Positions 1 to 64,000 of a stretch of DNA of 64,000 nucleotides are shown here, in pieces. Below the pieces are notes generated by a model. That model did not search any database, had not been told where the DNA came from, and saw nothing but the letters and a program-made list of their open reading frames with translations. How positions within the stretch are numbered: the stretch's first letter is position 1; the number at the start of each line of letters is the position of its first letter. The translations under genes were made by a program, and so were the position numbers. Source of the DNA: an uncultured Bdellovibrio sp. (lineage in GTDB: Bacteria > Bdellovibrionota > Bdellovibrionia > Bdellovibrionales > Bdellovibrionaceae); assembly GCA_963932905.1 (NCBI GenBank), contig CAWVRN010000019.1, positions 1 through 64,000 on the forward strand, given 5' to 3'.

Positions 1-55
1 CTGTCTTTCCAATAGAATTTAGCTTCTTAGCCGCAAGCTAAGGAGCCAGTTCTAA

Positions 56-1030
56 TTAGTTAGACTTTTTTGCTAGAAATTCAGAAATGATTTTTCCAGC
101 CCCTGAAGGAACGCGGATGGTGTGGGATGCTACCTGTCTTGGTATGTAATTCACAAGCAATTCAGAATTTAATTCTTTCAGTGATTTTCGGGTGACTCCC
201 AAAGCATCTGCCAGTGATTCTAAATCCGTTCCACCGGGAACAGATACATAGTCATACTCCAAAGGGTCTCGGCGTTCTAAATAGCGAAAGCCGTAAAGGT
301 TTGGCGATTTCGTAATCAACATCGCTGCTAATATTTTTGGTACATAGTTTTGCGTTTCTTCAGGCAGAGCTTTCTTTCTTACTAGTGTCCAATAGTCATT
401 CGTTTTGTGTTTCTCGATCTGGCGGCGTAAACCGTTTTCACCCATGTTGTAGCTTGCCGCCACAAGGTACCATGAACCGAATTCTTGATGTAAATCTTTG
501 ATGTACTTGATTGCAGCTTTTGTACTTTTTCTAAAATCACGGCGTTCATCTAACCACCAGTGCTTGCGTAATCCATAGCGTGCCGCAGTTCCTTCGATAA
601 ATTGCCACGGACCGACGGCATTGGCAGTACTCGTTGCGGACGTAGAAAACCCCGATTCGATCATAACCATGAATGCCAAGTCTAAAGGTAAATGAGCTTT
701 CGCTAATTCATTTTGAATAAATGGAAGATACTTTGAAGAGCGTTCTAAGTACTCACGGAACCATTTGTTACCTTTGGTTTGAAAGTATTGTACCCATTTA
801 GCGACTTGTTGGTTGTACGTTACTGGCAAATCAAAAACTAAATTGTGAGCTTTTGATTCGTCTTGATTTAGACTTAGTTTTTTTAGTCGTTCTTTCAGAG
901 TTTCTTGAGAACCCGGAATCACAACCTCATTTGTAGGAACGGCGGCCCATGTGCTGATCGCGAAAAGCATGACAATCAATATCTTCATCATTTTTATGTT
1001 AATGGAGTTTTGGCTAAAAGCTAGAGTCAT
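56..1030 (-). CDS. Lytic transglycosylase (SLT domain, MltD-like) with a C-terminal LysM-like region
   Basis: MIESGF catalytic Glu motif, AVGPWQF, ASYNMGE, ETQNYVPK; C-terminal LESLADALGVTRKSLKELN is LysM-like; signal peptide. Confidence 0.88.
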   Translation of the reverse strand: MTLAFSQNSINIKMMKILIVMLFAISTWAAVPTNEVVIPGSQETLKERLKKLSLNQDESKAHNLVFDLPVTYNQQVAKWVQYFQTKGNKWFREYLERSSKYLPFIQNELAKAHLPLDLAFMVMIESGFSTSATSTANAVGPWQFIEGTAARYGLRKHWWLDERRDFRKSTKAAIKYIKDLHQEFGSWYLVAASYNMGENGLRRQIEKHKTNDYWTLVRKKALPEETQNYVPKILAAMLITKSPNLYGFRYLERRDPLEYDYVSVPGGTDLESLADALGVTRKSLKELNSELLVNYIPRQVASHTIRVPSGAGKIISEFLAKKSN

Positions 1031-1155
1031 TCGTTTGGCGGTCTAGATCAAAATCGTCAAAATAATTGTAATAACCAGAATAAGTATCGCCGTTGTCATA
1101 GTTTTAATGCGTCTTTAACCCAGCTTGGATTCTGTCACTAAGACGATGGTCCATG

Positions 1156-1171
1156 TGGCCCTGTGATTGCT
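1156..1171 (+). promoter_or_regulatory. sigma54 (-24/-12) promoter of the flgF operon
   Basis: TGGCCCTGTGATTGCT = GG-N10-GC, 28 nt before the flgF start. Confidence 0.7.
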
Positions 1172-1198
1172 ATTTTTATTTTATAGCAAGGAGTGTGA

Positions 1199-2014
1199 AT
1201 GAGCGTAAAAGGTATATACACGGCCCTTAGTGGGGCAATGGCGCAAAGTCTTCAAATGGATACGATTGCCAATAATATTGCGAACGTCAACACTCCAGGT
1301 TTTAAGCGGGATACTCAGGTATTTAATGAATACCTGACGGCCAATGAGAAGGAACAAACAGGAATGCCGGTCCCTAGAATTCCGGCAAGCATCGAAAGCT
1401 TTTATGACATGCAAGGCGGTGACAAAAGTTTTGTCGATGCCAAAGGTACTTTTACAGATCATTCACAAGGAACTTTAAAACATACGGGTAACCCACTAGA
1501 TATCGCCATTGATGGCGAAGGCTTTTTTGAAATAGCGACGCCGGACGGTGTGAAACTAACCCGAGCGGGTAATTTCACAATGGATGGTAATGGCAAACTG
1601 GTTACAAAAGAGGGCCATTTTGTTTTAGCGGCGGGCGGCGACGGTGCCAACCCGGAATCACGTTCAATTACTTTAAATGGTTCTGAATCATTAACAGTCA
1701 ATGATCAAGGCGACATTTTCAATGGGACTCAATTGATTGCTAAAATTTCCGTAGTGAATGTAGCTGACAAAGATGGTCTAGAGAAAATTGGAAACTCACT
1801 TTACGGTTTCAAAAAAGGTCATAATCCCGAAATTATTGGACGCCAAAATGTTTCTGTAAAATCTGGTTTTGTAGAGGGCAGTAACGTAAATGTTGTTCAA
1901 GAGATGACGGACATGATTAAAACTCAACGTATTTTTGAAAGTACTCAAAAAGCTATCAGTGCTTATGATTCTATGAACGACAAGTTAGTCAACATTGTTG
2001 GTAAGACAAGCTAA
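1199..2014 (+). CDS. flgF: Flagellar basal-body rod protein FlgF
   Basis: ANNIANVNTPGFK N-terminus, TGNPLDIAIDGEGFF, GSNVNVVQEM; AGGAG RBS; precedes flgG. Confidence 0.88.
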   Translation: MSVKGIYTALSGAMAQSLQMDTIANNIANVNTPGFKRDTQVFNEYLTANEKEQTGMPVPRIPASIESFYDMQGGDKSFVDAKGTFTDHSQGTLKHTGNPLDIAIDGEGFFEIATPDGVKLTRAGNFTMDGNGKLVTKEGHFVLAAGGDGANPESRSITLNGSESLTVNDQGDIFNGTQLIAKISVVNVADKDGLEKIGNSLYGFKKGHNPEIIGRQNVSVKSGFVEGSNVNVVQEMTDMIKTQRIFESTQKAISAYDSMNDKLVNIVGKTS

Positions 2015-2027
2015 GGGGAATGATTAA

Positions 2028-2813
2028 ATGCTAAAAAGTCTAAATACAGCTGCAACCGGGATGGCCGCACAACAAACTAATATGGATGTGATCGCCAATA
2101 ATATCGCCAACGTTTCAACCAACGGTTTCAAAAAATCACGAGCAGAGTTCGAAGATTTAATGTATCACACTCAAAAAGAGCCAGGGACATCAACGGGAAT
2201 GAATTCTTATTCGCCGAATGGTGTGCAAACAGGTTTGGGCGTAAAAACAGCCGCGATACAAAAAAACTTCGACAATGGAAACGCTGTTATCACTAAGAAT
2301 CCATTAGACATACAAATCGAAGGAAGTGGATTTTTCCAAGTGCTGACACCGGATGGCCAAGTGGGTTATACCCGTGATGGTGCATTCAAAAAAGATGCGG
2401 AAGGTAAAATCGTAGATAAAAATGGAAACTTACTGCAGCCAGAAATTACCGTGCCTCCGAATATTCAAGGGATTGAAATTAGTGCTAGTGGCGAGGTGAA
2501 AGTTATCACTGGTCTTGGTGATGCGCCTCAGACAATCGGACAAATAGATATCGTCACTTTTGTTAACCCAGCTGGTTTGAAATCGGTAGGTAAAAACTTG
2601 TTCACTCAAACTCCGTCAAGTGGTCAAGCTATTACAAATCGTCCTGGGCTGAATGGATCAGGCTATCTATCGCAAGGGCAATTAGAAACAAGTAATGTAA
2701 ATATCGTAGATGAAATGGTGGGGATGATTACGGCGCAGCGTGCGTACGAGACTAATTCGAAAGTCATCCAAGCCAGCGATCAAATGCTACAATCAACAAA
2801 CAACTTAAGATAA
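2028..2813 (+). CDS. flgG: Flagellar basal-body distal rod protein FlgG
   Basis: ANNIANVSTNGFKKSRAEFEDLMY, LETSNVNIVDEMV, QRAYETNSKVI. Confidence 0.95.
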   Translation: MLKSLNTAATGMAAQQTNMDVIANNIANVSTNGFKKSRAEFEDLMYHTQKEPGTSTGMNSYSPNGVQTGLGVKTAAIQKNFDNGNAVITKNPLDIQIEGSGFFQVLTPDGQVGYTRDGAFKKDAEGKIVDKNGNLLQPEITVPPNIQGIEISASGEVKVITGLGDAPQTIGQIDIVTFVNPAGLKSVGKNLFTQTPSSGQAITNRPGLNGSGYLSQGQLETSNVNIVDEMVGMITAQRAYETNSKVIQASDQMLQSTNNLR

Positions 2814-3682
2814 TGATTAGAATTTTATTTTTAATATTAGCAATGCCGTTTTTGCTGCAAGCTGAGACTGAAGTCAGCTTGCTGGCTGACGTTGAGGTGT
2901 CAACCAAGTCTGAATACAGTCTGTACGATCTTGTTACCTTTAAACAAGGAACTTCAGAAGACTTAGATGGGCTAAAGAAAATTATCGTTCCGTTTCTGAA
3001 TAAGAAAGCCATTCTTGCGGCCATTAAAGAAAGCGGTCTTAAAGCGAAAGTTATTTTTGAAAACACATTCAAAGTCACAACAACGAATCAGATTAATCGC
3101 AATGAACTGCAAAGAAAGATTACGAATCATCTGACGGCTCAGTGTAACGAATGTATTTTTGAGATTCAGATCTACAAGTTACCTTTCGTAAACGAGCCAA
3201 ATATGAATTTCCGCGATTCTGATTTTGAAGTTTCACGTGGCAGTTTCATGCTTCCTTTGTGGGGGCAAACTAAAGTTAATAAATCCTACGCCACTGGTTC
3301 GTGGAGAACGTTCAAAAAAGTGGCGTTAACAAATAAATGGATGGCTCAAGGACAGCGACTGACCAAAGAAGATTTAAAAGAGGAACTCAAAGAAGTTACA
3401 TTTTTAAATAACAAATTGATTGAAATTAAAGATTTAGTGGGCAAGCAACTGATGCGTGCGACCCCAGCTAACACGATTGTGACTCGCGATATCTTGGTAG
3501 TGGAAAAAATGGTTAAGAAGGGCGACACAGTTAGGTTGATGGTATCTGACGGTCCGTTTGAAATTGAAATTAAAGCGCAAGCAGAGAGTGACGGACAAGA
3601 AGGTGATTCAATTAAAGTGAAAGCGAATCAGAAATCCATTATGGCCAAAGTAGTTAGCAAAGATAAGGTGGTTTCAGAATGA
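2813..3682 (+). CDS. flgA: P-ring formation chaperone FlgA
   Basis: Signal peptide; C-terminal SAF/FlgA segment VKKGDTV...AESDGQEGDSIKV; located between flgG and flgH. Confidence 0.85.
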   Translation: MIRILFLILAMPFLLQAETEVSLLADVEVSTKSEYSLYDLVTFKQGTSEDLDGLKKIIVPFLNKKAILAAIKESGLKAKVIFENTFKVTTTNQINRNELQRKITNHLTAQCNECIFEIQIYKLPFVNEPNMNFRDSDFEVSRGSFMLPLWGQTKVNKSYATGSWRTFKKVALTNKWMAQGQRLTKEDLKEELKEVTFLNNKLIEIKDLVGKQLMRATPANTIVTRDILVVEKMVKKGDTVRLMVSDGPFEIEIKAQAESDGQEGDSIKVKANQKSIMAKVVSKDKVVSE

Positions 3683-4413
3683 AGTATTTATATCTAATCC
3701 TGTTGATGATTGTAACGTCGTCATGCGCTTCGTTTATGTCGCAGCAGCCGGAAATTGTAGAGGATGAATTTACTAGTTCATTAACGAAGTATAACGATAA
3801 CCCGAATCACGGTGTTTGGGGCAATCGCCAGTACAAAAAAACGACGAAATCACAATTGGAAGAAGATTCGGATTTGGATAGTAAAGCCGGTTCACTGTGG
3901 GTGATGGACGGGCAACAGTCCTACTACTTTTCACAGAACAAAATTCGCAAAGAAGGCGATTTCTTAAACGTAAAACTGGAAGGCGCTGCTTTCAAGCAAG
4001 TTGAAACAAAAGTTGGCGTGATTAAAACTCTACTGCAGGAATTGGAAGAGCAAGAAAAAGAATCGTCTGGCTTAGTTAGTAAACTAGCGGAGGCAAAACC
4101 AGCCGAAGCGGCAGCTAAAGATACGCGAGCGCCGGCAGCCGTTGATGCCAAGAAAGCGCCCGGTAAAGAGGAAGAAAAGGGCGAATTGGCTGATGTTGGT
4201 CCAATTCAAACTCGCATCATCGAAAGATTGGCTGATGGTAACTATCGCATCAAAGGACAACAGCCATTTATGATCGGCAAACGTGATTACAAAGTACTGG
4301 TTGTGGGTATCGTTCGACCTGAGGACTATAATGATGAAGGTATTTCGTCTTCGAAGTTAATTGATCCCCAGTTTGACGTCGTATCGATTCGTAAAAAAGA
4401 GGCGCACCAATGA
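3679..4413 (+). CDS. flgH: Flagellar L-ring lipoprotein FlgH
   Basis: Lipobox TSSC, GSLW, GD-x-L-x-V, LADGNYRIKG, GIVRPED. Confidence 0.85.
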   Translation: MKYLYLILLMIVTSSCASFMSQQPEIVEDEFTSSLTKYNDNPNHGVWGNRQYKKTTKSQLEEDSDLDSKAGSLWVMDGQQSYYFSQNKIRKEGDFLNVKLEGAAFKQVETKVGVIKTLLQELEEQEKESSGLVSKLAEAKPAEAAAKDTRAPAAVDAKKAPGKEEEKGELADVGPIQTRIIERLADGNYRIKGQQPFMIGKRDYKVLVVGIVRPEDYNDEGISSSKLIDPQFDVVSIRKKEAHQ

Positions 4414-5402
4414 GAATACTAAAATTTTTAATTCCAATTCTAGTGCTATTGCCTTTGGCCGAAGCGGCACGATTGAAAGATATCGCCAGCATTCGTGGTG
4501 TCCGTGAAAATCATTTGATTGGATACGGTATTGTGGTCGGTCTTAAAGGCACGGGCGACGGCAAGAATGAATTCACCTCGAAAAGTATGGTGCGTTTATT
4601 GGATAAATTAGGTGTGAAGTTAGATGCGACGGAAGTACAAAGTAAAAATGTGGCCGCAGTAATTGTGACGGCTAACTTGCCTGCATTTGCAAAAGCGGGG
4701 AATCCTATGGATATCACGGTCAGTGCGATCGGTGAGGCAAGTTCACTACAAGGCGGTACACTGTTGCAAACGCCCATGCGCGCAGGTAACGAGCAAGTAT
4801 TTGCAGTAGCGCAAGGTACCGTCGTTATCAGTGGCGATGGCAAAGAAATGCATACAACGTCGGGACGTATTCCTAACGGTGCTATCATTGAAAAAGACGT
4901 TCAAAGCGATTTTTCATCTAGAAAAATGTTTCGCTTAACTTTGCATAACCCAGATTTTACAACAGCAGCGCGATCAGTACTGACTATCAATCGTGAACTA
5001 GGTGGCCAGTATGCATCGGCGAAAGATGCGGGAACGATCGATATCGTGACTCCTTTTAGCTACGAAAATAAAGGCGTTGAACTGCTAGCCACGATCGAAA
5101 GTATCCAAATTAATCCGGATACGCGTGCCGTCGTGATCATCAATGAAAAATCGGGAACGGTTGTAATCGGTGACAAAGTTAAGATTTCAAAAGTAGCGGT
5201 ATCACATAACGGAATTTCCGTTAAAGTCGGCGATGGTAAGAAAGGCGCGGTGGAAGAGAAAATTGCTCTTATCGAAGGAGCCAGCGTCGGTGATTTAGTT
5301 CAGAATTTGAATAAAGTAGGAATTACACCTAAAGATTTGATCACGTTACTACAAGCGATCAAGGCCGCGGGTGCATTGCACGGGGAGCTGGAAATCCTGT
5401 AG
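4410..5402 (+). CDS. flgI: Flagellar P-ring protein FlgI
   Basis: RLKDIASIRGVRENHLIGYGIVVGLKGTGD, KNVAAVIVTA, SLQGGTLLQTP, LQAIKAAGAL. Confidence 0.96.
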   Translation: MRILKFLIPILVLLPLAEAARLKDIASIRGVRENHLIGYGIVVGLKGTGDGKNEFTSKSMVRLLDKLGVKLDATEVQSKNVAAVIVTANLPAFAKAGNPMDITVSAIGEASSLQGGTLLQTPMRAGNEQVFAVAQGTVVISGDGKEMHTTSGRIPNGAIIEKDVQSDFSSRKMFRLTLHNPDFTTAARSVLTINRELGGQYASAKDAGTIDIVTPFSYENKGVELLATIESIQINPDTRAVVIINEKSGTVVIGDKVKISKVAVSHNGISVKVGDGKKGAVEEKIALIEGASVGDLVQNLNKVGITPKDLITLLQAIKAAGALHGELEIL

Positions 5403-5463
5403 GGATTTTCATGAGCCTGGACTTGGTCCTGATCTAGTCGAGTATGGCGAAAGTTGAAATCAA

Positions 5464-5498
5464 GACTAGCCGTCCGCGACTAGCCGTCCGCGACTAGC
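5464..5498 (+). repeat. Tandem repeat, 14-nt unit GACTAGCCGTCCGC x2.5
   Basis: Exact copies at 5464-5477 and 5478-5491, partial copy at 5492-5498. Confidence 0.9.
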
Positions 5499-5571
5499 GA
5501 AAAAACCAGGAGTTTGGAAAAAGTAAAAAATTTGTTTCAGAATGAGGCAAATTTGATAAAATAAAAATATA

Positions 5572-5768
5572 ACTCTAAGAACATGGATGTTTTTAGAGTG
5601 CCGGGGAGGGTGAGAAAGAGATCGATAGCCATGGATGGTCAAGAGTCGCAAAAAAGTTTTCTCGCAGGAAACAAAGAAATAAAAGCAACATCAAGGATTG
5701 ATGCTGATTGAATTCTAAAAAAGAGTCTTTAGTGCAGGATGCACAAGATTCTCCGACTCAAACTCCCC
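5572..5768 (+). ncRNA. Putative structured RNA (sRNA or flgJ leader) with several CsrA-type GGA hairpin loops
   Basis: Hairpins ACA-TGGA-TGT (5572-5599), GCCA-TGGA-TGGT (5628-5639), CATCAA-GGA-TTGATG (5689-5703), GTGCA-GGA-TGCAC (5732-5744); long-range pairs GGGGAG/CTCCCC and GAGTCG/CGACTC. Confidence 0.5.
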
Positions 5769-5789
5769 TCTTTCTTCTTTTTAAAAATT

Positions 5790-6458
5790 ATGATCAAAGT
5801 GCAAAAGGGACTTCCATTAAATGAGCCCGCGACAACCGAAAAGGTAAAAACCCAGTTTCGGGAAGTGTCGGATATGTACGAAAAGCATTTCCTTCGTGAA
5901 TTAATGAAATCAATGCGATCTAGCGTTCCAGAAAGTGGACTTGTCAAAGTCAACGGTGCTGAAAAGATCTTTCGCGAACAATTAGATAATGAATATGTAG
6001 AAAAGTGGGGCGAGAAAGGCGGCATCGGCATTTCCGACATGATATACAAAGACCTTGTCGACAAGTTTGGCGAACGCTACGGGCTTAAAGAACATCAAGA
6101 TAGACCGACAGGGCCCTTGAACCTGGGCGAGAAAGATACGCTGAACGTGAAGCGAAATTTCGATAAATCAAATCAGAAGTTGGAATTCCAATTCGACAGC
6201 CTTAAGAAAGATCAAGCCGGCCCGGTTGAAGCCGTTAGTCCTTGGTCGGGCGTATTAAGCAAGAAAGTGCAGCTAAGCGCGGATGAATATTTCTTAGAAG
6301 TGAATCACGACAATGGATTAACAAGCCAAATGAAGTTCAAAGGCTTAGCCCAACCGTTGAAAGTGAATGATCGCTTGGAAACTGGTGATAAGATAGGCAT
6401 CTTGAGTCAAGACACTAACGAGTTCTTTTGGAATCTGAAAAACCAAGCCGTTAAATAA
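5790..6458 (+). CDS. flgJ: FlgJ-like rod-binding protein with a degenerate M23-like C-terminal domain
   Basis: YEKHFLRELMKSMRSSV...FREQLD...GGIGISDMIY rod-binding motif; start moved from 5739 to ATG 5790 because the extension overlaps the hairpin region. Confidence 0.8.
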   Translation: MIKVQKGLPLNEPATTEKVKTQFREVSDMYEKHFLRELMKSMRSSVPESGLVKVNGAEKIFREQLDNEYVEKWGEKGGIGISDMIYKDLVDKFGERYGLKEHQDRPTGPLNLGEKDTLNVKRNFDKSNQKLEFQFDSLKKDQAGPVEAVSPWSGVLSKKVQLSADEYFLEVNHDNGLTSQMKFKGLAQPLKVNDRLETGDKIGILSQDTNEFFWNLKNQAVK

Positions 6459-6497
6459 GTAAGTTGATCTTAAATCCCTGCCAATTTAACATGAGTT

Positions 6498-7781
6498 ATG
6501 CCAACGGCGACGGCCTGTTCAAAATCAATTTTTTTTTTCTTTATCTGGGTTTTGGCTTTCAGTTTCGATTGTTTTGCTGAATTACCGGCACCTCGATTTG
6601 AAGCGTATCGAGTGTTGGGAAATCAAAAGAAAAAAGTAGAAGCGTTTTCCGGAGCCGCCAAGTGGAGCTGGCAAAATGTGGGTGTCGGTGCACAGGCTTT
6701 AAAAGCTCGCGCTGTATTCACTATACCTGAAGCATTAAGCAATGCTACGATCGAAGTTGCCAACCCATCGGCATCCATAAAAACAAAAGACAAAAAACTT
6801 CAAATAACTACCAGCGATTTGGTTACAAAAGTTAATTTCAACAGAAGTGCTACTGATATTATTCAGATTGAATTTCACATGATTGTACCTAAAGGTGGCG
6901 TTTTTGATGAAGGTTGTGAGGCATTAGGAATTCAACTTCAATTCAGCGAAAGTGAATTGCCATTTTACCTTGGGGCTCGCTGTCAGAAAACTGCAAATGC
7001 ATTTCAATTACAAATTAGTTTTCCGTCGGAAGCCGATGTTGATAAATCATCTATCTTTGATAGCCAGGGTAAAGGCGAAAGCTGGAGAGTTTACGAACTA
7101 GGTAATTTGGATGCGGCACAAGGTGAGCTAGCTAAAATCACATTAAAATTCAAAGATAAAAATTATGATTTAGGTGTCAGTTCTAATAAGAAATCAGAAG
7201 TCAAAAAGGGCGCTGCTGAAGCGAAATTTGCTGTGGGTGTTGGCTATGATTCACTAAAGTTTAAAAGTCCTGTGACTAGTGCCGCTGATTCAAAGCCTGT
7301 ATTTTTCTTGAAAGGCTTGCCGTATAAATTATTTTGGAGAATTGGTTTAGGTATAGACTTGGCAACGGCGGTTGGGTTAAGTCAGAACGAGAATTCGATT
7401 TCCTATCTGCAAATTGTTCCTTATGGTTATTTAAGATTGATTGAATCAAAATCTATGATTCTTGAAGGTCGTGGGTACTTTTCTATTTCATCGCAAACTC
7501 ATTCGGCGTCTGGTGGTGGTTATCAATACAATCGAGCCGGTGTGGGATTTCTATCAGGGTTTCGTTTGTCACCAAATTGGAAGATGATGATAGAGGCACG
7601 CACAGATTCGTTGGGATCCACAAAATTTAAAAGTCACTTTTTCGCAGATCTGCATATTTTGCGAACAAATCGTCTTTCTTGGGGATTCGGAGTTCAATCA
7701 CAAAATTTAACAGTGAATGAAACGACAACGGAACAACATCAATTTAGTCATACGCTATTTTATGGGTTGGTGGTTTATTGA
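6498..7781 (+). CDS. Hypothetical secreted protein with a probable C-terminal outer-membrane beta-barrel (paralog of next gene)
   Basis: Signal peptide; alternating amphipathic strands in the C-terminal half; terminal Tyr; shared GKGES[WY]RVYEL block. Confidence 0.7.
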   Translation: MPTATACSKSIFFFFIWVLAFSFDCFAELPAPRFEAYRVLGNQKKKVEAFSGAAKWSWQNVGVGAQALKARAVFTIPEALSNATIEVANPSASIKTKDKKLQITTSDLVTKVNFNRSATDIIQIEFHMIVPKGGVFDEGCEALGIQLQFSESELPFYLGARCQKTANAFQLQISFPSEADVDKSSIFDSQGKGESWRVYELGNLDAAQGELAKITLKFKDKNYDLGVSSNKKSEVKKGAAEAKFAVGVGYDSLKFKSPVTSAADSKPVFFLKGLPYKLFWRIGLGIDLATAVGLSQNENSISYLQIVPYGYLRLIESKSMILEGRGYFSISSQTHSASGGGYQYNRAGVGFLSGFRLSPNWKMMIEARTDSLGSTKFKSHFFADLHILRTNRLSWGFGVQSQNLTVNETTTEQHQFSHTLFYGLVVY

Positions 7782-9049
7782 TGCTGACTAGGTTCCTTTT
7801 TTCTTTTTTACTTTTTAGTACACTTTTATTCGCCCAGGTGAATACGGCGTCCTTTCGGATCAGTGAAAAGCGAGCCGAAAGTTGGACACCGATAAGTATG
7901 CGTTCTAAAGCTGTCTATCGCTGGGTAACAAATAAAGAAGGTGCTCGTGAAATACGTTGGAGTGTAATCGTAGAAACTCCGTGGGCTTTGGACGCCAGTG
8001 CCATTTCGACGACGACGGCGAACGCCACTGTTCGCGCCAAAGGAAATCGTTTTCTATTGGAAACTAGCTCAATGGAAACTATCGTAAGTTTGCCGGAAGG
8101 GCGTCAGTTGAAGTTGCTATGGCGATCTCAATCACCGATGCTGATAGATGAAAATTGCCAAAAAAGTTCTTTAGCATTTCTACCAGAGGCCACCGAAAAA
8201 ATGGCAGCAAAAACACCATTCTATATAGGTGTGAGCTGTGTTCAAAAGAATGAACAAGTAACTTTGCATTTAAGTTTTCCTTACGATGTGGAATTAGCTC
8301 GCGCTTCGCTTTTTGAGAGTATCGGCAAGGGCGAAAGCTATCGTGTCTACGAGCTGAAGAAAATTACAGCAGCAAAAGCCGCGTTGGGACAGTTTGTTTT
8401 TTCTTACAAAGATAGAAATTTTAACTACAGTTTGTTTTCTCAACGTGGCGAAACTAATGACAATAAGATTCCTAAATCTAGATTTACTTTTGCAGCTGGT
8501 GGCGGCAGTATGAGCCTAAAAACAACGACAGCTACCTACAAAGATACAAAGCCATTTGCCGTATTGGCTTTACGTCCGCAGACCGTTCTTAGCCAGTTTG
8601 CATTGGGAATAAATTTCGAAAGTTCAATTGGCAGTGCCGATTCATCCAATGTTAATAGTTTGTCTTACTTTCAAGTAAGCAGTTATGTCACTTATCGCTG
8701 GAATGCCCTTTCTTTTTGGGAAATTCAGCCAAGATTTTATTATGTGGTTTCTAATCAAAGTTCTGGTTCAGGAATTGGTTATCAAACAGGTCAATTTGGT
8801 GCGGGACTTTTGAACGCGTGGAAATTGACTGATCGTTTGTCATTTATTGTCGAAGCGATGACAGAAGCCATCAGTTCGCCGGTGATAACTGAGCATAGCT
8901 TTATAGAGATAAGTCTGTTCTATCGCGACGAAGGTTTGGAGTCAGGCTGGACTTTTGCGAATCAAATACAAAGCTATACGGTTAGTGATTCATTAAAGAA
9001 CGTTCGGAAGTTCGATCAGTCTTTTGTCGTTTTGAAACGGTCCTTTTAA
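7778..9049 (+). CDS. Hypothetical secreted protein with a probable C-terminal outer-membrane beta-barrel (paralog of previous gene)
   Basis: Signal peptide; terminal Phe; FESIGKGESYRVYEL; 4-nt overlap with the previous gene. Confidence 0.7.
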   Translation: MMLTRFLFSFLLFSTLLFAQVNTASFRISEKRAESWTPISMRSKAVYRWVTNKEGAREIRWSVIVETPWALDASAISTTTANATVRAKGNRFLLETSSMETIVSLPEGRQLKLLWRSQSPMLIDENCQKSSLAFLPEATEKMAAKTPFYIGVSCVQKNEQVTLHLSFPYDVELARASLFESIGKGESYRVYELKKITAAKAALGQFVFSYKDRNFNYSLFSQRGETNDNKIPKSRFTFAAGGGSMSLKTTTATYKDTKPFAVLALRPQTVLSQFALGINFESSIGSADSSNVNSLSYFQVSSYVTYRWNALSFWEIQPRFYYVVSNQSSGSGIGYQTGQFGAGLLNAWKLTDRLSFIVEAMTEAISSPVITEHSFIEISLFYRDEGLESGWTFANQIQSYTVSDSLKNVRKFDQSFVVLKRSF

Positions 9050-9168
9050 GCATAAAAGAATTGTCTCAATTTAGGTCGTGCCAATGGTTTTATTTTTTAT
9101 ATCAGATACCGATATAATACATACTTTATAACTAAATAGGAACTTGCGCCTAGTTTAGATAGAATGGT

Positions 9169-12100
9169 TTGAGGAACGTGGGCTCACCGGGGGAAAATTT
9201 GCGGCCAAATTGGTTTCGTTTTATTTTTATAAAACATAAAGCTGTTGTCGCAACCGTATTTTTATCACTGCTTCTTACTATTCAATTTCAAAACTGCGCT
9301 CAAAGTGGAGCGACCTACGTCAACAACGGACAAACTCAAGCCTCTCCTTTCGCAGATAAAAAAGTTGTTCTAAATTCAAAGAGTTTTCAAGATTCATCCC
9401 TAGAATCAAACGATCAAGCGCAAGATGCAGCTGGTAGCGCGACCAATGACTCATCTATTGAAAAGCCCAAATTGAAATCTAGTGTTCGTCTTTTAGCGAA
9501 AGTGAATAACGTTTGTGCGCAGTCTTGGTGTTCAAATAATCAAAATAGAAGTGCTATAGTTTGCCAAGCGTATCATCAAGGACCTCGCAAAAGCCTAGAA
9601 CGAAGTTTTCAAATTTACGAAGTTCGCAATCCAGGTGAATTGAATGAAGATCAGCTTCAAGCGTGGGTTAGCAAAAGTCCTGCTGATCAACATTGTCTAA
9701 AAGGTATTTCTGAATTGCGCATGTACTCTCAGAAAGCAGCTTTCAATGACACCAATTATTCAACCCAAAAACCGGCTTTGGATTTAATTAATTTTGAAGC
9801 GGCACAGACTTATTTTCCTGTTTCTAGTTTAGGTACAGTAAAAGTCGGCGTGATTGATTCGGGTGTTGCGGCGGATACAGATCTAGGAAATGTCGCTCAA
9901 CGTGTAAATGTTAGTTCGTGGAATGCTACGGCGACTCCGCTATTTCTGGGTGGCGATCAAACTAAACCGGCCAATTTCCATGGTACGTTCGTAGCTGGTA
10001 TTATTGGGGCCACTCGAAGTAATTCTAATGGCATTGTCGGTATTGCACCGAACACTTCTATATACGCTTATGGTGTTGGTAACAGTTTAGGTCAAATGAC
10101 TAATTTGGAAATCGCCAACGCGATTTCAGATGCTGTCGTCGATCAAATGGATGTTGTGAATATGTCGTTTGGTAATTCCGACGGGTACTATAGCGATGAT
10201 CCGATGATTGCCGACGGCCTTGTAGATGGCTATAATGCCAATATTCTTTTTGTTGTGGCAGCGGGTAATAGCAGCGCGAACTTAGATACGAATCCTTCCT
10301 ATCCAGCTCAGTATTCGTTCACCATGCAAAACGTGATTACCGTAGCTGCTTCTGATAACTATGGAAGTTTAGCTTCTTTTTCAAATCGCAGTAATACATA
10401 CGTGAACATCATGGCTCCGGGGGTACAGATCATTTCTATATACCCAAGCTACCTATCTCATAGCACGGATCGTTTTGATGGAACTTCATTTGCGGCTCCG
10501 ATGGTGACGGGCGCTGCGGCTTTAGCTATCGGTTATTATCGCAAAAAAAATATGACTCTGGACGTGGGAAATGTAAGGAAGTTAATTACTTTTGACGGTG
10601 CTAAACTGCGATCTGACTTAAATCCTTATATTAAAAGTGGTGCTTTCTTAGACTTAGAACAACTAGGTAAAGCAATTCAAACGGCCTCTGCAGCTCAGCC
10701 TTTGGCTATTTCACAAGCGCGAGGTGTGGATGGTTCAGGAAATCCGACACTAGAACTGACCATCGCTTACGATTCTAGTAAGTTCGCAAATGTGGCAGCA
10801 GGATCAAAAATTGGTATCTTTGATTTATCGTCTGGTTGCAATTATTCGGCGCCATGTTTAATTCAAAGTGTAACATGGCCACCAAGTTCTGCTGTATGTA
10901 GCGGGAACAATTGCACATTTAAAGTGACTTTGAGTCGTAGCCAAGTGATCACACTGATGCCTTCAAAAGATGATGCCAATTTAAAATTGCCACTATCAGT
11001 AGCTATTTATCACGTGATCGATGGCAAAAGTGTGTACGCTGTCGATGCGGCATCCAGCATCAACGTGCGCGAAGTTGCCGGTAGCACAGGTGAGGCATTA
11101 ACGGGCGCTGTTACCAATGTGCGAATGGATATGCAATTCTTCTACGTTCAAGGTTGGACATGTTTACCAGGATCTGAGAAGGCCATACCAGTAGGAATAG
11201 TGGATAGCGGTGGTAATGCCGTTGTTGCCGATTACGCTTATGATTATCCGTTTATGGTGCCACATAGTACACCGATTGATAGTGCGGGTGATTTGATGTG
11301 GCAGTCTAATGTAGCCGGAGATACGTACACTGACGGCAAACCTCATACACGTGCCTTGATCGCATCGGGTATTGTAGCGTCGCAAACTTCGAAAAGTCGT
11401 TTCCCTGCGGGTCTAGAGGCCAATCCTCAAATGGTAAATATTTGTAAAACCCTTACAGCGGCTCACGGTTTTGAATTGATGGTCCCACTAAGTACCATTC
11501 GTAATTCGTCGCTGTCGGGTAAAACCTTTAAAATTGTTGCGAGTGATTCATCCGATTTAGCTTTAAAGGATGCTCTTGGAAATGATGTTTTTGAGTTTCC
11601 AGAGGTCGTTGATAAAGCGTCAGAGAATCAATTCACAATTACTCGTGACGATGTAAATTATGAATTGACCGGTAAACTGTGTTCAGGATCGCCATCACCT
11701 GTTGAAGTAGAAGTCAGCTTTATGAGTTACAATTTCGTTTGGGCGCTAACGAATGCTCGCCCAGATTCGATTGGAAATGGTGCGGGTTTAGTTTCAGATA
11801 CCAGTTTAACAGCAACTACCCAATATCCTTTGCCAGTCGAAACTGTACAACCAACAACGTCAACGGATATGACTTTAAAAATTACGAAAGATACGTTGAC
11901 GACAACCGATACTGATCCGTTCACACTAGCTTACAAAAATTACGCACAATATCCACCAAATGCGGCTGTTGGCGGTCCTTCTGCTGGTGGCGGTACGCCT
12001 GATAGTTTGATTGCGGCATTCGTTAGTAATGTCAATTCGTACAATAAATTTGTACGCGTAGGGACTGGTGAATCAATTCGCTATTATCAATCTCTTAAAA

Positions 12101-12669
12101 GTATTGCTGCTGGACCTGGCTGGGCAGAGAAAGCCGCTGCCTACAACACAGCTCGTTCGGATATTTTGGTGCCTACAACGAATACATTTACAAATCCGAT
12201 CTATTGGGATTACTACGATGTAGGGGAACCGTTTTCGACAAATTTAGTTGGTTATGATTTTAACTGGCATTCTAAAGAGGTCGCAAAATATTTGAAAACA
12301 ACTTATCAAATTACTTCGGCTCTTCGCGAAGTAAAAAAATTCGAAACACCTTTATCTAAAGAAACAGGTATCCTTGGTCACGGGCAACTAGCTATAAATT
12401 GGTCTGGCTCGTGTGCTTCTGGATATCAGCATGATTTATCGAGTTTAAAAATTGAGAACTATAGTAAATATTCTCCATACTATGGAACAGGTGCGAATGG
12501 TTTCTGGTTAACTAGCCAACAGCCAAAACAGTACCAAGCCATCGCCGTGGCTGAAGCAATGAAGAAATTGCCAATTACATTAAGATTCTTTCAGGACGGA
12601 AAACTTGTTTTACATCTTGAATCAGATTCTAGTTCTAATTTTAACCAGGTAAATTACAATTTCAGATAG
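9169..12669 (+). CDS. Subtilisin-family (S8) serine protease, probable lipoprotein, with a long unassigned C-terminal region
   Basis: Triad motifs VGVIDSG, HGTFVAG, GTSFAAP; oxyanion AAGN; hydrophobic N-terminus ending QFQNC; exact start uncertain. Confidence 0.9.
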   Translation: MRNVGSPGENLRPNWFRFIFIKHKAVVATVFLSLLLTIQFQNCAQSGATYVNNGQTQASPFADKKVVLNSKSFQDSSLESNDQAQDAAGSATNDSSIEKPKLKSSVRLLAKVNNVCAQSWCSNNQNRSAIVCQAYHQGPRKSLERSFQIYEVRNPGELNEDQLQAWVSKSPADQHCLKGISELRMYSQKAAFNDTNYSTQKPALDLINFEAAQTYFPVSSLGTVKVGVIDSGVAADTDLGNVAQRVNVSSWNATATPLFLGGDQTKPANFHGTFVAGIIGATRSNSNGIVGIAPNTSIYAYGVGNSLGQMTNLEIANAISDAVVDQMDVVNMSFGNSDGYYSDDPMIADGLVDGYNANILFVVAAGNSSANLDTNPSYPAQYSFTMQNVITVAASDNYGSLASFSNRSNTYVNIMAPGVQIISIYPSYLSHSTDRFDGTSFAAPMVTGAAALAIGYYRKKNMTLDVGNVRKLITFDGAKLRSDLNPYIKSGAFLDLEQLGKAIQTASAAQPLAISQARGVDGSGNPTLELTIAYDSSKFANVAAGSKIGIFDLSSGCNYSAPCLIQSVTWPPSSAVCSGNNCTFKVTLSRSQVITLMPSKDDANLKLPLSVAIYHVIDGKSVYAVDAASSINVREVAGSTGEALTGAVTNVRMDMQFFYVQGWTCLPGSEKAIPVGIVDSGGNAVVADYAYDYPFMVPHSTPIDSAGDLMWQSNVAGDTYTDGKPHTRALIASGIVASQTSKSRFPAGLEANPQMVNICKTLTAAHGFELMVPLSTIRNSSLSGKTFKIVASDSSDLALKDALGNDVFEFPEVVDKASENQFTITRDDVNYELTGKLCSGSPSPVEVEVSFMSYNFVWALTNARPDSIGNGAGLVSDTSLTATTQYPLPVETVQPTTSTDMTLKITKDTLTTTDTDPFTLAYKNYAQYPPNAAVGGPSAGGGTPDSLIAAFVSNVNSYNKFVRVGTGESIRYYQSLKSIAAGPGWAEKAAAYNTARSDILVPTTNTFTNPIYWDYYDVGEPFSTNLVGYDFNWHSKEVAKYLKTTYQITSALREVKKFETPLSKETGILGHGQLAINWSGSCASGYQHDLSSLKIENYSKYSPYYGTGANGFWLTSQQPKQYQAIAVAEAMKKLPITLRFFQDGKLVLHLESDSSSNFNQVNYNFR

Positions 12670-12686
12670 ATAGAAAGGTACGTTGA

Positions 12687-15101
12687 GTGTTTATTGGGGT
12701 GGTTCGTTTTTATTTATTAGCTTTCATCATTGCTTGCTTGGCGGGTTGTACCGGAAAAGTAAGTACGGAATCTAGCGTGCAAAACGCGGTCGAAGCGATG
12801 GCACAGCAGAGTTCCGTTACGTTAATTTCTAATTCGACCCAATCTCAAAATAAATGTGAAACAGGGAATAAAATTGTTGTTCAAGTAGCTTTGTCGACAG
12901 TTGCTAAATTTTATTGCCGTGATAAATCAAAATTAATGGATTCAGTTAAACTAGGTCCAGTGTGTGATGGTGGCGTAACGATCAAGAATTTGACTGTAAA
13001 TCGAGACGTAAAAGATTGTCATGAACTAACGGTGTGCGGTCGATCGCACAGTTCGGCGGTTGATATCACGAAGCGTATCGACGGTACGACAGTTCAACGG
13101 TTAACGTTTGAAAATTTGCCTTGGGGTTGTGAAGGGCACATCGAAGCATCTTCGGATCCAAAATTTGAGAGCGGAGAAATACAAAGTATTTCGATGCAAA
13201 TTCTGCCTCCGTCATGCCCGTTCTGTGAAGCGTTCAACGGAGTTAGCTGTAATCAGTGCAGTACGGCTAGTAGTGGCGAAACTATGTTTGTGGCCGGACA
13301 AATTATTCCTAAAACCTGCACTGGTAATTGTGCTCAATGTAAATACCCACCGACGGGAAGTCCTTCTGCCAGTTTTGTCTCCAGCAGTGAAATGGTGGCA
13401 CATGCCGGTATTCGTCCATTCTATACTTCAGGTAATGCGATTTGTGGTCAATTGTGTACACAGATTCAACAAATTCGCGTTTGCAATAACGGCAAATGGG
13501 TACCTGGTGATGATACTGTTCTGCATACTCAGTGTCAGGAGCCAGCGCCTTCAAGTTGCATGACGGGAAATAGCGTAGGGTTTTTTAAGGGTCTAACCAG
13601 AAAATTCGGTTTGAATTCAGGTTTGCAAACGATGGCAGCTGGTGGCGACGGTGTTACGTGTGCGCAATGTTCGGCGGGGTCGTGCGCGACATGTACGACC
13701 GCTGGAGGATCACAAGGCTACAAGTTATATACTCAGACATCGGTTCCTAACGGATCATCATGTGACTCTGTTAGCCAGTGTCAAACCTGTGTTGACAACT
13801 TATTCCAAGGCAATCCCGCTTATAAATACGGATCATGTTCTGTGCTTGCGGCGTCATGTACGCAGCGTTTGCTAAACTCACCAGTGGCATCTGGGTCTAA
13901 ACAAACGTTCTATAACGGTGGTAGTTGTGACCCGATTGTTTTGACGTGTGCTAATGGATCTTGGAAAGATTCAAATAATGCCGCTGTAACACAAACCACT
14001 GCGGATAGTTATTCCGATCAGTGTGTACAGTCGTCAGATTGTGTAACTAAAGGTGGAATTTCGATTTTAAATAACACCAATCAATATGTGTTCGATACTA
14101 ATTTAGTGGATTCGACAGATAATTGTTATTCAACGAATCACTTTCGGTACATAGGGTGTGCAAACGGTGCTGTGTCACCTAGTGATCCGGGGACTTCATT
14201 TAAATACAAAGAATGTAAAACTAAAACTTGCGTCGATCCACGTGATCCTGCAAAAACAATTAATGCAGGTGTTGTGGTTTCCTATTGGGCTGTTGGCGAA
14301 GCGACCTGTTCAAGCCTACCAGATCCAGCGACGTATTGTAATAACAACAAAGTTACCTTTACCTGTGCACCAACGGGTGGGGCTGCGGTTATTTCCCCAG
14401 CGAATGCAACTGGCCTTGCGGGCTATACCTACTCTGCCTGCAAAGTTCCACCGTCGTGCAGTGCTTGTGTGGTTAACAAAACAGACGCTAACAATATCAA
14501 TGTTTCAATCGGTAGTTCAACGATGCTATTTAAAAATAAACAGTCAGATTTATGTCAAAGCGTTGGAAAGTCGTTTACCTGTCAATCATCGGGCAATAGT
14601 TCTCCTAAATTAGTGGATTCAACTGGGGCCGGTGAAAAACATGAAGACTATCCTTACTTGAATTGTAGTCCAACTGGCGGCGGAGATGAAGGCAGCTTGG
14701 GTGGAACCGGCGGTGGTAACGGAAATGATAATGGTCCTGGTTCTGCAATTAAGAAACGATTTGGAGCAACGGATGGCAGTGGTGGAGCTGGTTTAGGTTG
14801 TGTGGATGCCGTTTCATGTGCCCTACAATTTTCGGGAGCTTCGCTTCCGACGAAAACTAATTTTACTCCATGTGTTCTTCCGTGGCCGTCTCGCGTAAGC
14901 GAAATTGAATTCTATGGAACAATCGTAGCGTTCAGTAGTCGTCGCGCTACGATCGCTTCCGGTACAAATGATACCGTCTGTGTGACGAAACCAGATTTAT
15001 GTTCTAACCATCGTCAATCACGTACGTGCCAATACCCAACATGGACAGGCGCGGAGGAATTTAAATATCCAAACTGTGTCGAGAAAGCGAGTTGCCCATG
15101 A
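12687..15101 (+). CDS. Cysteine-rich repeat lipoprotein
   Basis: Lipobox LAGC; repeated modules like G..F/Y....C.....C.NG.W/F.G...Y..C; late CVLPW motif. Confidence 0.75.
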   Translation: MFIGVVRFYLLAFIIACLAGCTGKVSTESSVQNAVEAMAQQSSVTLISNSTQSQNKCETGNKIVVQVALSTVAKFYCRDKSKLMDSVKLGPVCDGGVTIKNLTVNRDVKDCHELTVCGRSHSSAVDITKRIDGTTVQRLTFENLPWGCEGHIEASSDPKFESGEIQSISMQILPPSCPFCEAFNGVSCNQCSTASSGETMFVAGQIIPKTCTGNCAQCKYPPTGSPSASFVSSSEMVAHAGIRPFYTSGNAICGQLCTQIQQIRVCNNGKWVPGDDTVLHTQCQEPAPSSCMTGNSVGFFKGLTRKFGLNSGLQTMAAGGDGVTCAQCSAGSCATCTTAGGSQGYKLYTQTSVPNGSSCDSVSQCQTCVDNLFQGNPAYKYGSCSVLAASCTQRLLNSPVASGSKQTFYNGGSCDPIVLTCANGSWKDSNNAAVTQTTADSYSDQCVQSSDCVTKGGISILNNTNQYVFDTNLVDSTDNCYSTNHFRYIGCANGAVSPSDPGTSFKYKECKTKTCVDPRDPAKTINAGVVVSYWAVGEATCSSLPDPATYCNNNKVTFTCAPTGGAAVISPANATGLAGYTYSACKVPPSCSACVVNKTDANNINVSIGSSTMLFKNKQSDLCQSVGKSFTCQSSGNSSPKLVDSTGAGEKHEDYPYLNCSPTGGGDEGSLGGTGGGNGNDNGPGSAIKKRFGATDGSGGAGLGCVDAVSCALQFSGASLPTKTNFTPCVLPWPSRVSEIEFYGTIVAFSSRRATIASGTNDTVCVTKPDLCSNHRQSRTCQYPTWTGAEEFKYPNCVEKASCP

Positions 15102-17809
15102 AGTTTTTTGGCTTACTTGCTTTAGTCATAGTTAATATGATGGTAAATTTGGGTTGTTCGGAACAAGTGAATACACCTAAATCTGAATCCGCATTGCAAA
15201 TGGAAATGACGTACACGAAAGCGTGCTCGGATGGAAAATGTCCGTGCGATTCGCCGTTAGGTCCCATTGTCGATGGCGGCACGGCTTTAGCGTATGATAC
15301 AAATCAAGTCGCTTGCGGCGCTACCTGTGAAACTCGTGCCGTAACGTTAGTTTGTAAAAATGGAAAATTTGACCGGGATACAAAACCATTGTCGTTTTCT
15401 TGCCAGGTATCAGCGTGTAAGGCATGTACGGTAGGAAATAATCAAGTTCCGCATGGTTTTACTGTCCAAATGTTCAATTCAAACTCAGTTGCCTGCGGAA
15501 AAAGCTGTGATGACAACAAGCGCGCTTTGGTTTGTAAGGATGGAAAACTGCAAGGCAGTTTAGCGGGGCCATCGGCGGATGGTAAAGACGGCGTGTATTC
15601 TTCAGCCAGCTGTTTACCTCAAACATGCAACTGTTCAATTCCTGACGGCGGCAGCATGACAGCCGGCGGGGAAATGAAGTTCTATAAATCCAGCACCGGT
15701 ACATGCGATATTCCGTGTGATGATTCAAAAAATATGGTGAAGCGTACCTGCGCGCCAGTCAACGGTTCTAGCACAACGTTTGCGTTTAGTGGGGATACAA
15801 GTTTTTCTAAATCAAGTTGTACAGAACGTCCGACGAATTTATGTGGTTGTACTCTTCCAGATACAAATAAAACCGCGTTAGGTCACGGAAAATCTAAAGA
15901 TATTTTTGGTGCCTCAGCTCCCTACAGTTGCAATACTTGCGATAATATTAAAATTACGGCTTATTGCGATAGTGGGACATTATATGACAAACCATCTACG
16001 GATTCGACTCGAGTTGTATTAAGTCCTTCGCAGTTAAATTCACATAAATCATTATCGTGTGATCCGGGTTTAACTCCAGACTGTACGATTAACAATATTT
16101 GTGTGGCTGATAAAACAAGTAAAACACTGTATGGTAAAACGCCATTAACATGCGCGGATAACCCCAGTGATTCACAGGCTCTATTTTCTTGTGCAAACAA
16201 AGCATTGCTTCAAAACGGTGTGGCCTATAATGCAACGACTGATATTTACAAAAACTCTTGGCAAGTGAGTGCGCCTTCGAATTCATGCGTGGGTTGTGCA
16301 TTACCTTGGGGTGGATCGGTCGGAGTTGGCTCAACGGTTTCTATGTATAAGAGTTCTGGCAATTCATCGAATTCGTGTGGTACTGGATGCAAACAAATAC
16401 AGATGAAATGTTTGGCTGATGGAAGTTTTGATTCCGGCGACGCCAGTGTAAATTTAGATTATAAAAACAATAAATCAAACTACACTCAAACATGTAACAA
16501 CACCTGCTCACAAGAGGGCGGTGGTGCACCTCCAAGATTCTGTCTTCTACCATGGCAAAATAGTTTTGTTTCCGCTGATGCTTTAATTCCGATGTGGAAA
16601 AAGAAGACGGTGTACTATGGAGATAGTTGCCAGAACTACTTTCGACTAGGTCGTTGTATGCTAAGTACCGGTACGTTCGATGCTGGCTTTCAATATATAT
16701 ACAAAAGTTGTACGGAGCTTCCTTTTCAAGGTGTTCGTATCGATAACGTAAGCCCGAAATTTGTAACATCAGCCGGCGGTACCATCACGTTAACAGGAGC
16801 GGGTTTTGCGGCAGGTATGCAAGTCGCAATTGGTAAAACTACATGTTCAAATGTTTCTGTGTCTAGTGCCACCCAATTGACATGTACGGCTCCTGCAAAT
16901 TCATCATTAGATAGCTACGATGTATTAGTGACTGTGGGTACTAAAAAAGCCATCAGTCCAAGTGGATTGTCGTACTATGGTGGCCAATGTACGGGCGGGC
17001 CGGGACAAACTGTTTTCAAATACACTGGCAGCAATCAAACATTCACTGTCCCTGCAGGTTGTAAATCGATAACGATCACAGCTTGGGGTGCCGGTGGTGG
17101 TGGCCGACAAATTTCAGTATCTGGAGGATTTATCGGTCAGGTCGGGGGCGCTGGTGGTTTTGCAAAAGGAACCCTCGCAGTCACTCCTGGTGCATCGTAC
17201 ACAGTGGTTGTCGGTGGCGGTGGTTATGGCGGTTACTTCAGTGGATCTAGTGGTGGCGGTTACGCAGGTGTATTCTCGTCTACATCCATAGCAGCTGCTA
17301 ATGCGGTTATCATAGCCGGTGGTGGTGGCGGTGCCGGTGATCCAACTGGATGCAATAAAGGTGGTACCGGCGGCGAAGGCGGTGGTGCTACGGGTGGAAC
17401 GCATGGAACATGCTCAGGAACTGGTGGTTCGCAAAGTGCCGGCGGCACAGGTGGCGCTTCAGCAAAAGCGGGGGAATCACTGAAAGGTGCTTCTATTGGA
17501 TCTTCGGTAGCTGGGTACGCTGGTGCGGGCACTGGAAATTCATATACGTCCGGTGGTGCCGGTGGTGGTGGATACTTTGGTGGTGGCGCTGGATCAGAAG
17601 TCACAGGCCTAGCCGGTTCAGGTGGTGGAGGCAGCGGTTATCTGTCACCATCCATTACGAATGGCACAACTACAACAGGCAACGGTCGTATGCCTCCGCA
17701 AACTAGCGACTCTAAATATCAATTCGGCATTGGTATGGGCGGAAATGACCCTACTGGTGGAACGGGATCGTCTACCGGTGGAAACGGTATGATCGTTATA
17801 AGTTACTAG
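15092..17809 (+). CDS. Cysteine-rich repeat lipoprotein with an IPT/TIG domain and a C-terminal glycine-rich domain
   Basis: Lipobox NLGC; same Cys module; VSPK...GGTITLTGAGF...LTCTAP (IPT/TIG); FKYTGSNQTFTVPAG...AWGAGGGG...GGNGMIVISY (glycine-rich domain). Confidence 0.8.
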   Translation: MPMKFFGLLALVIVNMMVNLGCSEQVNTPKSESALQMEMTYTKACSDGKCPCDSPLGPIVDGGTALAYDTNQVACGATCETRAVTLVCKNGKFDRDTKPLSFSCQVSACKACTVGNNQVPHGFTVQMFNSNSVACGKSCDDNKRALVCKDGKLQGSLAGPSADGKDGVYSSASCLPQTCNCSIPDGGSMTAGGEMKFYKSSTGTCDIPCDDSKNMVKRTCAPVNGSSTTFAFSGDTSFSKSSCTERPTNLCGCTLPDTNKTALGHGKSKDIFGASAPYSCNTCDNIKITAYCDSGTLYDKPSTDSTRVVLSPSQLNSHKSLSCDPGLTPDCTINNICVADKTSKTLYGKTPLTCADNPSDSQALFSCANKALLQNGVAYNATTDIYKNSWQVSAPSNSCVGCALPWGGSVGVGSTVSMYKSSGNSSNSCGTGCKQIQMKCLADGSFDSGDASVNLDYKNNKSNYTQTCNNTCSQEGGGAPPRFCLLPWQNSFVSADALIPMWKKKTVYYGDSCQNYFRLGRCMLSTGTFDAGFQYIYKSCTELPFQGVRIDNVSPKFVTSAGGTITLTGAGFAAGMQVAIGKTTCSNVSVSSATQLTCTAPANSSLDSYDVLVTVGTKKAISPSGLSYYGGQCTGGPGQTVFKYTGSNQTFTVPAGCKSITITAWGAGGGGRQISVSGGFIGQVGGAGGFAKGTLAVTPGASYTVVVGGGGYGGYFSGSSGGGYAGVFSSTSIAAANAVIIAGGGGGAGDPTGCNKGGTGGEGGGATGGTHGTCSGTGGSQSAGGTGGASAKAGESLKGASIGSSVAGYAGAGTGNSYTSGGAGGGGYFGGGAGSEVTGLAGSGGGGSGYLSPSITNGTTTTGNGRMPPQTSDSKYQFGIGMGGNDPTGGTGSSTGGNGMIVISY

Positions 17810-17822
17810 TGTTCGTCGATAA

Positions 17823-18980
17823 CTATTTTAGTTTTATTTCACCCAGTTGCGAGATCTCAAACAGTACTTTCCGTTTTGGATTTTTGTTTAAATCCAATTT
17901 AATGTCCGGAATTTCGATGTTTCCTCGAGTCGAGAAAATCACGAGTTTGCCTTCGGCTGGGGCCGGATTTCCATATTGATTGTAAAACGTGATTTCTGCT
18001 TCGTATGTTCCCGCAATGACCTTATCGGCTTGCCAGATCTCGGCTCCAGGACCTCGTCTACTATCTAAGACTATTTTTCCTGGATAATTTAGGAATTCTT
18101 TGTTTTTGAATGTAAATTTTTTACCGTTAGGGTCTTTAATAACTAAATCTAAATCATGTTCATTGGTAAACCAGTTTAAAACTATAGCCAGGAACGATCC
18201 TTTTTGTTCTAAGGTCTGCAGCTTAGCTTCCAATTCTTTGTTTTTTTGATCTAGTATTTTAGTTTTTTCTGATTCTGAGATGTATTCCTTTTCGAAATTT
18301 TTCTCTTTTGGCTTTTCTTTGTCCTTGTCTTTTTCTTTTTCGATTTTATCAATGGCCGCGACTTTTCTTGCTAGTTCTTCTTTCATTTTAGCAATTTCTT
18401 CGTCTTTAGCTTTTATTTCGTCTTTCTTTTTTAGTAGCTCATTTTCATTCTTTTTTAATTTTTCTTCCGCGACTACTTTTTCTCTAGTTAGTTCCGCCGT
18501 GCTTTTGTTTTCATTTTGGATGGAAGCTATAGAACGATTCTTTTCTTGGTTTTCAGTTTCCAATCGTTTCAGTTCTTCCCTGGATTTTGTGTTTTCAGAA
18601 ACCTGCAGAGCCAAATCCTCTTTTAATTTTTTAGATTCGTCTTCCATAGCAGTAAATTTAGTTTTCAGGTCTGCGGCTTCCGCAATCAGTTTCGCTTGGT
18701 CGGCCAGTTGGGCCGTTAACGCTGCGATTTGGGCTTGGTAGTCTGGTAGATTAACTTTAGGATCCTTGACCTGATCTTGTGCAAATTTTTGTTGAATCGA
18801 CTCTTTCATCTTTTTAGTCGCTTCAGGGTCTTGCATGGCGTACAACATGACGAAAAGACCAAAAAGAAGTGTCATCATATCCGCATAGGATACGAGCCAG
18901 CGTTCATCGATATGTTCTTCGTGATCGCCTTCGATATATTTCTTTTTGTAAATGATCTTAACGTTTTTGTCTTTAGCCAT
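17823..18980 (-). CDS. MotB-like protein: MotB transmembrane helix + coiled coil + YfaP/DUF2135-like domain, no OmpA-like domain
   Basis: WLVSYADMMTLLFGLFVMLYA with the conserved Asp; long K/E-rich heptad region; C-terminal LNWFTNEHDLDLVIKDPNG...LDSRRGPGAE...GTYEAEITFY. Confidence 0.8.
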   Translation of the reverse strand: MAKDKNVKIIYKKKYIEGDHEEHIDERWLVSYADMMTLLFGLFVMLYAMQDPEATKKMKESIQQKFAQDQVKDPKVNLPDYQAQIAALTAQLADQAKLIAEAADLKTKFTAMEDESKKLKEDLALQVSENTKSREELKRLETENQEKNRSIASIQNENKSTAELTREKVVAEEKLKKNENELLKKKDEIKAKDEEIAKMKEELARKVAAIDKIEKEKDKDKEKPKEKNFEKEYISESEKTKILDQKNKELEAKLQTLEQKGSFLAIVLNWFTNEHDLDLVIKDPNGKKFTFKNKEFLNYPGKIVLDSRRGPGAEIWQADKVIAGTYEAEITFYNQYGNPAPAEGKLVIFSTRGNIEIPDIKLDLNKNPKRKVLFEISQLGEIKLK

Positions 18981-19820
18981 CTAAGCGACCGTTTTGGCGT
19001 TTGTCTGTTGTCTTTGATCTCTGATTTCCGTTAAGTAATCTTTGATTTTCTCTTTGAAGGCCATACGTTCACCAATTGGGATGTGACCAATTGTTTTTTC
19101 GACCAGGAATGCGAATGTACATTGATTGTTCATTGCACGAACAGAGTCCGCGATCATTTTGCGCTGCTTAACTTCTTCGTAGGCGATTTTATTTGCGTAG
19201 TCAGATAGTGGTAAGAAAATTAAGTTTGCTACGGCGATACCCCAGAAAGTAGCGACTAGGGCGATGGCCATTGCCGGACCGATAGTTTCAGCGCCGCCAG
19301 ATCCTAAACGAGTCATCATCACGATCATACCCGTCGATGCACCCAATAGACCGAACGCAGGTGGAAATTTTGCGATCGCATTTAGGATTTTAGCATCGTT
19401 TTGGTATTCGCTTTTTATTTGTTCAATACGGGTATCAAGAATTTCTTCAAGTTCATGATCGTCGAATTGATTTTTCGAAATCATTTTCACAGATTCAACT
19501 AGGAATGGATGATAATGAGTGTTCATAAAAAACTGTTCAATACGATTTTCTTTTAGGAATGAATACGATCTGAAAATTTGTTCACCAATGACGTAGCTAT
19601 CGACTTTACGTTTAAGGATAACTCCAGAAATAAAAAAGTTAACAAAACCAAGGAGCTTTTTCGCGGGAAACGCAATCAGTGCGGCCGCTACGGTACCACC
19701 AATAACTAAAATTAAAGCATGGGGATCCAGAAAGAGTTTAGGATTTGGAGACGATGAAAGTACACCGAACCAGATAACACACGACGCAGCTAAAAAACCC
19801 AACACAGTTGAAATATTCAT
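18981..19820 (-). CDS. MotA/PomA-family proton-channel protein
   Basis: LILVIGGTVAA, PAFGLLGASTGMIVMM, IGPAMAIALVATFWGIAVANLIFLP; abuts the motB-like gene. Confidence 0.88.
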   Translation of the reverse strand: MNISTVLGFLAASCVIWFGVLSSSPNPKLFLDPHALILVIGGTVAAALIAFPAKKLLGFVNFFISGVILKRKVDSYVIGEQIFRSYSFLKENRIEQFFMNTHYHPFLVESVKMISKNQFDDHELEEILDTRIEQIKSEYQNDAKILNAIAKFPPAFGLLGASTGMIVMMTRLGSGGAETIGPAMAIALVATFWGIAVANLIFLPLSDYANKIAYEEVKQRKMIADSVRAMNNQCTFAFLVEKTIGHIPIGERMAFKEKIKDYLTEIRDQRQQTNAKTVA

Positions 19821-19827
19821 GTGTTCC

Positions 19828-19854
19828 TTATCGTGTTTTTGTTCATCATTTCTA
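19828..19854 (-). promoter_or_regulatory. Possible sigma28 (FliA) promoter of the motA-like gene
   Basis: Minus strand TAGA-N15-CACGATAA versus consensus TAAA-N15-GCCGATAA; 7 nt before the ATG. Confidence 0.4.
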
Positions 19855-20101
19855 GTCTAGATTCGCTGCAGGACGTTCCCGTCTAGTCGGGGAGTCTAGT
19901 GCCGTCGGCTCTTGCGGTGGTCAACCAAAGTCGAGCGTCAAAATTTTATAGGGTGGCCAAAAATATTTTGGTCCTGATTCACCGAACACCGTCGAAATTC
20001 CGTCATAGATGAAAGGTTATGTGGTCTGGATGGCTCCGTGGGCTTGAGGTTCGTCCAGATATTCTGGTCTTTAGAATGGAAAGTAGGAAAAAAAGTCCAG
20101 A

Positions 20102-20117
20102 TGGCACTTTGATTGCT
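20102..20117 (+). promoter_or_regulatory. sigma54 (-24/-12) promoter of the fliL operon
   Basis: TGGCACTTTGATTGCT, a near-perfect TGGCAC-N5-TTGC. Confidence 0.8.
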
Positions 20118-20168
20118 GCTAAAGGTTTTAAGGGGAAAAGTGTCATTTCTTCGTTAGGGAGGATTGAA

Positions 20169-20720
20169 GTGGCTGAAGACAAAGCAGCAGCGGCAGCACC
20201 GGCACCAGCGGCAGCGCCAGCATCGGGTGGATCTAAGACGAACATTATTTATGTCGTACTTATAGTTATTAATATGTTTTTCTTAGCCGGCGTAGGATGG
20301 ATGATCTACCAAGGAAAGAAAAAGGACAATGCCGAGCCAAAGATCGAGCACGTTATTAAAGGCGAGCACGATACTCAAGAGGCTGAGCACAAGGAAGAGA
20401 AGCAATTCATTGGGAAAGTAGTTCCACTGGAAACCTTTATCGTGAACCTAGCGGGCTCTAAAGGCCGCAAAGTTGCGAAAGTGATGATGGAATTAGAACT
20501 GAAGGACAATGAAGGTAAAAACGTAGCAGACGAAATCGACAAGCGTAAAGCGCAAGTCCGCGACATAATTATCATTATCTTATCTTCGAAAAAGTATGAG
20601 GAAGTTTCTAATAAAGAAGGAATTGAAAACTTGAAAGGTGAGATCAAAGACACCATCAATTCATTCCTGACGAATGGAAAAATCTCGAACGTGTTCTTCA
20701 CTGAGTTTATTTACAACTAA
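20169..20720 (+). CDS. fliL: Flagellar basal body-associated protein FliL
   Basis: Single TM helix, PLETFIVNL, QVRDIII, VFFTEF; GTG 20169 follows GGGAGG and lies downstream of the sigma54 site. Confidence 0.9.
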   Translation: MAEDKAAAAAPAPAAAPASGGSKTNIIYVVLIVINMFFLAGVGWMIYQGKKKDNAEPKIEHVIKGEHDTQEAEHKEEKQFIGKVVPLETFIVNLAGSKGRKVAKVMMELELKDNEGKNVADEIDKRKAQVRDIIIIILSSKKYEEVSNKEGIENLKGEIKDTINSFLTNGKISNVFFTEFIYN

Positions 20721-20730
20721 GGACTGTTGA

Positions 20731-21732
20731 ATGAATCAAGTACTATCGCAAAACGAAGTTGATGCACTCTTAGCCGCGGTCTCCGATGGCGATGTGGGCT
20801 CACCGGAGGTCGCTAAAGAGAGCATCGGATCGGTTAAATCGTCGGACGATAAAAAGATCGTATCATATGATTTAACAAGCCAGGATAGAATTATCCGTGG
20901 CCGATTGCCTCAGCTTGAAGTTATCTATGAAAAATTTATGAGAGCGTTCCGTGTATCTTTGTCGTCGTCTCTTAGAAAAATTGCGTCGATTTCTTTAACA
21001 AGTACTGAGTTCTTAAAATTCGGTGAGTTTATCAATACATTACCAATGCCAACCTGTATGTCAGTTCTACGTTTTAACAATCTGCGTGGTTCGGCATTGA
21101 TGGTTATCGAAAGTAAACTCGCCTACGCATTAGTCGATTCTTTCTTCGGTGGTGCCGATCGCCCGTACACTAAAATTGACGGTAAAGATTTTACACCAAT
21201 TGAATTAAGCATCGTTCGTAAAGTTGTTGAACTTGCAATTCACGATCTAGAAAATGCTTGGGCTAGCGTTGAAAAAATCGGTTGTAGTTTTGTTCGTACC
21301 GAGGTTAATCCTCAGTTCGTTGGTATCGTTCCGCCGACAGACGTGGTTATCGCATCGACTTTTGACGTCGAGCTAGAAAACGCAACTGGTACGATTTCTA
21401 TGGTTATTCCGTACGCGACAATCGAGCCGATCAAACAAAAATTATCTACAGGTTTCCAAGTTGAGTCTGATCAAACAGATAAAAAACTTTGGACAGCAAT
21501 CATCAAAGAACAGTTGATGGATACAGAGCTAGAGATTCGTGTGAATCTAGGCGAAACATCTATTTTGCTGGAAGATCTAATGAGTTTAAAAGTTGGGGAT
21601 GTTATCCCTTTAACTCAGGATGCTACTGGCGAATTAGATATCAATGTTGAGAATGTTAAGAAATTTAGAGGCTATTACGGCAATCATCACGGAACTACGG
21701 CAGTGCAAGTCACTAGACCAGTTATAAAGTAA
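20731..21732 (+). CDS. fliM: Flagellar motor switch protein FliM
   Basis: LSQNEVDALL CheY-binding N-terminus, FFGG, EVNPQF, SpoA C-terminus. Confidence 0.96.
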   Translation: MNQVLSQNEVDALLAAVSDGDVGSPEVAKESIGSVKSSDDKKIVSYDLTSQDRIIRGRLPQLEVIYEKFMRAFRVSLSSSLRKIASISLTSTEFLKFGEFINTLPMPTCMSVLRFNNLRGSALMVIESKLAYALVDSFFGGADRPYTKIDGKDFTPIELSIVRKVVELAIHDLENAWASVEKIGCSFVRTEVNPQFVGIVPPTDVVIASTFDVELENATGTISMVIPYATIEPIKQKLSTGFQVESDQTDKKLWTAIIKEQLMDTELEIRVNLGETSILLEDLMSLKVGDVIPLTQDATGELDINVENVKKFRGYYGNHHGTTAVQVTRPVIK

Positions 21733-21745
21733 AAGGAGTTAGAAA

Positions 21746-22129
21746 ATGTCTGACGATCAATTGGATAATTTAGCCGAACAACTGGTACAAGAAGCCGAAG
21801 CAATGACTTTGTCTACTGATAAGCCAGCGGCTCCAAAAGCAGCAGGAAAAGCAGAACCAAAAGGCAACGACAGAAATCTACAACTGATTTTAGATATTCC
21901 GCTAAAGTTGTCAGTTGAATTGGGTCGTACAAAAATGCCAGTCAGTGAATTACTTAACCTAACTCAAGGTAGTGTTATCGAGCTAAATAAACTAGCCGGT
22001 GAACCAATGGAAGTTATGGTTAACGACAAACTAATCGCGCGCGGTGAAGCCGTCGTGGTAAATGAAAAGTTCGGTGTGCGTTTAACAGATGTTATCTCGC
22101 CAGCTGAACGTGTTGAACAATTGAAATAG
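21746..22129 (+). CDS. fliN: Flagellar motor switch protein FliN
   Basis: ILDIPLKLSVELGR...GSVIELNKLAGEP...IARGEAVVVNEKFGVR. Confidence 0.96.
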   Translation: MSDDQLDNLAEQLVQEAEAMTLSTDKPAAPKAAGKAEPKGNDRNLQLILDIPLKLSVELGRTKMPVSELLNLTQGSVIELNKLAGEPMEVMVNDKLIARGEAVVVNEKFGVRLTDVISPAERVEQLK

Positions 22130-22158
22130 AACTTAATTAATTAAATAGGGAACGACCA

Positions 22159-22929
22159 ATGAAATGGATTTTAGCGGTTTTCTTTCTAGCATTTAACGTA
22201 ATGGCCGAATCAGGATTAGCGGAGCTGCCTGTGGACGTGCAAAACGAAATTAAGACTACCGAAGCCTCGACAAAGAAAGACCTGAAGAAAGCAGTTACAC
22301 AAACGGAATCGGTTACGGTTGCGGAATCGGTTTCGGCAACGGAAACGGTTGCGGATGCGGCGACAGAAACAGCTCCGGTGTTGAACAAAGCTACAGCTAA
22401 AGAAAGCGAAATCCCACTGTCTTTAGAAACGACCAAAAAAGTTTCTTCAAGTGAAAATACATATTTCCGCATTATCATGATTATCGCGTTGCTTGGAACT
22501 TTAGCATCGGGAATGTGGTTCTTTGTCCGCAAGAACAAAATGCAAAATATTAAAAGAAATAAAAACGAAATCAAGATCTTGGCTCAGCATTATTTGGGTC
22601 CAAAGAAAAGCCTGGCGGTTGTGCGCGTAGCAGGTGAATCCATCTTGGTAGGTATAACAGATGCACATATCAACATGATCAAAACACTATCTTTAATGGA
22701 TGATGAATTGCCAGAAGTAACAAGTCAGAATTTCAAATCTGAACTCAGTGACCGGTTAGAAGACGAAGATATGATAGTTCAGCAGCCAACATCAAATACG
22801 TATAATAGAAAATCACAAATCAACACGAAAACGGCAACGGCCTCAACAGACGACGAGATGGATGAGTTTTCTATTAAAGGCATCAAAGACCTAGTTTCTT
22901 CAAAATTGAAAAACATGAGGTCTATCTAA
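22159..22929 (+). CDS. fliO: Flagellar biosynthesis protein FliO
   Basis: TM helix then LGPKKSLAVVRVAGESILVGIT; between fliN and fliP. Confidence 0.85.
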   Translation: MKWILAVFFLAFNVMAESGLAELPVDVQNEIKTTEASTKKDLKKAVTQTESVTVAESVSATETVADAATETAPVLNKATAKESEIPLSLETTKKVSSSENTYFRIIMIIALLGTLASGMWFFVRKNKMQNIKRNKNEIKILAQHYLGPKKSLAVVRVAGESILVGITDAHINMIKTLSLMDDELPEVTSQNFKSELSDRLEDEDMIVQQPTSNTYNRKSQINTKTATASTDDEMDEFSIKGIKDLVSSKLKNMRSI

Positions 22930-23699
22930 TGTTTAAATCAGGGAAGTCATTTTTCAATGAGAGTATATTTTGGAAGATCTTACTGGTCTTCTTGGTGACT
23001 TCGCCATGGACATTTGCGCAAGTAACTCTGCCGTCGGTGAACTTAGGTTTTAAAACGACAGATAACCCAAATGAAATAGTAAGCGCGATAAAAATTATCA
23101 TGGTTATGACGGTGTTAACTTTAGCACCAGCGATCTTGATTATGATGACTAGTTTTACGCGTATAATAATCGTATTTTCATTCTTACGTCAGGCTCTGGG
23201 CGTAAATCAAATGCCTCCAAATCAGCTTTTAGTAGGTCTTTCACTGTTCCTGACGTTTTTCATTATGGGACCTACTTTTGACGAATTAAATACCAAAGGT
23301 GTTCAGCCATTTTTAGCTAATAAAATTTCACAAGATCAAGCAATCACTGAAACTTTGGCGCCACTTCGTCGGTTTATGTTCACTCAAACACGCGACCAAG
23401 ACCTTGGTCTATTTGTAAAATTAGCAAAAATTGAGAAGCCTAAAACGCGTGCGGACGTTCCTACGCTAGTTTTGATACCCGCGTTTGTACTGTCTGAACT
23501 TAAGACAGCTTTCCAAATTGGTTTTATTATTTTTCTTCCATTTTTAGTAATCGATATCGTGGCATCAAGTGTCTTAATGGCAATGGGGATGATGATGCTA
23601 CCACCTGTCGTAATTTCGATGCCTTTAAAAATTATGCTTTTCGTTTTGGTTGACGGTTGGAGCTTGTTAGTCGGCTCGATGGTTAAAAGCTTCGGATAA
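22929..23699 (+). CDS. fliP: Flagellar export protein FliP
   Basis: MMTSFTRIIIV, PPNQ, SELKTAFQIGF, MGMMMLPP, FVLVDGW. Confidence 0.97.
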   Translation: MFKSGKSFFNESIFWKILLVFLVTSPWTFAQVTLPSVNLGFKTTDNPNEIVSAIKIIMVMTVLTLAPAILIMMTSFTRIIIVFSFLRQALGVNQMPPNQLLVGLSLFLTFFIMGPTFDELNTKGVQPFLANKISQDQAITETLAPLRRFMFTQTRDQDLGLFVKLAKIEKPKTRADVPTLVLIPAFVLSELKTAFQIGFIIFLPFLVIDIVASSVLMAMGMMMLPPVVISMPLKIMLFVLVDGWSLLVGSMVKSFG

Positions 23700-23708
23700 G
23701 GAATTAAA

Positions 23709-23981
23709 ATGACAGAAGAGTTAATTTTAAAATTAGGACAAGATGCCTTACGAACGACAGCGATGTTGGCCGCGCCGCTATTAGTGAGCACGTTAGTGAT
23801 CGGTTTGCTAGTGAGTATCTTTCAAGCTCTAACACAAATCAATGAAGCTACATTGACGTTCGTTCCCAAGATGATTTTGGTGGCGTTAATCTTGGTTTTT
23901 GCTGGGCCTTGGATGTTAGACATTTTATCTGCTTACACGATCGACTTATTTGAAAATATAGCCGTAATGGTGAGAGAATAA
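23709..23981 (+). CDS. fliQ: Flagellar export protein FliQ
   Basis: GLLVSIFQALTQINEATLTFVPK, GPWM. Confidence 0.96.
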   Translation: MTEELILKLGQDALRTTAMLAAPLLVSTLVIGLLVSIFQALTQINEATLTFVPKMILVALILVFAGPWMLDILSAYTIDLFENIAVMVRE

Positions 23982-24751
23982 TGTTTCAAAACTTGTTTTT
24001 GGATGAACGCTTAGTGATCGTATTTGTACTGATTCTAATCAGAGTCAGTTCCTATTTATTGTCATCAAGTATCTTCAATTCGTATCAAGTTTCTGCTCCG
24101 TTAAAAATATTGATTTCATTGATTATTTCGCTCGTAGCTTTTGAAGCCTACAAAACCACAAAGGTTCCGGTCGATAGTTTAATTATAGTGTTGGCCGCAA
24201 AAGAAGTTATTCTCGGTGTCGCTTTAGGAATGGTGACTCGTTTTTTCTTCTACGCTTTGAATATGGCCTCGGAGTTAACGTCGCAAGCGCTGGGTTTAGG
24301 GTCAGCTTCGATTTATAATCCATTAAGTGGTATCAATTCTAGTTTGATTGAGCAATTTCAAGGTACATTGGCCATTCTGATTTTCTTTGCATTGGAAGGT
24401 CATCATTTAATCGTTTCAGCTGTATTTCAAAGTTTCGAATTAGTTTCTATTTCACAAATGTCTATTAAGTTTGGCGGGCTAGGTGAATTTGTAAAGTGGT
24501 GTCAGATCCTATTTGAAATTGCTTTGAAAGTGGCTGCACCTGTTGTCAGCTCGTTGTTTTTAGTCAATTTAGGTATGGGTATTTTGGGTCGCGCGGTTCC
24601 GCAGATCAACGTATTTGTTACCAGCTTTCAAGTAACGATCATGGTCGGTTTCTTGATTCTATTTATTTCGATGCCTCTTTATATAAATGAAGTAATGCGT
24701 ATTTTAGATTTAACACAAACTCAAATGCTTAAAGTGATGGGGTCCTTTTAA
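23981..24751 (+). CDS. fliR: Flagellar export protein FliR
   Basis: Multi-TM; GHH; LGRAVPQINVF; gene order. Confidence 0.93.
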   Translation: MFQNLFLDERLVIVFVLILIRVSSYLLSSSIFNSYQVSAPLKILISLIISLVAFEAYKTTKVPVDSLIIVLAAKEVILGVALGMVTRFFFYALNMASELTSQALGLGSASIYNPLSGINSSLIEQFQGTLAILIFFALEGHHLIVSAVFQSFELVSISQMSIKFGGLGEFVKWCQILFEIALKVAAPVVSSLFLVNLGMGILGRAVPQINVFVTSFQVTIMVGFLILFISMPLYINEVMRILDLTQTQMLKVMGSF

Positions 24752-25818
24752 TGGCTGATGACAGCGACAACGAAAAGACCGAAGAAGCGTCGGATTCGAG
24801 GCGGGAAGAGTTCCGTAAACAAGGGAACGTTCCGCACACTCGGGAATTATCGACGGCATTGATGTTACTGGGCGTAGCGGGCCTAGTAAGTCTATTTGGT
24901 AGTTTCTATCAGCAACAATTTCGTGAATTGTTTCAGTATACCTTTGGTGACCAGCTAGTTTATTTTATTCGTGAAGGAAGTTTTGCAGAAGCCACTAGCT
25001 TGGTGGGAACAAAATTATTTATTATTGTTTTCCCGATAGTTTTAGTTGGAGCTCTACTAGGATCACTATCTAGTGTTCTTCAAATTGGCTTTATGTCAGT
25101 AGAAGACGCTTTATCGCCTAACCCAGAGCGTTTAAATCCAATCGAAGGATTTAAACGTATTTTCAGTCTTCGTGGTTTGGTTGAGGGTTTGAAATCATTG
25201 ATCAAGGTGGCACTGATTGGCGTCGTAGTTTATGTCACGCTAGAAAAAGAAGCCCACACTTGGCCCTACTTACAAACGTATTCAAAAGAACAATTGTTAG
25301 TTTATATCGGTTCAATGATTACTAAACTTTTCTTTGGTATTGGCATGGTCATGTTAGTTCTGGCCGCCGGCGATTATTTTTTCCAATGGTGGGATTTGGA
25401 AAAGAAAATGATGATGACTAAAGAAGAAATTAAAGAAGAAGTTAAGCAACGCGAAGGGGATCCTATGATCAAGGCCCGCATTCGCAAAATCCAAAGAGAA
25501 GTGGCGACTCGTCGTATGATGGACAAGGTTCCAAAAGGCGACGTAGTTATTACAAATCCGACTCATATCGCAGTTGTTCTTAAGTATGATGATAATTTAC
25601 CAGCACCACAATTGATCGCTAAGGGTGGAGATCTGATTGCAGAGAAAATCAAAGAGCTGGCGCGTGAACACAATATTCCAATTATTGAAAACAAACCGCT
25701 AGCACGAACTATTTTCAAAACTATGAAGCTAGGACAAGTTATTCCTAGGGAATTGTATGTGGCTGTTGCGGAAGTGTTGTCTTACGTATTCAAGTTGAAG
25801 AGAAAGGCTAAATTATGA
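24751..25818 (+). CDS. flhB: Flagellar export switch protein FlhB
   Basis: EKTEE, EGDP, NPTH autocleavage motif, PLAR, AVAEVL. Confidence 0.96.
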   Translation: MADDSDNEKTEEASDSRREEFRKQGNVPHTRELSTALMLLGVAGLVSLFGSFYQQQFRELFQYTFGDQLVYFIREGSFAEATSLVGTKLFIIVFPIVLVGALLGSLSSVLQIGFMSVEDALSPNPERLNPIEGFKRIFSLRGLVEGLKSLIKVALIGVVVYVTLEKEAHTWPYLQTYSKEQLLVYIGSMITKLFFGIGMVMLVLAAGDYFFQWWDLEKKMMMTKEEIKEEVKQREGDPMIKARIRKIQREVATRRMMDKVPKGDVVITNPTHIAVVLKYDDNLPAPQLIAKGGDLIAEKIKELAREHNIPIIENKPLARTIFKTMKLGQVIPRELYVAVAEVLSYVFKLKRKAKL

Positions 25819-27926
25819 ATGATTTCTTAGAGCCTGTATTTCAGTTTCTAAAAAGATTCGAAAAGTTAACAAAAAATACCGACCTTTTGATTGCCTTCGG
25901 TGTATTGGGAATCTTAACGGTGATGATCATTCCGTTGCCACCGATTATGTTAGATATTTCGTTAACATTTTCGTTAGCGATCAGTATCCTTATTCTTTTA
26001 GTTTCGATCTATTCTAAAAATGTTTTAGATTTTTCATCGTTCCCGAGTTTACTTCTATTGACGACGTTATTCCGTCTATCATTGAACGTAGCGACGACAC
26101 GTTTGATTTTAAGTCATGGTCACGAAGGTCCAAAAGCAGCCGGTGATGTGATCAACGCGTTTGGTAACTTCGTTGTTGGTAACAACTACGTAATCGGTTT
26201 TATCGTATTCATGATCTTGATCGTTATCAATTTCATCGTAATCACTAAAGGTTCGGGTCGCGTGGCCGAAGTCGCAGCTCGTTTCACGTTAGATGCAATG
26301 CCAGGTAAGCAAATGTCGATCGACGCCGATCTTAACGCCGGTTTGATCAATGAAACCGAAGCTCGCAAACGTCGTAAAGAAATTGAAAGAGAAGCCGACT
26401 TCTACGGTTCTATGGATGGTGCCAGCAAGTTCGTTCGTGGTGATGCTATTGCGGGTATCGTTATCATGGTTATCAACGTAGTGGGTGGTTTATTAATTGG
26501 TGTGATCCAAAAGAATTTGGATTTTGCAACAGCTGCTAAGTACTACACTATGTTAACTATCGGTGATGGTCTGCTAGCTCAGATCCCGGCACTTATCATC
26601 TCTACAGCGGCCGGTATGATCGTGACTCGTTCAGCGGGTAACGACGATAACATGGGGCAAGAAGTAGCTTCGCAATTATTTATCAGCACGCGCGCTGTCT
26701 ATATTTCAGCAGCTGTGTTGTTACTTTTAGGTATTGTACCGGGACTTCCGACCATTCCATTCTTTGCGATTGGTTTATTCCTAGCCACAATGGCTTGGGT
26801 CATCGACAAATACAAAGCAGAAACAGCGCTCGAAGAAAAAAAGAAAAGCGAAGCAGCGATTGCCGCTCCAAAAAAAGAAAACGTGGAGTCTTTGCTACCT
26901 TTAGATTTAGTAGAGCTAGAAGTTGGTTATGGTTTAATCCAGGTTGTGGAATCTAATAAGAGTGGCGATTTACTTGAACGTATCGTTTCTATCAGAAAAC
27001 AATTTGCTCTGGATTTAGGTATCATTGTTCCTAGCGTTCATATTCGCGATAATTTGCAGTTGGGACCAGGTGATTACCAATTGATGATTAAAGGTAATCG
27101 TGTGGGTGGCGGTACATTGAAATCGGATTATCTGTTGGCAATGGATCCAGGAAATGTGTCTGATCCAATTGAAGGTATTCCTACAAAAGAACCGGCGTTT
27201 GGACTGGATGCATTGTGGATTCATCCATCACGCAAAGAACAAGCGGAAATGTCTGGATACACAGTGGTGGATTTACCTACGGTTATGGCCACTCACTTAA
27301 CAGAAATCTTGCGTACCCATGCCCATGAATTACTTGGTCGCCAAGAGGCTAGCCAGTTGATCGAAAATTTCAAGAAGATCAATCCAAAAGTGGTGGAAGA
27401 GCTTATTCCAGATATGTTGCCACTGGGTTCAGTTGTTCGTGTTATGCAAAACTTGCTTAAAGAACAGGTTTCTATACGTGACATGTTAACAATATTTGAA
27501 ACGTTAGCTGATGAGGCGCCTAAACAAAAAGATGTAGAGGTATTAACTGAAGGTGTTCGCAAAGGTCTATCACGCGCGATCACTCGCAAATATACCAATG
27601 ATTCTGGCCGTATTCCAGTGATGACGTTGCACCCAAATATTGAAGAAAATATTGCGAATTCATTACTGCAAACCGAACAAGGTGTTCAGTTAGTGATGGA
27701 TCCACAAACGGCTCATCACCTAATTAATCAAATCGCAATTACCGTGGAACAAAACCCAGAGATCGCAGGGCAGCCAATCTTGCTTGCGTCGCCAATGGCG
27801 CGACGTCATCTGTTCAAGCTGACTCATCGGTTTATTCCTCAACTTATCGTTCTGTCACACAACGAGCTTAGTTCAGATGCTCATATTCAATCCGTAGCCA
27901 CTGTGGAGATAACTCATGCAAGTTAG
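25815..27926 (+). CDS. flhA: Flagellar export protein FlhA
   Basis: RVAEVAARFTLDAMPGKQMSIDADL, FYGSMDGASKFVRGDA, TIGDGL. Confidence 0.97.
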   Translation: MNDFLEPVFQFLKRFEKLTKNTDLLIAFGVLGILTVMIIPLPPIMLDISLTFSLAISILILLVSIYSKNVLDFSSFPSLLLLTTLFRLSLNVATTRLILSHGHEGPKAAGDVINAFGNFVVGNNYVIGFIVFMILIVINFIVITKGSGRVAEVAARFTLDAMPGKQMSIDADLNAGLINETEARKRRKEIEREADFYGSMDGASKFVRGDAIAGIVIMVINVVGGLLIGVIQKNLDFATAAKYYTMLTIGDGLLAQIPALIISTAAGMIVTRSAGNDDNMGQEVASQLFISTRAVYISAAVLLLLGIVPGLPTIPFFAIGLFLATMAWVIDKYKAETALEEKKKSEAAIAAPKKENVESLLPLDLVELEVGYGLIQVVESNKSGDLLERIVSIRKQFALDLGIIVPSVHIRDNLQLGPGDYQLMIKGNRVGGGTLKSDYLLAMDPGNVSDPIEGIPTKEPAFGLDALWIHPSRKEQAEMSGYTVVDLPTVMATHLTEILRTHAHELLGRQEASQLIENFKKINPKVVEELIPDMLPLGSVVRVMQNLLKEQVSIRDMLTIFETLADEAPKQKDVEVLTEGVRKGLSRAITRKYTNDSGRIPVMTLHPNIEENIANSLLQTEQGVQLVMDPQTAHHLINQIAITVEQNPEIAGQPILLASPMARRHLFKLTHRFIPQLIVLSHNELSSDAHIQSVATVEITHAS

Positions 27927-29361
27927 AAAATTTGAAGCACGCACGATGAAAGACGCTTTGGAGATGGTCAAGAAGCAACTTGGACCAGACGCGATCATTT
28001 TAGCGGCCAAAGATAACAGCAACAAATACGGGTTGGTTGGCGAAAGCAGTTTTGAAATTACGGCCGCCGTTAGCGAAGAAACGCTTCATAAAAAGAAGTT
28101 TGTTGAATCACGTATGGCTGAAAACGATAAGCAACAATTTCAAAATAGTTCAGCACGCACACAAAAAGAAATTATTTCTAAATTTGTAACTCGTCATACA
28201 ACGCCAGTAACTAAACCAGTTACGACACAAAAATACATCGACATCAATGACGAGAAAAATGCGGCCGAAGAGCGCATTAAAAATGCAGTTCAGCGTGCCT
28301 TCGACGCGGGTACTTTGTTGAATGATCGCGCGAACACGACGCCAAAGCAGCAGCAATCGGCTAAACAAGCTCAAGTCAGAATGCAGGCAGAAGTTAAGCA
28401 CCAAGTAGAAACCCAAATGCAGGCTCAGTCCGATAGTGAATTAAATTCGCTGCGCTCTGAAATCGCATCACTTAAAGCCATGATCAAAAGTATTCATGCT
28501 GCGCCAACGGAATCGCGCCCACAATCGCATTATCCGGGTGAAAACTACGGAATTCATTTCGAACTTTCGTCACAGTTTCAAGGTCTGGTTAAAGAAGGAA
28601 TTTTAGAAGAGCTTGCGGCTGAGATGATCTTAGAACTGCAAAATCAAGTTCCAGTGACGCGTTTAAAAAATAAACCTCTTGTAGAAGGCTTTCTTGCGAA
28701 AAGAATTTTGGAAGATATCGTTATCTCTAGCGGCGAACAAAAGAAGTTTCACTTTTTTGTGGGCCCTAGTGGAGGCGGTAAAACGTCATCGATCATCAAA
28801 ATGGCTTCTCAGTTAATTGTTCGTGAAAATAAGAAAGTAGCTCTTTTAACTTTGGACACTCAGAAGGTGGGTGCGGTTGAACAATTAAGAATTTATTCGC
28901 AAATCTTAAATGTGCCTTTTGCGGTTATCCGTGGTCGCCAAGATTGGAAAGAGATTTTGAAATTCATTAATTCCATCGATTACATTTTGATCGACACACC
29001 GGGAAGCAATTTAAAAACGCAAGAAGAAGTGTCTTTTTTTGAAAGCATGATCTTGAAAGAGATCCCTTCGAAAAGCGTTCATTTAGTATTGTCTGCCCGA
29101 AATAAGTACGATGACCTTCAGGGCGTCCTAAATAATTTTGCGACTCTAAATGTAACGGACGTTATTTTCAATCATCTGGATGAAACAGTTCAGAATGGTA
29201 ACGTATATAGTTTCAATAAGATAAATAAAATCCCGCTTTTTGCATTTGGTATCGGACAAAGAATCCCCGAAGATTTCGAATACGCTACAAAAGAACGATT
29301 AGTCGATTTGATTTTCCATATCACTCAAAAGAATAACACTAATAATGAGGCTTCAATATGA
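27916..29361 (+). CDS. flhF: Flagellar SRP-like GTPase FlhF
   Basis: VKKQLGPDAIIL N-terminus, GPSGGGKTS, GAVEQL, DTPG, GQRIPED. Confidence 0.93.
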   Translation: MQVRKFEARTMKDALEMVKKQLGPDAIILAAKDNSNKYGLVGESSFEITAAVSEETLHKKKFVESRMAENDKQQFQNSSARTQKEIISKFVTRHTTPVTKPVTTQKYIDINDEKNAAEERIKNAVQRAFDAGTLLNDRANTTPKQQQSAKQAQVRMQAEVKHQVETQMQAQSDSELNSLRSEIASLKAMIKSIHAAPTESRPQSHYPGENYGIHFELSSQFQGLVKEGILEELAAEMILELQNQVPVTRLKNKPLVEGFLAKRILEDIVISSGEQKKFHFFVGPSGGGKTSSIIKMASQLIVRENKKVALLTLDTQKVGAVEQLRIYSQILNVPFAVIRGRQDWKEILKFINSIDYILIDTPGSNLKTQEEVSFFESMILKEIPSKSVHLVLSARNKYDDLQGVLNNFATLNVTDVIFNHLDETVQNGNVYSFNKINKIPLFAFGIGQRIPEDFEYATKERLVDLIFHITQKNNTNNEASI

Positions 29362-30176
29362 GTTTCCACTATCCTACTAAAACCATCAGCGTAACTTCCG
29401 GCAAAGGCGGCGTCGGCAAGACAACTTTAGCGTGCAATTTGGCCTATAAGCTATCTCGCTTTGATAAGAAAGTTCTTATTTTTGATGCGGATTTAGGCAT
29501 GTCTAATGTAGATATCTTTTTCGGTACACGGGCAGAAACAACTATATATGATGTTCTTTCCGGAAAGAAAACTATTGAAGAAGCATTGGTCCGCTTAGAT
29601 AGCAATTTGTATTTAATTTCTGGTGGGCATGGTATCGATCAAATGCAGAACTTGGATGCCTACGCTAGAAGAACGGTAGTTGATTCTTTAAAAGAATTGC
29701 CGATTTCATTTGATTACATGGTGATAGATACATCGCCGGGTATTTCACAGAACGTTCTACATATGAATGCGGCAGCGAAAAACAACATCGTAATGATTAC
29801 GGCAGATCCTTCTAGTTTCGCTGATTCCTATGCGTTAATTAAAGTTTTAAATCAAAAATACAAAGTGAATCGTTTCTCGATTGTTTCAAACTGCGTGAAG
29901 AACCAGGAAGATGGTTTCTACTTGTTTAAGCGATTTCAGGACGTCGTACAAAAGTTTCTATTCGTAAGTCTAGACTATCTAGGTGCCGTTCCGCAGGACT
30001 CGCAATTGAAGTCTGCGAATATTAACAAGCGTATCATTCTGAAACAGGACCCTACGTCAGATGCAGCTATTGCGATTTCTCAAATTTCTTCTGAAATTTT
30101 AAAATCACAATATAAAATAAACTCCAGCGGGGGGCTTGAAATGTTCTGGGATAATCTGGCACGAGCAACGTCCTAA
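29358..30176 (+). CDS. flhG: MinD-like ATPase FlhG/FleN
   Basis: SGKGGVGKT, DADLG, DSYALIK; between flhF and fliA. Confidence 0.9.
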   Translation: MSFHYPTKTISVTSGKGGVGKTTLACNLAYKLSRFDKKVLIFDADLGMSNVDIFFGTRAETTIYDVLSGKKTIEEALVRLDSNLYLISGGHGIDQMQNLDAYARRTVVDSLKELPISFDYMVIDTSPGISQNVLHMNAAAKNNIVMITADPSSFADSYALIKVLNQKYKVNRFSIVSNCVKNQEDGFYLFKRFQDVVQKFLFVSLDYLGAVPQDSQLKSANINKRIILKQDPTSDAAIAISQISSEILKSQYKINSSGGLEMFWDNLARATS

Positions 30177-30256
30177 TTGTGAAAGTTGGACTTTTCCGAA
30201 CGCTGACATTTGTTACACTGATTAAGACACACGACAATCCATGGAAAGGGTACTGA

Positions 30257-31039
30257 GTGAAGAATTTAGCTTTGCTGAAGAAGTATAAAGAAGATCCTAA
30301 GCGTTTAACTCAGCAACAAAAAGACAGTTTAATTAAGGAGTACGCTCCGTTAATTAAATTCATCGCACAAAAAATTGCGTCTCGATTACCATCAAATATT
30401 GAACTTGATGATTTAATTTCTTCGGGTGTTATTGGTTTGATGGATGCGATTGATAAATACGATCCATCTCGCGATAATAAATTTAAAACCTATGCTGAAT
30501 TTCGCGTGCGTGGTGCGATTCTTGATGAATTGCGATCGCAAGACTGGGTGCCGCGTTCGATCCGTGACAAATCTAAAGTTTTAGATCGCACAATCGCCCA
30601 ATTAGAACAAGATTTAGGCCGGTCACCTACGGATGAAGAAATCGCAAAAACTTTGAACATCACTCAGGATGAATTTCATGATTTGGTAAATCAAGTTCGC
30701 CCAGTGAGTTTATTGTCAATTGACGATTCTCAGACTTTTAGTAATACGGATAAGAAATCCATTTTGAATCTACTTGAAGGTTCAAAATTAGCGAATCCAT
30801 ATAATCAATTAAACTTAAAAAAGGTAAAAGACATCGTTGCCAAAGCGATAGAAGATCTACCTGAACGTCAGCGTTTAGTTTTGTCACTATATTATTATGA
30901 AGATCTAAATTTGAAAGAGATTGGCCAAGTTTTAAAAGTTACTGAGAGTCGTGTTTCCCAATTGCATGCTCAAGCTGTAACTCGTCTGCGAGCTAAGTTG
31001 GCCGCTACGATTGGATCTGGCGAAATTGAACTTGTATAG
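30257..31039 (+). CDS. fliA: RNA polymerase sigma28 factor
   Basis: RVRGAILDELRSQDWVPRS, LYYYEDLNLKEIG, ESRVSQLH. Confidence 0.96.
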   Translation: MKNLALLKKYKEDPKRLTQQQKDSLIKEYAPLIKFIAQKIASRLPSNIELDDLISSGVIGLMDAIDKYDPSRDNKFKTYAEFRVRGAILDELRSQDWVPRSIRDKSKVLDRTIAQLEQDLGRSPTDEEIAKTLNITQDEFHDLVNQVRPVSLLSIDDSQTFSNTDKKSILNLLEGSKLANPYNQLNLKKVKDIVAKAIEDLPERQRLVLSLYYYEDLNLKEIGQVLKVTESRVSQLHAQAVTRLRAKLAATIGSGEIELV

Positions 31040-31045
31040 CAAGGT

Positions 31046-31687
31046 TTGGTATCTATGAGAGGTTTGTCTGCGTTTTTGGTTTCGAAGCTAGTATTTAGTT
31101 TTTTAACTGCAAATGCACAAACTGGCGCGCGAGCCCTTGCGGCAAAGGATTTAAAGTCGATCGATCAGGTCGCTCGAAAACAAGCCATTTCAACCTCGGG
31201 TGGAACAGGAAGTACCAAAGAGCGATGTATTCGTAAGCTAGAAGAGGGCAACGGCGAATACACGTACAAGTTTGTCAAAGGCTCATCTGATCAGTACGAA
31301 ATAGTCGAAATCCCTAAATCCATTGGTCGTAGTTCCTACATTCGATACTATGCAAGCAATGGCTATGCCGAAATCAACGCTGGTTCAGCCGCTTGTAATC
31401 ATGATTCAAAAAAAAAAGATGTTAAAGCAAAATTAATGGAAATTTTTAAAGCCACTGATGATAGTGTGGCCAAATTACAAGCCGAGACGGATAGAAGCAT
31501 TGCGAAACTTAACAGCGACGGTAGTAGTTACATCTCTGGACTGTCTACATTTAGAATAGTTTGTGCGGACGCATTTCCTGAAGTTAGCGAATACCTTGAG
31601 AAAAACAACAAACTTCCTGTTAGCATACGTACAACTGGCAAAGGTGCCGCGGAAGTTGATAAAAAACCAACAGATCAAACTAAGTGA
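31046..31687 (+). CDS. Hypothetical secreted protein
   Basis: 213-aa ORF with a signal-like N-terminus (ANA|Q); start may be ATG 31055. Confidence 0.6.
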   Translation: MVSMRGLSAFLVSKLVFSFLTANAQTGARALAAKDLKSIDQVARKQAISTSGGTGSTKERCIRKLEEGNGEYTYKFVKGSSDQYEIVEIPKSIGRSSYIRYYASNGYAEINAGSAACNHDSKKKDVKAKLMEIFKATDDSVAKLQAETDRSIAKLNSDGSSYISGLSTFRIVCADAFPEVSEYLEKNNKLPVSIRTTGKGAAEVDKKPTDQTK

Positions 31688-32030
31688 CGGGCGTAGTCGC
31701 TAACGTTTTCGCGCCACCAGCTACATAAAACGAATTAATATAGCCAGTCGATTCCAACTCGCTGGCTATTTTTTTTGAATCTTCACCTGAATCACAAATA
31801 ATCACGATAGGTGCATCTTTAGGCAATGACTGAAATTTTTCAGTGGATTGGTAATCAGCGGCCGTTGTTTTCAAAATTAGATTTTTAAAAAAATTTAAAT
31901 AGTAAGGATTCAAGTGTTCGAACGGAGCCGTTAAGTTTCCTTGAGTCGTTAAATCTAGCAAAGTAAATGGAACGCGCTGTAGAACTAAGTTTTCGATTTG
32001 GTAGATTCCGATCTGATTAATGGATTCCAC
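31680..32030 (-). CDS. Rhodanese-like domain protein
   Basis: LPKDAPIVIICDSGEDS...GYINSFYVAGG. Confidence 0.8.
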   Translation of the reverse strand: MESINQIGIYQIENLVLQRVPFTLLDLTTQGNLTAPFEHLNPYYLNFFKNLILKTTAADYQSTEKFQSLPKDAPIVIICDSGEDSKKIASELESTGYINSFYVAGGAKTLATTPVT

Positions 32031-33243
32031 TGGTTTTTCCTTTGTTTGGGATGTGCTGATTTAGCACGATCACAATAAGAAAAGCAATAAACCCTAACAA
32101 ACCGGATAAAACAAACGGACTTTGTATAAAAAGTTTATTAAATACCAGGCCGCCAAGAGCCGGCCCCAGAATTCGTCCTAACGAGGAAAGACTTTGCGTG
32201 ACCCCAAGAGTGCTGCCTTGCTCGGTACTGTCAGTCAGGTTGCTAATAGAGCCCAATATCGAGGGATTAGACATACCATTTCCCAATGCCACCAATGTCA
32301 TAGCGATGGCCATTACCCAGATATTGGGAGCTAGCGGAATTAAAGTCATCCCCAAGAAAAATGAACCGGTTCCCAATTTTAAAACTAAGCGTTCGCCCCA
32401 TTTAGGAAGGAATTTGCGAATCAGGTAACCTTGAGTGAAAACGATGATGACTCCGATATAAGCGAAGCCATAGCTGACTTCCTTGATACCCCAGGAAAAT
32501 ACTTCACCCATATACAATACCAACGTGGCTTCCATCGCCGACATCGAAAATGATAGCAAAAAGAAAGCGACCGTTAAATGGCTAACAATTGGAATTTTTA
32601 GTTTTTCAAAAATAATTAGAAAGCGACTTTTTGATGACCGAGGTGGCGCTTTGGTAGTTAAGCTTTCTTTTAGGAAGAAGTAGCCAAAAATAAATGTGAA
32701 AAAACATAAACCCGACACCACGTAAGACGCGAAAGACGTATTAAAAAATGGCTCTGTAGATATGTGTTTTGAATATTCGGTCAACAAACCACCAATAGCG
32801 GGCCCAAACACAAAGCCTAAACCAAACGCGGCACCAATAAGGGCCATGCCCTTTGATCGTTGATCAGCGGGAGTGATATCAGAAATATAGGCAGAGGCGG
32901 TGGAAATACTGCCGCCAAAGAATCCAGCCAGCATTCGAGCGATAAACAACATTTGTAAATCACGACTTACGGCAAATAAAATATAGGAGAAGGTCTCGCC
33001 TAAAAGACAGGAAAGTAGGATGGGTTTTCGACCATAGCGATCACTGAGTCGCCCCCAAAAAGGCGAAAACATAAACTGCATCAGTGAATAGACGGACATT
33101 AAAAGCCCGGTCTCTGTAGCGGTTGCGCCGAAATCTCGACTAAGGATGGGGAGAATAGGAATGATGATTCCAAAGCCTAAAAGATAAATGAATACCGTTA
33201 AGAAAATCAGAATGAGTTGAGTTTTTCTTTTTGAAGAGGACAT
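32017..33243 (-). CDS. MFS transporter, TetA/DHA1-like
   Basis: WGRLSDRYGRKP motif A; GAAFGLGFVFGPAIGG motif C; start set at ATG 33243 (GAGG upstream). Confidence 0.9.
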   Translation of the reverse strand: MSSSKRKTQLILIFLTVFIYLLGFGIIIPILPILSRDFGATATETGLLMSVYSLMQFMFSPFWGRLSDRYGRKPILLSCLLGETFSYILFAVSRDLQMLFIARMLAGFFGGSISTASAYISDITPADQRSKGMALIGAAFGLGFVFGPAIGGLLTEYSKHISTEPFFNTSFASYVVSGLCFFTFIFGYFFLKESLTTKAPPRSSKSRFLIIFEKLKIPIVSHLTVAFFLLSFSMSAMEATLVLYMGEVFSWGIKEVSYGFAYIGVIIVFTQGYLIRKFLPKWGERLVLKLGTGSFFLGMTLIPLAPNIWVMAIAMTLVALGNGMSNPSILGSISNLTDSTEQGSTLGVTQSLSSLGRILGPALGGLVFNKLFIQSPFVLSGLLGFIAFLIVIVLNQHIPNKGKTSGIH

Positions 33244-33283
33244 TTGCTTTACCTCTTCAGTGTTGTTGGTCATAATATCCTTA

Positions 33284-34417
33284 ATGAACCATTCAAGTTT
33301 TGTAAAAAATCTGGCACTGCCGTTAGGGCTACTTCTGTGTTTAATATCTCAGAACGGGTATAGTTTCAATAAACTTAAAACATATGAACCAAGAACCTTT
33401 GAAATGTCGGGTGGCGCTACTTATTTTGAAACAACCTCGAATTTCAACGATGTGGGGACTAAGGTAAATTTAATCAGCTCAAATAAGTACAGCTTACTGG
33501 ATATGTTCCTTGAATCTAGGTATGTTTTTCGTGATTTTTGGTCCGTCCGCGCTAAAGCCTTTATCAGTAATGCGGAAAGTAAAAGCACAGATTTTAATCG
33601 AACTAATTCAACACTGAATACTTTGGAAGTCAGCGGTGATTGGATGGTCTATCGCGGTTTTATGGATGTTATCCCTGAACTAACGATGCGTTACTCGTTG
33701 GATCAAATTTCTAACACTCAAGATGCCGTTCTTACCAGCGAAGGGATCTTAGAAATTATCGCTTTGCTGAAAGTTCAAAATAATTACCAGTGGTTTTCCT
33801 ACTACGCGGGTGGTGGTTATAATTTCCGCAATGAACGATCTAGCGTAATGCCTTGGTATCTGGGCGGGGGCGTGCAATGGAAGCACTCGTTTTTGGGCTT
33901 GGAATTAAATGGTTTTCAGACCATCACGGACGATAGCGATAAAGGTGGCACGAACGAGGCTATCCGCAACACACTGATTCAACGTGTAGATGGCGGTAGT
34001 TATAAATTCTATACAGTGAATCCGTCTCATATCCAAGTTCAAGCCAATTTAGACATCGGTTTTTCAAGTGGATTTGTTGTTAAGTCCTACATAGCTAATT
34101 CCATTTCTGGGCAGAACTATGCTAACGGTATGACTGTCGGTATCGCCATGAATTTGTTATTCGATACTTTTATGAACAATCCACACAAAGAATCAATACC
34201 AGTTAAACAAGCTGAGCCAACAAAACAGGAAGAAAATTACCAAATTCAAACCCAAGATGGGGTTGATCAAAAGTTGTTTGAAAAAGAACCAGAAATTCCT
34301 GTAGCACCAGTTAAGAAGTATAATAAAGTCCCTAGCGACGACGATATCCAAGACCAGTTGGATCAAGCCGAAATGTCGATCAAGTTAAAAGCGAAAAAAC
34401 GTAAAAAGAAAAAATAG
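33284..34417 (+). CDS. Hypothetical exported protein, probable beta-barrel with a charged C-terminal tail
   Basis: Signal peptide, amphipathic strands, acidic then basic tail; start moved to ATG 33284 to avoid head-to-head overlap. Confidence 0.6.
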   Translation: MNHSSFVKNLALPLGLLLCLISQNGYSFNKLKTYEPRTFEMSGGATYFETTSNFNDVGTKVNLISSNKYSLLDMFLESRYVFRDFWSVRAKAFISNAESKSTDFNRTNSTLNTLEVSGDWMVYRGFMDVIPELTMRYSLDQISNTQDAVLTSEGILEIIALLKVQNNYQWFSYYAGGGYNFRNERSSVMPWYLGGGVQWKHSFLGLELNGFQTITDDSDKGGTNEAIRNTLIQRVDGGSYKFYTVNPSHIQVQANLDIGFSSGFVVKSYIANSISGQNYANGMTVGIAMNLLFDTFMNNPHKESIPVKQAEPTKQEENYQIQTQDGVDQKLFEKEPEIPVAPVKKYNKVPSDDDIQDQLDQAEMSIKLKAKKRKKKK

Positions 34418-34571
34418 CATTTCACAAGGTCAAAAAAAGTCACATCTGCGGTGTTCAATAGTGGCTTTGTGTCTAAACCAAAGACAGTCATACGCTTTCT
34501 ATTAAGGATTCTTATGGATCTGTAATTGCAATCCTATCCTACGCTGATCTATCCTTAAAAAGAGAGTTGTT

Positions 34572-34757
34572 ATGAGTATATCACAAGAAGTTTGGACTTA
34601 TGCTTCCCAAATGCATTTAGGTGAAGTACCCAGAATTCAACATTTCTACAAACATGGTTTTGTCGGTTACTACGAACCATTAGCCTGCGGTAAGTGCGCG
34701 AAACCTGATGCCGTACAATTTGAAGCCGCATTATTAAAACGCATCATTAATAGATAG
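34572..34757 (+). CDS. Small hypothetical protein (61 aa, CxxC)
   Basis: ATG with purine-rich upstream sequence; ends 12 nt before the PLD gene; ACGKCA. Confidence 0.4.
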   Translation: MSISQEVWTYASQMHLGEVPRIQHFYKHGFVGYYEPLACGKCAKPDAVQFEAALLKRIINR

Positions 34758-34769
34758 CCCGGAGACACT

Positions 34770-36212
34770 ATGAAAAAGCTGTTTTCGTATATCTTAGCGA
34801 TTACTTTATTTGTATCTACGCGTTCATTCGCGTCTGATCCCGGTGAAGTTAATTACGTTTCTTATCATTCGGCTCTTGAAAATTTAAACGACGGCCAAGA
34901 TTTAGTTCTACCCCTGTTTTCGCAGCGTGAATCCTATCAAAGTCGTATTGATTTAGCAATGAATCCTCAAAATAAACAATTAGATGTTATGACATTTACA
35001 TTGAATGAAGATTCAGTGGGCTTGACTCTTCTTGCTGCCGCTATTGATGTTGCAAAACGTGGCGGAACACCACGTATCGGGTTCGACGCCTTCTCATCAA
35101 AAATGAGTCCGGAACTTCAAGCCTACGTTCGCGAAAAAGGTGTTGATTTAAGGTCATTCCGTCCGCTCGGTTTTACTAAACGAAATATTTTGGCTTTTTT
35201 TGAGTTAGGTATTTTAGGTTTTGCTAAATTTTTAAATATGCGAACTCATGACAAGGTTTACATCACTGAACACGGAACTGTCGTCGGGTCATCTAACTAC
35301 TCAAAATATTATTACATGTTAGGCAAACTAGAAAATCCAAATAAAAAAGAACGTCATGACATGTGGTCGTTTTTGGATCGCGAAGTTATGATTCAAGGGC
35401 CTGCTGAAAAAGTGGCTCGTCAAAAATTTGAAGAAAAGTGGGCCGACACAAAATCTTGGTCAACGGGTACTCCAGTAAAGTTGACTGATGAAATCAGAGC
35501 TAAATATGATGCGCTGATTGCAAAGCAGATGCAGTTCGTCTCCAGTGTTCACAATACAAAGAAAATGAACAGTTTCGTTTCTGTTAAATATTTAAGGTAT
35601 ATTACTGATGCTGTTGGGGAACAAACTAAAAAGAAAATCATTCATCACCATATATTGAACATGATTAAAAATGCAAAGCATGACATTGTTATCGAAAATC
35701 CGTATGTACTATTACCTTACGATATGATGAGAGAATTAAAAGCGGCAAAAGCTCGCGGTGTTCGCGTTAGAATCTTCACAAATAAAGCTGAAGGTTCCGA
35801 TGAAGGCGACGTTTCAAAGCAGTTTAAAATTGATATGCGTCAGCTTGAAAATACTGGCTTTGAAGTGTACTTAAATGATCACTTTTATATTTTCCACGGC
35901 AAAGTTGTCGTTGTCGATAATCAAGATATTTATTGGGGGTCTTACAATTTCGATCCGCGCTCTAGAAACTTTAATTCAGAGAATGGCATTTTCTTTACAA
36001 GTTTAGAGGTGGCTGGCCAAATTATACGTCGTACAGCAACAGGTATCTTTGTCCCAATTGATATCGAAGGACAGGGATCTAAGTCGTATGCTGTGAAATA
36101 TTTAGCTAGGACTTGTGCCGAGGTCTATAAAAAACAACGCGTGGAAACGATTCACTTGGAAACAAGTATGTGGAGTCGCTTGTTGATGCGTATGAAGAAA
36201 CCACTACTTTAG
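34770..36212 (+). CDS. Secreted phospholipase D superfamily protein (two HKD motifs)
   Basis: Signal peptide (SFA|S); RTHDKVYITE...VVGSSN; FHGKVVVVD...WGSYNFDPRS. Confidence 0.88.
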   Translation: MKKLFSYILAITLFVSTRSFASDPGEVNYVSYHSALENLNDGQDLVLPLFSQRESYQSRIDLAMNPQNKQLDVMTFTLNEDSVGLTLLAAAIDVAKRGGTPRIGFDAFSSKMSPELQAYVREKGVDLRSFRPLGFTKRNILAFFELGILGFAKFLNMRTHDKVYITEHGTVVGSSNYSKYYYMLGKLENPNKKERHDMWSFLDREVMIQGPAEKVARQKFEEKWADTKSWSTGTPVKLTDEIRAKYDALIAKQMQFVSSVHNTKKMNSFVSVKYLRYITDAVGEQTKKKIIHHHILNMIKNAKHDIVIENPYVLLPYDMMRELKAAKARGVRVRIFTNKAEGSDEGDVSKQFKIDMRQLENTGFEVYLNDHFYIFHGKVVVVDNQDIYWGSYNFDPRSRNFNSENGIFFTSLEVAGQIIRRTATGIFVPIDIEGQGSKSYAVKYLARTCAEVYKKQRVETIHLETSMWSRLLMRMKKPLL

Positions 36213-36272
36213 TTTTGTCGTTTGTTTCTGGATGTGTTTTTTCGTAGTTTATTACTGTAACATTTAATAACT

Positions 36273-39200
36273 ATGAAAAAACATTTTTCTTTACTATTAG
36301 TGCCTATCTATTTGGTTTCTTGTGTTTCTAACCCAGTGGCTCAGTCTCCACGAGAAACACCGACAGTTAACCTGATTACAAACAATGATAACATTGAGTT
36401 TGAATTTTTAAGACTCAGTGACTGTGCGGAAAAGAACGCGAACCGATCTCCTTCGGCACAAACCAAATGTCTAAATTTTTATGAAGTGAACGCCGTAGCG
36501 CCCACCAAGAAAGAAGTGGACGTAATTTCTGAAATTGCCGGGAAAACCCGGGTGATTGAACAATTTGGCCAGACAGAAAATTTGGGATTGTGGGCGATGT
36601 ATTTTGGATCGGGCCGGGTTCGCGATATGATCAAAGGTGATTCGGCAACGTCAATTCACCCTGTGGAATTCATTTCTGAAAAGCAAATTAAATCTATTTC
36701 GGCGGCGTGGAGAACGCTGCGTGATATTCCCGATAACAAATTCACTTTAAGCCAAGAATTGGTTTTAGATGTAAACCGACTTTTAATGGGTGACGTCGAA
36801 ACCTCGGTTATCCAGGATTTAAATTCTAGAATCACGGATGAAACGCAGAAGGCAACCGGTTTGAAACGGATGGCTGCCAATATTTCTAACTATTTCAAAT
36901 CGGCGCCTGGTTTTAGAACCAAAGGCAAACGTGAAGAGTTCGAACAGGTTAAAGATGCAGATTTTGCAATTTATAAAGCTAATGCTGAAGCTGTTGGTGG
37001 TCGTGTTATAGAAGCGGCTGATTCCGTTGCCGACGCCCGAGTATTTACTGTGGAAGCACCTAAAGGCCAAGCGGCTCAAATCGCATTGGGTCGTGTTCTT
37101 GAAGAGACCAACAGAAAAATTGAAAATGCCGATTCGGCTTCTTATGCAGAAAAAGTGGCGATTGCGGCGGACCTTCATTTAAAACTGGCGGCGTTAAAAC
37201 CGATGAATAAATTAAACGATTTAACCGTTCAGATGGTTGTCAACCGCGCATTGATTCAAATGGGATTGGATCCGGCTGTTCAAGTGCCAGTAGATCTTTC
37301 AATGAGTCGGGAAAAAGTGGCTGAATTATATCGAGACGGAATCGTCGACTATCTTAGCTACACACAAAGAACATTCGATATTAAGTTGAACAAAGAAGGC
37401 GTAGTTGAAATCGCGAATGAAGCCGTAGCAATTACAGGTCGTGGTGCCGGTCTTCGTGTCAAAGTTTACGGTCGATACGCACATAAATATCCTAAAGCCG
37501 TAGCATTGATGCGTGATAAAGATAGAGTCACCCCACTTGACGGACGTATGCTTCAGTTGGGAAAAAATCGACGTACATTCGTTCTAAAGGATGACGGTTT
37601 TCTCTATGACGGTATTATTCCTCACACAGTCCGTGAAGAAAATGGGCAGTTGAAACTTTATCCGATTTCAGACATGGCCTACCGACTGCTTGGTTTAAAT
37701 GGTCAATTGACTGGTGAAGACAGTGTTCGTCGGGAAATCACAATTGAACATCAGGCACAGTTAAAGCAAAACTTGGCAGCCATTGAACGACTATTGCAAA
37801 ATAAAGTAAAACCAGAGGATTTCGAAATCGTCTATGATAAGAATACTTTGCAGGCGAACAAAACGGGTGGTTTGTATTTATACGAATGGCAAATTACAAG
37901 TTTAGAGCGAGCGGCAAAAATCAAAGAAGACCCAAAAGAAAATCCCTATGCGGTTTTGATCCCGTCACGCGGTGACCCGTTCAATTCTAGAATGGCCGGT
38001 CGTAGTTCGTTTGAACAAAATTATTTCAAAGGTTCTCGTGGTACAAAAATTGGTGATTTAATTGGGCAGTATGAACAAAGAGACTTAGATTACAATCAGC
38101 TGGCTCGTGAAGTTAAAAGAAATACATCGATTCCTGAGGCTCGTAAGGCAAAGATTTTAAAAGACATCATGGATTCTCGACGTAAATTGCATTTAGCCGC
38201 TCGTGAAATCTTGCGACCCTTGATGACTAAGTATCTTGAACTTTCATCCGTGGAAAAAGATAACTTACGCGATAACGCGACCTTTTATCAATTAGAAGAT
38301 TATTTACGTAATTTCTCTAAATTGTGGTTTGAATCGTTAGACCAGGCCATCGCAAAATTCGGTGATGATCACGTCTATGTACAACGTGTACAAACGGCGG
38401 GTTTAACCAATTTCCTTGGGTTCAGATCTCAGACAGAATTAGGTAATCACCCTCTGGCTGTAGTATTAACTTTAAATGGAATGTTGGTCCCCCAACTTCG
38501 TGAAATTTATGCAGCAATGAAATCACCACAAGAAGTAGATAGTGTAACTGAAGACGGAACCGTGAGCAAAATCGTAGCACAAAAAATTGCAGCGATCGCG
38601 AAAGGTAACAAAAAAATCGAAGCCATTCTGGCAAGTATCGTTCTTCGCATCTATTCTACGCGTGCCGCAGATATCCAAAGCATGCAAGAGTTTGAATCTG
38701 TATTCATGACTCATTATTTACATGCTGTGAATCGTGGAATGAAAGAAGGCATTTCGACAACCGCGGATCCAACCTATTTAGCGATGGTAAAAACATACGA
38801 ACAATACTCTAGTTTGAAAATCGATGACAGCTTGGTCGCATTCTTTAAAGAATTTAAAAAAGATTCAAAAGAACCAGCTGTCGAAGCTAAACAGTGGATT
38901 GAGGTCTTGGCTAAAAAGGAAAAGGAAAAAAAGTTACCACTTGATTACTATGAACTAGGTTGGATTGGCGCCTTTTCAAAAGAGTTCAACATACCGATGG
39001 GACAGCTAGTGGAGTTTGCAAAGAAAAACAAATCGAACAATGACAAATTCACAAGTCAAAGTGATGCGATTATATATGTACTGAGAATTCCAGTTGAAGA
39101 AATTGATTCCAACTATGCTTCTGGATATGCGGCTCAATTTGAAAACACAACTCGTCGTGGTTATGGTGTCATTCGATCTAAATGGGGTGTATTCCCTAGA

Positions 39201-39797
39201 AAACCTGTTATTCAACGTGAATACAAAGGCGCGCAAAAATTCGGAGTTAACTTAGCCGATCTTAGTGAAAAGGGTAGGGCTGTTTACGATATGACTCAGA
39301 ATCATATCGAAAGCAAACCAGATTTTACTCCTTACTTGGTATACACAGCGGGAGCTAACAAGCATCAAGGTATCTTGGCGGGCTTAACGAGCTCAAATAA
39401 GAAACTATACGCTCAGTCTGTAAAAGCACTTACAGGCTTGAAATACGATCTGCAAACATTGAAATCGGAACAAGATGTGGCCGGCTTTAAACAGCTTATC
39501 GAAGACGTATTCAATGGTGCTATTAAAGCGATTGAAACTAGAACAGGCGAAGTCAACGCCGACATACGTAAAGAATTAATAAACTCATTGGCCGCGTTCC
39601 TAAAAGAGCATGGTCAGCGTGACGAACGTGTTGCTGGCTGGGTAGCTGAACTTTGGGAAGGCGTTATTCCCGTGAAAGGCGCGGATCAACAACCTGTACC
39701 TGTAGTTGGCAAAGATGTGGTACGTAAAGCCAAAATAGAAGCGGCTGCCATGAAGAAAATTATTGGTGCTCCAGTTGCAGAAGAGCCGGCATCCTAA
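36273..39797 (+). CDS. Large lipoprotein with a degenerate Fic-like region and a putative R-S-E ADP-ribosyltransferase region
   Basis: Lipobox LVSC; AADLHLKLAALKPMNKLNDLTVQMVVNRALIQMGLDP; VYVQR / GISTT / IIYVLRIP / AQFE. Confidence 0.6.
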   Translation: MKKHFSLLLVPIYLVSCVSNPVAQSPRETPTVNLITNNDNIEFEFLRLSDCAEKNANRSPSAQTKCLNFYEVNAVAPTKKEVDVISEIAGKTRVIEQFGQTENLGLWAMYFGSGRVRDMIKGDSATSIHPVEFISEKQIKSISAAWRTLRDIPDNKFTLSQELVLDVNRLLMGDVETSVIQDLNSRITDETQKATGLKRMAANISNYFKSAPGFRTKGKREEFEQVKDADFAIYKANAEAVGGRVIEAADSVADARVFTVEAPKGQAAQIALGRVLEETNRKIENADSASYAEKVAIAADLHLKLAALKPMNKLNDLTVQMVVNRALIQMGLDPAVQVPVDLSMSREKVAELYRDGIVDYLSYTQRTFDIKLNKEGVVEIANEAVAITGRGAGLRVKVYGRYAHKYPKAVALMRDKDRVTPLDGRMLQLGKNRRTFVLKDDGFLYDGIIPHTVREENGQLKLYPISDMAYRLLGLNGQLTGEDSVRREITIEHQAQLKQNLAAIERLLQNKVKPEDFEIVYDKNTLQANKTGGLYLYEWQITSLERAAKIKEDPKENPYAVLIPSRGDPFNSRMAGRSSFEQNYFKGSRGTKIGDLIGQYEQRDLDYNQLAREVKRNTSIPEARKAKILKDIMDSRRKLHLAAREILRPLMTKYLELSSVEKDNLRDNATFYQLEDYLRNFSKLWFESLDQAIAKFGDDHVYVQRVQTAGLTNFLGFRSQTELGNHPLAVVLTLNGMLVPQLREIYAAMKSPQEVDSVTEDGTVSKIVAQKIAAIAKGNKKIEAILASIVLRIYSTRAADIQSMQEFESVFMTHYLHAVNRGMKEGISTTADPTYLAMVKTYEQYSSLKIDDSLVAFFKEFKKDSKEPAVEAKQWIEVLAKKEKEKKLPLDYYELGWIGAFSKEFNIPMGQLVEFAKKNKSNNDKFTSQSDAIIYVLRIPVEEIDSNYASGYAAQFENTTRRGYGVIRSKWGVFPRKPVIQREYKGAQKFGVNLADLSEKGRAVYDMTQNHIESKPDFTPYLVYTAGANKHQGILAGLTSSNKKLYAQSVKALTGLKYDLQTLKSEQDVAGFKQLIEDVFNGAIKAIETRTGEVNADIRKELINSLAAFLKEHGQRDERVAGWVAELWEGVIPVKGADQQPVPVVGKDVVRKAKIEAAAMKKIIGAPVAEEPAS

Positions 39798-40108
39798 GAA
39801 AAGAATTTCTGAAGGTCCGCTAAGCTGAGGACCTTATCAAATGATAGCGCTATGCGCTTTTTGCGGGCTAAATGCCCGCTTATTATTTCTACCTGATTTT
39901 TTCTTAAAGAAAAAAACTTAGCGATATAGCGAACGATCTCGTCATTAGCTTTGCCATCTTCAGGCGGTGCATTTACTTTTATTTTAATTTGATCGTCGTG
40001 GATTTTTTCGAACTCTGTCTTGCGGGCGTTAGGCTGGACATAGATCGCAAGTGTTGCGACCTTGTCCTTGATTTGAATTCCGTTTTTTAATTGAGCAAGA
40101 TCAATCAC
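39794..40108 (-). CDS. yggU: DUF167/YggU family protein
   Basis: YVQPNARK, APPEDGKAN, IISGHLARKK. Confidence 0.88.
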   Translation of the reverse strand: MIDLAQLKNGIQIKDKVATLAIYVQPNARKTEFEKIHDDQIKIKVNAPPEDGKANDEIVRYIAKFFSLRKNQVEIISGHLARKKRIALSFDKVLSLADLQKFFS

Positions 40109-40111
40109 TTT

Positions 40112-40603
40112 TTATAGAGATTGATTTTTTTCGTGAGCAAAATGAACAGACGGCATAAATTTTTCGCCTTGTTCAAGTATTGAAAGGTGAGCTTGTACCA
40201 AAGCTTTCAAGTTAGCTTCAAATTGTAACCGAGTTCGTTTTAAATCATTCACTTCTTGATAAGATTTGCGAAGTGAATCTTTAGAATCACGTAAAATCAT
40301 TTCGGCCTTTTGCTGAGCATCTGTGATGATCAATTTAGCTTCACGTTCTGCATCTATTTTCAGTTTGTCCGACATTTGTGATGCTGCCGACATAGTTTCG
40401 CGAAGCATTTTGTCTTTTTCTTTGTATTCTAAAAGGGAAAGCTCTTTTTCACGCAGAAGTTCTTTTAAATGATTGCGTTCATAAATCAAGGCTTCTAGTT
40501 GCGCCGAGATTTGTTGCATAAATTCAGAAACTTCCTGAGGGTCACAACCCATAATTTTCTTTGAAAACGTTTTGTGTGCAATATCGATGGGCGTAACTTT
40601 CAC
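40112..40603 (-). CDS. divIVA: DivIVA domain protein
   Basis: TPIDIAHKTFSKKIMGCDPQEVSEFM plus coiled coil; GGAGG RBS. Confidence 0.9.
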   Translation of the reverse strand: MKVTPIDIAHKTFSKKIMGCDPQEVSEFMQQISAQLEALIYERNHLKELLREKELSLLEYKEKDKMLRETMSAASQMSDKLKIDAEREAKLIITDAQQKAEMILRDSKDSLRKSYQEVNDLKRTRLQFEANLKALVQAHLSILEQGEKFMPSVHFAHEKNQSL

Positions 40604-40711
40604 GAGACCTCCTTGTCTACTGGTTCAGTATACCAAACCGTGGTCGGGATTTAAATATTTGGTTTCACAGCCGAGCTTTGGTCGGGTCTAGGAGGGTAGG
40701 GGGCACTCCCG

Positions 40712-40949
40712 TTTTTTGATAGTGTTGGATTCTCTTCTTTCTTACGCGCAAATCAAGCTCGGTCTTCCTTTTGAGGGATATTCTTTTAAAGACATGAAAA
40801 AAATGAGTTCCACAGACAGGCGTTCAGCGCCGGCGAGGACTGCCGAGGCTTTTTTTATGTCTTTAAAAGAATATCCCTCAAAAGGAAGACCCCTCGCATT
40901 ACCCAAGGCCTAAGCTTAAGAAAGAAGAGAATCCAACACCATCAAAAAA
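40712..40949. repeat. Nested long inverted-repeat element (~238 nt; MITE/REP-like)
   Basis: Outer arms 40712-40744 / 40917-40949 (33 bp, one mismatch); inner arms 40761-40795 / 40857-40891 (35 bp perfect) extended by A7/T7. Confidence 0.9.
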
Positions 40950-41288
40950 TACCCACGTCGGGGGCGCCTAGCCGCAGCCGTTTCCTTCTTCATTCGTCGA
41001 TGTTCATCAAAAACCCGGGGGATACCCCGATGCCGGTTTGCCGGTTGCCTAGATGCGGCCCTGTTAAGGAAGTGTAAAACCTAGAGTTTGTAAATTTCGG
41101 TTGGAGGATAATTTTTTCAATTCGAAGCTGCCAACTAATCTATTGCTTATGGTGCGATTCATTTGCCTGTTCCACTTCGCAACCACGGATGATTAATTTC
41201 ATTTCAAAATAACAGGGATTTACTTTTAAAGTGAGCGGCTTTAGTCAAGCTGAGTCTTTAAAACATAAATTAAACAATGGAGTTTAAA

Positions 41289-41660
41289 ATGAAATCAGTA
41301 GTAGCTTTGTTTCTTTTCGCAGCGTCGTTGGCATCAGCAACATCAATGAAGCCTTATGACAAATGGGCTTGTAACTTTGAATATCCTCGCAATCAGATGA
41401 TTCGTGGAGTAAAAGTAAATGTTGATTTTGATTTGATTAAAAATCAAGGTTCAGCAATCGCAATCGCTCAATGTATTAATTGTCGTATTATGCCTCTTCA
41501 AGTCAGTGTTACTCGTCGCGTAGCAAATAACACTGTGTTTTTCACAAATGCTAAAAACAGTTTTGATTTAAGAATTTTCTGGTCACCAATCGCACGTCCG
41601 CATACGCCTTTAGCCGCTTTTTACAACGGTATTGCTGGAACTTGTACGGCCGTTAACTAA
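41289..41660 (+). CDS. Small secreted hypothetical protein with four Cys
   Basis: MKSVVALFLFAASLASA signal peptide; GGAG RBS before ATG 41289; CINC. Confidence 0.7.
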   Translation: MKSVVALFLFAASLASATSMKPYDKWACNFEYPRNQMIRGVKVNVDFDLIKNQGSAIAIAQCINCRIMPLQVSVTRRVANNTVFFTNAKNSFDLRIFWSPIARPHTPLAAFYNGIAGTCTAVN

Positions 41661-41678
41661 TTTAATTGTCTATCTTTT

Positions 41679-41709
41679 GCATCCATACGGAACGGATTTG
41701 TATGGATGC
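41679..41709. terminator. Hairpin between convergent genes (possibly bidirectional terminator)
   Basis: GCATCCATAC ... GTATGGATGC perfect 10-bp stem. Confidence 0.6.
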
Positions 41710-41725
41710 GACGGAAAAATTGAAC

Positions 41726-42553
41726 TTATTTTAAAAGTTTCGCCATTTCTTGATTGCGTAGTCCTGCTTTTTCAAAGGCGACTCGTAGTGAGCGTTCGAT
41801 TTCGGAATCGCGCATCGATTGTAAGCCGGCTTCGGTAACACCTTTTTTAGATGCCACTCTGGCTTGCAATTCATCTAAATTTAAATTCGCGCTGTTTTTC
41901 GCTAGTAGTGAAGCCCCTAAGAATGTTTCTAGCGTTAGATTTTTAGCAACGTCTTCATCAAATCCATATTCAATCATCCAATCTTGCCAGTAGATCATCA
42001 TTTCATAGACGAAGCCAACTCCACTAGAGCAGGCGATCATGAAGGATTCAAACTGATCTTCATCTTTTACTTTTGTCGTTTGGCCAAGTGGCTTAAACAA
42101 ATCTTCAACTAATGTATCCAAATACGAATCAGCTTGATCAGTGAAATAGCCAACCAAGCCCTGTCCAATCAGTGTGGGAGTATTCGGCATCAAACGAATC
42201 CAGCGCAGCAGTGGCAAATGTTTTTTCAGGGTATTTAGTTTAACACCAGCCGCGAGGCTAATGACGATTTGTTTTTCAGAAAAAATTCCGCCCAAGGGGT
42301 CGATCGCAGCAAGCAGATCTTGGGGTTTCATGGACAACACAACCACTTGGGTGCTTTCGACAAGCTCTTCATTGCTTTTCGCAATATTTACCCCGTACTG
42401 GTCGTGCAGTTTTAGCGGTTTGCCCGGAGAACGGTTACTGACAAAAATTTTCTGTGCGGGAATCACTTTGTTATCGATAAGACCTTTGATGATCGCTTGA
42501 GCCATATTTCCACAGCCCATGAAACCAATTGAGTTTATGCCAGAGAAAACCAT
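41726..42553 (-). CDS. proC: Pyrroline-5-carboxylate reductase
   Basis: GCGNMA, MKPQ, ISLAAG, RLMPNTP, VASKKGVT. Confidence 0.92.
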   Translation of the reverse strand: MVFSGINSIGFMGCGNMAQAIIKGLIDNKVIPAQKIFVSNRSPGKPLKLHDQYGVNIAKSNEELVESTQVVVLSMKPQDLLAAIDPLGGIFSEKQIVISLAAGVKLNTLKKHLPLLRWIRLMPNTPTLIGQGLVGYFTDQADSYLDTLVEDLFKPLGQTTKVKDEDQFESFMIACSSGVGFVYEMMIYWQDWMIEYGFDEDVAKNLTLETFLGASLLAKNSANLNLDELQARVASKKGVTEAGLQSMRDSEIERSLRVAFEKAGLRNQEMAKLLK

Positions 42554-43231
42554 TTAAACCCTTTCACCAAACAATATGGTGCCTACGCGAATTACCGTTG
42601 CGCCTTCTTGAAGAGCGATTGGGTAATCCTGACTTGTTCCCATGGATAGACTATCCAATGGGTGACGGCTTGTATCCGTTTTTTTTCGAAGTTCCTGTTG
42701 TAGCTGATATAAATCTCTAAAATGGCCTCGCGTCAGAGATTCATCATCGCTAGGGGGAGGCAGGGCCATCAGTCCAACAATTTCTAATCCATCAATTGAA
42801 ACTAATTGTGACCAATGTTTCAGCAATTCGGGTTTTGAAAAACCAGTTTTAGAATTTTCATTTGCTAAGTTTATTTCGATAAATATTTTTTGCTGTACGC
42901 CTGCAGTTTTTGATTTTTGCCCTATGAGTTCAGCGATTTTCAAAGAATCTACAGAATGAATGTAGGCAAATTTGCCAATGATTGAATTCACTTTTTTTGA
43001 CTGCAAATGCCCAATTAAATGCCATTCCAAATTTTTTGGAAGTGCTTCGATTTTTTCTAATGCTTCTTGCACATAATTTTCACCAAATGCCAACTGCTGC
43101 TGATTAGCAAGATCGATAATTTTTTCAATTGGCTGCCGTTTAGAAACAGCGAGTAGTTTTACTTTTTCAGGGTGTGGACTAAATTTTTTTATTTCAGATT
43201 GAATCTGAGCCACAGTTTTTGTTTCGCTCAT
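42554..43231 (-). CDS. yggS: PLP homeostasis protein YggS
   Basis: LLAVSK, FGENYVQE, WHLIGHLQ, LSMGTSQD, IRVGTILFG. Confidence 0.95.
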   Translation of the reverse strand: MSETKTVAQIQSEIKKFSPHPEKVKLLAVSKRQPIEKIIDLANQQQLAFGENYVQEALEKIEALPKNLEWHLIGHLQSKKVNSIIGKFAYIHSVDSLKIAELIGQKSKTAGVQQKIFIEINLANENSKTGFSKPELLKHWSQLVSIDGLEIVGLMALPPPSDDESLTRGHFRDLYQLQQELRKKTDTSRHPLDSLSMGTSQDYPIALQEGATVIRVGTILFGERV

Positions 43232-43233
43232 AA

Positions 43234-43830
43234 TTATTTGCCCGCTACAAAATTAAATTCATTTTTCAAAATGGGAGCGATGGTTTCGATAGGAAAACCA
43301 ATAATATTATTCATCGAGCCACGGTGATAGGCCACTAACCTCTGACCAAGGCCTTGAATTCCATAGGCACCAGCCTTGTCCATACCTTCGTCGGTATTCA
43401 CATAGTCATTAATTTCGCTGTCTGTTAACAACCGAAATTGCACAAGTGACGACTCAAGATGAGACACTTCCTTTAAGGATTTCAAATTTTTAATGATGAC
43501 CGCTGTTTTTACAAAGTGAGCATTTCCAGACAAACGTCTAATTATTTCTCGTGAATGCTCTCTATTTTGAGGCTTACCGAGGTGATGCCCCTCGAACAGT
43601 ACCTCGGTATCAGATACGATGACGGTAGAATCCTCTTTGGACAGGCCTTTTAGCCACATTTCCGCCGCCTCTAACTTTTGTCGTGTTATACTTAAAATCT
43701 GGGTGTCCGGGTGTAATTTTTCGTCAATTAATTCCGATGTAGAAATAGGTATGGAAGTAAATGAAAAGCCTGCTTTTTCAAGTAATTGGATTCGTCGGGG
43801 AGATTGAGATGCTAATACTAATTCGCTCAT
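43234..43830 (-). CDS. maf: Maf family nucleoside triphosphate pyrophosphatase
   Basis: LASQSPRR, SDT, LGKP, DKAGAYGIQG, NIIGFP. Confidence 0.93.
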   Translation of the reverse strand: MSELVLASQSPRRIQLLEKAGFSFTSIPISTSELIDEKLHPDTQILSITRQKLEAAEMWLKGLSKEDSTVIVSDTEVLFEGHHLGKPQNREHSREIIRRLSGNAHFVKTAVIIKNLKSLKEVSHLESSLVQFRLLTDSEINDYVNTDEGMDKAGAYGIQGLGQRLVAYHRGSMNNIIGFPIETIAPILKNEFNFVAGK

Positions 43831-43860
43831 CCAATTTCACTCAAACACGAAAGGGATAAA

Positions 43861-44766
43861 ATGGGAAGTGATAACATATTGCTTTTTTTGGCTGTCTTTC
43901 TGGGCGGAATCTCTGTGTATTTTTTTGTTGCTGCATTCATTCAAAGCAACAAAGACAAGCAGCAATTAAGCTGGGCGAATAATGACGAGCCTATTAAATC
44001 AAAAAACCCAATTATCAATATGTCTCGGCCACTTGTGCATCAATTCACGTTGCAACATGCATTGAAAGTTAAAAGCGCAAGCTATCGCAAAAAAGTTTCT
44101 AAATACATCATGGTTGGCGGTTTGTCAGCAGAGCTGAACGAAGACGAATTCATCGGGTTGCAAATCTTGTGGGGAGTAATGTTCCCAGCGTTTATCTCGT
44201 TGATGGATTTTGCATTGCAATTGGAATTTCCATTTATTTTTATCTTGGCGTTAATTCCATTTGGATTCTATTTGCCGATCATGCACGCCATGGGCGAGAA
44301 AGCAAAACGCGAAGCCAGCGTTCGTGCCGATCTTCCTTTCTTCATCGACTTGTTAGCATTGTCGGTGGAAGCTGGCCTTGAGTTTTTCTCGGCGGTACAA
44401 AAACTTATCGATAAATCAAAAGGTACGGATAGCGTATTAGCCGCCGAGCTTGCAATCGTGATTCACGAAACCCAAATGGGTTCATCACGGGAAGAAGCCT
44501 TAAGAAAAATGGTCGCACGACTCGACATGAGTGAAATCACGTCGTTTGTTGCCGTGATTCTTGATGCACAAGCATCGGGTGCGCCAATTTCCAGAGTCTT
44601 GAAAGAACAATCCGAACAAATCAGGTTAGAACGATTTGTGCGGGCAGAAAAAGCCGGTGAAAAAGCAACACAAACTATCATGATTCCAATCATGGTGTGT
44701 ATTGTACCAGCTGTTTTCATTATGGTCTTGGGACCAGTGGCGTTAGGTATGATGTACGGTGGGTAA
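43861..44766 (+). CDS. tadC: TadC-like type II secretion system F-domain membrane protein
   Basis: DLPFFIDLLALSVEAGL, GSSREEAL, G-x-PI...EQIRLERFVRAEKAG, C-terminal TM. Confidence 0.85.
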   Translation: MGSDNILLFLAVFLGGISVYFFVAAFIQSNKDKQQLSWANNDEPIKSKNPIINMSRPLVHQFTLQHALKVKSASYRKKVSKYIMVGGLSAELNEDEFIGLQILWGVMFPAFISLMDFALQLEFPFIFILALIPFGFYLPIMHAMGEKAKREASVRADLPFFIDLLALSVEAGLEFFSAVQKLIDKSKGTDSVLAAELAIVIHETQMGSSREEALRKMVARLDMSEITSFVAVILDAQASGAPISRVLKEQSEQIRLERFVRAEKAGEKATQTIMIPIMVCIVPAVFIMVLGPVALGMMYGG

Positions 44767-45114
44767 ATGAAGAAACTATGGAATAAAACTCAGAACGAAT
44801 TACTTGTTGGCCAACTCGAGGTGGCAACTGCTTTTGTTGATCGTGGTGTTGGATTGTTAAAACGTACAAGTTTGAATGACCAAGAAGGTTTATGGATTAA
44901 TCCATGTAACAGCATTCACACATTTTTTATGAAGTTTCCTATTGATTGTATTTTTATAACCAAGGATTTGGTCGTGGATGATTTAGTTGAAAATGTAGCG
45001 CCGTGGAAAGTGGTTTTCCCAAGATGGAAATCACGTTCCGTGATCGAGCTACCATCTGGATTTATTCGTAAATCAAAAGTAAAGAAAGGAGATCAGCTCG
45101 ATGTGGTCTCTTAG
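44767..45114 (+). CDS. DUF192 family protein
   Basis: RGVGLL, SIHTFFMKFPID, VIELPSG, GD. Confidence 0.88.
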   Translation: MKKLWNKTQNELLVGQLEVATAFVDRGVGLLKRTSLNDQEGLWINPCNSIHTFFMKFPIDCIFITKDLVVDDLVENVAPWKVVFPRWKSRSVIELPSGFIRKSKVKKGDQLDVVS

Positions 45115-46732
45115 AGTATTAAATGGTCCTCAAGGGGGCCAAATATTTAATCTTAAAAATGGGAAGAACACAGTGGGGCGCGCCTCTCAGTGTGATATCA
45201 AGATCATGGTTCAGGGTGTGTCTAAGATTCACTGCGAATTGCACGTGACTCAAGAAGGAATCAAAGTTGTTGATAATAATTCCAGCAATGGAACTTATGT
45301 AAATGGAACTAAAATTCAATCTACGGTTTTACGTTTGGGCGATAAATTCAGTATCCATAATGTTTTCCTAGATGTTGTGCCGACACCGCAATTAAAAGCA
45401 AATACTCAGTTAATTCGACAAGGACAGCAACAACAAGTTCCTCAAGGTTTTATCCCACAACCGCATGGTGCTTTGGCTCATCAGCAGCAACCAATGCAAA
45501 TGAATTCTATTTATCAGCAACAAATGCAGCAGGCCCATTTGTCTGTTGCCAAAGAGCCAAGACAAGACAAACCAGCTCAAAAAGATTTTAAAGAAAAGTT
45601 TGAAGAGTATTTAAATAAGGTTGTTTTGCCCGGCGTTTATAAACTGGCTCAGATTTTTGAAATGAAAATGGTTCTTGCTGGTTTCGTCGGTTTATTCATT
45701 TTTGCAGTAACACTTTTTTCTTTGTTCCCGATGATTACGGTCAGTCGCGACAGCATTCAAAGTGAAGCGAGAAAACGTGCCGGATCACTTGCTCGTGCCC
45801 TAGCGGAAACCAATCGTCGCGGTATTTCAGAAAATAACTATGCCTCATTAAGTACGTTTTCAATCGAACGCGAGGATGGAGTTAAAGAAGCTCTTATTAT
45901 AAGCAGAACAGATGGATCGGTGATCGCTCCAGCGGCCAAGTCAGGTAGAACTATGGACATTCCTTTCTTGAATGAAGTTCAACGTTCTAGCCGTGATATT
46001 GTTAGATCGATTGATGGAACTACGATTGGTGCTTCATTCCCAATTGAACGCTATGATATCGACAAACAAGAATCCGTACCGGTGGCGTTTGCTGTTGTCA
46101 TTTATGATATCAGCATTTTAGCTATGGATGACGGGATCATCGTTAGCTTGTTTATGCAGAACTTAATCATCGCCAGTATTTTTGGTGGTATTCTGTTCTT
46201 TTTCTTGTACAAATTAATCGAATTTCCAATTTCAAGTCTAAACAGACAGCTGGATATAGCACTTCGCGAGAAAACTGATGCTATCGAAAATACATTCTTG
46301 TTCCCTCCATTACAGGCTTTGGCCGGTAACGTATCTAGTTTACTAACACGCTATATTAGCGGTGAAGGTCAATCGCAAGGTTCACAAAGCAAAGACTTTG
46401 AAGCCACTATGTTGATTCAGCATTTCCGTGACCCTGCATTTGCAGTGACACCAGAGAAAAAGATTTTGAATCTAAATAGTAATTTTGAATCACTTGCGCA
46501 AAACTCTGTGGAAAACCTTATGTCCCAAGGTATTGATGCTATTGTTGATCAGTCGTTGAAACTAAATATTTACGAATTGATTCAAGAATCAGTTCAGGTC
46601 CCAAATCAAATTCACCAACGTGAATTGGATATGGGCCGCGGTACAATTGTTATACGTTGTCATCCAGTTATGAATGGCGCAAACCCAGATTATTTTTTGT
46701 TCTCGATTGTACCTAAGAAGGAAGATACTTGA
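45101..46732 (+). CDS. FHA-domain membrane protein (FHA, Q-rich linker, two TMs with periplasmic loop, HAMP/PAS-like tail)
   Basis: VGR...SKIH...SSNGTYVNG; two hydrophobic helices. Confidence 0.8.
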   Translation: MWSLRVLNGPQGGQIFNLKNGKNTVGRASQCDIKIMVQGVSKIHCELHVTQEGIKVVDNNSSNGTYVNGTKIQSTVLRLGDKFSIHNVFLDVVPTPQLKANTQLIRQGQQQQVPQGFIPQPHGALAHQQQPMQMNSIYQQQMQQAHLSVAKEPRQDKPAQKDFKEKFEEYLNKVVLPGVYKLAQIFEMKMVLAGFVGLFIFAVTLFSLFPMITVSRDSIQSEARKRAGSLARALAETNRRGISENNYASLSTFSIEREDGVKEALIISRTDGSVIAPAAKSGRTMDIPFLNEVQRSSRDIVRSIDGTTIGASFPIERYDIDKQESVPVAFAVVIYDISILAMDDGIIVSLFMQNLIIASIFGGILFFFLYKLIEFPISSLNRQLDIALREKTDAIENTFLFPPLQALAGNVSSLLTRYISGEGQSQGSQSKDFEATMLIQHFRDPAFAVTPEKKILNLNSNFESLAQNSVENLMSQGIDAIVDQSLKLNIYELIQESVQVPNQIHQRELDMGRGTIVIRCHPVMNGANPDYFLFSIVPKKEDT

Positions 46733-47820
46733 TGAGTGCTGCGGCTAAAGTAAAACTTTTACCTTTCGAATTAGAGGTTGTTTCAGGTCCACACCTGGGG
46801 CAGAAGTTTTCTTTTGTCGATACGGAATCGCTTACTATTGGTCGTGGTCCAGAAAATCAAATCAGTCTTCCCCACGATCCACGCGTAAGTCGCATCCATG
46901 CAGAGATCCGCCAAGAAAACGATGCTATCTACGCCATTAATAGAACAGATAAAAATTCGATGCTGATAAATGGTTTGAAAGAAGATAAATTCAAAATTAC
47001 TCAATCATGTGTGATTTCAATTGGCGAAACGGAATTCAAATTTATTTATCCACAAACGGCTCCGAAACAATTCAAAAATCCGTTACAGCCTTTGTCGACA
47101 ACAGTGCCGGTGGGATTAGTACAGCCGCAGCCGCAAGCTCAAGTTCCTGGACCTTTGATGAGGCAACCGCCTCCAAGTACATTTAGAAATCAAGGACCTG
47201 TGACTCCGAATTCAATGAATTCGGGCGCCCCACCGCAGGCACCAAGACGTCGTAAGGTTCCTAAAAAACAAGAGAGCTTTAATCCGATGTATTTAATTGC
47301 GATCGTGGGAATCGTCGTAGTCGCTATACTTGTATTGCCAAGTAAACCAAGCGAAAACGTAACTCCGGAAAAACCGGTAGAGATTGTTACCCCGGTATTT
47401 CAGGACGATCGTCGTTATCAAGAGTCTGTAGAACGTGCTAAGCAAGCTCTATTGAAAATGGAGAATTTGAACTCCCGTCAAGCGATGGCTCAGCAGTTTT
47501 TTATTAGTGGTATGCGTGAATTTTTAAATGGTAATTACCAAAGATCTATTAGCTTTTTGAACTCGGCTTATCAGAGCGATCCGACACTGGTCGACGCGGA
47601 TAAGTTCGCTCGAGAGGCTCAACGAAAGCTAGACCGTCTGATTGATTTCTACTTTGCAGAAGGGTTAAAATATAGAGAAAATAGTAATTATAGAATGTGT
47701 AAATCGTCGTTTCAAACTGTCCAGCTTTATATTCGAAACAACATGAAGCATCCAAAATACTTGGAGGCTAAGCAGTTTTTTGAAGAATGTACTAACTTAG
47801 ACCGAGTGAGGAGATTCTAA
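46729..47820 (+). CDS. FHA-domain membrane protein with a C-terminal TPR-like region
   Basis: IGR...VSRIHA; Pro/Gln linker; one TM; helical repeat tail. Confidence 0.8.
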   Translation: MMSAAAKVKLLPFELEVVSGPHLGQKFSFVDTESLTIGRGPENQISLPHDPRVSRIHAEIRQENDAIYAINRTDKNSMLINGLKEDKFKITQSCVISIGETEFKFIYPQTAPKQFKNPLQPLSTTVPVGLVQPQPQAQVPGPLMRQPPPSTFRNQGPVTPNSMNSGAPPQAPRRRKVPKKQESFNPMYLIAIVGIVVVAILVLPSKPSENVTPEKPVEIVTPVFQDDRRYQESVERAKQALLKMENLNSRQAMAQQFFISGMREFLNGNYQRSISFLNSAYQSDPTLVDADKFAREAQRKLDRLIDFYFAEGLKYRENSNYRMCKSSFQTVQLYIRNNMKHPKYLEAKQFFEECTNLDRVRRF

Positions 47821-49919
47821 TGTCATCCTTACGAATCAAACAAAACGGAAAATTAGTAAAAGAAATTATCTTGGACGAAGCCAAGAGCTATCTAGCAGGC
47901 CGCAAAGAAGGCGCTGATATCTATATGGAAGCCGCTAAGGCAATTTCCAGAGAACATTTTATTTTAAAATTTGATCAAGCCTGGACGGTTGAAGTGCTGT
48001 CCCGTTTTGGCGATATCCAGTTTAACAATGACCGCGTTCGTCAGTTTACACTGCAAGAAGATTCTGTTTTCAGTATCTATCCCTATGATTTTGAATTTAT
48101 TAAAGAAGATCCTAAAGTTATCGCTGCATCACAACCGATGCCGAACGATTTACCTATAATGGCCGCTGAAGAAAACATGATTGTTGGTGATGCCGACGAG
48201 TTTGAAAAAACGCGTGTCGGTGGCGTGTCCTTTGTGCCGCATATTCAGTTCATGGATGAGAATCAGTTTCTAGGAAGCTTAGTCGTTTTGCCTGAACAAA
48301 ATGAATGGATTGCTGGTCGTGAAACATCGTGTGAAATTATTATAAATGATCACCGAGTTAGCCGTAAACAATTTAAAATTGCTCGTGAAGGTAACTCCTA
48401 TTTCATTGTCGATCTGGGAAGTGTGAATGGCACTTCACTGAATTCAAAAATTCTTACCCCTAATGAATCGGTTCCAATCAGAAGTGGAGATCGCATCCAA
48501 GTATTAGATACTTTGATGATGTTTGAGCTCAAGAATAAAGACTTTGATAACGAACTTAAGAAAATCCAAGACGCCAATATGCAGAATCCTGAGCATACTA
48601 ATTTACCGGCGCTTCATACGGGTGTGAGTATTGCTCATACTCAAGCGACTCAGAATTCGTTAGTTCACTACACTTCAGAGCAAGCGCCATTGCCGTCTTT
48701 ATATCAAAACCAAAATCAAGGTCTAGCTCCCTATGTAGAACAGAATGGCCTTAATTATAACTATCAACAAGCTCCGATGCCCGAGGGTGAGTACGAAGAG
48801 TACGATGATTCTGGCGCGGACAAAAAGAAGCAAATACGTTTGCTCTTGGTTGCAGCGGTTGTTCTGGTTTTCATGTTTGTGGGGTATAGTGAATTTTTGG
48901 CGCCTAAGAAGCCGGTGAAGACTGCAAATCCAAACGACCCTTTTAGTAAATTGTCCTCAAGCGAGCTATCTCTATTAAAACAAAGTTATGAAATTGCGAC
49001 CGATTACTATTTTAAAAAATCATTTCAATTATCTTATGATGAAGCTCAAAAGATCATAAAAAAATTGGAAGACACAGGTATTCAATATAAGAAAACTAAA
49101 TTTGGTTTAGAAGTGGATGATCTATTAAAAAATGCAACGATAGCCATTGAAGCACAACGTGAAATTGATCGTCATAATAAAGAAATGGAAGTTAAGCAGA
49201 AGCAGGATCAAATCGTTTCGACTGTTTACAACGAATGCGAAAAAAAACTGGGTTCCAATCCGGAAATGACGTTAGCCGAATACGACGAATGTGCACGTGA
49301 AGCTGTGATGATTAATCCAGAGCATCCCCAGCGACAATCGGCCGTACTTAAAATTCAAGCGCATATCGAAGAAAAAAATCGTAAGGCGGCTGAACAGAAA
49401 AATTACCGCGAACGTGTAGCTAAACTAAAATCAATTTACGATCGTGCGTATTCGTCGGAAAAAAGTGGAAATTTACTGCAGGCTATTGATGAATATAAAG
49501 TTGTCTTGAAGCAAGACCTGCCAGATCCAGAAGAACTAAAAGATATTTCACATAGAAAAATCGCTTCGATTCAAAAAATGATTTCGACGAAATCTACTAA
49601 ATTTGTCGACGACGCGGAAAAATTTGCTAGTCAGAAAAAATATAAAGAGGCGATCGATCAATTTAGAAAGGCTCAAAAGGTAAATCCTATAGATAGTAGC
49701 TTCGAAGATCGCATCGCCAGCCTTAAACGTGATTTAGCGAAGGAAATCAAACCCATTTGGGACGAATCTGTGATTGAGGAGCAGTACAATCAAGTGGAAT
49801 GTATGGAAAATAAGTCGTGCGCCATCAAAAAATGGAAAGAAATTCTAGAAATGGACGTAAGAGATGGTGAGTATTATTCCAAAGCCCTAGTAAAGTTAAA
49901 AAAATATGGGGCTCATTAG
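47820..49919 (+). CDS. Tandem-FHA membrane protein with a C-terminal TPR-like region
   Basis: AGR...SREH and AGR...SRKQ...SVNGT; one TM; TPR-like YKEAIDQFRKAQKVNP. Confidence 0.8.
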   Translation: MSSLRIKQNGKLVKEIILDEAKSYLAGRKEGADIYMEAAKAISREHFILKFDQAWTVEVLSRFGDIQFNNDRVRQFTLQEDSVFSIYPYDFEFIKEDPKVIAASQPMPNDLPIMAAEENMIVGDADEFEKTRVGGVSFVPHIQFMDENQFLGSLVVLPEQNEWIAGRETSCEIIINDHRVSRKQFKIAREGNSYFIVDLGSVNGTSLNSKILTPNESVPIRSGDRIQVLDTLMMFELKNKDFDNELKKIQDANMQNPEHTNLPALHTGVSIAHTQATQNSLVHYTSEQAPLPSLYQNQNQGLAPYVEQNGLNYNYQQAPMPEGEYEEYDDSGADKKKQIRLLLVAAVVLVFMFVGYSEFLAPKKPVKTANPNDPFSKLSSSELSLLKQSYEIATDYYFKKSFQLSYDEAQKIIKKLEDTGIQYKKTKFGLEVDDLLKNATIAIEAQREIDRHNKEMEVKQKQDQIVSTVYNECEKKLGSNPEMTLAEYDECAREAVMINPEHPQRQSAVLKIQAHIEEKNRKAAEQKNYRERVAKLKSIYDRAYSSEKSGNLLQAIDEYKVVLKQDLPDPEELKDISHRKIASIQKMISTKSTKFVDDAEKFASQKKYKEAIDQFRKAQKVNPIDSSFEDRIASLKRDLAKEIKPIWDESVIEEQYNQVECMENKSCAIKKWKEILEMDVRDGEYYSKALVKLKKYGAH

Positions 49920-50590
49920 TGAAACTTCAAGAACGTAATTATAGCACCAAGGTCATCCGTCCTAAACCTACAGTATTTCATAGCCCTGATCTGAACATGA
50001 TTGTGGTTATGACCTGCTGGGGGGAGAGTAGTTTCAAGGATCGTATTTTTGAGGAAATTCAAAAGTTCGTATTTGCTGCAGAAGGTGACGTGGAAGTAAC
50101 GTCGCCGTTCGAGATGAACACATATTTATCACGCAATTGTAACTTTCTAAGAATGTGTACACTGCTTATCAATGATTTGATTTATCGAGGCGAAAACCGT
50201 GATAATTACAAGTCTTGTTATGAACTAACAATTCTGTACAAAAAAGAAAACAAGTTTAGTTGGGTGCAGGTAGGGTCACCTAATATGTATTTGTTTAAAG
50301 ATAGATTGATCCCGTTAAGCGTATCTTTGCCATTGGCTCATTCCATGACACCGAATGCGTTGCCATTGCCTCAGCAGTATTTGGGTACGGAAATGCATTG
50401 CCATTTTCAGCTTGGGGAGATTGTAGTGGATTCAAATCAAAAGGTTCTTTTGTTTAGTGATACAAGTTTATACCAAGATACTTGGGCATTGAGCGCCGCT
50501 GATTTTAATTTAGATAGATTAATGAAAAATCAAATTCAGTTGGATCCCGAATCGCCGTTTTGGATGGCGATGATAGATTTTAAAGACTGA
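49919..50590 (+). CDS. Degenerate PP2C/SpoIIE-like protein
   Basis: WVQVGSPNMYL resembles HVGDSRxYL; LLFSDT resembles LLCSDG. Confidence 0.5.
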   Translation: MKLQERNYSTKVIRPKPTVFHSPDLNMIVVMTCWGESSFKDRIFEEIQKFVFAAEGDVEVTSPFEMNTYLSRNCNFLRMCTLLINDLIYRGENRDNYKSCYELTILYKKENKFSWVQVGSPNMYLFKDRLIPLSVSLPLAHSMTPNALPLPQQYLGTEMHCHFQLGEIVVDSNQKVLLFSDTSLYQDTWALSAADFNLDRLMKNQIQLDPESPFWMAMIDFKD

Positions 50591-52209
50591 TATAAATAAT
50601 TCTGTATCGAACTAATTTTCAAATTTTGGATAGGAATAAAATCCAATCCCAGTTTTGCATTTTCTAAATGAACTTTTTTAAGTATGGAATAGATCGCCAA
50701 GTTCTTTTGAAAGTACAATCGCAATTCTTTGTCAGACGGTTGCTTTAAAATATATTGGTTAAACAGAAACTGTGCTTTTTTACTTTTACATTTCTTAAGA
50801 AAATCATTTTTTAAGGCTTTGCTGAAATAGGCAAAACAAGGATTTTCCTGCAAATTGTATTTCGAAATAAGCAATCTTGTTTCGTTCGCCGACAGTTCTA
50901 GATTCTTGTTTAAAATATAGTGGTAGTCAAAGAATTCACTCGTCTGTTCTGTCAGGGTTTGCTTTGTAAATAAGGCTTCGTTGTCGGTGACCAGGCGATG
51001 GAATTCAGGTGTGGCAACAAACGGGCTAAAGTTTTTAGAGGCTAATACTTGCAGATACAAATCAACTTGGGAACGGTTTGCGCCGTTAATAGGCTGTGGT
51101 GATTTTTCTAAATTATCCGTCAGTTTGTTATACAATTTTGGCGATTTATCGTTAATAAATAAGTATGAGTTATCAAGTACTGCAGAACGAATATTTCCGA
51201 CTTGCTGCCATTTGGGCCATGCAGATTCGATCACGATAAGTTCCGGGTTTAACTTTTTCTCTTCTTCCATTTCTGCTTCGCTAAAATTGGAAAAATTGGT
51301 TTCATGCCCTTCGGGTCCTTTGAAAGTATTGAACAACATTTGCCCGATGTCTTTTAGTGATAGAACGATGCTGATTGAATTTGGCTTTGTATTTATCTTA
51401 TTGTTCTTGAAGTCTTTGAAGAACATGGCGACTTGCGAATTTCCGCTATTAAGATTGATAACAGAAGGATCGTTTTCTGGGTCATTTGCAATGTGACCAT
51501 TTAATCCCACCAAAATAATTTTTGTATTATCCCAAATTTCTAATTTTTTTAGTTCTTGGAAAAAATTAAATAATTTTTCATCAAATGCCTCTAGTTGACT
51601 TTCATAAGACAAATTTCGAATCTCGCCCAAATCAGATTGGGTTTCTTTAAATGGATATTTCAAATCGCCCAATTGGACCACGGCTACAAACGGTTTTGAA
51701 TCAACGTCTTTAATATAATCCAAAGTTAAGCGCAAAGAATCTTGGAAATTACGGTTGCCGATTTCGGGATTGATATTATCGTCAAAAATTTCAAATCCTT
51801 GTGAAATGCCAGCTTTGCGGAAAAATGGTGGTGAGCTAGAAACAAAAACGGTGCGGTAACCCAAGTTCAAAGCCATTTCGGGAAATGTCTTGAATTCTGG
51901 AGTTAGTGAATTATGTGAGTTAAATCTAACATTGTGACTGTATGGATATAGTCCCGTCAGCAGCGATGCAAATGCCGGTAGCGATTGTACTGAAGGTGTA
52001 TAAGTTTGGGTGAAACGATAAAATTCAGAACACAGAATTTCGAAACCAGATCTTTTGGAAAAAGTATCCGACTCATGACAATTAATGGCCTTACTATTTA
52101 GTTTTTCAGTCGCAATAACGATATAGTTTGGTTGCAAGCTATTCTTGCACGACGTAGCAGATAGTATAACAACTACCGATGTGATTAGGACCAAAATCAC
52201 CTTGACCAT
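50536..52209 (-). CDS. Sulfatase/alkaline-phosphatase superfamily lipoprotein
   Basis: Lipobox ATSC; YTPSVQSLPAFASLLTGLYP; GISQGFEIFDD; start set at ATG 52209. Confidence 0.75.
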   Translation of the reverse strand: MVKVILVLITSVVVILSATSCKNSLQPNYIVIATEKLNSKAINCHESDTFSKRSGFEILCSEFYRFTQTYTPSVQSLPAFASLLTGLYPYSHNVRFNSHNSLTPEFKTFPEMALNLGYRTVFVSSSPPFFRKAGISQGFEIFDDNINPEIGNRNFQDSLRLTLDYIKDVDSKPFVAVVQLGDLKYPFKETQSDLGEIRNLSYESQLEAFDEKLFNFFQELKKLEIWDNTKIILVGLNGHIANDPENDPSVINLNSGNSQVAMFFKDFKNNKINTKPNSISIVLSLKDIGQMLFNTFKGPEGHETNFSNFSEAEMEEEKKLNPELIVIESAWPKWQQVGNIRSAVLDNSYLFINDKSPKLYNKLTDNLEKSPQPINGANRSQVDLYLQVLASKNFSPFVATPEFHRLVTDNEALFTKQTLTEQTSEFFDYHYILNKNLELSANETRLLISKYNLQENPCFAYFSKALKNDFLKKCKSKKAQFLFNQYILKQPSDKELRLYFQKNLAIYSILKKVHLENAKLGLDFIPIQNLKISSIQNYLYQSLKSIIAIQNGDSGSN

Positions 52210-52268
52210 AAAGTAGCACCCCGACACAATAACTCTATCCAATTTGTCTTTCCGAAGGAAGGTAAACA

Positions 52269-52898
52269 GTGCTAACCGAAAAAATTTTTGCAGTAGCTCA
52301 CGTCATCGACCAGGTTCTTTTGTGGATTCTTGTATTTTTAAGTTTTTTAAGTCTAGGTATGATCTTAGAGAGATTTTTTAATTTGCGTAAAGTTTCGAAA
52401 GAATCAAACCGCGTTCGTATTCAAATTAAAAATTCACTTCAAAATCATCAAACTGAATTTTTCGAAGATCTAGCTCGCGATCCTTTGTCATTTGAAGGTC
52501 GCATGGCTAATTACGCTCTGAAGCACATCAAAGAAAGTGGTTCAAAAGGTCTGGAAGAATTTTTCAATACAAACATCTTAACGATGAAACCGGAACTGGA
52601 TCGTTTCTTGGGATTCTTGGCAACGGTAGGATCGAATGCGCCTTATTTGGGTCTACTGGGTACGGTTCTTGGTATCATGAAAGCGTTTAATGATTTGGCT
52701 CAATCGCCAGAAGCAGGTCAGCAAACAGTGATGGCGGGTATCTCGTTAGCTTTAGTTGCGACTGCTGCGGGTCTATTTGTTGCGATTCCAGCAGTTATCG
52801 GTTTCAACTTTTTTGGTAAGCAAGTTAAAGGCATCGTTCAAAGTTTAGAATCAGTTAAAGAACTTGGTCTAAGTTACGCTAAGAAAAAAGGTTTATAA
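52269..52898 (+). CDS. ExbB/TolQ family proton-channel protein
   Basis: LATVGSNAPYLGLLGTVLGIMKAF, ALVATAAGLFVAIPA. Confidence 0.92.
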   Translation: MLTEKIFAVAHVIDQVLLWILVFLSFLSLGMILERFFNLRKVSKESNRVRIQIKNSLQNHQTEFFEDLARDPLSFEGRMANYALKHIKESGSKGLEEFFNTNILTMKPELDRFLGFLATVGSNAPYLGLLGTVLGIMKAFNDLAQSPEAGQQTVMAGISLALVATAAGLFVAIPAVIGFNFFGKQVKGIVQSLESVKELGLSYAKKKGL

Positions 52899-53299
52899 TG
52901 GCTGTGAAATTTAGTGACGATGAACCATTATCAGAAATTAATGTCGTCCCTCTAGTCGACATTATATTGGTTGTTTTGATTATCTTCATGGTAACGGCAC
53001 CGATGTTTATGAAACCGTCTATTAACGTAAATCTTCCTAAAGCAGCATCAGGCGATCAAACTCAACCAGGCCAATTGAATATTTCTATCACCGCTGACGG
53101 TCGCCTAAATTTGAATGGCTCGTTCGCCAGTGAAGAAGCGGTTGGTAAAAAAGCCAAGGAACTTTTTGATGCCAATCCGGACGTGCAAGCTGTGATTTCC
53201 GCAGACAAAGAAGTGGCCCATGGTCGAGTCGTCGGAGTGATGGACGTCGTGAAATCGGCTGGCGTTAAGAAATTCGCGATCTCAATCGACAAAAAATAA
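52898..53299 (+). CDS. ExbD/TolR family protein
   Basis: EINVVPLVDIILVVLIIFMVTAP, VNLPKA, ISADK. Confidence 0.92.
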   Translation: MAVKFSDDEPLSEINVVPLVDIILVVLIIFMVTAPMFMKPSINVNLPKAASGDQTQPGQLNISITADGRLNLNGSFASEEAVGKKAKELFDANPDVQAVISADKEVAHGRVVGVMDVVKSAGVKKFAISIDKK

Positions 53300-53398
53300 A
53301 GTCATTTTGCAAGGCTAAGGTTTAGGGCGCGCATACGATGCCTATTTTTTGACGGTTCTTGGCCTAGTCGACTCTTACAAACAACACCAAATAAGCAC

Positions 53399-53425
53399 TA
53401 AATCCTGTCAAAATTTTGCCGATCG
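53399..53425 (+). promoter_or_regulatory. sigma28 (FliA)-type promoter
   Basis: TAAA-N15-GCCGATCG, 6 nt before ATG 53432. Confidence 0.65.
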
Positions 53426-53431
53426 TATGGT

Positions 53432-53911
53432 ATGCGATTTTTACTGGCAAACGGATTTATATTTTTAGCAATGACTGGGGTATTGTACTTTCAGTATTTC
53501 TATCAATCGCCAAATGCATCTGTCGCCATCGCGTCCACCGGAAAACTACGGACCCCGGCGGCTACATCCGGCGATCTGCCTTCAGTCGTTGAGTCAAAAT
53601 CACTTAAAGATAAAAAACCGGTCGATTTGGATTGGAAGTTTAACCTATCCTGCAAGGATTCCGAAAAAGAAGTCGCACATTCCAAAGAGTCTGTGATTCT
53701 GGATCTCGAAAAATGTGGTAAAGAGTTTCCAAAGGACATAGTCATTGAAAATCAGTCCAACGGATTCACGGCCTCGGTATTTGCCATTAGTGCTTCGAAT
53801 GCAAAGACAGATTCTATCCCTCTAAAAAAGGGCAAAAATATTGTCGTCATCAGATACATCCTTTCAAAAACCAAAGCCGAAATAGTTGAAAAACTCAGCA
53901 TTCAGCGCTAG
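53432..53911 (+). CDS. Hypothetical membrane-anchored protein
   Basis: N-terminal TM, RTPAA linker, beta-rich C-terminus (IPLKKGKN). Confidence 0.7.
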   Translation: MRFLLANGFIFLAMTGVLYFQYFYQSPNASVAIASTGKLRTPAATSGDLPSVVESKSLKDKKPVDLDWKFNLSCKDSEKEVAHSKESVILDLEKCGKEFPKDIVIENQSNGFTASVFAISASNAKTDSIPLKKGKNIVVIRYILSKTKAEIVEKLSIQR

Positions 53912-53989
53912 TTACCTGGCGTAACGCTATCAGTTAAAAAATGGGACTTATAGATTGAGAAATAGGATCGAATCTCTTATGTTGGGCTC

Positions 53990-54664
53990 ATGCAGGGTAC
54001 GTCAAAAGAAGGTTCCGTCTCTAAAATTGTAGCTCAAGAAAGCTTTAAGAAAAAATCAGACGTGCATTTAGCTCGAAAAGTTTGGCATATCAGCGGTGTG
54101 ATGCTGCTTTTTATCGGTTACGAAATTTTTCCTGAAATGGCTTCTAAGGTTGGAATTTTATTACTGTTTTGTCTGTTTGTAGGTCTCGACCTTTACCGTC
54201 TAAGAAATAGCAATTTTAACGTTTTAATTACTCATTATTTACGTCCGATCATGCGCCAAAGTGAAATTGATCATTTGGCCGGCACCACATATTTGATGGC
54301 TGGCGTGGCCATATTGATTCATTTTTTTGATCCTATCATTGTGAAACTAAGCCTGATTTTTTTAGCCCTAGCGGACCCGTTCGCCAGCTACTTTGGCATT
54401 CGTTATGGAAAAGACAAAATTTGGGGTGAAAAGACTCTGCAGGGTTTCTTGGCGGGGTTTTTCGTATGCTCTGGCTGCAGTTTCTTGTTCTTGTATTTGC
54501 ATGATTATAATTTATGGCGAGCCGTGGTTGTCAGTTTCATCGGGGGCCTAATCGGCTCTTTGGCGGAACTGATCCCAATAGCTAAACTGGATGATAATTT
54601 GACTATCCCTGTAGCCAGCGGACTCGGTTTATCATTAGTTTTTTACATCTTCGGTTTTTTATAA
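53990..54664 (+). CDS. CTP-dependent dolichol/phytol/diacylglycerol kinase family membrane protein
   Basis: ARKVWH, ADPFASYFG, KTLQG, DDNLTIP. Confidence 0.85.
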   Translation: MQGTSKEGSVSKIVAQESFKKKSDVHLARKVWHISGVMLLFIGYEIFPEMASKVGILLLFCLFVGLDLYRLRNSNFNVLITHYLRPIMRQSEIDHLAGTTYLMAGVAILIHFFDPIIVKLSLIFLALADPFASYFGIRYGKDKIWGEKTLQGFLAGFFVCSGCSFLFLYLHDYNLWRAVVVSFIGGLIGSLAELIPIAKLDDNLTIPVASGLGLSLVFYIFGFL

Positions 54665-54677
54665 CACAGAGGTAGCC

Positions 54678-55526
54678 ATGGCGACGGAACAAAACAATAC
54701 CACAGGACGAATGGATCAAATGGAAGCTCCCGAAAAACCACTTAGAATGTATATTTATATCCTGCCTAACTTAGTAACCACATGTAATATTTTTTGTGGT
54801 TTCTTTGCGATGATCTACACCCTCAAGCAAAACTACTTATATGCCGCTTACGCCATCGTCGTAGCTGCCATTTTCGATACCTTAGATGGGCGTTTGGCGC
54901 GGTTAACTCGCTCGACAAGCAAGTTTGGCGCCGAATACGATTCACTTTGTGATGTAGTCAGTTTCGGTGTGGCTCCGGCTTTATTGATGTTCAATTGGGC
55001 CCTTCAACCATTTGGTCGATTAGGCTGGATGGCGTGTTTCTTATTTGTGGCTTGCGGAGCTATTCGGTTAGCGCGATTCAATGTTCAAGTGAACATTGTT
55101 GAAAAAAACTATTTCCAGGGTCTACCCATTCCCATGGCCGCAGGTATCGTGGCATCGGCAGTTTTAGCTTTTCACGAACTAGAATTAGATGCTTGGGGTA
55201 ATATCCTTCTGTTGTGTATGACAATTCTTTTGGCGTTCGTAATGGTAAGTAATTTCCGTTACCGCAGTTTCAAGGATCTAGATTTAAAAGAACGTATGCC
55301 TTTCCACTACTTAATCGTTGGTGTAAGTATTCTATTTGTTGTTCTTCTTCATCCTGAGGTGATGCTGTTTATCCTATTCTTGTCGTACGCGACACTGGGC
55401 GCGGTTTTCGGGATCTTTAAGCTGGGCAAAAATGTTCGTAAAATTAAATCGTCGGTGTATGCGCCGGCGAAAGTCGTTGATGACCATGATTTGATCGAAG
55501 ACGACGACGAACCGGAAACTAAATAG
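54678..55526 (+). CDS. pssA: CDP-diacylglycerol--serine O-phosphatidyltransferase
   Basis: LPNLVT, DTLDGRLAR...FGAEYDSLCDVVSFGVAP, RLARFN, FQGLPIP. Confidence 0.93.
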   Translation: MATEQNNTTGRMDQMEAPEKPLRMYIYILPNLVTTCNIFCGFFAMIYTLKQNYLYAAYAIVVAAIFDTLDGRLARLTRSTSKFGAEYDSLCDVVSFGVAPALLMFNWALQPFGRLGWMACFLFVACGAIRLARFNVQVNIVEKNYFQGLPIPMAAGIVASAVLAFHELELDAWGNILLLCMTILLAFVMVSNFRYRSFKDLDLKERMPFHYLIVGVSILFVVLLHPEVMLFILFLSYATLGAVFGIFKLGKNVRKIKSSVYAPAKVVDDHDLIEDDDEPETK

Positions 55527-55605
55527 GTTTTGACAGAAGCGCTTAAAAAAGCAAATTATGTCCTGGTTGATTTTTTAATAAAAGACAGCTTAACCAGGAC
55601 TATCT

Positions 55606-56625
55606 ATGAGAAAATTAAAAGTTGGTGTCGTTGGCGCGACCGGTATGGTCGGCCAAGTGTTTATGAATTTACTAGAGGAAAGAAATTTTCCTTTAACGGA
55701 GCTTCGTCCGTTTGCCAGTGAATCGTCTTTAGGTAAGAAAATTAAGTGTCAAAATAAAGAATGGACGTGCGAAGTTTTAAAACCAAACTGCTTCGACGGT
55801 TTAGATATCGTATTTTTTTCTTCAGGTGATGACATTTCTAAAGAGTGGGCTCCAGAAGCCGTGAAATCGGGTGCGTACGCGATAGATAACTCGGCCGCAT
55901 TTAGAATGAGTCCCGAGCATGCCCTGGTCGTTCCTGAGGTAAATGGAGATCTTGTTGAGAAGATGGATCGTCCTCAAGTGATTGCCAATCCAAACTGTTC
56001 AACCATTCAATTAGTTGTAGCGCTAAAACCCCTGCAAGAAAAATTTGGTGTGGAGGAAGTTCGTGTCAGCAGTTACCAAGCGGCCAGTGGTGCGGGATTG
56101 CCGGCCTATAATGAATTATTAGATCAAGCGGCTGATTATAAAAATCCAAATCCTAAGCCGGTGAATTTCGTACATCCTCTATTGTTCAACGTAATTCCTC
56201 AGATCGGTTCATTCGATGAGGAAGGCTTCACCAGCGAAGAAAAGAAAATCCAAAACGAAACTAAAAAGATTTTACGTCAGTCGAATATGAAAGTATCTGC
56301 CTTCGCTGTTCGCGTGCCAGTATTAAATGGCCATAGCGAAAGTGTATGGGTGACTTTAAACAAAGAAGTTAGCCGTGATGAGATCGTTAGAGCCATGTCC
56401 TCAATGGAAGGTCTTGTCGTGCAAGACGAGCCAAAGAAAAGTGTATACCCGATGCCGAGAGATGTATCTGGCAAGGATCCTGTGTATGTGGGACGTATTC
56501 ATCGTGACCCCGAAAATAAGAAAATGTGGTTGATGTGGGTGGTTTCAGATAACATAAAAAAAGGCGCCGCTTTAAATGGTATTCAGATCGCCGATTTGTT
56601 AATTAAAAACGCATTAAAAGGTTGA
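55606..56625 (+). CDS. asd: Aspartate-semialdehyde dehydrogenase
   Basis: VGATGMVG, DNSAAFR, ANPNCST, VRVPVLNGHSE, DNIKKGAALN. Confidence 0.96.
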   Translation: MRKLKVGVVGATGMVGQVFMNLLEERNFPLTELRPFASESSLGKKIKCQNKEWTCEVLKPNCFDGLDIVFFSSGDDISKEWAPEAVKSGAYAIDNSAAFRMSPEHALVVPEVNGDLVEKMDRPQVIANPNCSTIQLVVALKPLQEKFGVEEVRVSSYQAASGAGLPAYNELLDQAADYKNPNPKPVNFVHPLLFNVIPQIGSFDEEGFTSEEKKIQNETKKILRQSNMKVSAFAVRVPVLNGHSESVWVTLNKEVSRDEIVRAMSSMEGLVVQDEPKKSVYPMPRDVSGKDPVYVGRIHRDPENKKMWLMWVVSDNIKKGAALNGIQIADLLIKNALKG

Positions 56626-56656
56626 AAATAGGGGTCAATAGTGTTGCCATATTAGT

Positions 56657-58072
56657 ATGGTTCAACGTCTATTGATCATTTGTATTTTGCTCACTCATGC
56701 CTTTCTGGCTCATGGGTTCTCTGTGTCGGTAAAAGGTGCCAGTTCATCATCTGTTCCTGATTCGGCGGCTCCGTCGACGTTGTTGGTTAATGGTGGCTAT
56801 GCATTGCCGTCAAATTGTGCGACTCGTGATGGATCGACAACCTGTGATTCTTGCAATGGTGTAAATATCGAGGTGGCCTCGGGTACGACAGCGCCTGCTC
56901 CCTGCAATAACAATAGTATCTATGATGAATTGCCCCTAACAATAGAAGTAGAATCGGACAAAACCGACATCACAACCTATGCTGTTGGCGTGTCGAAGTC
57001 TTCAGAGTATTCAACAAATCCAATTACGACAATTAGTTTGGCGGCTGTAAATGGTAGAACTTATGCCTTCACAGCAACATGGGCGCAATTGGCATCAGCA
57101 TTTGAATTATCATTCACGTGTACGGCTACAACCGGATGTGGCGGGCTAAAGACTTTATATTTCGGCCCGATCAAAGACGATAAGTTTGTCGAGTATGTGA
57201 CCGTAAAAATTAATTTTAGCATTGTGAACTATTCGAATTTGTCGACTCCTTACAATGGAATCATTAAAGGCAAAGCGACTTGGTGTACGCCAAACTCACT
57301 GGATCCATTGACGTCAAACATTTCTTCCAATGGTCTATGTTACTTTGAAATGTTTCCCGGCGATCAAAAAGCCTACATTACAAACTTTATTGCTGGATGG
57401 GGAGCTTCACCTGTCGATCCAGATACCAGTTTAACATATAGCAATTTAACTATGTTTTATGCTGAAAAATCTGCCAGTGCTAGTGTGCTAGATACTTTGA
57501 AATCAATTACAAATAAATCGGCGAATTCATCGGTGGGTTTGACGACAACGGTAGGTGATCCTTTGTCCAGTTATAAGATTGAAGGTCTGGAAAATGGCAC
57601 TGCGGATAGCTCGAAAACATACTGTTTTCTTCCGGCATTAAAGGATGCGACAGGAACCTACTTGTATTTCTTAGATTTTCAAGCAAATGGTATTACTACA
57701 GATCAATTCAATAATATGTGCGCAAGTCCTTCAGAAGTTGTCGGCATTTTAAGTGATAAAGATTGCTTTATCGCGACGGTGGCATTCGGTAGTCGTAACC
57801 ATATGTTTTTGGATATTCTTCGTGAATTCAGAAATAAATATTTACATCCGTTTTCTTGGGGCAAAAAATTTATAAAATTTTATTACGCGAACGGGCCGGG
57901 TTGGGCCAAACGCATATCTGAAAATACCCTGGCTAAAGCCGTTGTGAAAGTGACCTTGCTTCCAGTTATCGCCATCGCATTTTTGATACTTAATCCTCTA
58001 TGGCTTTGTGTTGCTAGTGGCGTTGGTTTCCTGGGTTATCGTCGTTGGAAACGTCGAGGTAGCAACAAATGA
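56657..58072 (+). CDS. Exported protein with a C-terminal CFI-box-CTERM-type domain
   Basis: Signal peptide; CFIATVAFGS...LREFRNKYL...GKKFIKFYYANGP followed by a hydrophobic helix and basic tail. Confidence 0.8.
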   Translation: MVQRLLIICILLTHAFLAHGFSVSVKGASSSSVPDSAAPSTLLVNGGYALPSNCATRDGSTTCDSCNGVNIEVASGTTAPAPCNNNSIYDELPLTIEVESDKTDITTYAVGVSKSSEYSTNPITTISLAAVNGRTYAFTATWAQLASAFELSFTCTATTGCGGLKTLYFGPIKDDKFVEYVTVKINFSIVNYSNLSTPYNGIIKGKATWCTPNSLDPLTSNISSNGLCYFEMFPGDQKAYITNFIAGWGASPVDPDTSLTYSNLTMFYAEKSASASVLDTLKSITNKSANSSVGLTTTVGDPLSSYKIEGLENGTADSSKTYCFLPALKDATGTYLYFLDFQANGITTDQFNNMCASPSEVVGILSDKDCFIATVAFGSRNHMFLDILREFRNKYLHPFSWGKKFIKFYYANGPGWAKRISENTLAKAVVKVTLLPVIAIAFLILNPLWLCVASGVGFLGYRRWKRRGSNK

Positions 58073-59061
58073 AAATCAAATTAGTTTTTGCATTTTTGTA
58101 TGTTTCTACCTTAGTGTGTGCGCAATCACCGGATGACGTTTTTTTGGAAGTAGATCCAAATACTCCCAAAGCAGAAGCGCCGGTAGAAGATTTGCCACCG
58201 AACGAACCACCGTACACTAAAACTCAAGATGAACTCGAAGCTCAGAAATTACTGAATCAAGATATTCCTCCAGAGGTTGAAGATACGCCCGAGGCTCCGA
58301 AAAAGAAACCGGCGCCAGCTGCGAAAGTAGTTGAAACTGAATCCAGTCAATCGGGTCGACAAAAAATCGCCCATCCTGATGCAAAACGTGGTTTGTATTT
58401 AATCGATCAAAACACAGGTAAGTATTATTACAAAACAGAAAAACTTTCGAAGAAAAACCAATCGACCTCGATTCGCGTGGGGAGCATTACTCGTCCCAAT
58501 ATCACGATGGAATCGGGTGGTAATACATATACGTTTCAAGATATTTACGGCAGTAATGATTTGACCTTTTTGATGTTGGATTACGAATGGCAGCCTTTTC
58601 GGTCGTTTGGAAAACTGGGTGTAGTGATGGGCGCGGGGTTTTTCACAGCTTCTGGTAACGGGCGGTTCGCAAATCCAGCAGTACAGGACGGTGAGCCGGC
58701 CAAGGAAACTTTTACTTTTATTGGACTACCGATTTCATTGGGTGGAATTTATCGTTTAGAATTTTCTGAACGTCAGTGGTTTGCTCCCTTCGTAATTGGG
58801 GGCGGAAGTTATTACGTATTGGCGGAATTGCGTGATGACGGGAAGGCTCCTAAAATCGTGGGAACTCCGGCGGCGTATGCTGGTGGCGGTATCCTGTTAA
58901 ATATCACTCGCTGGAGCAAAGACATCGATTTTGCCATGGACCGCGAATACGGTATCAGTAATATGTGGTTATCTGCAGAGTTTCGCACAATACAAAGTGG
59001 AAACGAAGATTTAGATGTCAGTTCTGACGTATTCAACATCGGGATCTCTGTCGATTACTAA
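58069..59061 (+). CDS. Outer-membrane beta-barrel protein with a Pro/acidic N-terminal region
   Basis: Signal peptide; amphipathic strands; terminal ISVDY; 4-nt overlap with the previous gene. Confidence 0.7.
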   Translation: MKIKLVFAFLYVSTLVCAQSPDDVFLEVDPNTPKAEAPVEDLPPNEPPYTKTQDELEAQKLLNQDIPPEVEDTPEAPKKKPAPAAKVVETESSQSGRQKIAHPDAKRGLYLIDQNTGKYYYKTEKLSKKNQSTSIRVGSITRPNITMESGGNTYTFQDIYGSNDLTFLMLDYEWQPFRSFGKLGVVMGAGFFTASGNGRFANPAVQDGEPAKETFTFIGLPISLGGIYRLEFSERQWFAPFVIGGGSYYVLAELRDDGKAPKIVGTPAAYAGGGILLNITRWSKDIDFAMDREYGISNMWLSAEFRTIQSGNEDLDVSSDVFNIGISVDY

Positions 59062-59146
59062 GACAGTAAAACTTTCAGTACCTGCTAATTTTTGCCGAAT
59101 AAAAATATGACAGCGATTTCAATCTGCGCATGAATTATAAAGAGAT

Positions 59147-59935
59147 GTGGAATTGTTAAAGTTTTTTATTCTATCTCTAGTTCTTGTTTCATCGATGGCT
59201 TGCCAGAAACGCAAAGCCGCGCCAGTTAATGTTGCTGTGCCTGATGTGGCGGCTGAACAGGGCCATGTTAACGAAGATCCAAATGGACTGTCGCCAACTC
59301 TGTATTTCGTCCCTGTGCTGAATTCGAAAAAAATCGAGTGTCGTGGTGATGACGTGAAGTCGATCAAGAATGCAAAAGGGCAAACCATCGCGCGCGTGTG
59401 TGAAGCTGATTATAAAGTTTGTGTAATGCAGGGTACGTGCCTGTTAAGTGAAAATCGTGGAATGCGCATCGTGACCTTTACGACTCGACGTGGGAAAGTG
59501 CCTACTTTTTCCGAGAACAGCAAAAAAGAATGCCCTTACGGATTAGGTGTAAAAGACATTTGTTTAGATCCTTACTACACGGTAGCAGCTGATTTAAATT
59601 TTCATAAATTAGGTGATGTAATTTTTATTCCGTCAGTACGTGGTGTTCAGCTACCAAATGGCGAAATTCACGACGGCTACTTTGTTGTTCGTGATTCTGG
59701 TTCTGCCATAAAGTCAGAAAAGCGGTTTGATTTTTTCACAGGTTTTGACAAAGACACTGATACGTCTAATGTTTTCAAAAAATTGGGATTAGACGCAAAA
59801 GAAAATCGTTTCAAGCACGAAAAAGCTTCTGAAGAAATCGCAGTTAAAGTGCGTGCTAAACGAAACTATCCAAAAATTAACAAAAAACAATTGGCCGAAG
59901 CCAACGCCTTTATCAAAAGTGCGATGGCCCGTTAG
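59147..59935 (+). CDS. 3D-domain (MltA-type three-Asp) cell-wall lipoprotein
   Basis: Lipobox SMAC; TVAAD, VRDSGSAIK, RFDFFTG. Confidence 0.8.
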   Translation: MELLKFFILSLVLVSSMACQKRKAAPVNVAVPDVAAEQGHVNEDPNGLSPTLYFVPVLNSKKIECRGDDVKSIKNAKGQTIARVCEADYKVCVMQGTCLLSENRGMRIVTFTTRRGKVPTFSENSKKECPYGLGVKDICLDPYYTVAADLNFHKLGDVIFIPSVRGVQLPNGEIHDGYFVVRDSGSAIKSEKRFDFFTGFDKDTDTSNVFKKLGLDAKENRFKHEKASEEIAVKVRAKRNYPKINKKQLAEANAFIKSAMAR

Positions 59936-60072
59936 CGATTTACACCTGTATAAATTAACTACAGATGCCCTGGCTCAAATCCTTCCTATTCTTTTGCTCA
60001 ATCATTTGAACGGCATTCAAATGGCAAAGTGTTTCTTCGTTAGTTCAAAACCAAACTAAACAAGGAGTAAGA

Positions 60073-60621
60073 ATGAAAAGAGCAATTTTATCTGCGGTAG
60101 TCATATTAGTAGCATCTCAAGCAACGTTGGCAAAATCAGGTGCCGAGTGCAAATTGGACTTAGCCCAAATTTCTAGTCAGTATAAAAATGGTAAGTATCT
60201 TTTAGAGCAGAAAGATGGTGTACCTGATATCGCCGATTGCAAAAACGTCGATCTACCTGCTGAAAATGTTGATAACAAGGTGTTTATCACAGCAGATAAA
60301 TCTGCTTTGATCATCCAGAACAACAAAACTCAAACACTTTCCTTTTCTATCATTCCAGGGAAAATCACTGACTATGCAGTTATGGCTGGTCGTTTGATTA
60401 TTTCAACGGCGGATAATAAAGTATTGGTTGTCGGTCGTAACGGAAACATTTTTGAAATGTTAACGTCGACGGGAAAATCGTATTCCGATGTTAAGTCTAT
60501 AAAAATTGATAAAGGTGTATTGGTCATGGAACAGAATGCAAATGCGCCAATTCCTTTAACTGAAGAACAGGTTACAAAACGTATTAACGACGCCGGGAAA
60601 TTCCGCGCTCTTTCGTTTTAA
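60073..60621 (+). CDS. Hypothetical secreted protein
   Basis: AGGAG RBS; signal peptide; followed by a terminator. Confidence 0.75.
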   Translation: MKRAILSAVVILVASQATLAKSGAECKLDLAQISSQYKNGKYLLEQKDGVPDIADCKNVDLPAENVDNKVFITADKSALIIQNNKTQTLSFSIIPGKITDYAVMAGRLIISTADNKVLVVGRNGNIFEMLTSTGKSYSDVKSIKIDKGVLVMEQNANAPIPLTEEQVTKRINDAGKFRALSF

Positions 60622-60644
60622 TTGCTAAGTATGACCTCGAATTT

Positions 60645-60675
60645 AAAGCGCCGCCAATTTGGTAGGCGCTTTTTT
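60645..60675 (+). terminator. Rho-independent terminator
   Basis: AAAGCGCC-GCCA-ATT-TGGT-A-GGCGCTTT followed by a T-run. Confidence 0.75.
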
Positions 60676-60933
60676 ATTGCCCCGATCGGCTGTCTCGTTT
60701 CGGGAAGGGCAAGTCGCTAAAATCTCTAGTTATTCTCATCTTATTTCTGAAATCCCTATTAAATATTGATATTTAACGTAACGCGTCTAAACTAGTAGTT
60801 AAGACTGCGTTTAGAGGTTATTGGGCTTTGGAGTCCTGGCTGTGACTGGCCGGACTCCGATTTTTCCTGGTCCAAGGGCTTGGATCACAAAAAGAGCCAG
60901 AGTTGTGTGGGCGCCATTGAGAGGAGCTCAAAC

Positions 60934-61755
60934 GTGAAGATATTCAGCCAAGCTGCTTTGTTATCTACCCAGCGGGTGATGCAGCAAAATCAAAATCAAT
61001 TAGAGGTCGCCATGAAGCAACTTGCTAGTGGTAATCGTTTTGCCAACAGTGCAGTGGATGCTGCTGGGCAAGCTATTTCAGAAAATATCAAATCCCAAGT
61101 GCGTGGTACCGAGGCCGCTACCGCCAATGCGGAAAATGCCACTAGCTTAGTTCAGCAAGCTGAAGGTGCGTTGAATGAGCAAAATAATATTTTGATTCGA
61201 ATGCGTGAGTTGTCGGTGCAGGCAGCCAGTGATACTGTGTCGGATGTTGAGCGCGAATTTATCAATTATGAATTTGAGCAAATTAACAGCGAGTTAGATC
61301 GTATCGCAAAGACCACTCGATTTGGTTCTCAGAACCTCCTTGATGGAAGCTCGCGTACGTACGATTTTCAAGTTGGTTTGGATAAAGGTGCCTCCTCGCG
61401 AATCGTGTACAACCAGGATTCTGACACGACGGCCGCTTCACTTGGTGTGGATGGGTTGTCGGTGGATAGTCAGTCATCGGCACTAGACTCGATGGACGCC
61501 ATCGACGAGGCACTGCAAAGAATCAGCGGCGAGCGTGCAAAACTAGGGGCCGTGCAAAGTCGTTTAGAATTCGCCATCAACAACAACGAAAGCCAAAAAG
61601 AAAATCTTTCGTCAGCCTACTCAAAACTAGCGGACACCGATATAGCCAAAGCCTTCACAGAAATGCGAAGAGCACAAATTCTTCAGCAATACCAAGTAGC
61701 AGTTCTAGCCAACGCCAACGAAAGCCAAGGCTACGCCCTAAAACTCATCGCTTGA
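60934..61755 (+). CDS. fliC: Flagellin (divergent N-terminus)
   Basis: LASGNR, DAAG, RMRELSVQAASDT, RAKLGAVQSRLE, ADTDIA; GTG 60934 follows GAGGAG. Confidence 0.9.
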   Translation: MKIFSQAALLSTQRVMQQNQNQLEVAMKQLASGNRFANSAVDAAGQAISENIKSQVRGTEAATANAENATSLVQQAEGALNEQNNILIRMRELSVQAASDTVSDVEREFINYEFEQINSELDRIAKTTRFGSQNLLDGSSRTYDFQVGLDKGASSRIVYNQDSDTTAASLGVDGLSVDSQSSALDSMDAIDEALQRISGERAKLGAVQSRLEFAINNNESQKENLSSAYSKLADTDIAKAFTEMRRAQILQQYQVAVLANANESQGYALKLIA

Positions 61756-61831
61756 GGGGTACCTCCTAACATTCTGGTACCCAGCGCATTAGACGCTGCG
61801 GGTACCAGAATGTTAGGAGGTACCCTCAAGC
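61750..61831. repeat. 82-nt near-perfect palindrome containing four GGTACC sites (REP-like/terminator)
   Basis: GCTTGAGGGGTACCTCCTAACATTCTGGTACCC pairs with GGGTACCAGAATGTTAGGAGGTACCCTCAAGC (one bulge). Confidence 0.9.
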
Positions 61832-61953
61832 TAGACCTTTGACCCTCCTGGACTGGACCTTTAGCCTCCTTTTTAAAATATTTTTTCATGGCCAATTTCT
61901 AGTAGTTACGCGTACTAGACGCGTTGCGTTTTAAAATTACCTGGACCAAGGGC

Positions 61954-61980
61954 TAAAGTTTCCTGGACCAAAGCCGAAGT
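61954..61980 (+). promoter_or_regulatory. sigma28 (FliA)-type promoter
   Basis: TAAA-N15-GCCGAAGT between the two flagellin genes. Confidence 0.6.
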
Positions 61981-61985
61981 AGTCT

Positions 61986-62123
61986 GTGAACACGTTGGAG
62001 CAACCTTGCGATCCGGACCTCGATTCGCAGTCGAACATCCCTTCTCAAGGCTTCCCAGAGGAAGTACTCAAGAGACCAGTCACCTCGAGAGTATTTTTCC
62101 TCCAGGAGCTCCCCAAAAAATAA
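61986..62123 (+). CDS. Candidate leaderless 45-aa small protein (or structured sRNA)
   Basis: GTG 5 nt after the sigma28 -10 box; open to TAA 62121-62123; hairpin at 62130-62153. Confidence 0.3.
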   Translation: MNTLEQPCDPDLDSQSNIPSQGFPEEVLKRPVTSRVFFLQELPKK

Positions 62124-62424
62124 AATCAGTGAGTTTTTGCGCAAGTAAAAACTCTGAGCCAGTAAGTTGATTGCTTTGTCCGTGTATTGGGACGAGCAAA
62201 TTGACTTGTGGTCAAGCAGCGCGCTTGGGCTTAGAAGCCTTTAAGCGCATGGTTTTCACAGAACCTATTCCAAAATAGGTCTTGTCGAAAAAAAGGCACT
62301 GCTACGCTCAAAATACTTCCTCATCGAAGTTCTGATTTTAATTTGTATTCATTGATTAAAACTGAATTTGGTTTTGGAACCTCAAGTGTGAGCGAAGTTT
62401 CCAAAGTAACCCCCAAATTCTTTG

Positions 62425-62442
62425 ATATCCACAGGAGGATAT
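62425..62442 (+). promoter_or_regulatory. CsrA-type hairpin overlapping the flagellin RBS
   Basis: ATATCC-ACAGGA-GGATAT immediately before ATG 62444. Confidence 0.55.
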
Positions 62443-62443
62443 A

Positions 62444-63271
62444 ATGGGCTTAAGAATACAAACAAATATGGCGTCGATATCGGCACAAAAGGTGCTCGGC
62501 ATCCAGCAAAAGCGTCAAGAGCATGCCTCACAAGCATTAGCGAGTGGTACACGTATCGTTAAAGCCGGTGACGATGCCGCAGGTCTTGCGATTTCACAGA
62601 GCATGAATGCGCAAGTAAAAGGGATGCAAATGGCGCGTATGAACTCATTCAACGCCGTCAGTGCGATCCAAGTATCAGAAGGTGGTCTGAATGAAATCAG
62701 TAACATCTTAGTGCGCTTGAGAGAACTAGGTATCCAAGCGGCATCTGATAATATCGGAGATAAAGAGAGAGAGTTCCTAGATCTAGAAGCACAGAACATT
62801 ATCGCGGAAGCCGATCGTATTGCTAAAACGACAACGTTTGGTAATAAAGTATTGCTAGATGGTTCCGGCGGTAGTCAAACGTTCCATGTCGGTGCGTTTG
62901 GTGGTGAAGAAAACACGATCACGTATGACTTGTCTTCAGATGCCACGGCATCAGCGATAGGAATCGATGGTCTATCTGTTGCGGACAAAGGAAGTGCACG
63001 CGATCTATTACAAACAGTAGATGAGTCGATGCAACAAATCGGTGCGATGCGAGCGAATTTTGGTGCGATCCAGAATCGTCTTGAGATCACAACGAACAAC
63101 TTAGATACCCAAATTGAAAATCTATCCGCGGCTAAGTCACGTATTGCAGATACTGATATTGCCAGAGAGTCGTCAGAATTAGCGTCATCGCAAGTACTAC
63201 AAAGTGCAGCGGTGTCCGTACTGGCGCAAGCAAATCAATCCCAAGGCGTAGCTTTGAAGTTGATAGGCTAA
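62444..63271 (+). CDS. fliC: Flagellin
   Basis: MGLRIQTN, LASGTRIVKAGDDAAGLAI, RANFGAIQNRLE, SRIADTDIA, AQANQ. Confidence 0.96.
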   Translation: MGLRIQTNMASISAQKVLGIQQKRQEHASQALASGTRIVKAGDDAAGLAISQSMNAQVKGMQMARMNSFNAVSAIQVSEGGLNEISNILVRLRELGIQAASDNIGDKEREFLDLEAQNIIAEADRIAKTTTFGNKVLLDGSGGSQTFHVGAFGGEENTITYDLSSDATASAIGIDGLSVADKGSARDLLQTVDESMQQIGAMRANFGAIQNRLEITTNNLDTQIENLSAAKSRIADTDIARESSELASSQVLQSAAVSVLAQANQSQGVALKLIG

Positions 63272-63350
63272 TTAAAGTTTAAGTTATAGAGTTCAGTTAG
63301 AAGTTCAAGATAGAGTAGTCGCCCACACATCTTCTACTCTTAAGCCCAAC

Positions 63351-63377
63351 CCCGGAGGGCCATTCCGGTTCTCCGGG
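63351..63377 (+). terminator. GC-rich hairpin downstream of flagellin
   Basis: CCCGGAGGGCC-ATTCC-GGTTCTCCGGG, short T-run a few nt later. Confidence 0.5.
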
Positions 63378-63428
63378 GACATTTTTGGGGCTTTGAAGTG
63401 GGTGACAGATATTTAGGAGAGTATAGAA

Positions 63429-63803
63429 GTGAAAAAATCATTTCTATCCGCTTTACTTGCCTTTGGATTATCTTTGCCTTCGCAAAGAACGGTGACAATG
63501 GGATCTTTCGCGCATGGTGAGCCGAAAGAAAAGACGACGGTCACTCCATGGGAAGTAAAAATGGCCAACTACCTAAAGGGCCTCCCGAACGACGTTGTAT
63601 TGTTGATACAGCGAATGGACAACTGTGACCATTGGGCTGGTGAAGATGGCTACGATGAAGAACGCGCTAAAGAAATAGAAGCTGCAGTTAGTAAGTTGAA
63701 ATGTGAATCTATAGACGCGGATAGAGCTCGAATTCTTAAGAAATATAAATCCAAAAAATCTGTCGTTAATAAAATCAAAAATTATCCTGCTGGTCTGGAA
63801 TAA
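63429..63803 (+). CDS. Hypothetical exported protein
   Basis: AGGAGA RBS; signal-like N-terminus; CDHWAGEDGYDEER...LKC. Confidence 0.7.
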   Translation: MKKSFLSALLAFGLSLPSQRTVTMGSFAHGEPKEKTTVTPWEVKMANYLKGLPNDVVLLIQRMDNCDHWAGEDGYDEERAKEIEAAVSKLKCESIDADRARILKKYKSKKSVVNKIKNYPAGLE

Positions 63804-64000
63804 AATCCCACGCTTTTTGAAGTTTGAAGGACTTTCTTTTTTTAAGCTTGGCTCTGGATGGTGCAAGGGGACTTCCTTCCGAGGAGATTTTTATTTTCAA
63901 AAAGTATGGCAGAAACCTGGTAGGCGCCCGACGGCAATCCTCGCAAACCCGCTCAGCACTAGGTCTAGCTAGTCCTTCATCCCCACGACTTTCATCACCC

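Follow-up and report, generated by a model that had tools for sequence, protein, structure and literature searches.

A block of seven genes lies between positions 6498 and 19820 of the window, that is, of the whole stretch of 64,000 nucleotides analysed here, which comes from an uncultured Bdellovibrio sp. All seven genes reported in the earlier note were recovered as open reading frames, and its list of parts is borne out: the block encodes a motor of the inner membrane, barrels of the outer membrane, a protease with its catalytic residues intact, lipoproteins and, in the periplasm, a long coiled coil. Three Pfam families are found above cut-off in the block, namely Peptidase_S8, MotB_plug and MotA_ExbB. 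The features, with the two genes bordering the block, are as follows.

5739..6458, forward strand: flgJ-like Rod-binding gene, left border of the insertion site, outside the system
6498..7781, forward strand: barrel protein 1 (barrel1), 427 aa; AlphaFold, Foldseek, alignments
7778..9049, forward strand: barrel protein 2 (barrel2), 423 aa, tandem paralogue of barrel 1; tblastn, tree
9169..12669, forward strand: S8 subtilase, 1166 aa; Pfam PF00082, 153.9 bits
12687..15101, forward strand: Cys-rich lipoprotein 1 (cys1), 804 aa; 54 Cys, lipobox LAGC
15092..17809, forward strand: Cys-rich lipoprotein 2 (cys2), 905 aa counted from TTG 15092; six-Cys repeats
17823..18980, reverse strand: MotB-like B subunit, 385 aa; Pfam MotB_plug, 59.3 bits
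18981..19820, reverse strand: MotA/PomA-type A subunit, 279 aa; Pfam PF01618
20019..20720, forward strand: fliL, right border of the insertion site, outside the system

The two barrel genes overlap by 4 nt, a gap of 119 nt separates the second of them from the subtilase gene and a further 17 nt lie between the latter and cys1. The 10-nt overlap previously given for the two Cys-rich genes has to be revised, since the start codon of cys2 is most likely ATG 15098 rather than TTG 15092, leaving a classic 4-nt ATGA overlap. Convergent with cys2, and separated from its end by 13 nt, is motB, which abuts motA. According to Pfam, the upstream flank carries flgA/H/I and the Rod-binding gene, and the downstream flank fliL/M/N/O/P/Q/R. 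As barrel1 starts 39 nt past flgJ, co-transcription with flagellar genes is possible.

The motor pair and its flagellar setting

The A subunit matches PF01618 with 75.5 bits (cut-off 22.9) and its residues 1-256, the greater part of the protein, align with flagellar MotA and PomA chains of known structure at E values of 9e-22 to 1e-14, the PDB matches as a whole ranging from 9e-22 to 2e-6. The best NCBIfam models are MotA, PomA and MotP, with MotA/PomA at E 5e-27 and about 94 bits, far under the equivalog cut-offs of 237-394, while TolQ is matched at E 7e-5 and ExbB at 1e-3. By homology, the pair would form a motor of the 5:2 type, MotA5:MotB2. Neither Pfam nor NCBIfam revealed a match to the TonB/TolA transducer family among the seven proteins.

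The B subunit is made up of a transmembrane helix with the catalytic, proton-binding Asp (YADMMTLL), a plug, a coiled coil of about 195 residues and a C-terminal domain (CTD) at approximately residues 260-385. The plug family PF13677 is matched with 59.3 bits against a cut-off of 24, and solved MotB chains align with the protein at the YADMMTLL motif, the PDB matches to MotB being confined to residues 18-68. A Pfam search of the whole protein gave no OmpA family at E<=0.01, and residues 260-385 were matched by no Pfam model even at E 10, neither the OmpA nor the DUF2135 (PF09906) HMM. By structure, however, the CTD is predicted to be a beta-sandwich of the DUF2135/YfaP kind, with Atlas matches named DUF2135 superposing on the model at TM 0.78-0.87 and one relative carrying the name YfaP from its source; such a DUF2135 domain could itself bind the cell wall. 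The family has 140 representatives (50% identity) at E<=1e-30, and a MotB-type N-terminus is present in 131 of the best 150. Our literature search found no description of this domain in fusion with the MotB-type elements (transmembrane helix, plug, coiled coil). In the loci examined, the MotB-type proteins measure between 272 and 529 aa; not every variant can therefore depend on a fixed length spanning the periplasm.

One explanation of this pair is that it constitutes a special flagellar stator, in which MotAB would drive a (probably sheathed) flagellum, with the coiled coil anchored to the outer-membrane barrel instead of to peptidoglycan and the protease and lipoprotein genes as passengers. 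In fact, the MotA sequence is of the flagellar (MotA/PomA) kind, both in its alignments with solved structures and in its top NCBIfam matches, and MotB has kept a plug scoring over the Pfam cut-off; these two traits also speak against the non-flagellar reading that we prefer. In B. bacteriovorus, three motAB pairs reportedly contribute to swimming, a finding ascribed to Morehouse in 2011. Furthermore, the genomes of Bdellovibrio and like organisms (BALO) are given 1-4 motAB pairs each in a passage of PMC11323537, a MotA/PomA-type A subunit and a B-subunit plug count as flagellar traits (PMC12505986), and the block is bordered by flgJ and fliL in this genome and, in the genomes G002 and G005, by flgJ on one side and the end of the contig on the other.

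Nevertheless, the stator explanation is judged to be quite unlikely. The window MotA has K/E at the positions aligned with the rotor (FliG) interface, in a loop whose alignment is uncertain, and with that same uncertainty the charged rotor-contact motif is unconserved among 13 aligned members of the family; it is retained in the canonical MotA paralogue on contig C2. The genome carries, moreover, a separate, E. coli-like motAB pair, and one related locus (L022) has exchanged MotA for a TolQ-like motor with the remaining module kept. As regards position, the flgJ/fliL location is a local insertion in part of one genus and not a feature of the system: the flgJ-fliM distance is 14,272 bp here and 768-1974 bp in four genomes of the same genus (G001, G004, G007, G009), in which the site is empty. 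The placement between flgJ and fliL described in the earlier note is thus true of this genome and does not extend to the system at large. G007 has the block and the flagellar cluster on different contigs (C2 and C34, respectively). A flagellar association was encountered only in this genome (G000), G002 and G005, the other contexts being mostly non-flagellar, and the neighbours in L022 are peptidases and an FHA protein. In a further genus of the same family (g9, 26 genomes), the barrel was found in 0 of 26 and a single weak CTD match was obtained.

In Zorya systems, ZorA carries a cytoplasmic tail on the A subunit. MotAB homologues have been used in defence as ZorAB (PMC12505986, and parts of PMC12204202), and the variable cargo genes and the insertion of the block in a conserved cluster would agree with a Zorya-like anti-phage role for a MotAB-type motor. 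Such a role is, however, scarcely credible, since PADLOC gave no match for MotA and matched MotB through the coiled coil alone, its sole family-level matches being generic subtilase and IetS models on the subtilase; a nuclease/helicase partner is absent, and the long coiled coil is found on the periplasmic B subunit and not as a cytoplasmic tail of the A subunit.

Barrels, protease and disulfide-rich lipoproteins

Barrel1 has a signal peptide, after which AlphaFold models (pLDDT 81.7 for the whole protein and 93.3 for the N-domains) predict two periplasmic beta-sandwich domains (residues 33-230 approximately) and, at 244-426, an outer-membrane barrel of 10 strands. The two periplasmic domains take up roughly half of either barrel protein, which corrects the earlier description. 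Foldseek relates the C-terminal strands of barrel1 to NspA, OpcA and Pla, which are small outer-membrane barrels (E 4e-5 to 4e-4, prob 1.0), a likeness to OmpA/NspA/OpcA/OmpT-like proteins that holds at the level of the fold only, and no sequence family was matched by the barrel proteins in Pfam or NCBIfam. Both end in an aromatic residue (VVY and RSF). In the alignments of barrel1, two Cys are invariant, as is a GKGE motif. The two copies share 26% identity (tblastn E 3e-40), and their duplication is older than the split from genome G007, the b1 and b2 clades each having a support of 100 in the tree.

The S8 domain of the subtilase keeps the Asp-His-Ser triad (D230, H271, S440) and the oxyanion Asn (N367) in nine of nine orthologues and is followed by a conserved C-terminal extension of about 700 residues. 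The earlier note had not counted this protein among the lipoproteins, but the 'FQNC' end of its signal peptide indicates that it is probably one as well; FQNC is present at the N-terminus of 21 ORFs and at no other place in the genome. The cys1 protein has a conserved C-terminal end (...YPNCVEKASCP), and no relatives were found in Pfam, NCBIfam or the Atlas. In cys2, which has 47 Cys, a six-Cys unit recurs every 60 residues or so, in about eight repeats; its IPT-like, Gly-rich C-terminal part is found only in two same-genus copies among those compared, and the matches to CoaZ_rpt and Gly_rich_2 are weak, both under cut-off. Of the 20 Cys-rich proteins listed, 18 have a signal peptide or lipobox, and such signals are present in the subtilases too. 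The module has no conserved cytoplasmic partner, its other conserved members all being exported.

A pore formed by a 10-strand barrel is too narrow for folded lipoproteins, so that display through the barrel is unlikely. This has a bearing on a further explanation, namely ion-driven export of surface lipoproteins, similar in function to Slam, in which the barrel, perhaps as an oligomer, would move the three lipoproteins to the outer leaflet by means of force from MotB. The barrel genes do adjoin lipoprotein genes in every full module, all three candidate cargoes have lipoprotein signals, and dedicated barrels paired with surface lipoproteins are known, such as the DUF560 transporters mentioned in sections of PMC9946355. 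Nonetheless, no more than 10 strands are present in the modelled barrel, the folds closest to it (NspA, OpcA, Pla) are non-transporting, the cargo would consist of disulfide-rich proteins of 800-1200 aa, and the minimal loci contain no obvious cargo gene, all of which makes this explanation highly doubtful. CglB, for comparison, reaches the surface normally without GltABH.

Linkage across the Bdellovibrionota

A sample of 401 genomes of the phylum was surveyed, with a barrel regarded as neighbouring when within 10 kb of a CTD site. Of these genomes, 27 encode the CTD and 23 a barrel-family protein, with 21 encoding both; a barrel lies at <=10 kb from the CTD in 25 of 33 sites, the remaining 8 having none nearby. 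The outcome that had been named beforehand as speaking against a common system, independent occurrence of the parts with no linkage, is thus not the one observed. In this same genome, a second motA-motB-barrel locus with 4-nt overlaps is present on contig C1, and in five of five further genomes of the genus the paralogous motB adjoins a barrel.

The subtilase and the two Cys-rich lipoproteins are linked to the motor and barrel in at least eight genomes with the family codes f1, f2 and f18, in at least four gene orders. In L026 motA, motB, S8, Cys, Cys and barrel follow one another on a single strand, in L025 the barrel is convergent, in L022 motAB and barrel are oriented towards the two Cys genes and S8, and in L028 the two parts are divergent, the order in L013 being that of the window. 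The composition varies as well. The L022 locus has a TolQ-like A subunit and a plug-less B subunit, with the coiled coil, CTD, barrel, S8 and Cys lipoproteins retained, and in L027, L017 and L035 the motor and barrel are accompanied by large lipoproteins of other kinds that contain Cys, Lcl_C (DUF1566) domains being present in some of them. In three genomes of family code f6, motAB of this type was found with no barrel match, and the module of G002 and G005 has no adjacent barrel.

This variation could also mean that two separate units are often neighbours, on the one hand motAB with the barrel, acting in envelope maintenance or as a Tol-like tether, and on the other a secreted protease with two disulfide-rich lipoproteins, serving for example prey degradation, the two being mechanically uncoupled. 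In fact, motA-motB-barrel stands alone in at least 12 loci, including that on C1; in G120 the S8, Cys, Cys and barrel genes share one contig with no adjacent motAB, which is in the middle of another; and the L022 barrel groups with that of L025 in the trees (support 100) and its motor with that of L039, which indicates that the parts reassort. We hold this explanation to be unlikely, however. The linkage of all parts persists through at least four rearrangements in f1, f2 and f18, and a MotB of this type occurs somewhere in 10 of 10 genomes carrying the S8 and Cys-lipoprotein set. Moreover, when the halves are split the barrel accompanies either of them: the minimal loci have it beside motAB, L042 and L043 beside the lipoprotein genes, which fits an adaptor common to both.

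Proposed mechanism and comparison with known systems

With moderate confidence, the block is interpreted as a single copy of an envelope module that is conserved in the Bdellovibrionota and has no name, devoted to non-flagellar, ion-driven transmission of force to a platform of outer-membrane lipoproteins; the module probably powers something at the cell surface and not a flagellum. Established by the analysis are the architectures of the domains, the conservation of linkage, the intactness of the catalytic residues and a distribution that is not flagellar. The contacts, direction of force, surface exposure and biological role that we infer would be the following. Ion flow would turn or pull the MotB coiled-coil dimer, which would act as its own force transducer, the periplasm-length coiled coil and the DUF2135-like head standing in for the peptidoglycan anchor. 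The head would engage the periplasmic beta-sandwich domains hanging below the 10-strand barrel, and the latter would hold or gate the three outer-membrane lipoproteins, that is, the S8 protease and the two disulfide-rich repeat proteins. Inner-membrane energy could in this way set the exposure, position or release of lipoproteins at the surface, with adhesion, gliding or contact with prey as plausible purposes. Besides the flagellar traits of the motor, points that count against this interpretation are the location inside a flagellar cluster in this genome, G002 and G005, the sites and genomes in which the linkage is broken, the variable length of MotB and the possibility that the DUF2135-like head binds the cell wall.

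More tentatively, the module may represent an undescribed class of trans-envelope machine of predatory-type bacteria, in which a stator-derived 5:2 motor, through a rotating or pulling coiled-coil shaft whose DUF2135-like head is docked on a dedicated barrel, would mechanically actuate interchangeable surface lipoproteins, used to attach to surfaces or prey or to attack them, the shaft-and-barrel pair having been re-fitted onto a TolQ-like motor. The lipoprotein sets would then be either the protease with disulfide-rich repeat proteins or lectin-like proteins of the Lcl_C type (DUF1566). No description of such a system was found in our searches of the literature.

In GldLM/PorLM, a 5:2 motor that serves gliding and type IX secretion, the two-copy subunit forms a periplasmic shaft to an outer-membrane complex which handles adhesins and proteases. 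The shaft-like motor subunit is common to both systems, but here the helix is of the MotB type with a plug, the other type IX parts are absent from the locus, and the seven proteins matched no GldL, GldM or type IX model at the Pfam and NCBIfam thresholds used. SiiA bears a domain that binds peptidoglycan and acts together with a type I secretion system, both of which are absent here, although the SiiAB pair is similar in that a MotAB-like motor is tied to the handling of a surface adhesin. SiiAB of Salmonella SPI-4 is listed among such motors in a portion of PMC12204202.

The MotAB/PomAB stators (the 'FIT' clade, PMC12505986) share the PF01618 A subunit, the catalytic Asp and the plug with the present pair, which differs in having the coiled coil and DUF2135-like head in place of an OmpA-like peptidoglycan-binding domain, in its apparently unconserved rotor-contact motif and in its mostly non-flagellar loci. 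With respect to ExbBD-TonB and TolQRA, the differences are the MotA-type A subunit and the lack of a TonB/TolA gene match, the A subunit of the relative L022 being TolQ-like. Proteins with a B-subunit-like pore helix and a periplasmic vWA domain, paired with TolQ-like pentamers, are proposed in parts of PMC12204202 as direct force transducers to the outer membrane; there too the B subunit itself would bear the periplasmic effector domain. Here the head is DUF2135-like, with no vWA domain found by Pfam in the seven proteins, the motor is mostly MotA/PomA-like with a plug, and a barrel partner and a lipoprotein set are added. The likeness to DUF2135/YfaP (PF09906) itself is that of the structural superposition described above.

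The Agl-Glt machinery of Myxococcus, as presented in sections of PMC9946355, combines a motor with outer-membrane barrels and the Cys-rich surface lipoprotein adhesin CglB. By analogy, the present module would resemble it in its 5:2-type motor, its platform of outer-membrane barrels, its Cys-rich outer-membrane lipoproteins, with exposure controlled by the platform as for CglB, and its occurrence in a predatory lineage. In Agl-Glt, motor and transducer are AglRQS with the TolA-like GltG/J, whereas the MotB coiled coil takes that place here, and the present module has an S8 protease as a constant component.

Layout of the block and its exported proteins

Upstream of the block lie flgA, flgH, flgI and a Rod-binding (flgJ-like) gene, followed by five genes on one strand. 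Just 13 nt lie between the fifth of these and a convergent motB-motA pair, beyond which come fliL, fliM, fliN and fliOPQR. The seven-gene layout proposed in an earlier note was borne out by the ORF list and the family scans.

6498-7781, forward strand: predicted barrel 1, 427 aa, without family match
7778-9049, forward strand: predicted barrel 2, paralogue of barrel 1, 423 aa, without family match
9169-12669, forward strand: S8 subtilase, 1166 aa
12687-15101, forward strand: cys1, Cys-rich lipoprotein with 54 Cys
15092-17809, forward strand: cys2, Cys-rich lipoprotein with 47 Cys (longest ORF)
17823-18980, reverse strand: motB, 385 aa
18981-19820, reverse strand: motA, 279 aa, PF01618

The overlap claimed between cys1 and cys2 exists, its length most likely being 4 nt and not 10 nt. 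Since the junction between these genes is TGCCCATGA (window 15090-15101), in which cys1 ends in C-P-stop overlapping the cys2 ATG, cys2 most likely starts at the ATG at 15098. The same type of junction, visible as an 'MPM' start of the longest ORF, is also seen in distant relatives (loci L025, L026 and L043), suggesting that translation of the two lipoproteins is coupled and that this coupling is conserved. Base composition is even throughout the block, and a promoter and terminator scan gave no more matches than expected from shuffled sequence.

The signal peptide of the subtilase (window 9169-9300) terminates in FQNC. In the window's genome (G000) this motif is present in 21 ORFs, each time closing an N-terminal hydrophobic stretch, and is absent from the rest of the 1.15 million ORF residues. 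No other tripeptide-plus-Cys is as common behind such stretches, and FQNC appears to be a lipobox or sorting variant specific to the lineage. Since FQNC is confined to N-terminal signal ends and a classical lipobox occupies that place in three distant orthologues, the subtilase is probably a lipoprotein. Its residues D230, H271, N367 and S440 are conserved in 9 out of 9 orthologues. As regards the Cys-rich proteins, 18 of the 20 listed from relatives carry a lipoprotein signal, and many share the terminal motif [YF]-P-x-C-x-E-x(2,3)-C-P, while cys2 is built on a regularly repeated six-Cys unit. Searches linked them to no known family or Atlas neighbour: cys1 had no Pfam or NCBIfam match and no usable match in the Atlas search, and cys2 had Pfam and NCBIfam matches below threshold only.

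Neither barrel was matched in Pfam or NCBIfam. In the AlphaFold model of barrel 1 (15-sequence alignment, pLDDT 81.7), a signal helix precedes a pair of beta-sandwich domains and ten long strands, the strand region being matched by Foldseek to NspA, OpcA and Pla (E 4e-5 to 4e-4, prob 1.0). The N-terminal half, modelled separately with confidence (pLDDT 93.3, pTM 0.87), had no PDB match in Foldseek at E<=0.001, and in a wide search with VIA-align the best Z was 7.4, sandwiches of generic type (Ig-like, NEAT, VirB9-like) scoring Z 5-6; the modelled fold thus matches generic sandwiches, without a specific assignment. Because both ends of an even-stranded outer-membrane barrel lie in the periplasm, the two predicted sandwiches most likely face that compartment. 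In the second, two Cys and a GKG(E) motif are invariant across 18 sequences. Passage of the lipoproteins through the barrel was set aside, as the pore is too small.

Motor genes and the CTD-type MotB family

Most of the MotA sequence could be aligned with solved chains of flagellar MotA and PomA (E 9e-22 to 1e-14), and the NCBIfam ranking was headed by MotA, PomA and MotP at ~5e-27, far under their equivalog cut-offs, with TolQ at 7e-5. MotB keeps the flagellar pattern up to the plug and abandons it thereafter. The plug family scores over its cut-off, and the match of the Asp-bearing helix to solved MotB chains is limited to residues 18-68; then follow ~195 residues matching only SMC-, Rad50- and JetC-type coiled-coil models, and a C-terminal domain (CTD) of 125 residues, strongly conserved in relatives (27 invariant columns in alignment A3). 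Family scans found no OmpA domain in this protein, and the CTD had no Pfam match even at E 10, whereas the ESM Atlas model of MotB superposes on DUF2135/YfaP clusters with TM 0.78-0.87.

The genome holds three motAB pairs. The pair on contig C1 is a paralogue of that in the window, with a like MotB architecture (identity 42% for MotA and 32% for MotB, full length), and its motB is followed by a 435-aa barrel homologue overlapping by 4 nt. This locus (L024) is preceded by a HAMP histidine kinase and followed by a 209-aa ORF and an LpoB-like lipoprotein (6380-8320 and 12678-13271). The third pair, on contig C2 (G000:C2:215407-217278, L003), resembles the E. coli type and has a MotA_N domain; its 313-aa MotB had no OmpA Pfam match at E<=0.01 either. 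Of the genome's 13 matches to the MotA/ExbB/TolQ family, another lies at window 52494-52850 (PF01618, 114.6 bits).

Searched against 1.84 billion representatives, the CTD profile gave 1271 matches at E<=1e-3, and with 140 representatives at E<=1e-30 the family is a sizeable one. A MotB-type N-terminus was recognized by profile in 131 of the best 150 CTD proteins, and 15 of the other 19 are short (<=268 aa), with an apparently truncated N-terminus; the median linker is 154 residues. Among ten clusters looked up, names were attached to four, three being 'flagellar motor protein MotB' and one 'YfaP (DUF2135 family)'. The family is easily overlooked, since its members are labelled 'MotB' or 'YfaP', if they are labelled at all.

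Linkage and composition of the module

The earlier note regarded the block as a candidate undescribed trans-envelope system, a proposal that hinged on linkage of the motor pair with the barrel, protease and Cys-repeat genes, and this linkage proved to be conserved. In a sample of 401 Bdellovibrionota genomes, the CTD profile found 33 sites in 27 genomes and the barrel profile 33 sites in 23, both being present in 21. Comparison of the two profile tables placed a barrel match within 10 kb on the same contig for 25 of the 33 CTD sites, a count inflated by kinship, with pairs spanning family codes f1, f2, f18, f23 and f25. The eight remaining sites comprise three in f6, those of G021 and G120 (barrel on another contig), that of G240 and two weak matches. 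In addition, a barrel adjoins the paralogous motB in each of five further genomes of the same genus. A word-index protein search with barrel 1 returned 8 proteins, and the barrel distribution was therefore taken from the profile searches over genomes. A search with a single peptide pattern from the barrel alignment, too narrow for setting the taxonomic range, gave 8 loci, all in Bdellovibrionales-type MAGs, whose named contigs are labelled Bdellovibrionales, Pseudobdellovibrionaceae or Bdellovibrio sp.

For the module survey, 31 loci were fetched and their ORFs labelled with profiles. The full set (motAB, S8 subtilase, two Cys-rich lipoproteins and barrel) was found in the window and at six other loci.

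Gene arrangement at loci with full or divided sets (locus, genome, arrangement)
L013, G007: full set, gene order as in the window
L026, G239: full set, six genes all co-directional
L025, G302: full set, convergent barrel
L022, G025: full set, motAB and barrel facing Cys, Cys, S8
L028, G044: full set in two divergent parts, one end outside the fetched range
L029, G170: full set, interrupted by a contig end
L015/L016, G002/G005: motAB, S8 and two Cys genes, without adjacent barrel
L042, G120: S8, Cys, Cys, barrel; motAB mid-contig elsewhere
L043, G021: barrel, Cys, Cys, S8 at a contig end; motAB at another contig end

At least 12 loci are minimal (motA, motB and barrel only) and five have motAB alone. 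In a parallel variant (L027, L017 and L035), other large Cys-containing lipoproteins, two with weak Lcl_C matches, lie between or beside motor and barrel. Several neighbouring genes were also recorded. At the flgJ-side site that the block also occupies in the window, L015/L016 carry a 1244-aa RCC1-repeat and Big_13 protein (10255-13989) and no barrel, identity to the window being 25-32% for the subtilase and Cys proteins and 69-80% for motAB. A 1272-aa Peptidase_S74 intramolecular-chaperone (fibre-like) protein lies directly upstream of motA of the CTD-type pair in L027 (G190:C1, 16070-19888), and near the block of L013 (G007:C2, 15547-15960) a 137-aa ORF weakly matches an ADP-ribosyltransferase exoenzyme (E 6e-5, marginally under the Pfam cut-off).

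Possible flagellar role, and relation to known 5:2 motors

In the window genome only 39 nt separate flgJ from the start of barrel 1, and this proximity, together with a MotA sequence of flagellar kind and the plug kept in MotB, does favour a flagellar role for the motor. The distance from flgJ to fliM is 768-1974 bp in G001, G004, G007 and G009 versus 14,272 bp in the window, and in G007 the seven-gene block and the flagellar cluster are on different contigs. In the MotA alignment, which is uncertain at this loop, the segment opposite the charged ARREG...LE stretch of solved stators lacks conservation within the window-type family; the contig C2 paralogue has the stretch. The most telling point against a flagellar role is the motor swap at L022 (G025:C3, 8364-10479), flanked by peptidases and an FHA-domain gene, where the A subunit matches only TolQ (E 1e-3) and the B subunit is plug-less. 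Despite this TolQ-like motor, the coiled coil, CTD, barrel, S8 subtilase and both Cys lipoproteins are kept. Quick trees of motA, MotB CTD and barrel had four well-supported clades in common, and grouped the L022 motor with L039 and its barrel with L025. From the retained module and these placements, it follows that the constant elements are shaft and head, barrel and lipoproteins, the flagellar rotor not being one of them. The A-subunit gene of L022 is overlapped at its start by a gene encoding FHA and zinc-ribbon domains.

Orthology with the three characterised B. bacteriovorus stators was set aside, since genus g9 of the same family (26 mostly complete genomes), which we take to be Bdellovibrio sensu stricto, gave 0 barrel matches and one weak CTD match. 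Within genus code g3, some of the genomes are complete and may stem from isolates.

By homology, the motor is most likely a MotA5:MotB2 ion motor with plug-gated activation. Its work would most likely be done at the outer membrane, since no cytoplasmic partner is conserved and all other conserved members are exported. The B-subunit dimer would act as its own force transducer. We infer all contacts among motor, barrel and lipoproteins: the DUF2135-like head would contact the periplasmic sandwiches of the barrel, which would in turn hold or gate the lipoprotein set. Complex prediction for the CTD with the barrel N-domains scored 0.29 against a mark of 0.32, and weighs neither for nor against binding.

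Ion-driven 5:2 motors are now regarded as general engines for outer-membrane work, as in Ton, Tol, gliding, type IX secretion and Zorya. The module would belong among such envelope systems. The family would add a plug-bearing flagellar-type stator that lost its wall anchor, and whose B subunit appears to transmit force through the periplasm, in connection with a defined outer-membrane partner and a changeable lipoprotein set. Moreover, it would offer a test bed for 5:2-motor activation without peptidoglycan binding and a first way into the function of the DUF2135 domain, and the module is a candidate surface machine of a predatory lineage in which little is known of the machinery for attachment and invasion.

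The literature search returned no description of the plug-bearing, CTD-type MotB architecture or of the module, nothing on DUF2135, and only unrelated work on non-flagellar or coiled-coil MotB; nor is this architecture described in the passages covered on named 5:2 motors. A paper on MotAB evolution treats plug and OmpA-like domain as joint flagellar traits, and in the passages covered makes no mention of a plug-bearing B subunit without the latter (PMC12505986). As proposed here for the window-type MotB, pore-helix vWA proteins have likewise been put forward as their own transducers (PMC12204202). The closest functional parallel to the barrel and lipoprotein part of the module is the Agl-Glt platform, by which CglB, a Cys-rich lipoprotein adhesin, is both shielded and exposed (PMC9946355).

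Follow-up and report, generated by a model that had tools for sequence, protein, structure and literature searches.

The MotB-cc subunit and its tip domain

Within the 64,000-nt stretch of DNA from an uncultured Bdellovibrio sp. analyzed here (the window), two adjoining minus-strand genes encode a stator-type pair: motA (18981..19820; 279 aa, Pfam MotA_ExbB), whose stop abuts the start of motB-cc (P0001; 17823..18980), which begins with ATG and encodes a MotB-type subunit of 385 aa with MotB_plug as its only Pfam match. A promoter reading of positions 19821-20018, upstream of motA, revealed no sigma-70-type site. The MotB_plug match covers residues 12-66 of MotB-cc (18783..18947, minus strand), with 59.3 bits against a cut-off of 24 and profile positions 2-58 of 58 aligned, and the genome search returned the same coordinates. 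This segment comprises the transmembrane (transpore) helix with Asp34 and the plug helix, and the ion-binding segment, WLVSYADMMTLL, corresponds to residues 28-39. In an alignment of 34 family members E26, W28, Y32, D34, T37 and G41 are invariant and a conserved S....F pattern, as sought for the plug helix, follows the membrane helix; the PDB profile matches of MotB-cc are the transmembrane-plug regions of MotB and PomB.

The stalk (residues ~67-258, ~192 aa; 18207..18782, minus strand) is rich in Lys and Glu (43 K and 35 E in residues 51-262) and contains three Pro and no Gly between residues 67 and 258. Its hydrophobic periodicity peaks at 3.5 residues with a z of 5.4, a value reached by none of 500 shuffles. 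The same signal is found across 124 relatives (median z 4.4, with z > 2 in 86%), and the linker of 125 relatives has a median length of 196 aa (5-95% range 122-293). Since the database holds 184 relatives of MotB-cc and 415 matches to the tip domain alone, the architecture is not a product of chance. With the coiled-coil rise of 0.148 nm per residue, a stalk of ~190 residues would extend for ~28 nm. The initial annotation, made from the letters of the sequence, had described an intact MotB helix with its ion-binding Asp, about 190 aa of K/E-rich heptads and a YfaP/DUF2135-like tip, and this architecture is confirmed as described.

The C-terminal tip (residues ~259-385; 17826..18206, minus strand) is a YfaP/DUF2135-like beta-sandwich according to AlphaFold2, hhalign and its ESM Atlas neighbours. 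The W/D/GPG/GTY motif noticed at the outset is present, and W270, H275, D276, D278, G286, D306, G310-P311-G312, E314, G324, Y326 and N334 are invariant among the 34 aligned members, while D283 and P284 are kept in at least 90% of them. The invariant H275, D276, D278, D306 and E314 may bind a metal. The family profile aligned to E. coli K-12 YfaP with a probability of 97.4% (hhalign; E 1e-11, 115 columns, YfaP residues 139-253), the Atlas structural neighbours are DUF2135 clusters with TM by query of 0.75-0.83, and one relative (P0071) carries the name YfaP from its source. The expected Pfam assignment did not follow: DUF2135 (PF09906), a short model, gave no match at E<=10 in residues 251-385, and among the window domain and 12 relatives only one of 13 proteins matched it, with 17.8 bits, below the cut-off of 22. 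Elsewhere in the Atlas, DUF2135 clusters are accompanied by LysM or TPR.

The AlphaFold2 model of residues 251-385 is an all-beta sandwich (pLDDT 94.3) whose best solved matches are TerD (VIA 2qz7_B, Z 9.3, 122 aligned, rmsd 3.8; 2kxt, Z 8.2; Foldseek 3ibz, 2qz7 and 2kxt, TM 0.56-0.61). No OmpA-like chain is among the structural matches listed by VIA and Foldseek for this model, and the TerD sequence family gave no Pfam match in the tip at E<=10. The tip is thus homologous to the YfaP C-terminus at the profile level, with a TerD-like rather than an OmpA-like fold, sharing the beta-sandwich common to TerD-fold proteins; the OmpA-like fold that would have contradicted the initial annotation was not obtained. 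YfaP differs in being a 258-aa protein of the yfaS operon without a motor part. A literature search found no paper on DUF2135 and no YfaP function in print; none of the papers listed was about YfaP by title, and YfaP is mentioned only in passing in bioRxiv 10.1101/2025.03.20.643886. The module described here would provide a first functional context for this uncharacterised domain.

The reported lack of an OmpA-like domain held, given that Pfam found no OmpA (PF00691) in MotB-cc at E<=1, whereas control C1-class MotB proteins of related genomes matched PF00691 in 11 of 11 cases. A missing OmpA match alone is weak evidence, because a second MotB class of these genomes (L003 type) also gave no Pfam OmpA match and its MotA partner keeps the FliG motif. 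Taken together, the absence of a Pfam OmpA match and the YfaP/DUF2135 homology of a tip with TerD-like fold indicate that MotB-cc has no cell-wall anchor of the usual kind.

The MotA partner and an outer-membrane barrel neighbour

The window MotA resembles solved flagellar MotA/PomA over its full length (E 9e-22 to 2e-6), with no ExbB/TolQ chain among its 10 solved-structure matches. Among 20 module MotA proteins the channel residues P153 (18/20), G164 (20/20), A185 (20/20) and P204 (18/20) are retained. In one alignment with the two canonical stator classes of the same genomes, gappy in the cytoplasmic loop of the module proteins, the Glu equivalent to E98 is present in 12/12 C1 and 8/8 C2 MotA proteins and in none of the 20 module proteins, and a basic residue at the R90-equivalent position is present in 12/12, 8/8 and 7/20, respectively; we take R90 and E98 to be the E. 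coli numbering of the charged pair that contacts FliG. In the window MotA itself a Lys occupies the R90-equivalent position, with Glu95 close to it. The module MotA partners keep the channel residues and, as judged from this alignment, have lost the FliG-contact charge pair.

The most conserved neighbour of the module is not the flagellar cluster but an unannotated outer-membrane barrel protein. In the window it is represented by unk427 (P0219; 6498..7781, plus strand), the candidate partner of the motor, and by its tandem paralogue unk423 (P0220; 7778..9049, plus strand), 24% identical to it. unk427 has a signal peptide, an all-beta N-domain and a 10-stranded outer-membrane barrel. It was folded as a whole (AlphaFold2 pLDDT 85.7), and the VIA and Foldseek matches listed for it concern the barrel part, including pOmpT (Z 20.4), OpcA (18.9) and Dot/Icm porin I (17.8). 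In its family C140, C162, G191 and K192 are invariant; the N-domain contains a pair of conserved Cys residues, and the C-terminus is aromatic. By the usual topology of such barrels the N-domain would face the periplasm; its Atlas neighbours all have TM < 0.4, and Pfam and NCBIfam gave no family above noise for unk427 or unk423.

With a local profile, members of the unk42x family were detected within +-9 kb of the motor in 15 of 20 loci, and a sixteenth lies just outside this range (G349:C2:1093-3626). Barrel and motor cassette genes overlap or abut in three loci (L135, L132 and L118); in L135, on contig C1, the two paralogous genes at 8337-9485 and 9482-10789 are translationally coupled. Among 401 genomes the tip domain is present in 26, unk42x in 28 and both in 22; the six genomes with only the barrel have weak partial unk42x matches (E 1.4e-14 to 2.6e-6), and four of the 26 carriers (G093, G289, G173 and G209) gave no match to the unk42x profile. 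The copy numbers of tip domain and unk42x run close to each other in genomes with several copies (2 vs 3 in G000, 3 vs 4 in G349 and 2 vs 2 in G156), and in G084 and G298 the barrel gene is on a contig other than that of the motor. The interpretation given by the initial annotation is thus partly supported overall: its guess that the tip reaches an outer-membrane partner gains strong genomic support, and the unanchored MotB might, as it suggested, itself rotate or pull.

Genomic setting and distribution of the module

Between the barrel genes and motB-cc the plus strand of the window encodes three large proteins: an S8 subtilase of 1166 aa with a lipobox-like N-terminus (9169..12669; Pfam Peptidase_S8, E 7.6e-45), a Cys-rich putative lipoprotein of 804 aa (6.7% Cys; 12687..15101) and a Gly-rich putative lipoprotein of 905 aa (16.6% Gly; 15092..17809), all three being cassette members, in the case of the Gly-rich protein by synteny. 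The Gly-rich protein has weak Gly_rich_2 and TIG matches and a CoaZ repeat match (E 6.8e-6) below the cut-off. The S8/Cys-rich/Gly-rich trio is found again across three taxonomic families; homologues of the S8 subtilase adjoin the motor in 5 of 20 loci, and big proteins with lipobox-like N-termini do so in 11 or more of the 21 loci. L129-L131 have their lipoprotein genes placed between motB-cc and the barrel gene, all on the same strand and with overlapping ends. In 9 or 10 of the 21 loci there is no adjacent large lipoprotein set, only the barrel and regulators, such as a histidine kinase, a SpoIIE phosphatase and a Ser/Thr kinase. Going by this neighbourhood, the lipoproteins may take part in the motor system.

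The MotA/MotB-cc family is present in 26 of 401 sampled Bdellovibrionota genomes, with two copies in the genome of the window and up to three per genome; every copy has a barrel gene to itself, and many also have a separate lipoprotein set. In the window motA/motB-cc is situated within the main flagellar region, divergent from fliL-fliM-fliN-fliOPQR-flhBA, and in G364 the pair directly follows fliA. Flagellar genes flank the module in two of 21 loci (the window and L130), and in a same-genus genome (L116) the orthologous cassette is not adjacent to fliL. Each of the 25 other carrier genomes has FliM, so that the module and flagella cannot be told apart by co-occurrence; 24 of these 25 genomes contain further MotB_plug genes.

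The tip domain was found in none of 26 genomes, many of them complete, of genus code g4, which we take to be the genus of the model species, and therefore the three known stator pairs of that species are probably not of the MotB-cc type; the three Bdellovibrio motAB pairs were reportedly the subject of work by Morehouse et al. in 2011. A contig profile search with the family alignment was dominated by the generic MotB helix pattern, so that it gives no range outside the phylum; it recovered two full-length relatives among the best 80 of at least 600 matches, from a Pseudobdellovibrio MAG and a Bdellovibrionales MAG. Three studies (X1, X5 and X6) have metagenome runs, from groundwater and wastewater, with DNA nearly identical to that of the window. 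Contigs of a rhizosphere RNA-library run (X18) are 90-95% similar over the stretch of motB-cc that encodes the tip, over some of motA and over fliL/fliM; their source is a relative and the reads may be DNA carry-over, and hence X18 was not counted as evidence of expression.

Proposed mechanism, alternatives and comparison with known systems

The presence of MotB_plug with an invariant Asp, the likeness of MotA to MotA/PomA over its full length and the retention of channel residues indicate stator ancestry, and the data are best explained if motA/motB-cc descends from flagellar stators and no longer works on the flagellar rotor. That the motor travels with its own outer-membrane barrel suggests that force is carried across the envelope instead of being used to turn a flagellum. 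The reading that we favour, at somewhat better than even odds (a probability of roughly 0.55), is that of a stator-derived 5:2 motor whose B-subunit spans the periplasm and transmits force to a dedicated barrel in the outer membrane. Five MotA subunits would form the channel ring and enclose two transpore helices of MotB-cc carrying Asp34, with the plug helix gating the channel. The two MotB-cc chains would then continue as a parallel coiled coil of ~190 residues, roughly 28 nm long and enough to cross the periplasm, each ending near the outer membrane in a YfaP/DUF2135-like beta-sandwich that would engage the periplasmic N-domain of unk427/unk423. Ion flow would turn or pull the stalk relative to MotA, and the barrel would receive work that might be used on the S8, Cys-rich and Gly-rich lipoproteins, for instance in exposing them on the cell surface, setting them free or moving them there.

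A bolder version, which we put forward tentatively and hold to be less probable, is an inside-out stator in which the MotA ring has given up its rotor contact and the MotB dimer is a rotating or winding 28-nm shaft plugged into its own small barrel, and the barrel draws on the proton-motive force so that giant surface lipoproteins (the subtilase and Cys-rich, adhesin-like proteins) are exposed, fired or moved. If true, some of the Bdellovibrionota would possess a compact surface machine, not described before, that serves adhesion, gliding or prey attack. The module suggests that predatory bacteria handle large surface lipoproteins in a motor-dependent way, and the gliding and adhesion machinery of these bacteria is called an open problem in a 2026 review (PMC13104615).

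Several features of the window are also what an auxiliary flagellar stator would present, that is, a pair in which MotA drives FliG and the MotB-cc tip is held by an outer-membrane or sheath-base protein instead of peptidoglycan, as a lineage-specific anchoring for a sheathed polar flagellum. The window pair adjoins fliL in a flagellar cluster and the G364 pair follows fliA, the nearest solved relatives are flagellar MotA/PomA and MotB, every carrier is flagellated, and the window MotA has retained a Lys at the R90-equivalent position with Glu95 close by. The plug helix, reported to be specific to flagellar stators (PMC12505986), is kept, and multiple stator sets per flagellum are described for Bdellovibrio (PMC11323537). 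Nevertheless, we consider this explanation rather unlikely, given that the FliG-contact Glu is missing from all 20 module MotA proteins and present in all 20 canonical ones of the same genomes, that flagellar flanks are limited to two of 21 loci while the orthologous cassette of L116 is away from fliL, that the module is confined to 26 of 401 genomes with other MotB_plug genes in nearly all carriers, and that its up to three copies each come with a barrel gene and often a lipoprotein set.

Still less probable, in our estimate, is an envelope motor of the Tol-Pal kind, in which stalk and tip would link the membranes, the DUF2135 domain binding the barrel or some other ligand. Such a link would serve to stabilise or remodel the envelope and would have no cargo of its own, so that the lipoproteins would be incidental. 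Such a motor would fit the trans-envelope geometry of MotB-cc, the 9 or 10 loci devoid of an adjacent large lipoprotein set and the co-occurrence of DUF2135 clusters with LysM or TPR, but a housekeeping envelope system would not be expected to be so sporadic, and incidental genes would be at odds with the recurrence of the trio in three families and with the interposed, overlapping lipoprotein genes of L129-L131. Sporadic, island-like spread in multiple copies would also suit a Zorya-like or other anti-phage defence motor, and there are weak PADLOC subtilase/IetS matches for the neighbouring S8 protease, as well as a weak contact of the family-alignment profile (A2), via the transpore helix, with chains 8vvi and 8qyd, presumably ZorB-type N-terminal chains. 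This defence reading was rejected as very improbable: PADLOC returned nothing for the motor (no match for MotA, and for MotB-cc only LmuB/JetC coiled-coil noise), genes for a nuclease or helicase like ZorC/ZorD are absent from the conserved neighbourhood, the partners belong to the envelope, and the long coil is periplasmic and on the B subunit, not cytoplasmic and on the A subunit.

Ion-driven 5:2 motors (MotAB, ExbBD, TolQR, GldLM and ZorAB) are emerging as a general route by which energy of the inner membrane reaches distant parts of the envelope. With the flagellar stators MotA5B2/PomA5B2 (6ykm, 6ysl, 6ysf, 8brd and 9lu9) the module has in common whole-length MotA homology, the transpore Asp, the plug and adjacent genes with motA first, whereas it differs in having a coil of ~190 aa and a DUF2135-like tip in place of the OmpA-like peptidoglycan-binding domain, in the lack of the FliG-contact charge pair and in having the barrel, not flagellar genes, as conserved neighbour. 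ZorAB of Zorya is likewise a 5:2 motor related to MotAB that acts outside the flagellum and has a single, very long coiled coil, but there it is cytoplasmic ZorA that carries the coil, and ZorB binds to peptidoglycan. TonB-ExbBD and TolA-TolQR resemble the favoured force-transducing motor as proton-driven inner-membrane 5:2 motors coupled across the periplasm to an outer-membrane protein; their transducer is a third protein outside the pentamer and ExbD/TolR are short, whereas MotB-cc itself is long, and Pfam found neither ExbD (PF02472; E<=1) nor TonB in the module. Elsewhere in the window there is a true ExbB/ExbD pair (52269-53299). According to PMC13104615, the GldLM/PorLM motor serves surface adhesins and secreted enzymes, in gliding and type IX secretion, and is similar in being a 5:2 motor with a dimeric subunit that spans the periplasm to an outer-membrane complex. 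It is not homologous to the module, which gave no Pfam matches to GldL or GldM, and GldM consists of globular domains in a chain instead of a coiled coil.

A literature search (main texts) found no MotB with a coiled coil and without a peptidoglycan-binding domain. PMC12204202 describes TPH-vWA transducers, in which an Asp-bearing transpore helix is fused to a periplasm-crossing linker and a globular tip; they occur in heterologous pairs in Proteobacteria and Verrucomicrobia, and are proposed there to turn within the pentamer and so to exert force on the outer membrane. MotB-cc is alike in fusing an Asp transpore helix to a periplasm-crossing transducer, but TPH-vWA proteins lack a plug, end in a vWA tip and pair with a TolQ-like protein, whereas the module has a MotA/PomA-like partner, a plug, a coiled-coil linker, a DUF2135-like tip with no Pfam match to VWA in MotB-cc, and a linked barrel gene. 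If the force-transducing reading is true, this would be the first such envelope motor to have arisen from a true flagellar-type stator while keeping the plug. Its B subunit would itself be a periplasm-spanning coiled coil with a dedicated barrel partner, and motA, motB-cc and the barrel would offer a small three-gene system in which to ask whether a B-subunit dimer can be a rotating or pulling shaft.

Architecture of the coiled-coil MotB

The gene motB-cc, encoding a MotB-type protein of 385 aa, lies on the minus strand at 17823-18980, as noted in the initial annotation, and its start is abutted by the stop of the upstream motA (18981-19820), which encodes a MotA_ExbB protein of 279 aa. MotB_plug is the sole Pfam match of motB-cc (residues 12-66, 59.3 bits against a cut-off of 24), and the partial matches of its N-terminus to NCBIfam MotB/MotD models are all below threshold. 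The absence of an OmpA domain claimed in that annotation was borne out, given that Pfam detected none at E<=1 and the modelled tip is not OmpA-like in fold. A relative of 573 aa (P0017) carries two separate MotB_plug stretches, each with helix and plug, before the coil and tip domain, which looks like a duplication of the N-terminus.

Residues ~67-258, previously described as a long coiled coil, indeed showed a hydrophobic periodicity peak at 3.5 residues (z 5.4, reached by none of 500 shuffles), which holds over 124 relatives. From membrane helix to tip, the median linker length is 196 residues (5-95% range 122-293) in the 125 of 227 proteins that match both motifs. As a coil rises ~0.148 nm per residue, that of motB-cc would span roughly 28 nm, which is of the order of the periplasm width.

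The C-terminal tip (residues 251-385) was modelled with AlphaFold2 from 85 aligned sequences, giving nine strands at a pLDDT of 94.3. TerD proteins ranked first both in Foldseek (3ibz, 2qz7 and 2kxt, TM 0.56-0.61, E 9e-4 to 4e-3) and in an exhaustive VIA search (2qz7_B, Z 9.3, 122 aligned, rmsd 3.8; 2kxt, Z 8.2), followed by two subtilisins, Tk-SP (Z 7.5) and KP-43 (Z 6.3), through their C-terminal jelly-roll domains, with 25-30% identity over ~80 residues. Profile comparison to E. coli K-12 YfaP gave 97.4% probability (E 1e-11, 115 columns) and the structural neighbours in the ESM Atlas are DUF2135 clusters; therefore, the earlier identification of the tip as YfaP/DUF2135-like was right, though the Pfam DUF2135 model (48 positions) misses it. 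Residues H275, D276, D278, D306 and E314 are invariant in the family alignment, which on a TerD-like scaffold would suggest a putative metal site.

A word-seeded search returned 184 relatives of motB-cc. Those that come with a source name are from MAGs called Bdellovibrionota, Bdellovibrionales or "Deltaproteobacteria", and one relative is named YfaP (DUF2135 family) by its source. PF00691 was found in none of the 113 best-listed relatives, and among those listed only in five of the eight weakest. The C-terminal 135 residues alone retrieved 415 representative proteins at E<=1e-3 (207 at 1e-10), and in most of the 150 listed of these the match stands at the C-terminal end of proteins of 120-580 aa. 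This domain is not confined to the MotB architecture, since P0203 (381 aa) has a DUF2135-like domain in the middle of its chain (residues 176-298) but no MotB_plug. Within the phylum the tip domain was detected in 26 of 401 sampled genomes (22 of 337 of high quality, 18 of 203 genera), scattered over seven families, and was absent from the 100 searched genomes of family f20 and the 26 of genus g4.

The MotA partner and the stator classes

The solved relatives of the window MotA at E<=1e-3 were ten flagellar MotA/PomA sequences only, all full-length matches, and the channel-lining positions are kept in 20 MotA partners of the coiled-coil family. As controls, 20 other MotB_plug loci from the same and related genomes were collected, which together with L003, a locus of the window's genome, fell into two classes. 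In class C1, with a MotA of ~260 aa, MotB has plug and OmpA domains in 11 of 11 tested; in C2 (L003 type), all 7 tested MotB, and that of L003, have only the plug. The L003 MotA, the sole one of C2 to be scanned, shows a MotA_N domain. In one joint alignment, at the positions that we take to be equivalent to the FliG-contacting R90 and E98 of E. coli, the Arg position is basic in 12/12 C1, 8/8 C2 and 7/20 coiled-coil-family MotA, and the Glu is found in 12/12, 8/8 and 0/20, respectively, the last group having 17 gaps, two Gln and one Phe.

The bipartition that separates the family MotA plus one odd pair (L156) from C1 and C2 has a support of 0.67. This pair (G205 contig C11, 125600-130100) combines a 263-aa MotB, with a family-type helix (WLVSYADMMT) and a normal OmpA domain, with a MotA that is devoid of the FliG-contact motif and clusters with the family; it may be an intermediate in the evolution of the coiled-coil family from canonical stators.

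Three MotB_plug genes were found in the window's genome: motB-cc, a paralogue on contig C1 (L001/L135) of the same architecture and 31% identical to it, and the 313-aa MotB of L003 (contig C2, 214888-218022). The latter, like the MotB of controls L149-L155, has no Pfam OmpA match, its class of MotA keeps the FliG-contact motif, and no MotB with plug and OmpA was found in this genome, whose six OmpA-domain ORFs are all elsewhere. Thus, in the L003 pair, which is probably the main flagellar stator here, the periplasmic domain is of an unrecognised kind. The genome holds 13 MotA_ExbB-family matches in total; a standard ExbB/ExbD pair (209 and 133 aa) lies at 52269-53299 of the window.

Genomic neighbourhood and the outer-membrane barrel

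The window covers a major flagellar region, in which flgF, flgG, flgA, flgH, flgI and a rod-binding-domain gene (1199-6458, in order) precede a 13.3-kb block (6498-19820) comprising unk427 (6498-7781), unk423 (7778-9049), an S8 subtilase, a Cys-rich protein, a Gly-rich protein, motB-cc and motA, followed by fliL, fliM, fliN, fliO, fliP, fliQ, fliR, flhB, flhA, flhF, a MinD-like gene and fliA (20019-31039). The cassette, between the rod-binding-domain gene and fliL, looks like an insertion in the flagellar cluster, because in a genome of the same genus the orthologous cassette (L116) does not adjoin fliL. Further along, a T2SS-F-like gene and three FHA-domain proteins (543, 363 and 699 aa) with YscD-like cytoplasmic domains occupy 43861-50590. 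The uncontrolled signal in one RNA library stems from a relative and is not taken as a sign of expression.

Around 20 other copies of motB-cc (+-9 kb), BLAST placed MotA next to it in 18 (L134 has a divergent MotA besides) and flagellar genes were near in one only (L130), while a locally built profile recovered the unk427/unk423 family in 15; in the same-genus cassette a member lies just beyond the fetched range. The order is motA-motB-cc-barrel with overlapping ends in L135, L132 and L118, barrel-motA-motB-cc in L121 and L133, and motA-motB-cc-three lipoproteins-barrel on one strand in L129-L131. Genome-wide, the barrel family occurs in 28 of 401 genomes, 22 of them among the 26 tip-domain carriers, and the six others give weak partial matches. 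This query left the family undetected in four of the 26 carriers, including both genomes of genus g19 (G289 and G093), whose MotB-cc proteins (L119 and L124) have 468 and 529 aa and neighbour PmbA/TldD peptidases, or a cell-wall hydrolase and an HD-domain protein.

S8 subtilase and Cys-rich homologues flank the motor in five of the 20 loci, from three families, and four of these five loci also have the Gly-rich protein (where the locus reaches); a sixth locus has a lone Gly-rich homologue at the contig end. Other loci encode large proteins of other kinds, bearing Lcl_C, NHL, Ig-like, fn3 or Peptidase_S74 domains, and most large neighbours appear lipoprotein-like, with an N-terminal hydrophobic stretch and then a Cys, as read directly from the sequence. 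Beside motA, several loci have a sensor kinase, SpoIIE-type phosphatase or Ser/Thr kinase.

The unk427 protein has a signal peptide and an N-terminal region (33-229) that is all-beta and carries a GKGE.W..Y.L motif and a pair of invariant Cys. A linker modelled at low confidence leads on to ten long strands, the last of which closes with an aromatic residue. In structure searches, including Foldseek, its C-terminal half resembles 10-stranded outer-membrane barrels (pOmpT, Z 20.4, 183 aligned, rmsd 2.2; OpcA, Z 18.9; Legionella Dot/Icm porin I, Z 17.8); Pfam, NCBIfam and the ESM Atlas assigned no known family or fold to the N-domain. Such barrels usually have their N-domain on the periplasmic side, and by this topology that of unk427 would share a compartment with the MotB-cc tip.

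A probable trans-envelope role and its known analogues

Judging by the plug and the MotA/PomA-like A subunit, the pair clearly descends from flagellar stators. That it no longer drives the flagellum is argued by four findings: the rotor-contact motif is lost, a periplasm-length coil with a different tip stands in place of the wall anchor, a private outer-membrane barrel is tightly linked to the pair, and nearly all carriers have canonical stators (at least two MotB_plug genes in 24 of the 25 other carriers). We favour a trans-envelope transducer, at a probability of about 0.55, whose binding and movement are inferred. Against it stand the flagellar context in the window and in G364 and the fact that all carriers are flagellated; an auxiliary flagellar stator is a reading that we regard as unlikely.

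As a transducer, the pair has its closest published parallel in the TPH-vWA class of B-subunit-like force transducers, although motor partner, linker and tip all differ from those of motB-cc (PMC12204202). GldLM, as well as TonB and TolA, are functional analogues of the motA/motB-cc pair.

What the first reader, a model, noticed from the sequence alone, without database searches (positions are those of the whole stretch)
38370..39150. Cryptic R-S-E ADP-ribosyltransferase motifs in the 1174-aa lipoprotein
Seen in order: HVYVQR (Arg codon 38385), GISTTAD (STT 38754-38762), IIYVLRIP, YAAQFE (QxE 39135-39143). Established: pertussis/cholera/pierisin-type ARTs use an Arg strand, an S-T-[ST] strand, a Y-x-I strand and a [QE]-x-E catalytic loop in that order. 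Inference: an ART core split by two ~100-aa helical insertions, which could hide it from profile searches; a candidate prey-directed toxin.
Basis: inference. Interest (0 to 1): 0.75.

Follow-up and report, generated by a model that had tools for sequence, protein, structure and literature searches.

The report
Hidden ADP-ribosyltransferase domain in predator lipoprotein
A 1174-residue lipoprotein of a Bdellovibrio-like bacterium carries a dead Fic domain followed by a domain predicted to be an ADP-ribosyltransferase that standard family searches miss, so it is likely an NAD-using modifying enzyme and possibly a weapon against prey.

Summary

Fic is recognised in 47 of 53 distant members. In the window's clade the Fic catalytic motif is destroyed, while R-S-E is never lost.

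Enzyme activity, target and any role against prey are untested.

The parts
36273..39797 (+). Whole gene: 1174-aa exported multidomain lipoprotein (P0001)
   Evidence: ORF list and translation. Orthologs at 52-89% identity. dN/dS about 0.04 against the L008 ortholog in every region, with dS saturated.
36273..36323 (+). Signal peptide with lipobox-like LVSC; Cys17 is the predicted lipidation site
   Evidence: Read from the sequence. The N-terminal Cys-containing motif is kept in the clade. No signal-peptide predictor was run.
36324..36509 (+). Low-confidence, likely flexible tether (residues 18-79) with two nearly invariant Cys (C51, C66)
   Evidence: pLDDT below 50 over 17-53, 55-67 and 70-79. 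C51 and C66 are at least 90% conserved in A1.
36537..37391 (+). Fic-fold domain (residues about 89-373), AnkX-like, catalytically degenerate
37197..37232 (+). Position of the Fic catalytic motif; it reads KPMNKLNDLTVQ where relatives read HPFxDGNGRxSR
   Evidence: Alignment columns 309-320. No Pfam Fic hit for P0001.
37392..38342 (+). Conserved middle module (residues 374-690): a small beta-sheet (427-464) plus helices; fold not identified
   Evidence: High pLDDT and secondary structure. It is the best-conserved long stretch in the clade. It holds near-invariant P464, Q540, L562, Y600, R636 and A642.
38343..39362 (+). Predicted R-S-E ADP-ribosyltransferase domain (residues about 691-1030)
38370..38396 (+). 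Strand 1 (residues 700-708) carrying R705 (codon 38385-38387)
   Evidence: Strand E700-708. R is present in all 69 rows that reach the column.
38397..38726 (+). Helical insertion 1 (residues 709-818), present family-wide with variable length
   Evidence: Helices H709-818. R->S spacing is 89-178 aa across the family.
38754..38762 (+). Strand 2: S828-T829-T830 (S-x-[ST])
   Evidence: Strand E828-830. S-x-[ST] in 67 of 67 rows. The clade's conservation peak is 811-840.
38796..39026 (+). Helical insertion 2 (residues 842-918), specific to the window's clade
   Evidence: Helices. S->E spacing is 126-139 aa in the clade against 47-74 aa in all other rows.
39066..39092 (+). Strand 3 (residues 932-940, IIYVLRIP)
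   Evidence: Strand E932-940. Y935, V936 and L937 are invariant in the clade.
39120..39143 (+). ARTT-like loop SGYAAQFE (residues 950-957): aromatic Y952, Q955 and the predicted catalytic E957 at the start of strand 5
   Evidence: Pattern X-X-aromatic-X-X-[QE]-X-E from PMC7827354. Aromatic in 65 of 67 rows, Q/E in 66 of 67, E in 67 of 67. Strand E957-960.
39360..39782 (+). C-terminal helical repeat (residues about 1030-1170), clade-specific extension
34770..36212 (+). Upstream neighbour: signal-peptide-bearing PLD-like protein (P0002), 60 nt upstream on the same strand; possibly co-transcribed
   Evidence: Pfam PLDc_2 2.5e-27. The gene pair is conserved in L008, L009 and L010.

Best explanation
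Residues about 691-1030 of this lipoprotein are predicted to fold as an R-S-E class ADP-ribosyltransferase, so the protein likely binds NAD+ and transfers ADP-ribose to a target (or hydrolyses NAD+), possibly in prey.

Shown directly:
- The gene encodes a 1174-aa protein with a lipobox-like signal.
- It has a Fic-fold domain whose catalytic motif is destroyed.
- It has a conserved middle module.
- It has a C-terminal domain in which R705, S828-x-T830 and Q955-x-E957 are the most conserved residues of a family of exported Fic-plus-this-domain proteins.

Predicted: R, S and E lie on strands 1, 2 and 5 of an ART-like core that is split by two helical insertions.

Inferred:
- R705 and S828 hold NAD+.
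- E957 activates the ribose-nicotinamide bond.
- Y952 and Q955 of the ARTT-like loop pick the target. Because position 6 of the loop is Q and not E, the target residue is likely not arginine.
- The protein is exported by Sec/Lol and held on a membrane by its lipid anchor and a flexible tether.
- It acts outside the predator's cytoplasm, most plausibly on prey components during invasion, perhaps together with the neighbouring secreted PLD-like enzyme.
- The dead Fic domain would serve as a scaffold or binding module.
For: Conservation:
- R705, S828 and E957 are 3 of the 11 columns at 90% or more in 70 rows.
- R, G716, S and E are the only invariant columns in 67 rows and in the 53 distant rows.
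- R is present in 69 of 69 rows that reach its column. S-x-[ST] and E are present in 67 of 67.
- The ARTT-loop pattern is met: aromatic in 65 of 67, Q/E in 66 of 67 (pattern quoted from passages of PMC7827354).
- Within the clade, conservation peaks at 811-840 and 931-960.

Structure:
- The whole-protein model (pLDDT 87.4, pTM 0.83) and the domain model (86.7, 0.81) both place R, S and E on strands 1, 2 and 5, counting strands of 3 or more residues.
- By my reading of the titles, 34 of 50 rows are ART/PARP/ART-toxin entries. The 5 clearly unrelated rows align only to helical insert 199-282.
- A second look at Foldseek's list also ranks CC0527, pertussis toxin and a Listeria ART toxin first.

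Other evidence:
- Language-model features of the compact C-terminal part of relative P0036 are nearest to ART clusters, including PF03496, at scores 0.93-0.94.
- The Fic catalytic His was lost in one clade (17 rows) and in three further rows. R-S-E is never lost.
- Purifying selection acts throughout the gene.
- No ADP-ribosylhydrolase (PF03747) or Macro (PF01661) match was found in the 98.6%-complete genome. That fits a one-way, outward-directed activity better than a reversible regulatory cycle.
- Relatives come from Bdellovibrio, Bdellovibrionaceae and Bdellovibrionota.
Against: - No sequence method recognises an ART. Pfam gives 0 hits for P0001. No ART family appears even at E<=5 in 53 relatives. 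NCBIfam, PADLOC and a PDB profile search give nothing for this part. hhalign against T4 ModA/ModB gives probability 0.1.
- Foldseek finds no ART with either the whole model or the domain model.
- The Atlas query with the window's own region gave no usable hit. The ART-like hits are for a relative's part, with 145-148 shared features, which fits a distant relative or chance.
- I could not measure residue-level equivalence or the R-S-E distances.
- A near-invariant Arg of the distant relatives (consensus EFxRxF, query position 809) is Ser in the window's clade.
- NAD+ is not expected in the periplasm or outside cells.
- A lipid anchor is unusual for a delivered toxin.
- No activity, target, localisation or expression data exist.
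Confidence: 0.7

Rival explanations
1. The ART-fold domain is chiefly an NAD+ glycohydrolase. It would deplete NAD+ (for example prey NAD+ leaking into the bdelloplast periplasm) rather than modify a specific macromolecule.
Against: The ARTT-like loop, with a conserved aromatic residue and Q/E (65 and 66 of 67 rows), is a substrate-recognition feature of transferases. The best matches are transferases: TreX, PltA, Scabin, LT.
Confidence: 0.12
2. The enzyme is active but works on the predator's own envelope or periplasmic components, in housekeeping or regulation, and not on prey.
For: The lipid anchor keeps it on the producer's membrane. The gene sits among housekeeping genes in conserved synteny, with no mobile-element or immunity gene beside it. 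ω (dN/dS) is about 0.04, which indicates ordinary purifying selection.
Against: No ADP-ribosylhydrolase or Macro domain was found to reverse the mark. A full-length member was found in only 2 of 201 sampled genomes of the phylum, which is odd for a core function. The protein diverges faster than its neighbours: 55% identity against 75-93% in L009/L010. The best structural match is an interbacterial toxin.
Confidence: 0.13
3. The domain is an ART-like fold that has lost catalysis. It would serve only as a binding or scaffold module, and the R/S/E residues are kept for structural or ligand-binding reasons.
Against: All three catalytic positions plus the ARTT-loop Q/E and aromatic residue are kept over a family with 17-19% mean column identity. 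That pattern is typical of active sites. These residues are retained even where Fic decays.
Confidence: 0.05

Closest known systems
TreX / Tre1 / TreTu: R-S-E ART toxin tips of T6SS Rhs proteins (PDB 8s2m, 7zhl; PMC11606950, passages read)
   Different: TreX is a small C-terminal tip, about 130 aa, delivered by the T6SS with an immunity protein. It has ExE and modifies arginines of FtsZ. The window domain is about 340 aa with two helical insertions and has QxE. It is part of a Sec-exported lipoprotein with a Fic-like domain, and no immunity gene lies beside it.
Cholera/LT/pertussis-toxin group A subunits, including EcPltA (PDB 1ltb, 7skk, 4z9d)
   Different: There is no detectable sequence-profile relationship and no B-subunit genes. 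The domain context differs, and the helical insertions are much larger.
Scabin / pierisin / ScARP: DNA-targeting R-S-E ARTs with QxE (PDB 5ewk, 5h6n)
   Different: Similarity is at fold level only, and the target is unknown here. Within the family, position 6 is Q in 38 rows and E in 28, so specificity is not uniform.
AnkX and FICD (Fic/Fido enzymes; PDB 6sku, 4bep, 4u04)
   Different: The motif HPFx[DE]GN[GK]R reads KPMNKLNDLTVQ in the window protein. There are no ankyrin repeats. The Fic part is followed by the middle module and the ART-like domain.

Membership tests
R-S-E class ADP-ribosyltransferase superfamily | ART core fold (six strands and a helix forming the NAD cleft) | tested here: met
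R-S-E class ADP-ribosyltransferase superfamily | Arg on the first core strand | tested here: met
   R705 lies in strand E700-708. It is present in 69 of 69 rows that reach the column.
R-S-E class ADP-ribosyltransferase superfamily | S-x-[ST] on the second core strand | tested here: met
   S828-T-T forms strand E828-830. S-x-[ST] in 67 of 67 rows.
R-S-E class ADP-ribosyltransferase superfamily | ARTT loop X-X-aromatic-X-X-[QE]-X-E, with the last Glu on the fifth strand | tested here: met
   SGYAAQFE at 950-957, with E957 opening the fifth strand E957-960. Aromatic in 65 of 67 rows, Q/E in 66 of 67, E in 67 of 67. Pattern taken from PMC7827354.
R-S-E class ADP-ribosyltransferase superfamily | R, S and E side chains line one NAD+-binding cleft | tested here: inconclusive
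   The tools give no model coordinates. This is only implied by alignments to ART cores that span all three strands (model 60..353).
R-S-E class ADP-ribosyltransferase superfamily | NAD+-dependent ADP-ribosyl transfer or NAD+ hydrolysis | not testable with these tools
   Needs a biochemical assay.
Curated ART sequence families (Pfam ADPrib_exo_Tox, ART, Enterotoxin_a, Pertussis_S1 and others) | Match to the family profile at or above its cut-off | tested here: not met
   No Pfam family at E<=1 for P0001. No ART family at E<=5 in any of 53 relatives. So the domain belongs to no existing Pfam ART family, although the fold and motifs fit the superfamily.
Fic/Fido (PF02661) | Fic fold | tested here: met
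Fic/Fido (PF02661) | Catalytic motif HPFx[DE]GN[GK]R with the catalytic His | tested here: not met
   The window protein reads KPMNKLNDLTVQ. All 14 rows of its clade, plus P0016, P0017 and P0019, lack the His. Motif as quoted in the abstracts of PMC2686095 and PMC7479194.
Fic/Fido (PF02661) | Pfam profile match | tested here: not met
   No hit for P0001. Only weak hints: NCBIfam XopAC 8.1e-4 and PDB FICD homolog E 0.47. Relatives: 45 of 47 hit at E<=0.01, 42 of them at or above 24 bits.
Bacterial lipoprotein | Signal peptide ending in a lipobox with Cys | tested here: met
   MKKHFSLLLVPIYLVSC, with LVSC ending at Cys17. The equivalent Cys is kept in the clade. The lipobox consensus is recalled, and no predictor was run.

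The most novel reading that the evidence does not exclude
A previously undescribed family of exported 'two-warhead' proteins, Fic plus a profile-invisible R-S-E ADP-ribosyltransferase, found so far almost only in Bdellovibrionota. The ART is the constant warhead, and the Fic active site has been discarded at least four times. In this reading the window's lipoprotein is a predator-surface enzyme that uses prey NAD+ to ADP-ribosylate a non-arginine prey target (protein Asn/Cys or a nucleic-acid base) during invasion, working with the adjacent secreted PLD.
Probability: 0.3. Interest if true: 0.8.

Novelty: new variant of a known kind. Interest (0 to 1): 0.66.

Why it matters
No ADP-ribosylating enzyme of bacterial predators turned up in my literature searches (read as listings and abstracts only). 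How Bdellovibrio-like predators disable prey is still largely a list of hydrolases.

An exported ART would add covalent modification through NAD+ to that arsenal, and it would give a concrete target-finding experiment.

The case also shows a sizeable ART family that Pfam, NCBIfam, PDB profile searches and Foldseek all miss. It became visible only through conservation, motif logic and an alignment-tolerant fold search.

The family offers a natural experiment in pseudo-enzyme evolution: Fic decays repeatedly while the ART triad never does.

Tried and rejected
- Pfam, NCBIfam and PADLOC on P0001 gave no ART. The only hints were weak Fic-type ones.
- phmmer of P0001 against PDB gave only E 0.3-0.5 noise and a FICD hint.
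- The family profile A2 against PDB gave Fic entries only and no ART at E<=10.
- A Pfam scan of 53 relatives at E<=5 gave Fic in 47 and no ART family.
- hhalign of the domain profile against phage T4 ModA/ModB gave probability 0.1. This is a weak test because the template profile is thin.
- Foldseek against PDB found Fic only with the whole model. With the domain model the best E was 0.53, and the hits were GPCR and helical noise.
- The whole-model VIA search was filled by the Fic domain and the C-terminal helical repeat, so it did not test the ART part.
- The ESM Atlas query with window residues 680-1030 gave no usable hit.
- AMPylation by the Fic domain as the protein's function is rejected for this clade because the catalytic motif is gone.
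- A defence-system reading is rejected for P0001, which has no PADLOC hit. The DrmC-like PADLOC hits of the PLD neighbour only reflect the PLD fold.
- The search for related loci with the 70-row alignment could not make patterns. It was rerun with the 14-row alignment.
- Complex prediction, sequencing-run searches and read laying were not used.
- The fold of the middle module (residues 374-690) was not identified.

Full report
**Observation.** The ORF at 36273..39797 (+) encodes 1174 residues beginning MKKHFSLLLVPIYLVSC. One search places the motifs as follows:
- HVYVQR at residues 700-705 (nt 38370-38387)
- GISTTAD at 826-832 (STT = 38754-38762)
- IIYVLRIP at 933-940
- YAAQFE at 952-957 (QFE = 39135-39143)

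By themselves the motifs would not be significant. ST[ST] occurs once in the protein, but [QE]xE occurs 10 times and Arg 67 times.

**Sequence searches.**
- Pfam finds nothing in the protein at E<=1, and PADLOC finds nothing.
- Two independent weak hints point to a Fic domain at about residues 243-342: NCBIfam XopAC at 8.1e-4 and a PDB FICD homolog at E 0.47.
- The word-indexed search of 5.8 billion clusters finds 13 other proteins. Twelve are full-length, at 52-89% identity. The thirteenth, P0015, is 982 aa and covers 84% of the query.
- The exhaustive HMMER search of 1.84 billion representatives finds 59 proteins at E<=0.001. Most are 800-1100 aa and align to query residues about 290-840.
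- Of 47 such relatives, 45 carry Pfam Fic at E<=0.01, and 42 of those reach the 24-bit cut-off. In the 53-row set, 47 carry it.
- The family profile hits FICD (1.8e-25), AnkX (2.5e-14) and IbpA in the PDB, and nothing else of note.

- In the 70-row alignment (mean column identity 18%) only 11 columns reach 90%: L327, P464, Q540, L562, Y600, R636, A642, R705, G716, S828 and E957.
- With fragments removed, R705, G716, S828 and E957 are the only invariant columns in 67 rows. The same holds in the 53 distant rows alone.
- R is present in 69 of 69 rows that reach its column. S-x-[ST] and the final E are present in 67 of 67.
- The local contexts look like ART motifs: h-h-L-R-S-D, K-x-G-x-S-[FT]-[ST]-T and [QE]-[YF]-E-h-h.
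[quoted passage not shown] They also give the ARTT loop as X-X-aromatic-X-X-E/Q-X-E.
- The eight residues ending at E957 fit this pattern (window: SGYAAQFE). The third position is aromatic in 65 of 67 rows, and the sixth is Q (38), E (28) or A (1).
- Within the window's own clade, conservation peaks at 811-840 (0.84) and 931-960 (0.81).

**Structure prediction.**
- The whole protein, folded with the 70-row alignment, gives mean pLDDT 87.4 and pTM 0.83.
- Residues 640-1035, folded with the 67-row alignment, give 86.7 and 0.81.
- In both models the strands of three or more residues in this region run as follows: 700-708 (R705), 828-830 (S-T-T), 932-940 (IIYVLRIP), 944-946, 957-960 (E957) and 980-984. 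So R, S and E sit on strands 1, 2 and 5.
- Helices fill 709-818 and 842-918.
- The first helical region is family-wide, with R->S spacing of 89-178 aa.
- The S->E spacing is 47-74 aa in all rows outside the window's clade, against 126-139 aa inside it. About 75 residues of the second insertion are therefore clade-specific.

**Fold comparison.**
- Foldseek finds no ART with either model. This is plausibly because the long helical insertions break its local alignments.
- Next come 9ld3_A (6.3), EcPltA (6.0, 109 aligned), Scabin (5.9, 112), LT (5.7, 106), CC0527 (5.5), Arr (5.3), TreTu (5.3) and pertussis toxin (5.0).
- Further down are CARDS toxin, pierisin-1, DarT, Tpt1, Tne2, ExoS, diphtheria toxin, Vis, TccC3, CopC and many PARPs.
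- My tally of the 50 rows, from titles: 34 are ART, PARP or ART-toxin entries. Eight I recall as ART-like folds (9ld3, AvrPphF ORF2, 6b, Tne2, IcmQ and three CNFy entries). Three are unknown to me (CC0527, BC2332, VPA0770). Five unrelated entries align only to the helical insert, model 199-282.
- The tool gives no residue-level equivalences. The alignments start at LT residue 4 = model 63 and PT residue 3 = model 60. That would place those toxins' catalytic Arg (positions recalled) on R705 if the first strand is ungapped. This is inference.

**Independent lead.** Language-model features of the compact C-terminal part of relative P0036 (residues 560-847) are nearest to clusters named ADP-ribosyltransferase and to PF03496/PF01129 clusters, at scores 0.93-0.94. 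The shared-feature counts are 145-148, which the tool says fit a distant relative or chance. The same tool gave no usable hit for the window's own region.

**Context.**
- The window is contig C19 of a 4.55-Mb, 98.6%-complete genome.
- Titles of the three related loci name an uncultured Bdellovibrio sp. and two Bdellovibrionaceae MAGs.
- Of the 10 distant relatives looked up, 3 carry an organism in the name their source gives them: Bdellovibrio sp., Bdellovibrionota bacterium and Bdellovibrionales bacterium.
- Among 201 sampled genomes of the phylum, only G000 and G076 hold full-length members. The other 22 matches cover the Fic region only.
- The genome has one copy of the family plus a small ordinary Fic protein on C30.
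- Gene order is conserved in L008-L010: MFS transporter, 385-aa putative outer-membrane protein, PLD-like gene, this gene, then a 104-aa gene, a DivIVA-like gene, proC and a YggS-like gene.
- In L009/L010 the lipoprotein is 55% identical where its neighbours are 75-93% identical. It is therefore the fastest-evolving gene of the block.
- It is nevertheless under purifying selection: ω (dN/dS) is about 0.04 in every region against L008, with dS saturated at about 1.7.
- The upstream gene, 60 nt away on the same strand, encodes a signal-peptide-bearing PLD-like protein.
- No ADP-ribosylglycohydrolase or Macro domain was found in the genome.
- Consensus scans found no terminator-like site between the PLD-like gene and this gene, and none on the + strand within it.

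**Mechanism.** Shown: the domain order is lipobox signal, low-confidence tether (18-79, with two conserved Cys), pseudo-Fic fold (89-373), conserved middle module (374-690, fold unidentified), R-S-E ART-like domain (691 to about 1030) and a clade-specific helical repeat (about 1030-1170). Predicted: an ART core with the catalytic residues in canonical strand order. Inferred:
- The domain binds NAD+ through R705 and S828, and E957 performs catalysis.
- Y952 and Q955 select the target. Q rather than E at ARTT position 6 argues against arginine as acceptor (rule from PMC7827354).
- The protein acts outside the producer's cytoplasm.
- The target is in prey.

The best structural match, TreX, is an antibacterial toxin that ADP-ribosylates FtsZ arginines (PMC11606950 passages). 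That makes an anti-bacterial role plausible but does not show it.

**Novelty.** ADP-ribosyltransferases and Fic enzymes are well known. Four things are new here:
- an ART family invisible to Pfam, NCBIfam, PDB-profile and Foldseek searches
- its fusion behind a Fic domain in exported proteins of Bdellovibrionota
- the repeated loss of the Fic active site with strict retention of R-S-E
- the clade-specific insertion and C-terminal repeat

Four literature searches, read as listings and abstracts only, returned no paper describing a Bdellovibrio ART or a Fic-ART fusion. Supplements were not examined. I rate it a new variant of a known kind, with interest 0.66.

Noticed in passing
window 34770-36212 (+): A 480-aa PLD-like protein with a signal peptide and two HKD-type motifs (Pfam PLDc_2 2.5e-27; ClsB-like). 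It lies 60 nt upstream of the lipoprotein on the same strand, and the pair is conserved in three related genomes. It may be a secreted phospholipase or nuclease partner.
   Followed up: partly
window 37197-37232 (+); relatives P0034, P0049, P0057: The Fic catalytic His was lost once in the 17-row clade that holds the window protein, and independently (H->R) in three other family members. R-S-E is kept in all of them.
   Followed up: yes
window 38697-38699 (+), residue S809: A near-invariant Arg of the distant relatives (consensus EFxRxF, just before the S-x-[ST] strand) is an invariant Ser in the window's clade. Its meaning for NAD binding or for Fic-ART coupling is unknown.
   Followed up: no
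window 37392-38342 (+), residues 374-690: The conserved middle module is the best-conserved long stretch in the clade and holds six of the eleven near-invariant family columns. It has a small beta-sheet at 427-464. No fold or family was identified.
   Followed up: no
L009 and L010 (Bdellovibrionaceae MAGs), match 4001-7492: The lipoprotein is 55% identical where flanking genes are 75-93% identical, so it evolves much faster than its syntenic neighbours.
   Followed up: partly
G076:C111:25937-28495 and G076:C39:17277-19343: One genome of another family of the phylum carries two full-length members of the Fic-ART family plus a fragment. 199 of the 201 sampled genomes carry none.
   Followed up: partly
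G099, G121, G126, G136, G164, G192 (genus g4), e.g. G126:C1:1868036-1868491: A different Fic protein of about 774-816 aa recurs in a sister genus. It matches the family profile only over the Fic region. Its C-terminal part was not examined.
   Followed up: no
window 23981-31039 (+): A flagellar export and regulation cluster (FliR-, FlhB-, FlhA-, FlhF-, FleN/MinD- and FliA-like ORFs, judged by eye from the translations) lies upstream of the region.
   Followed up: no
window 45101-49919 (+): Three consecutive large ORFs (543, 363 and 699 aa) each begin with what looks by eye like an FHA-type domain followed by Q/P-rich linkers. They lie next to a TadC-like membrane protein (43861-44766).
   Followed up: no
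window 41277-41660 (+): A small (127 aa) signal-peptide-bearing, Cys-containing ORF of unknown function. It is conserved at 57-63% identity in L009/L010.
   Followed up: no
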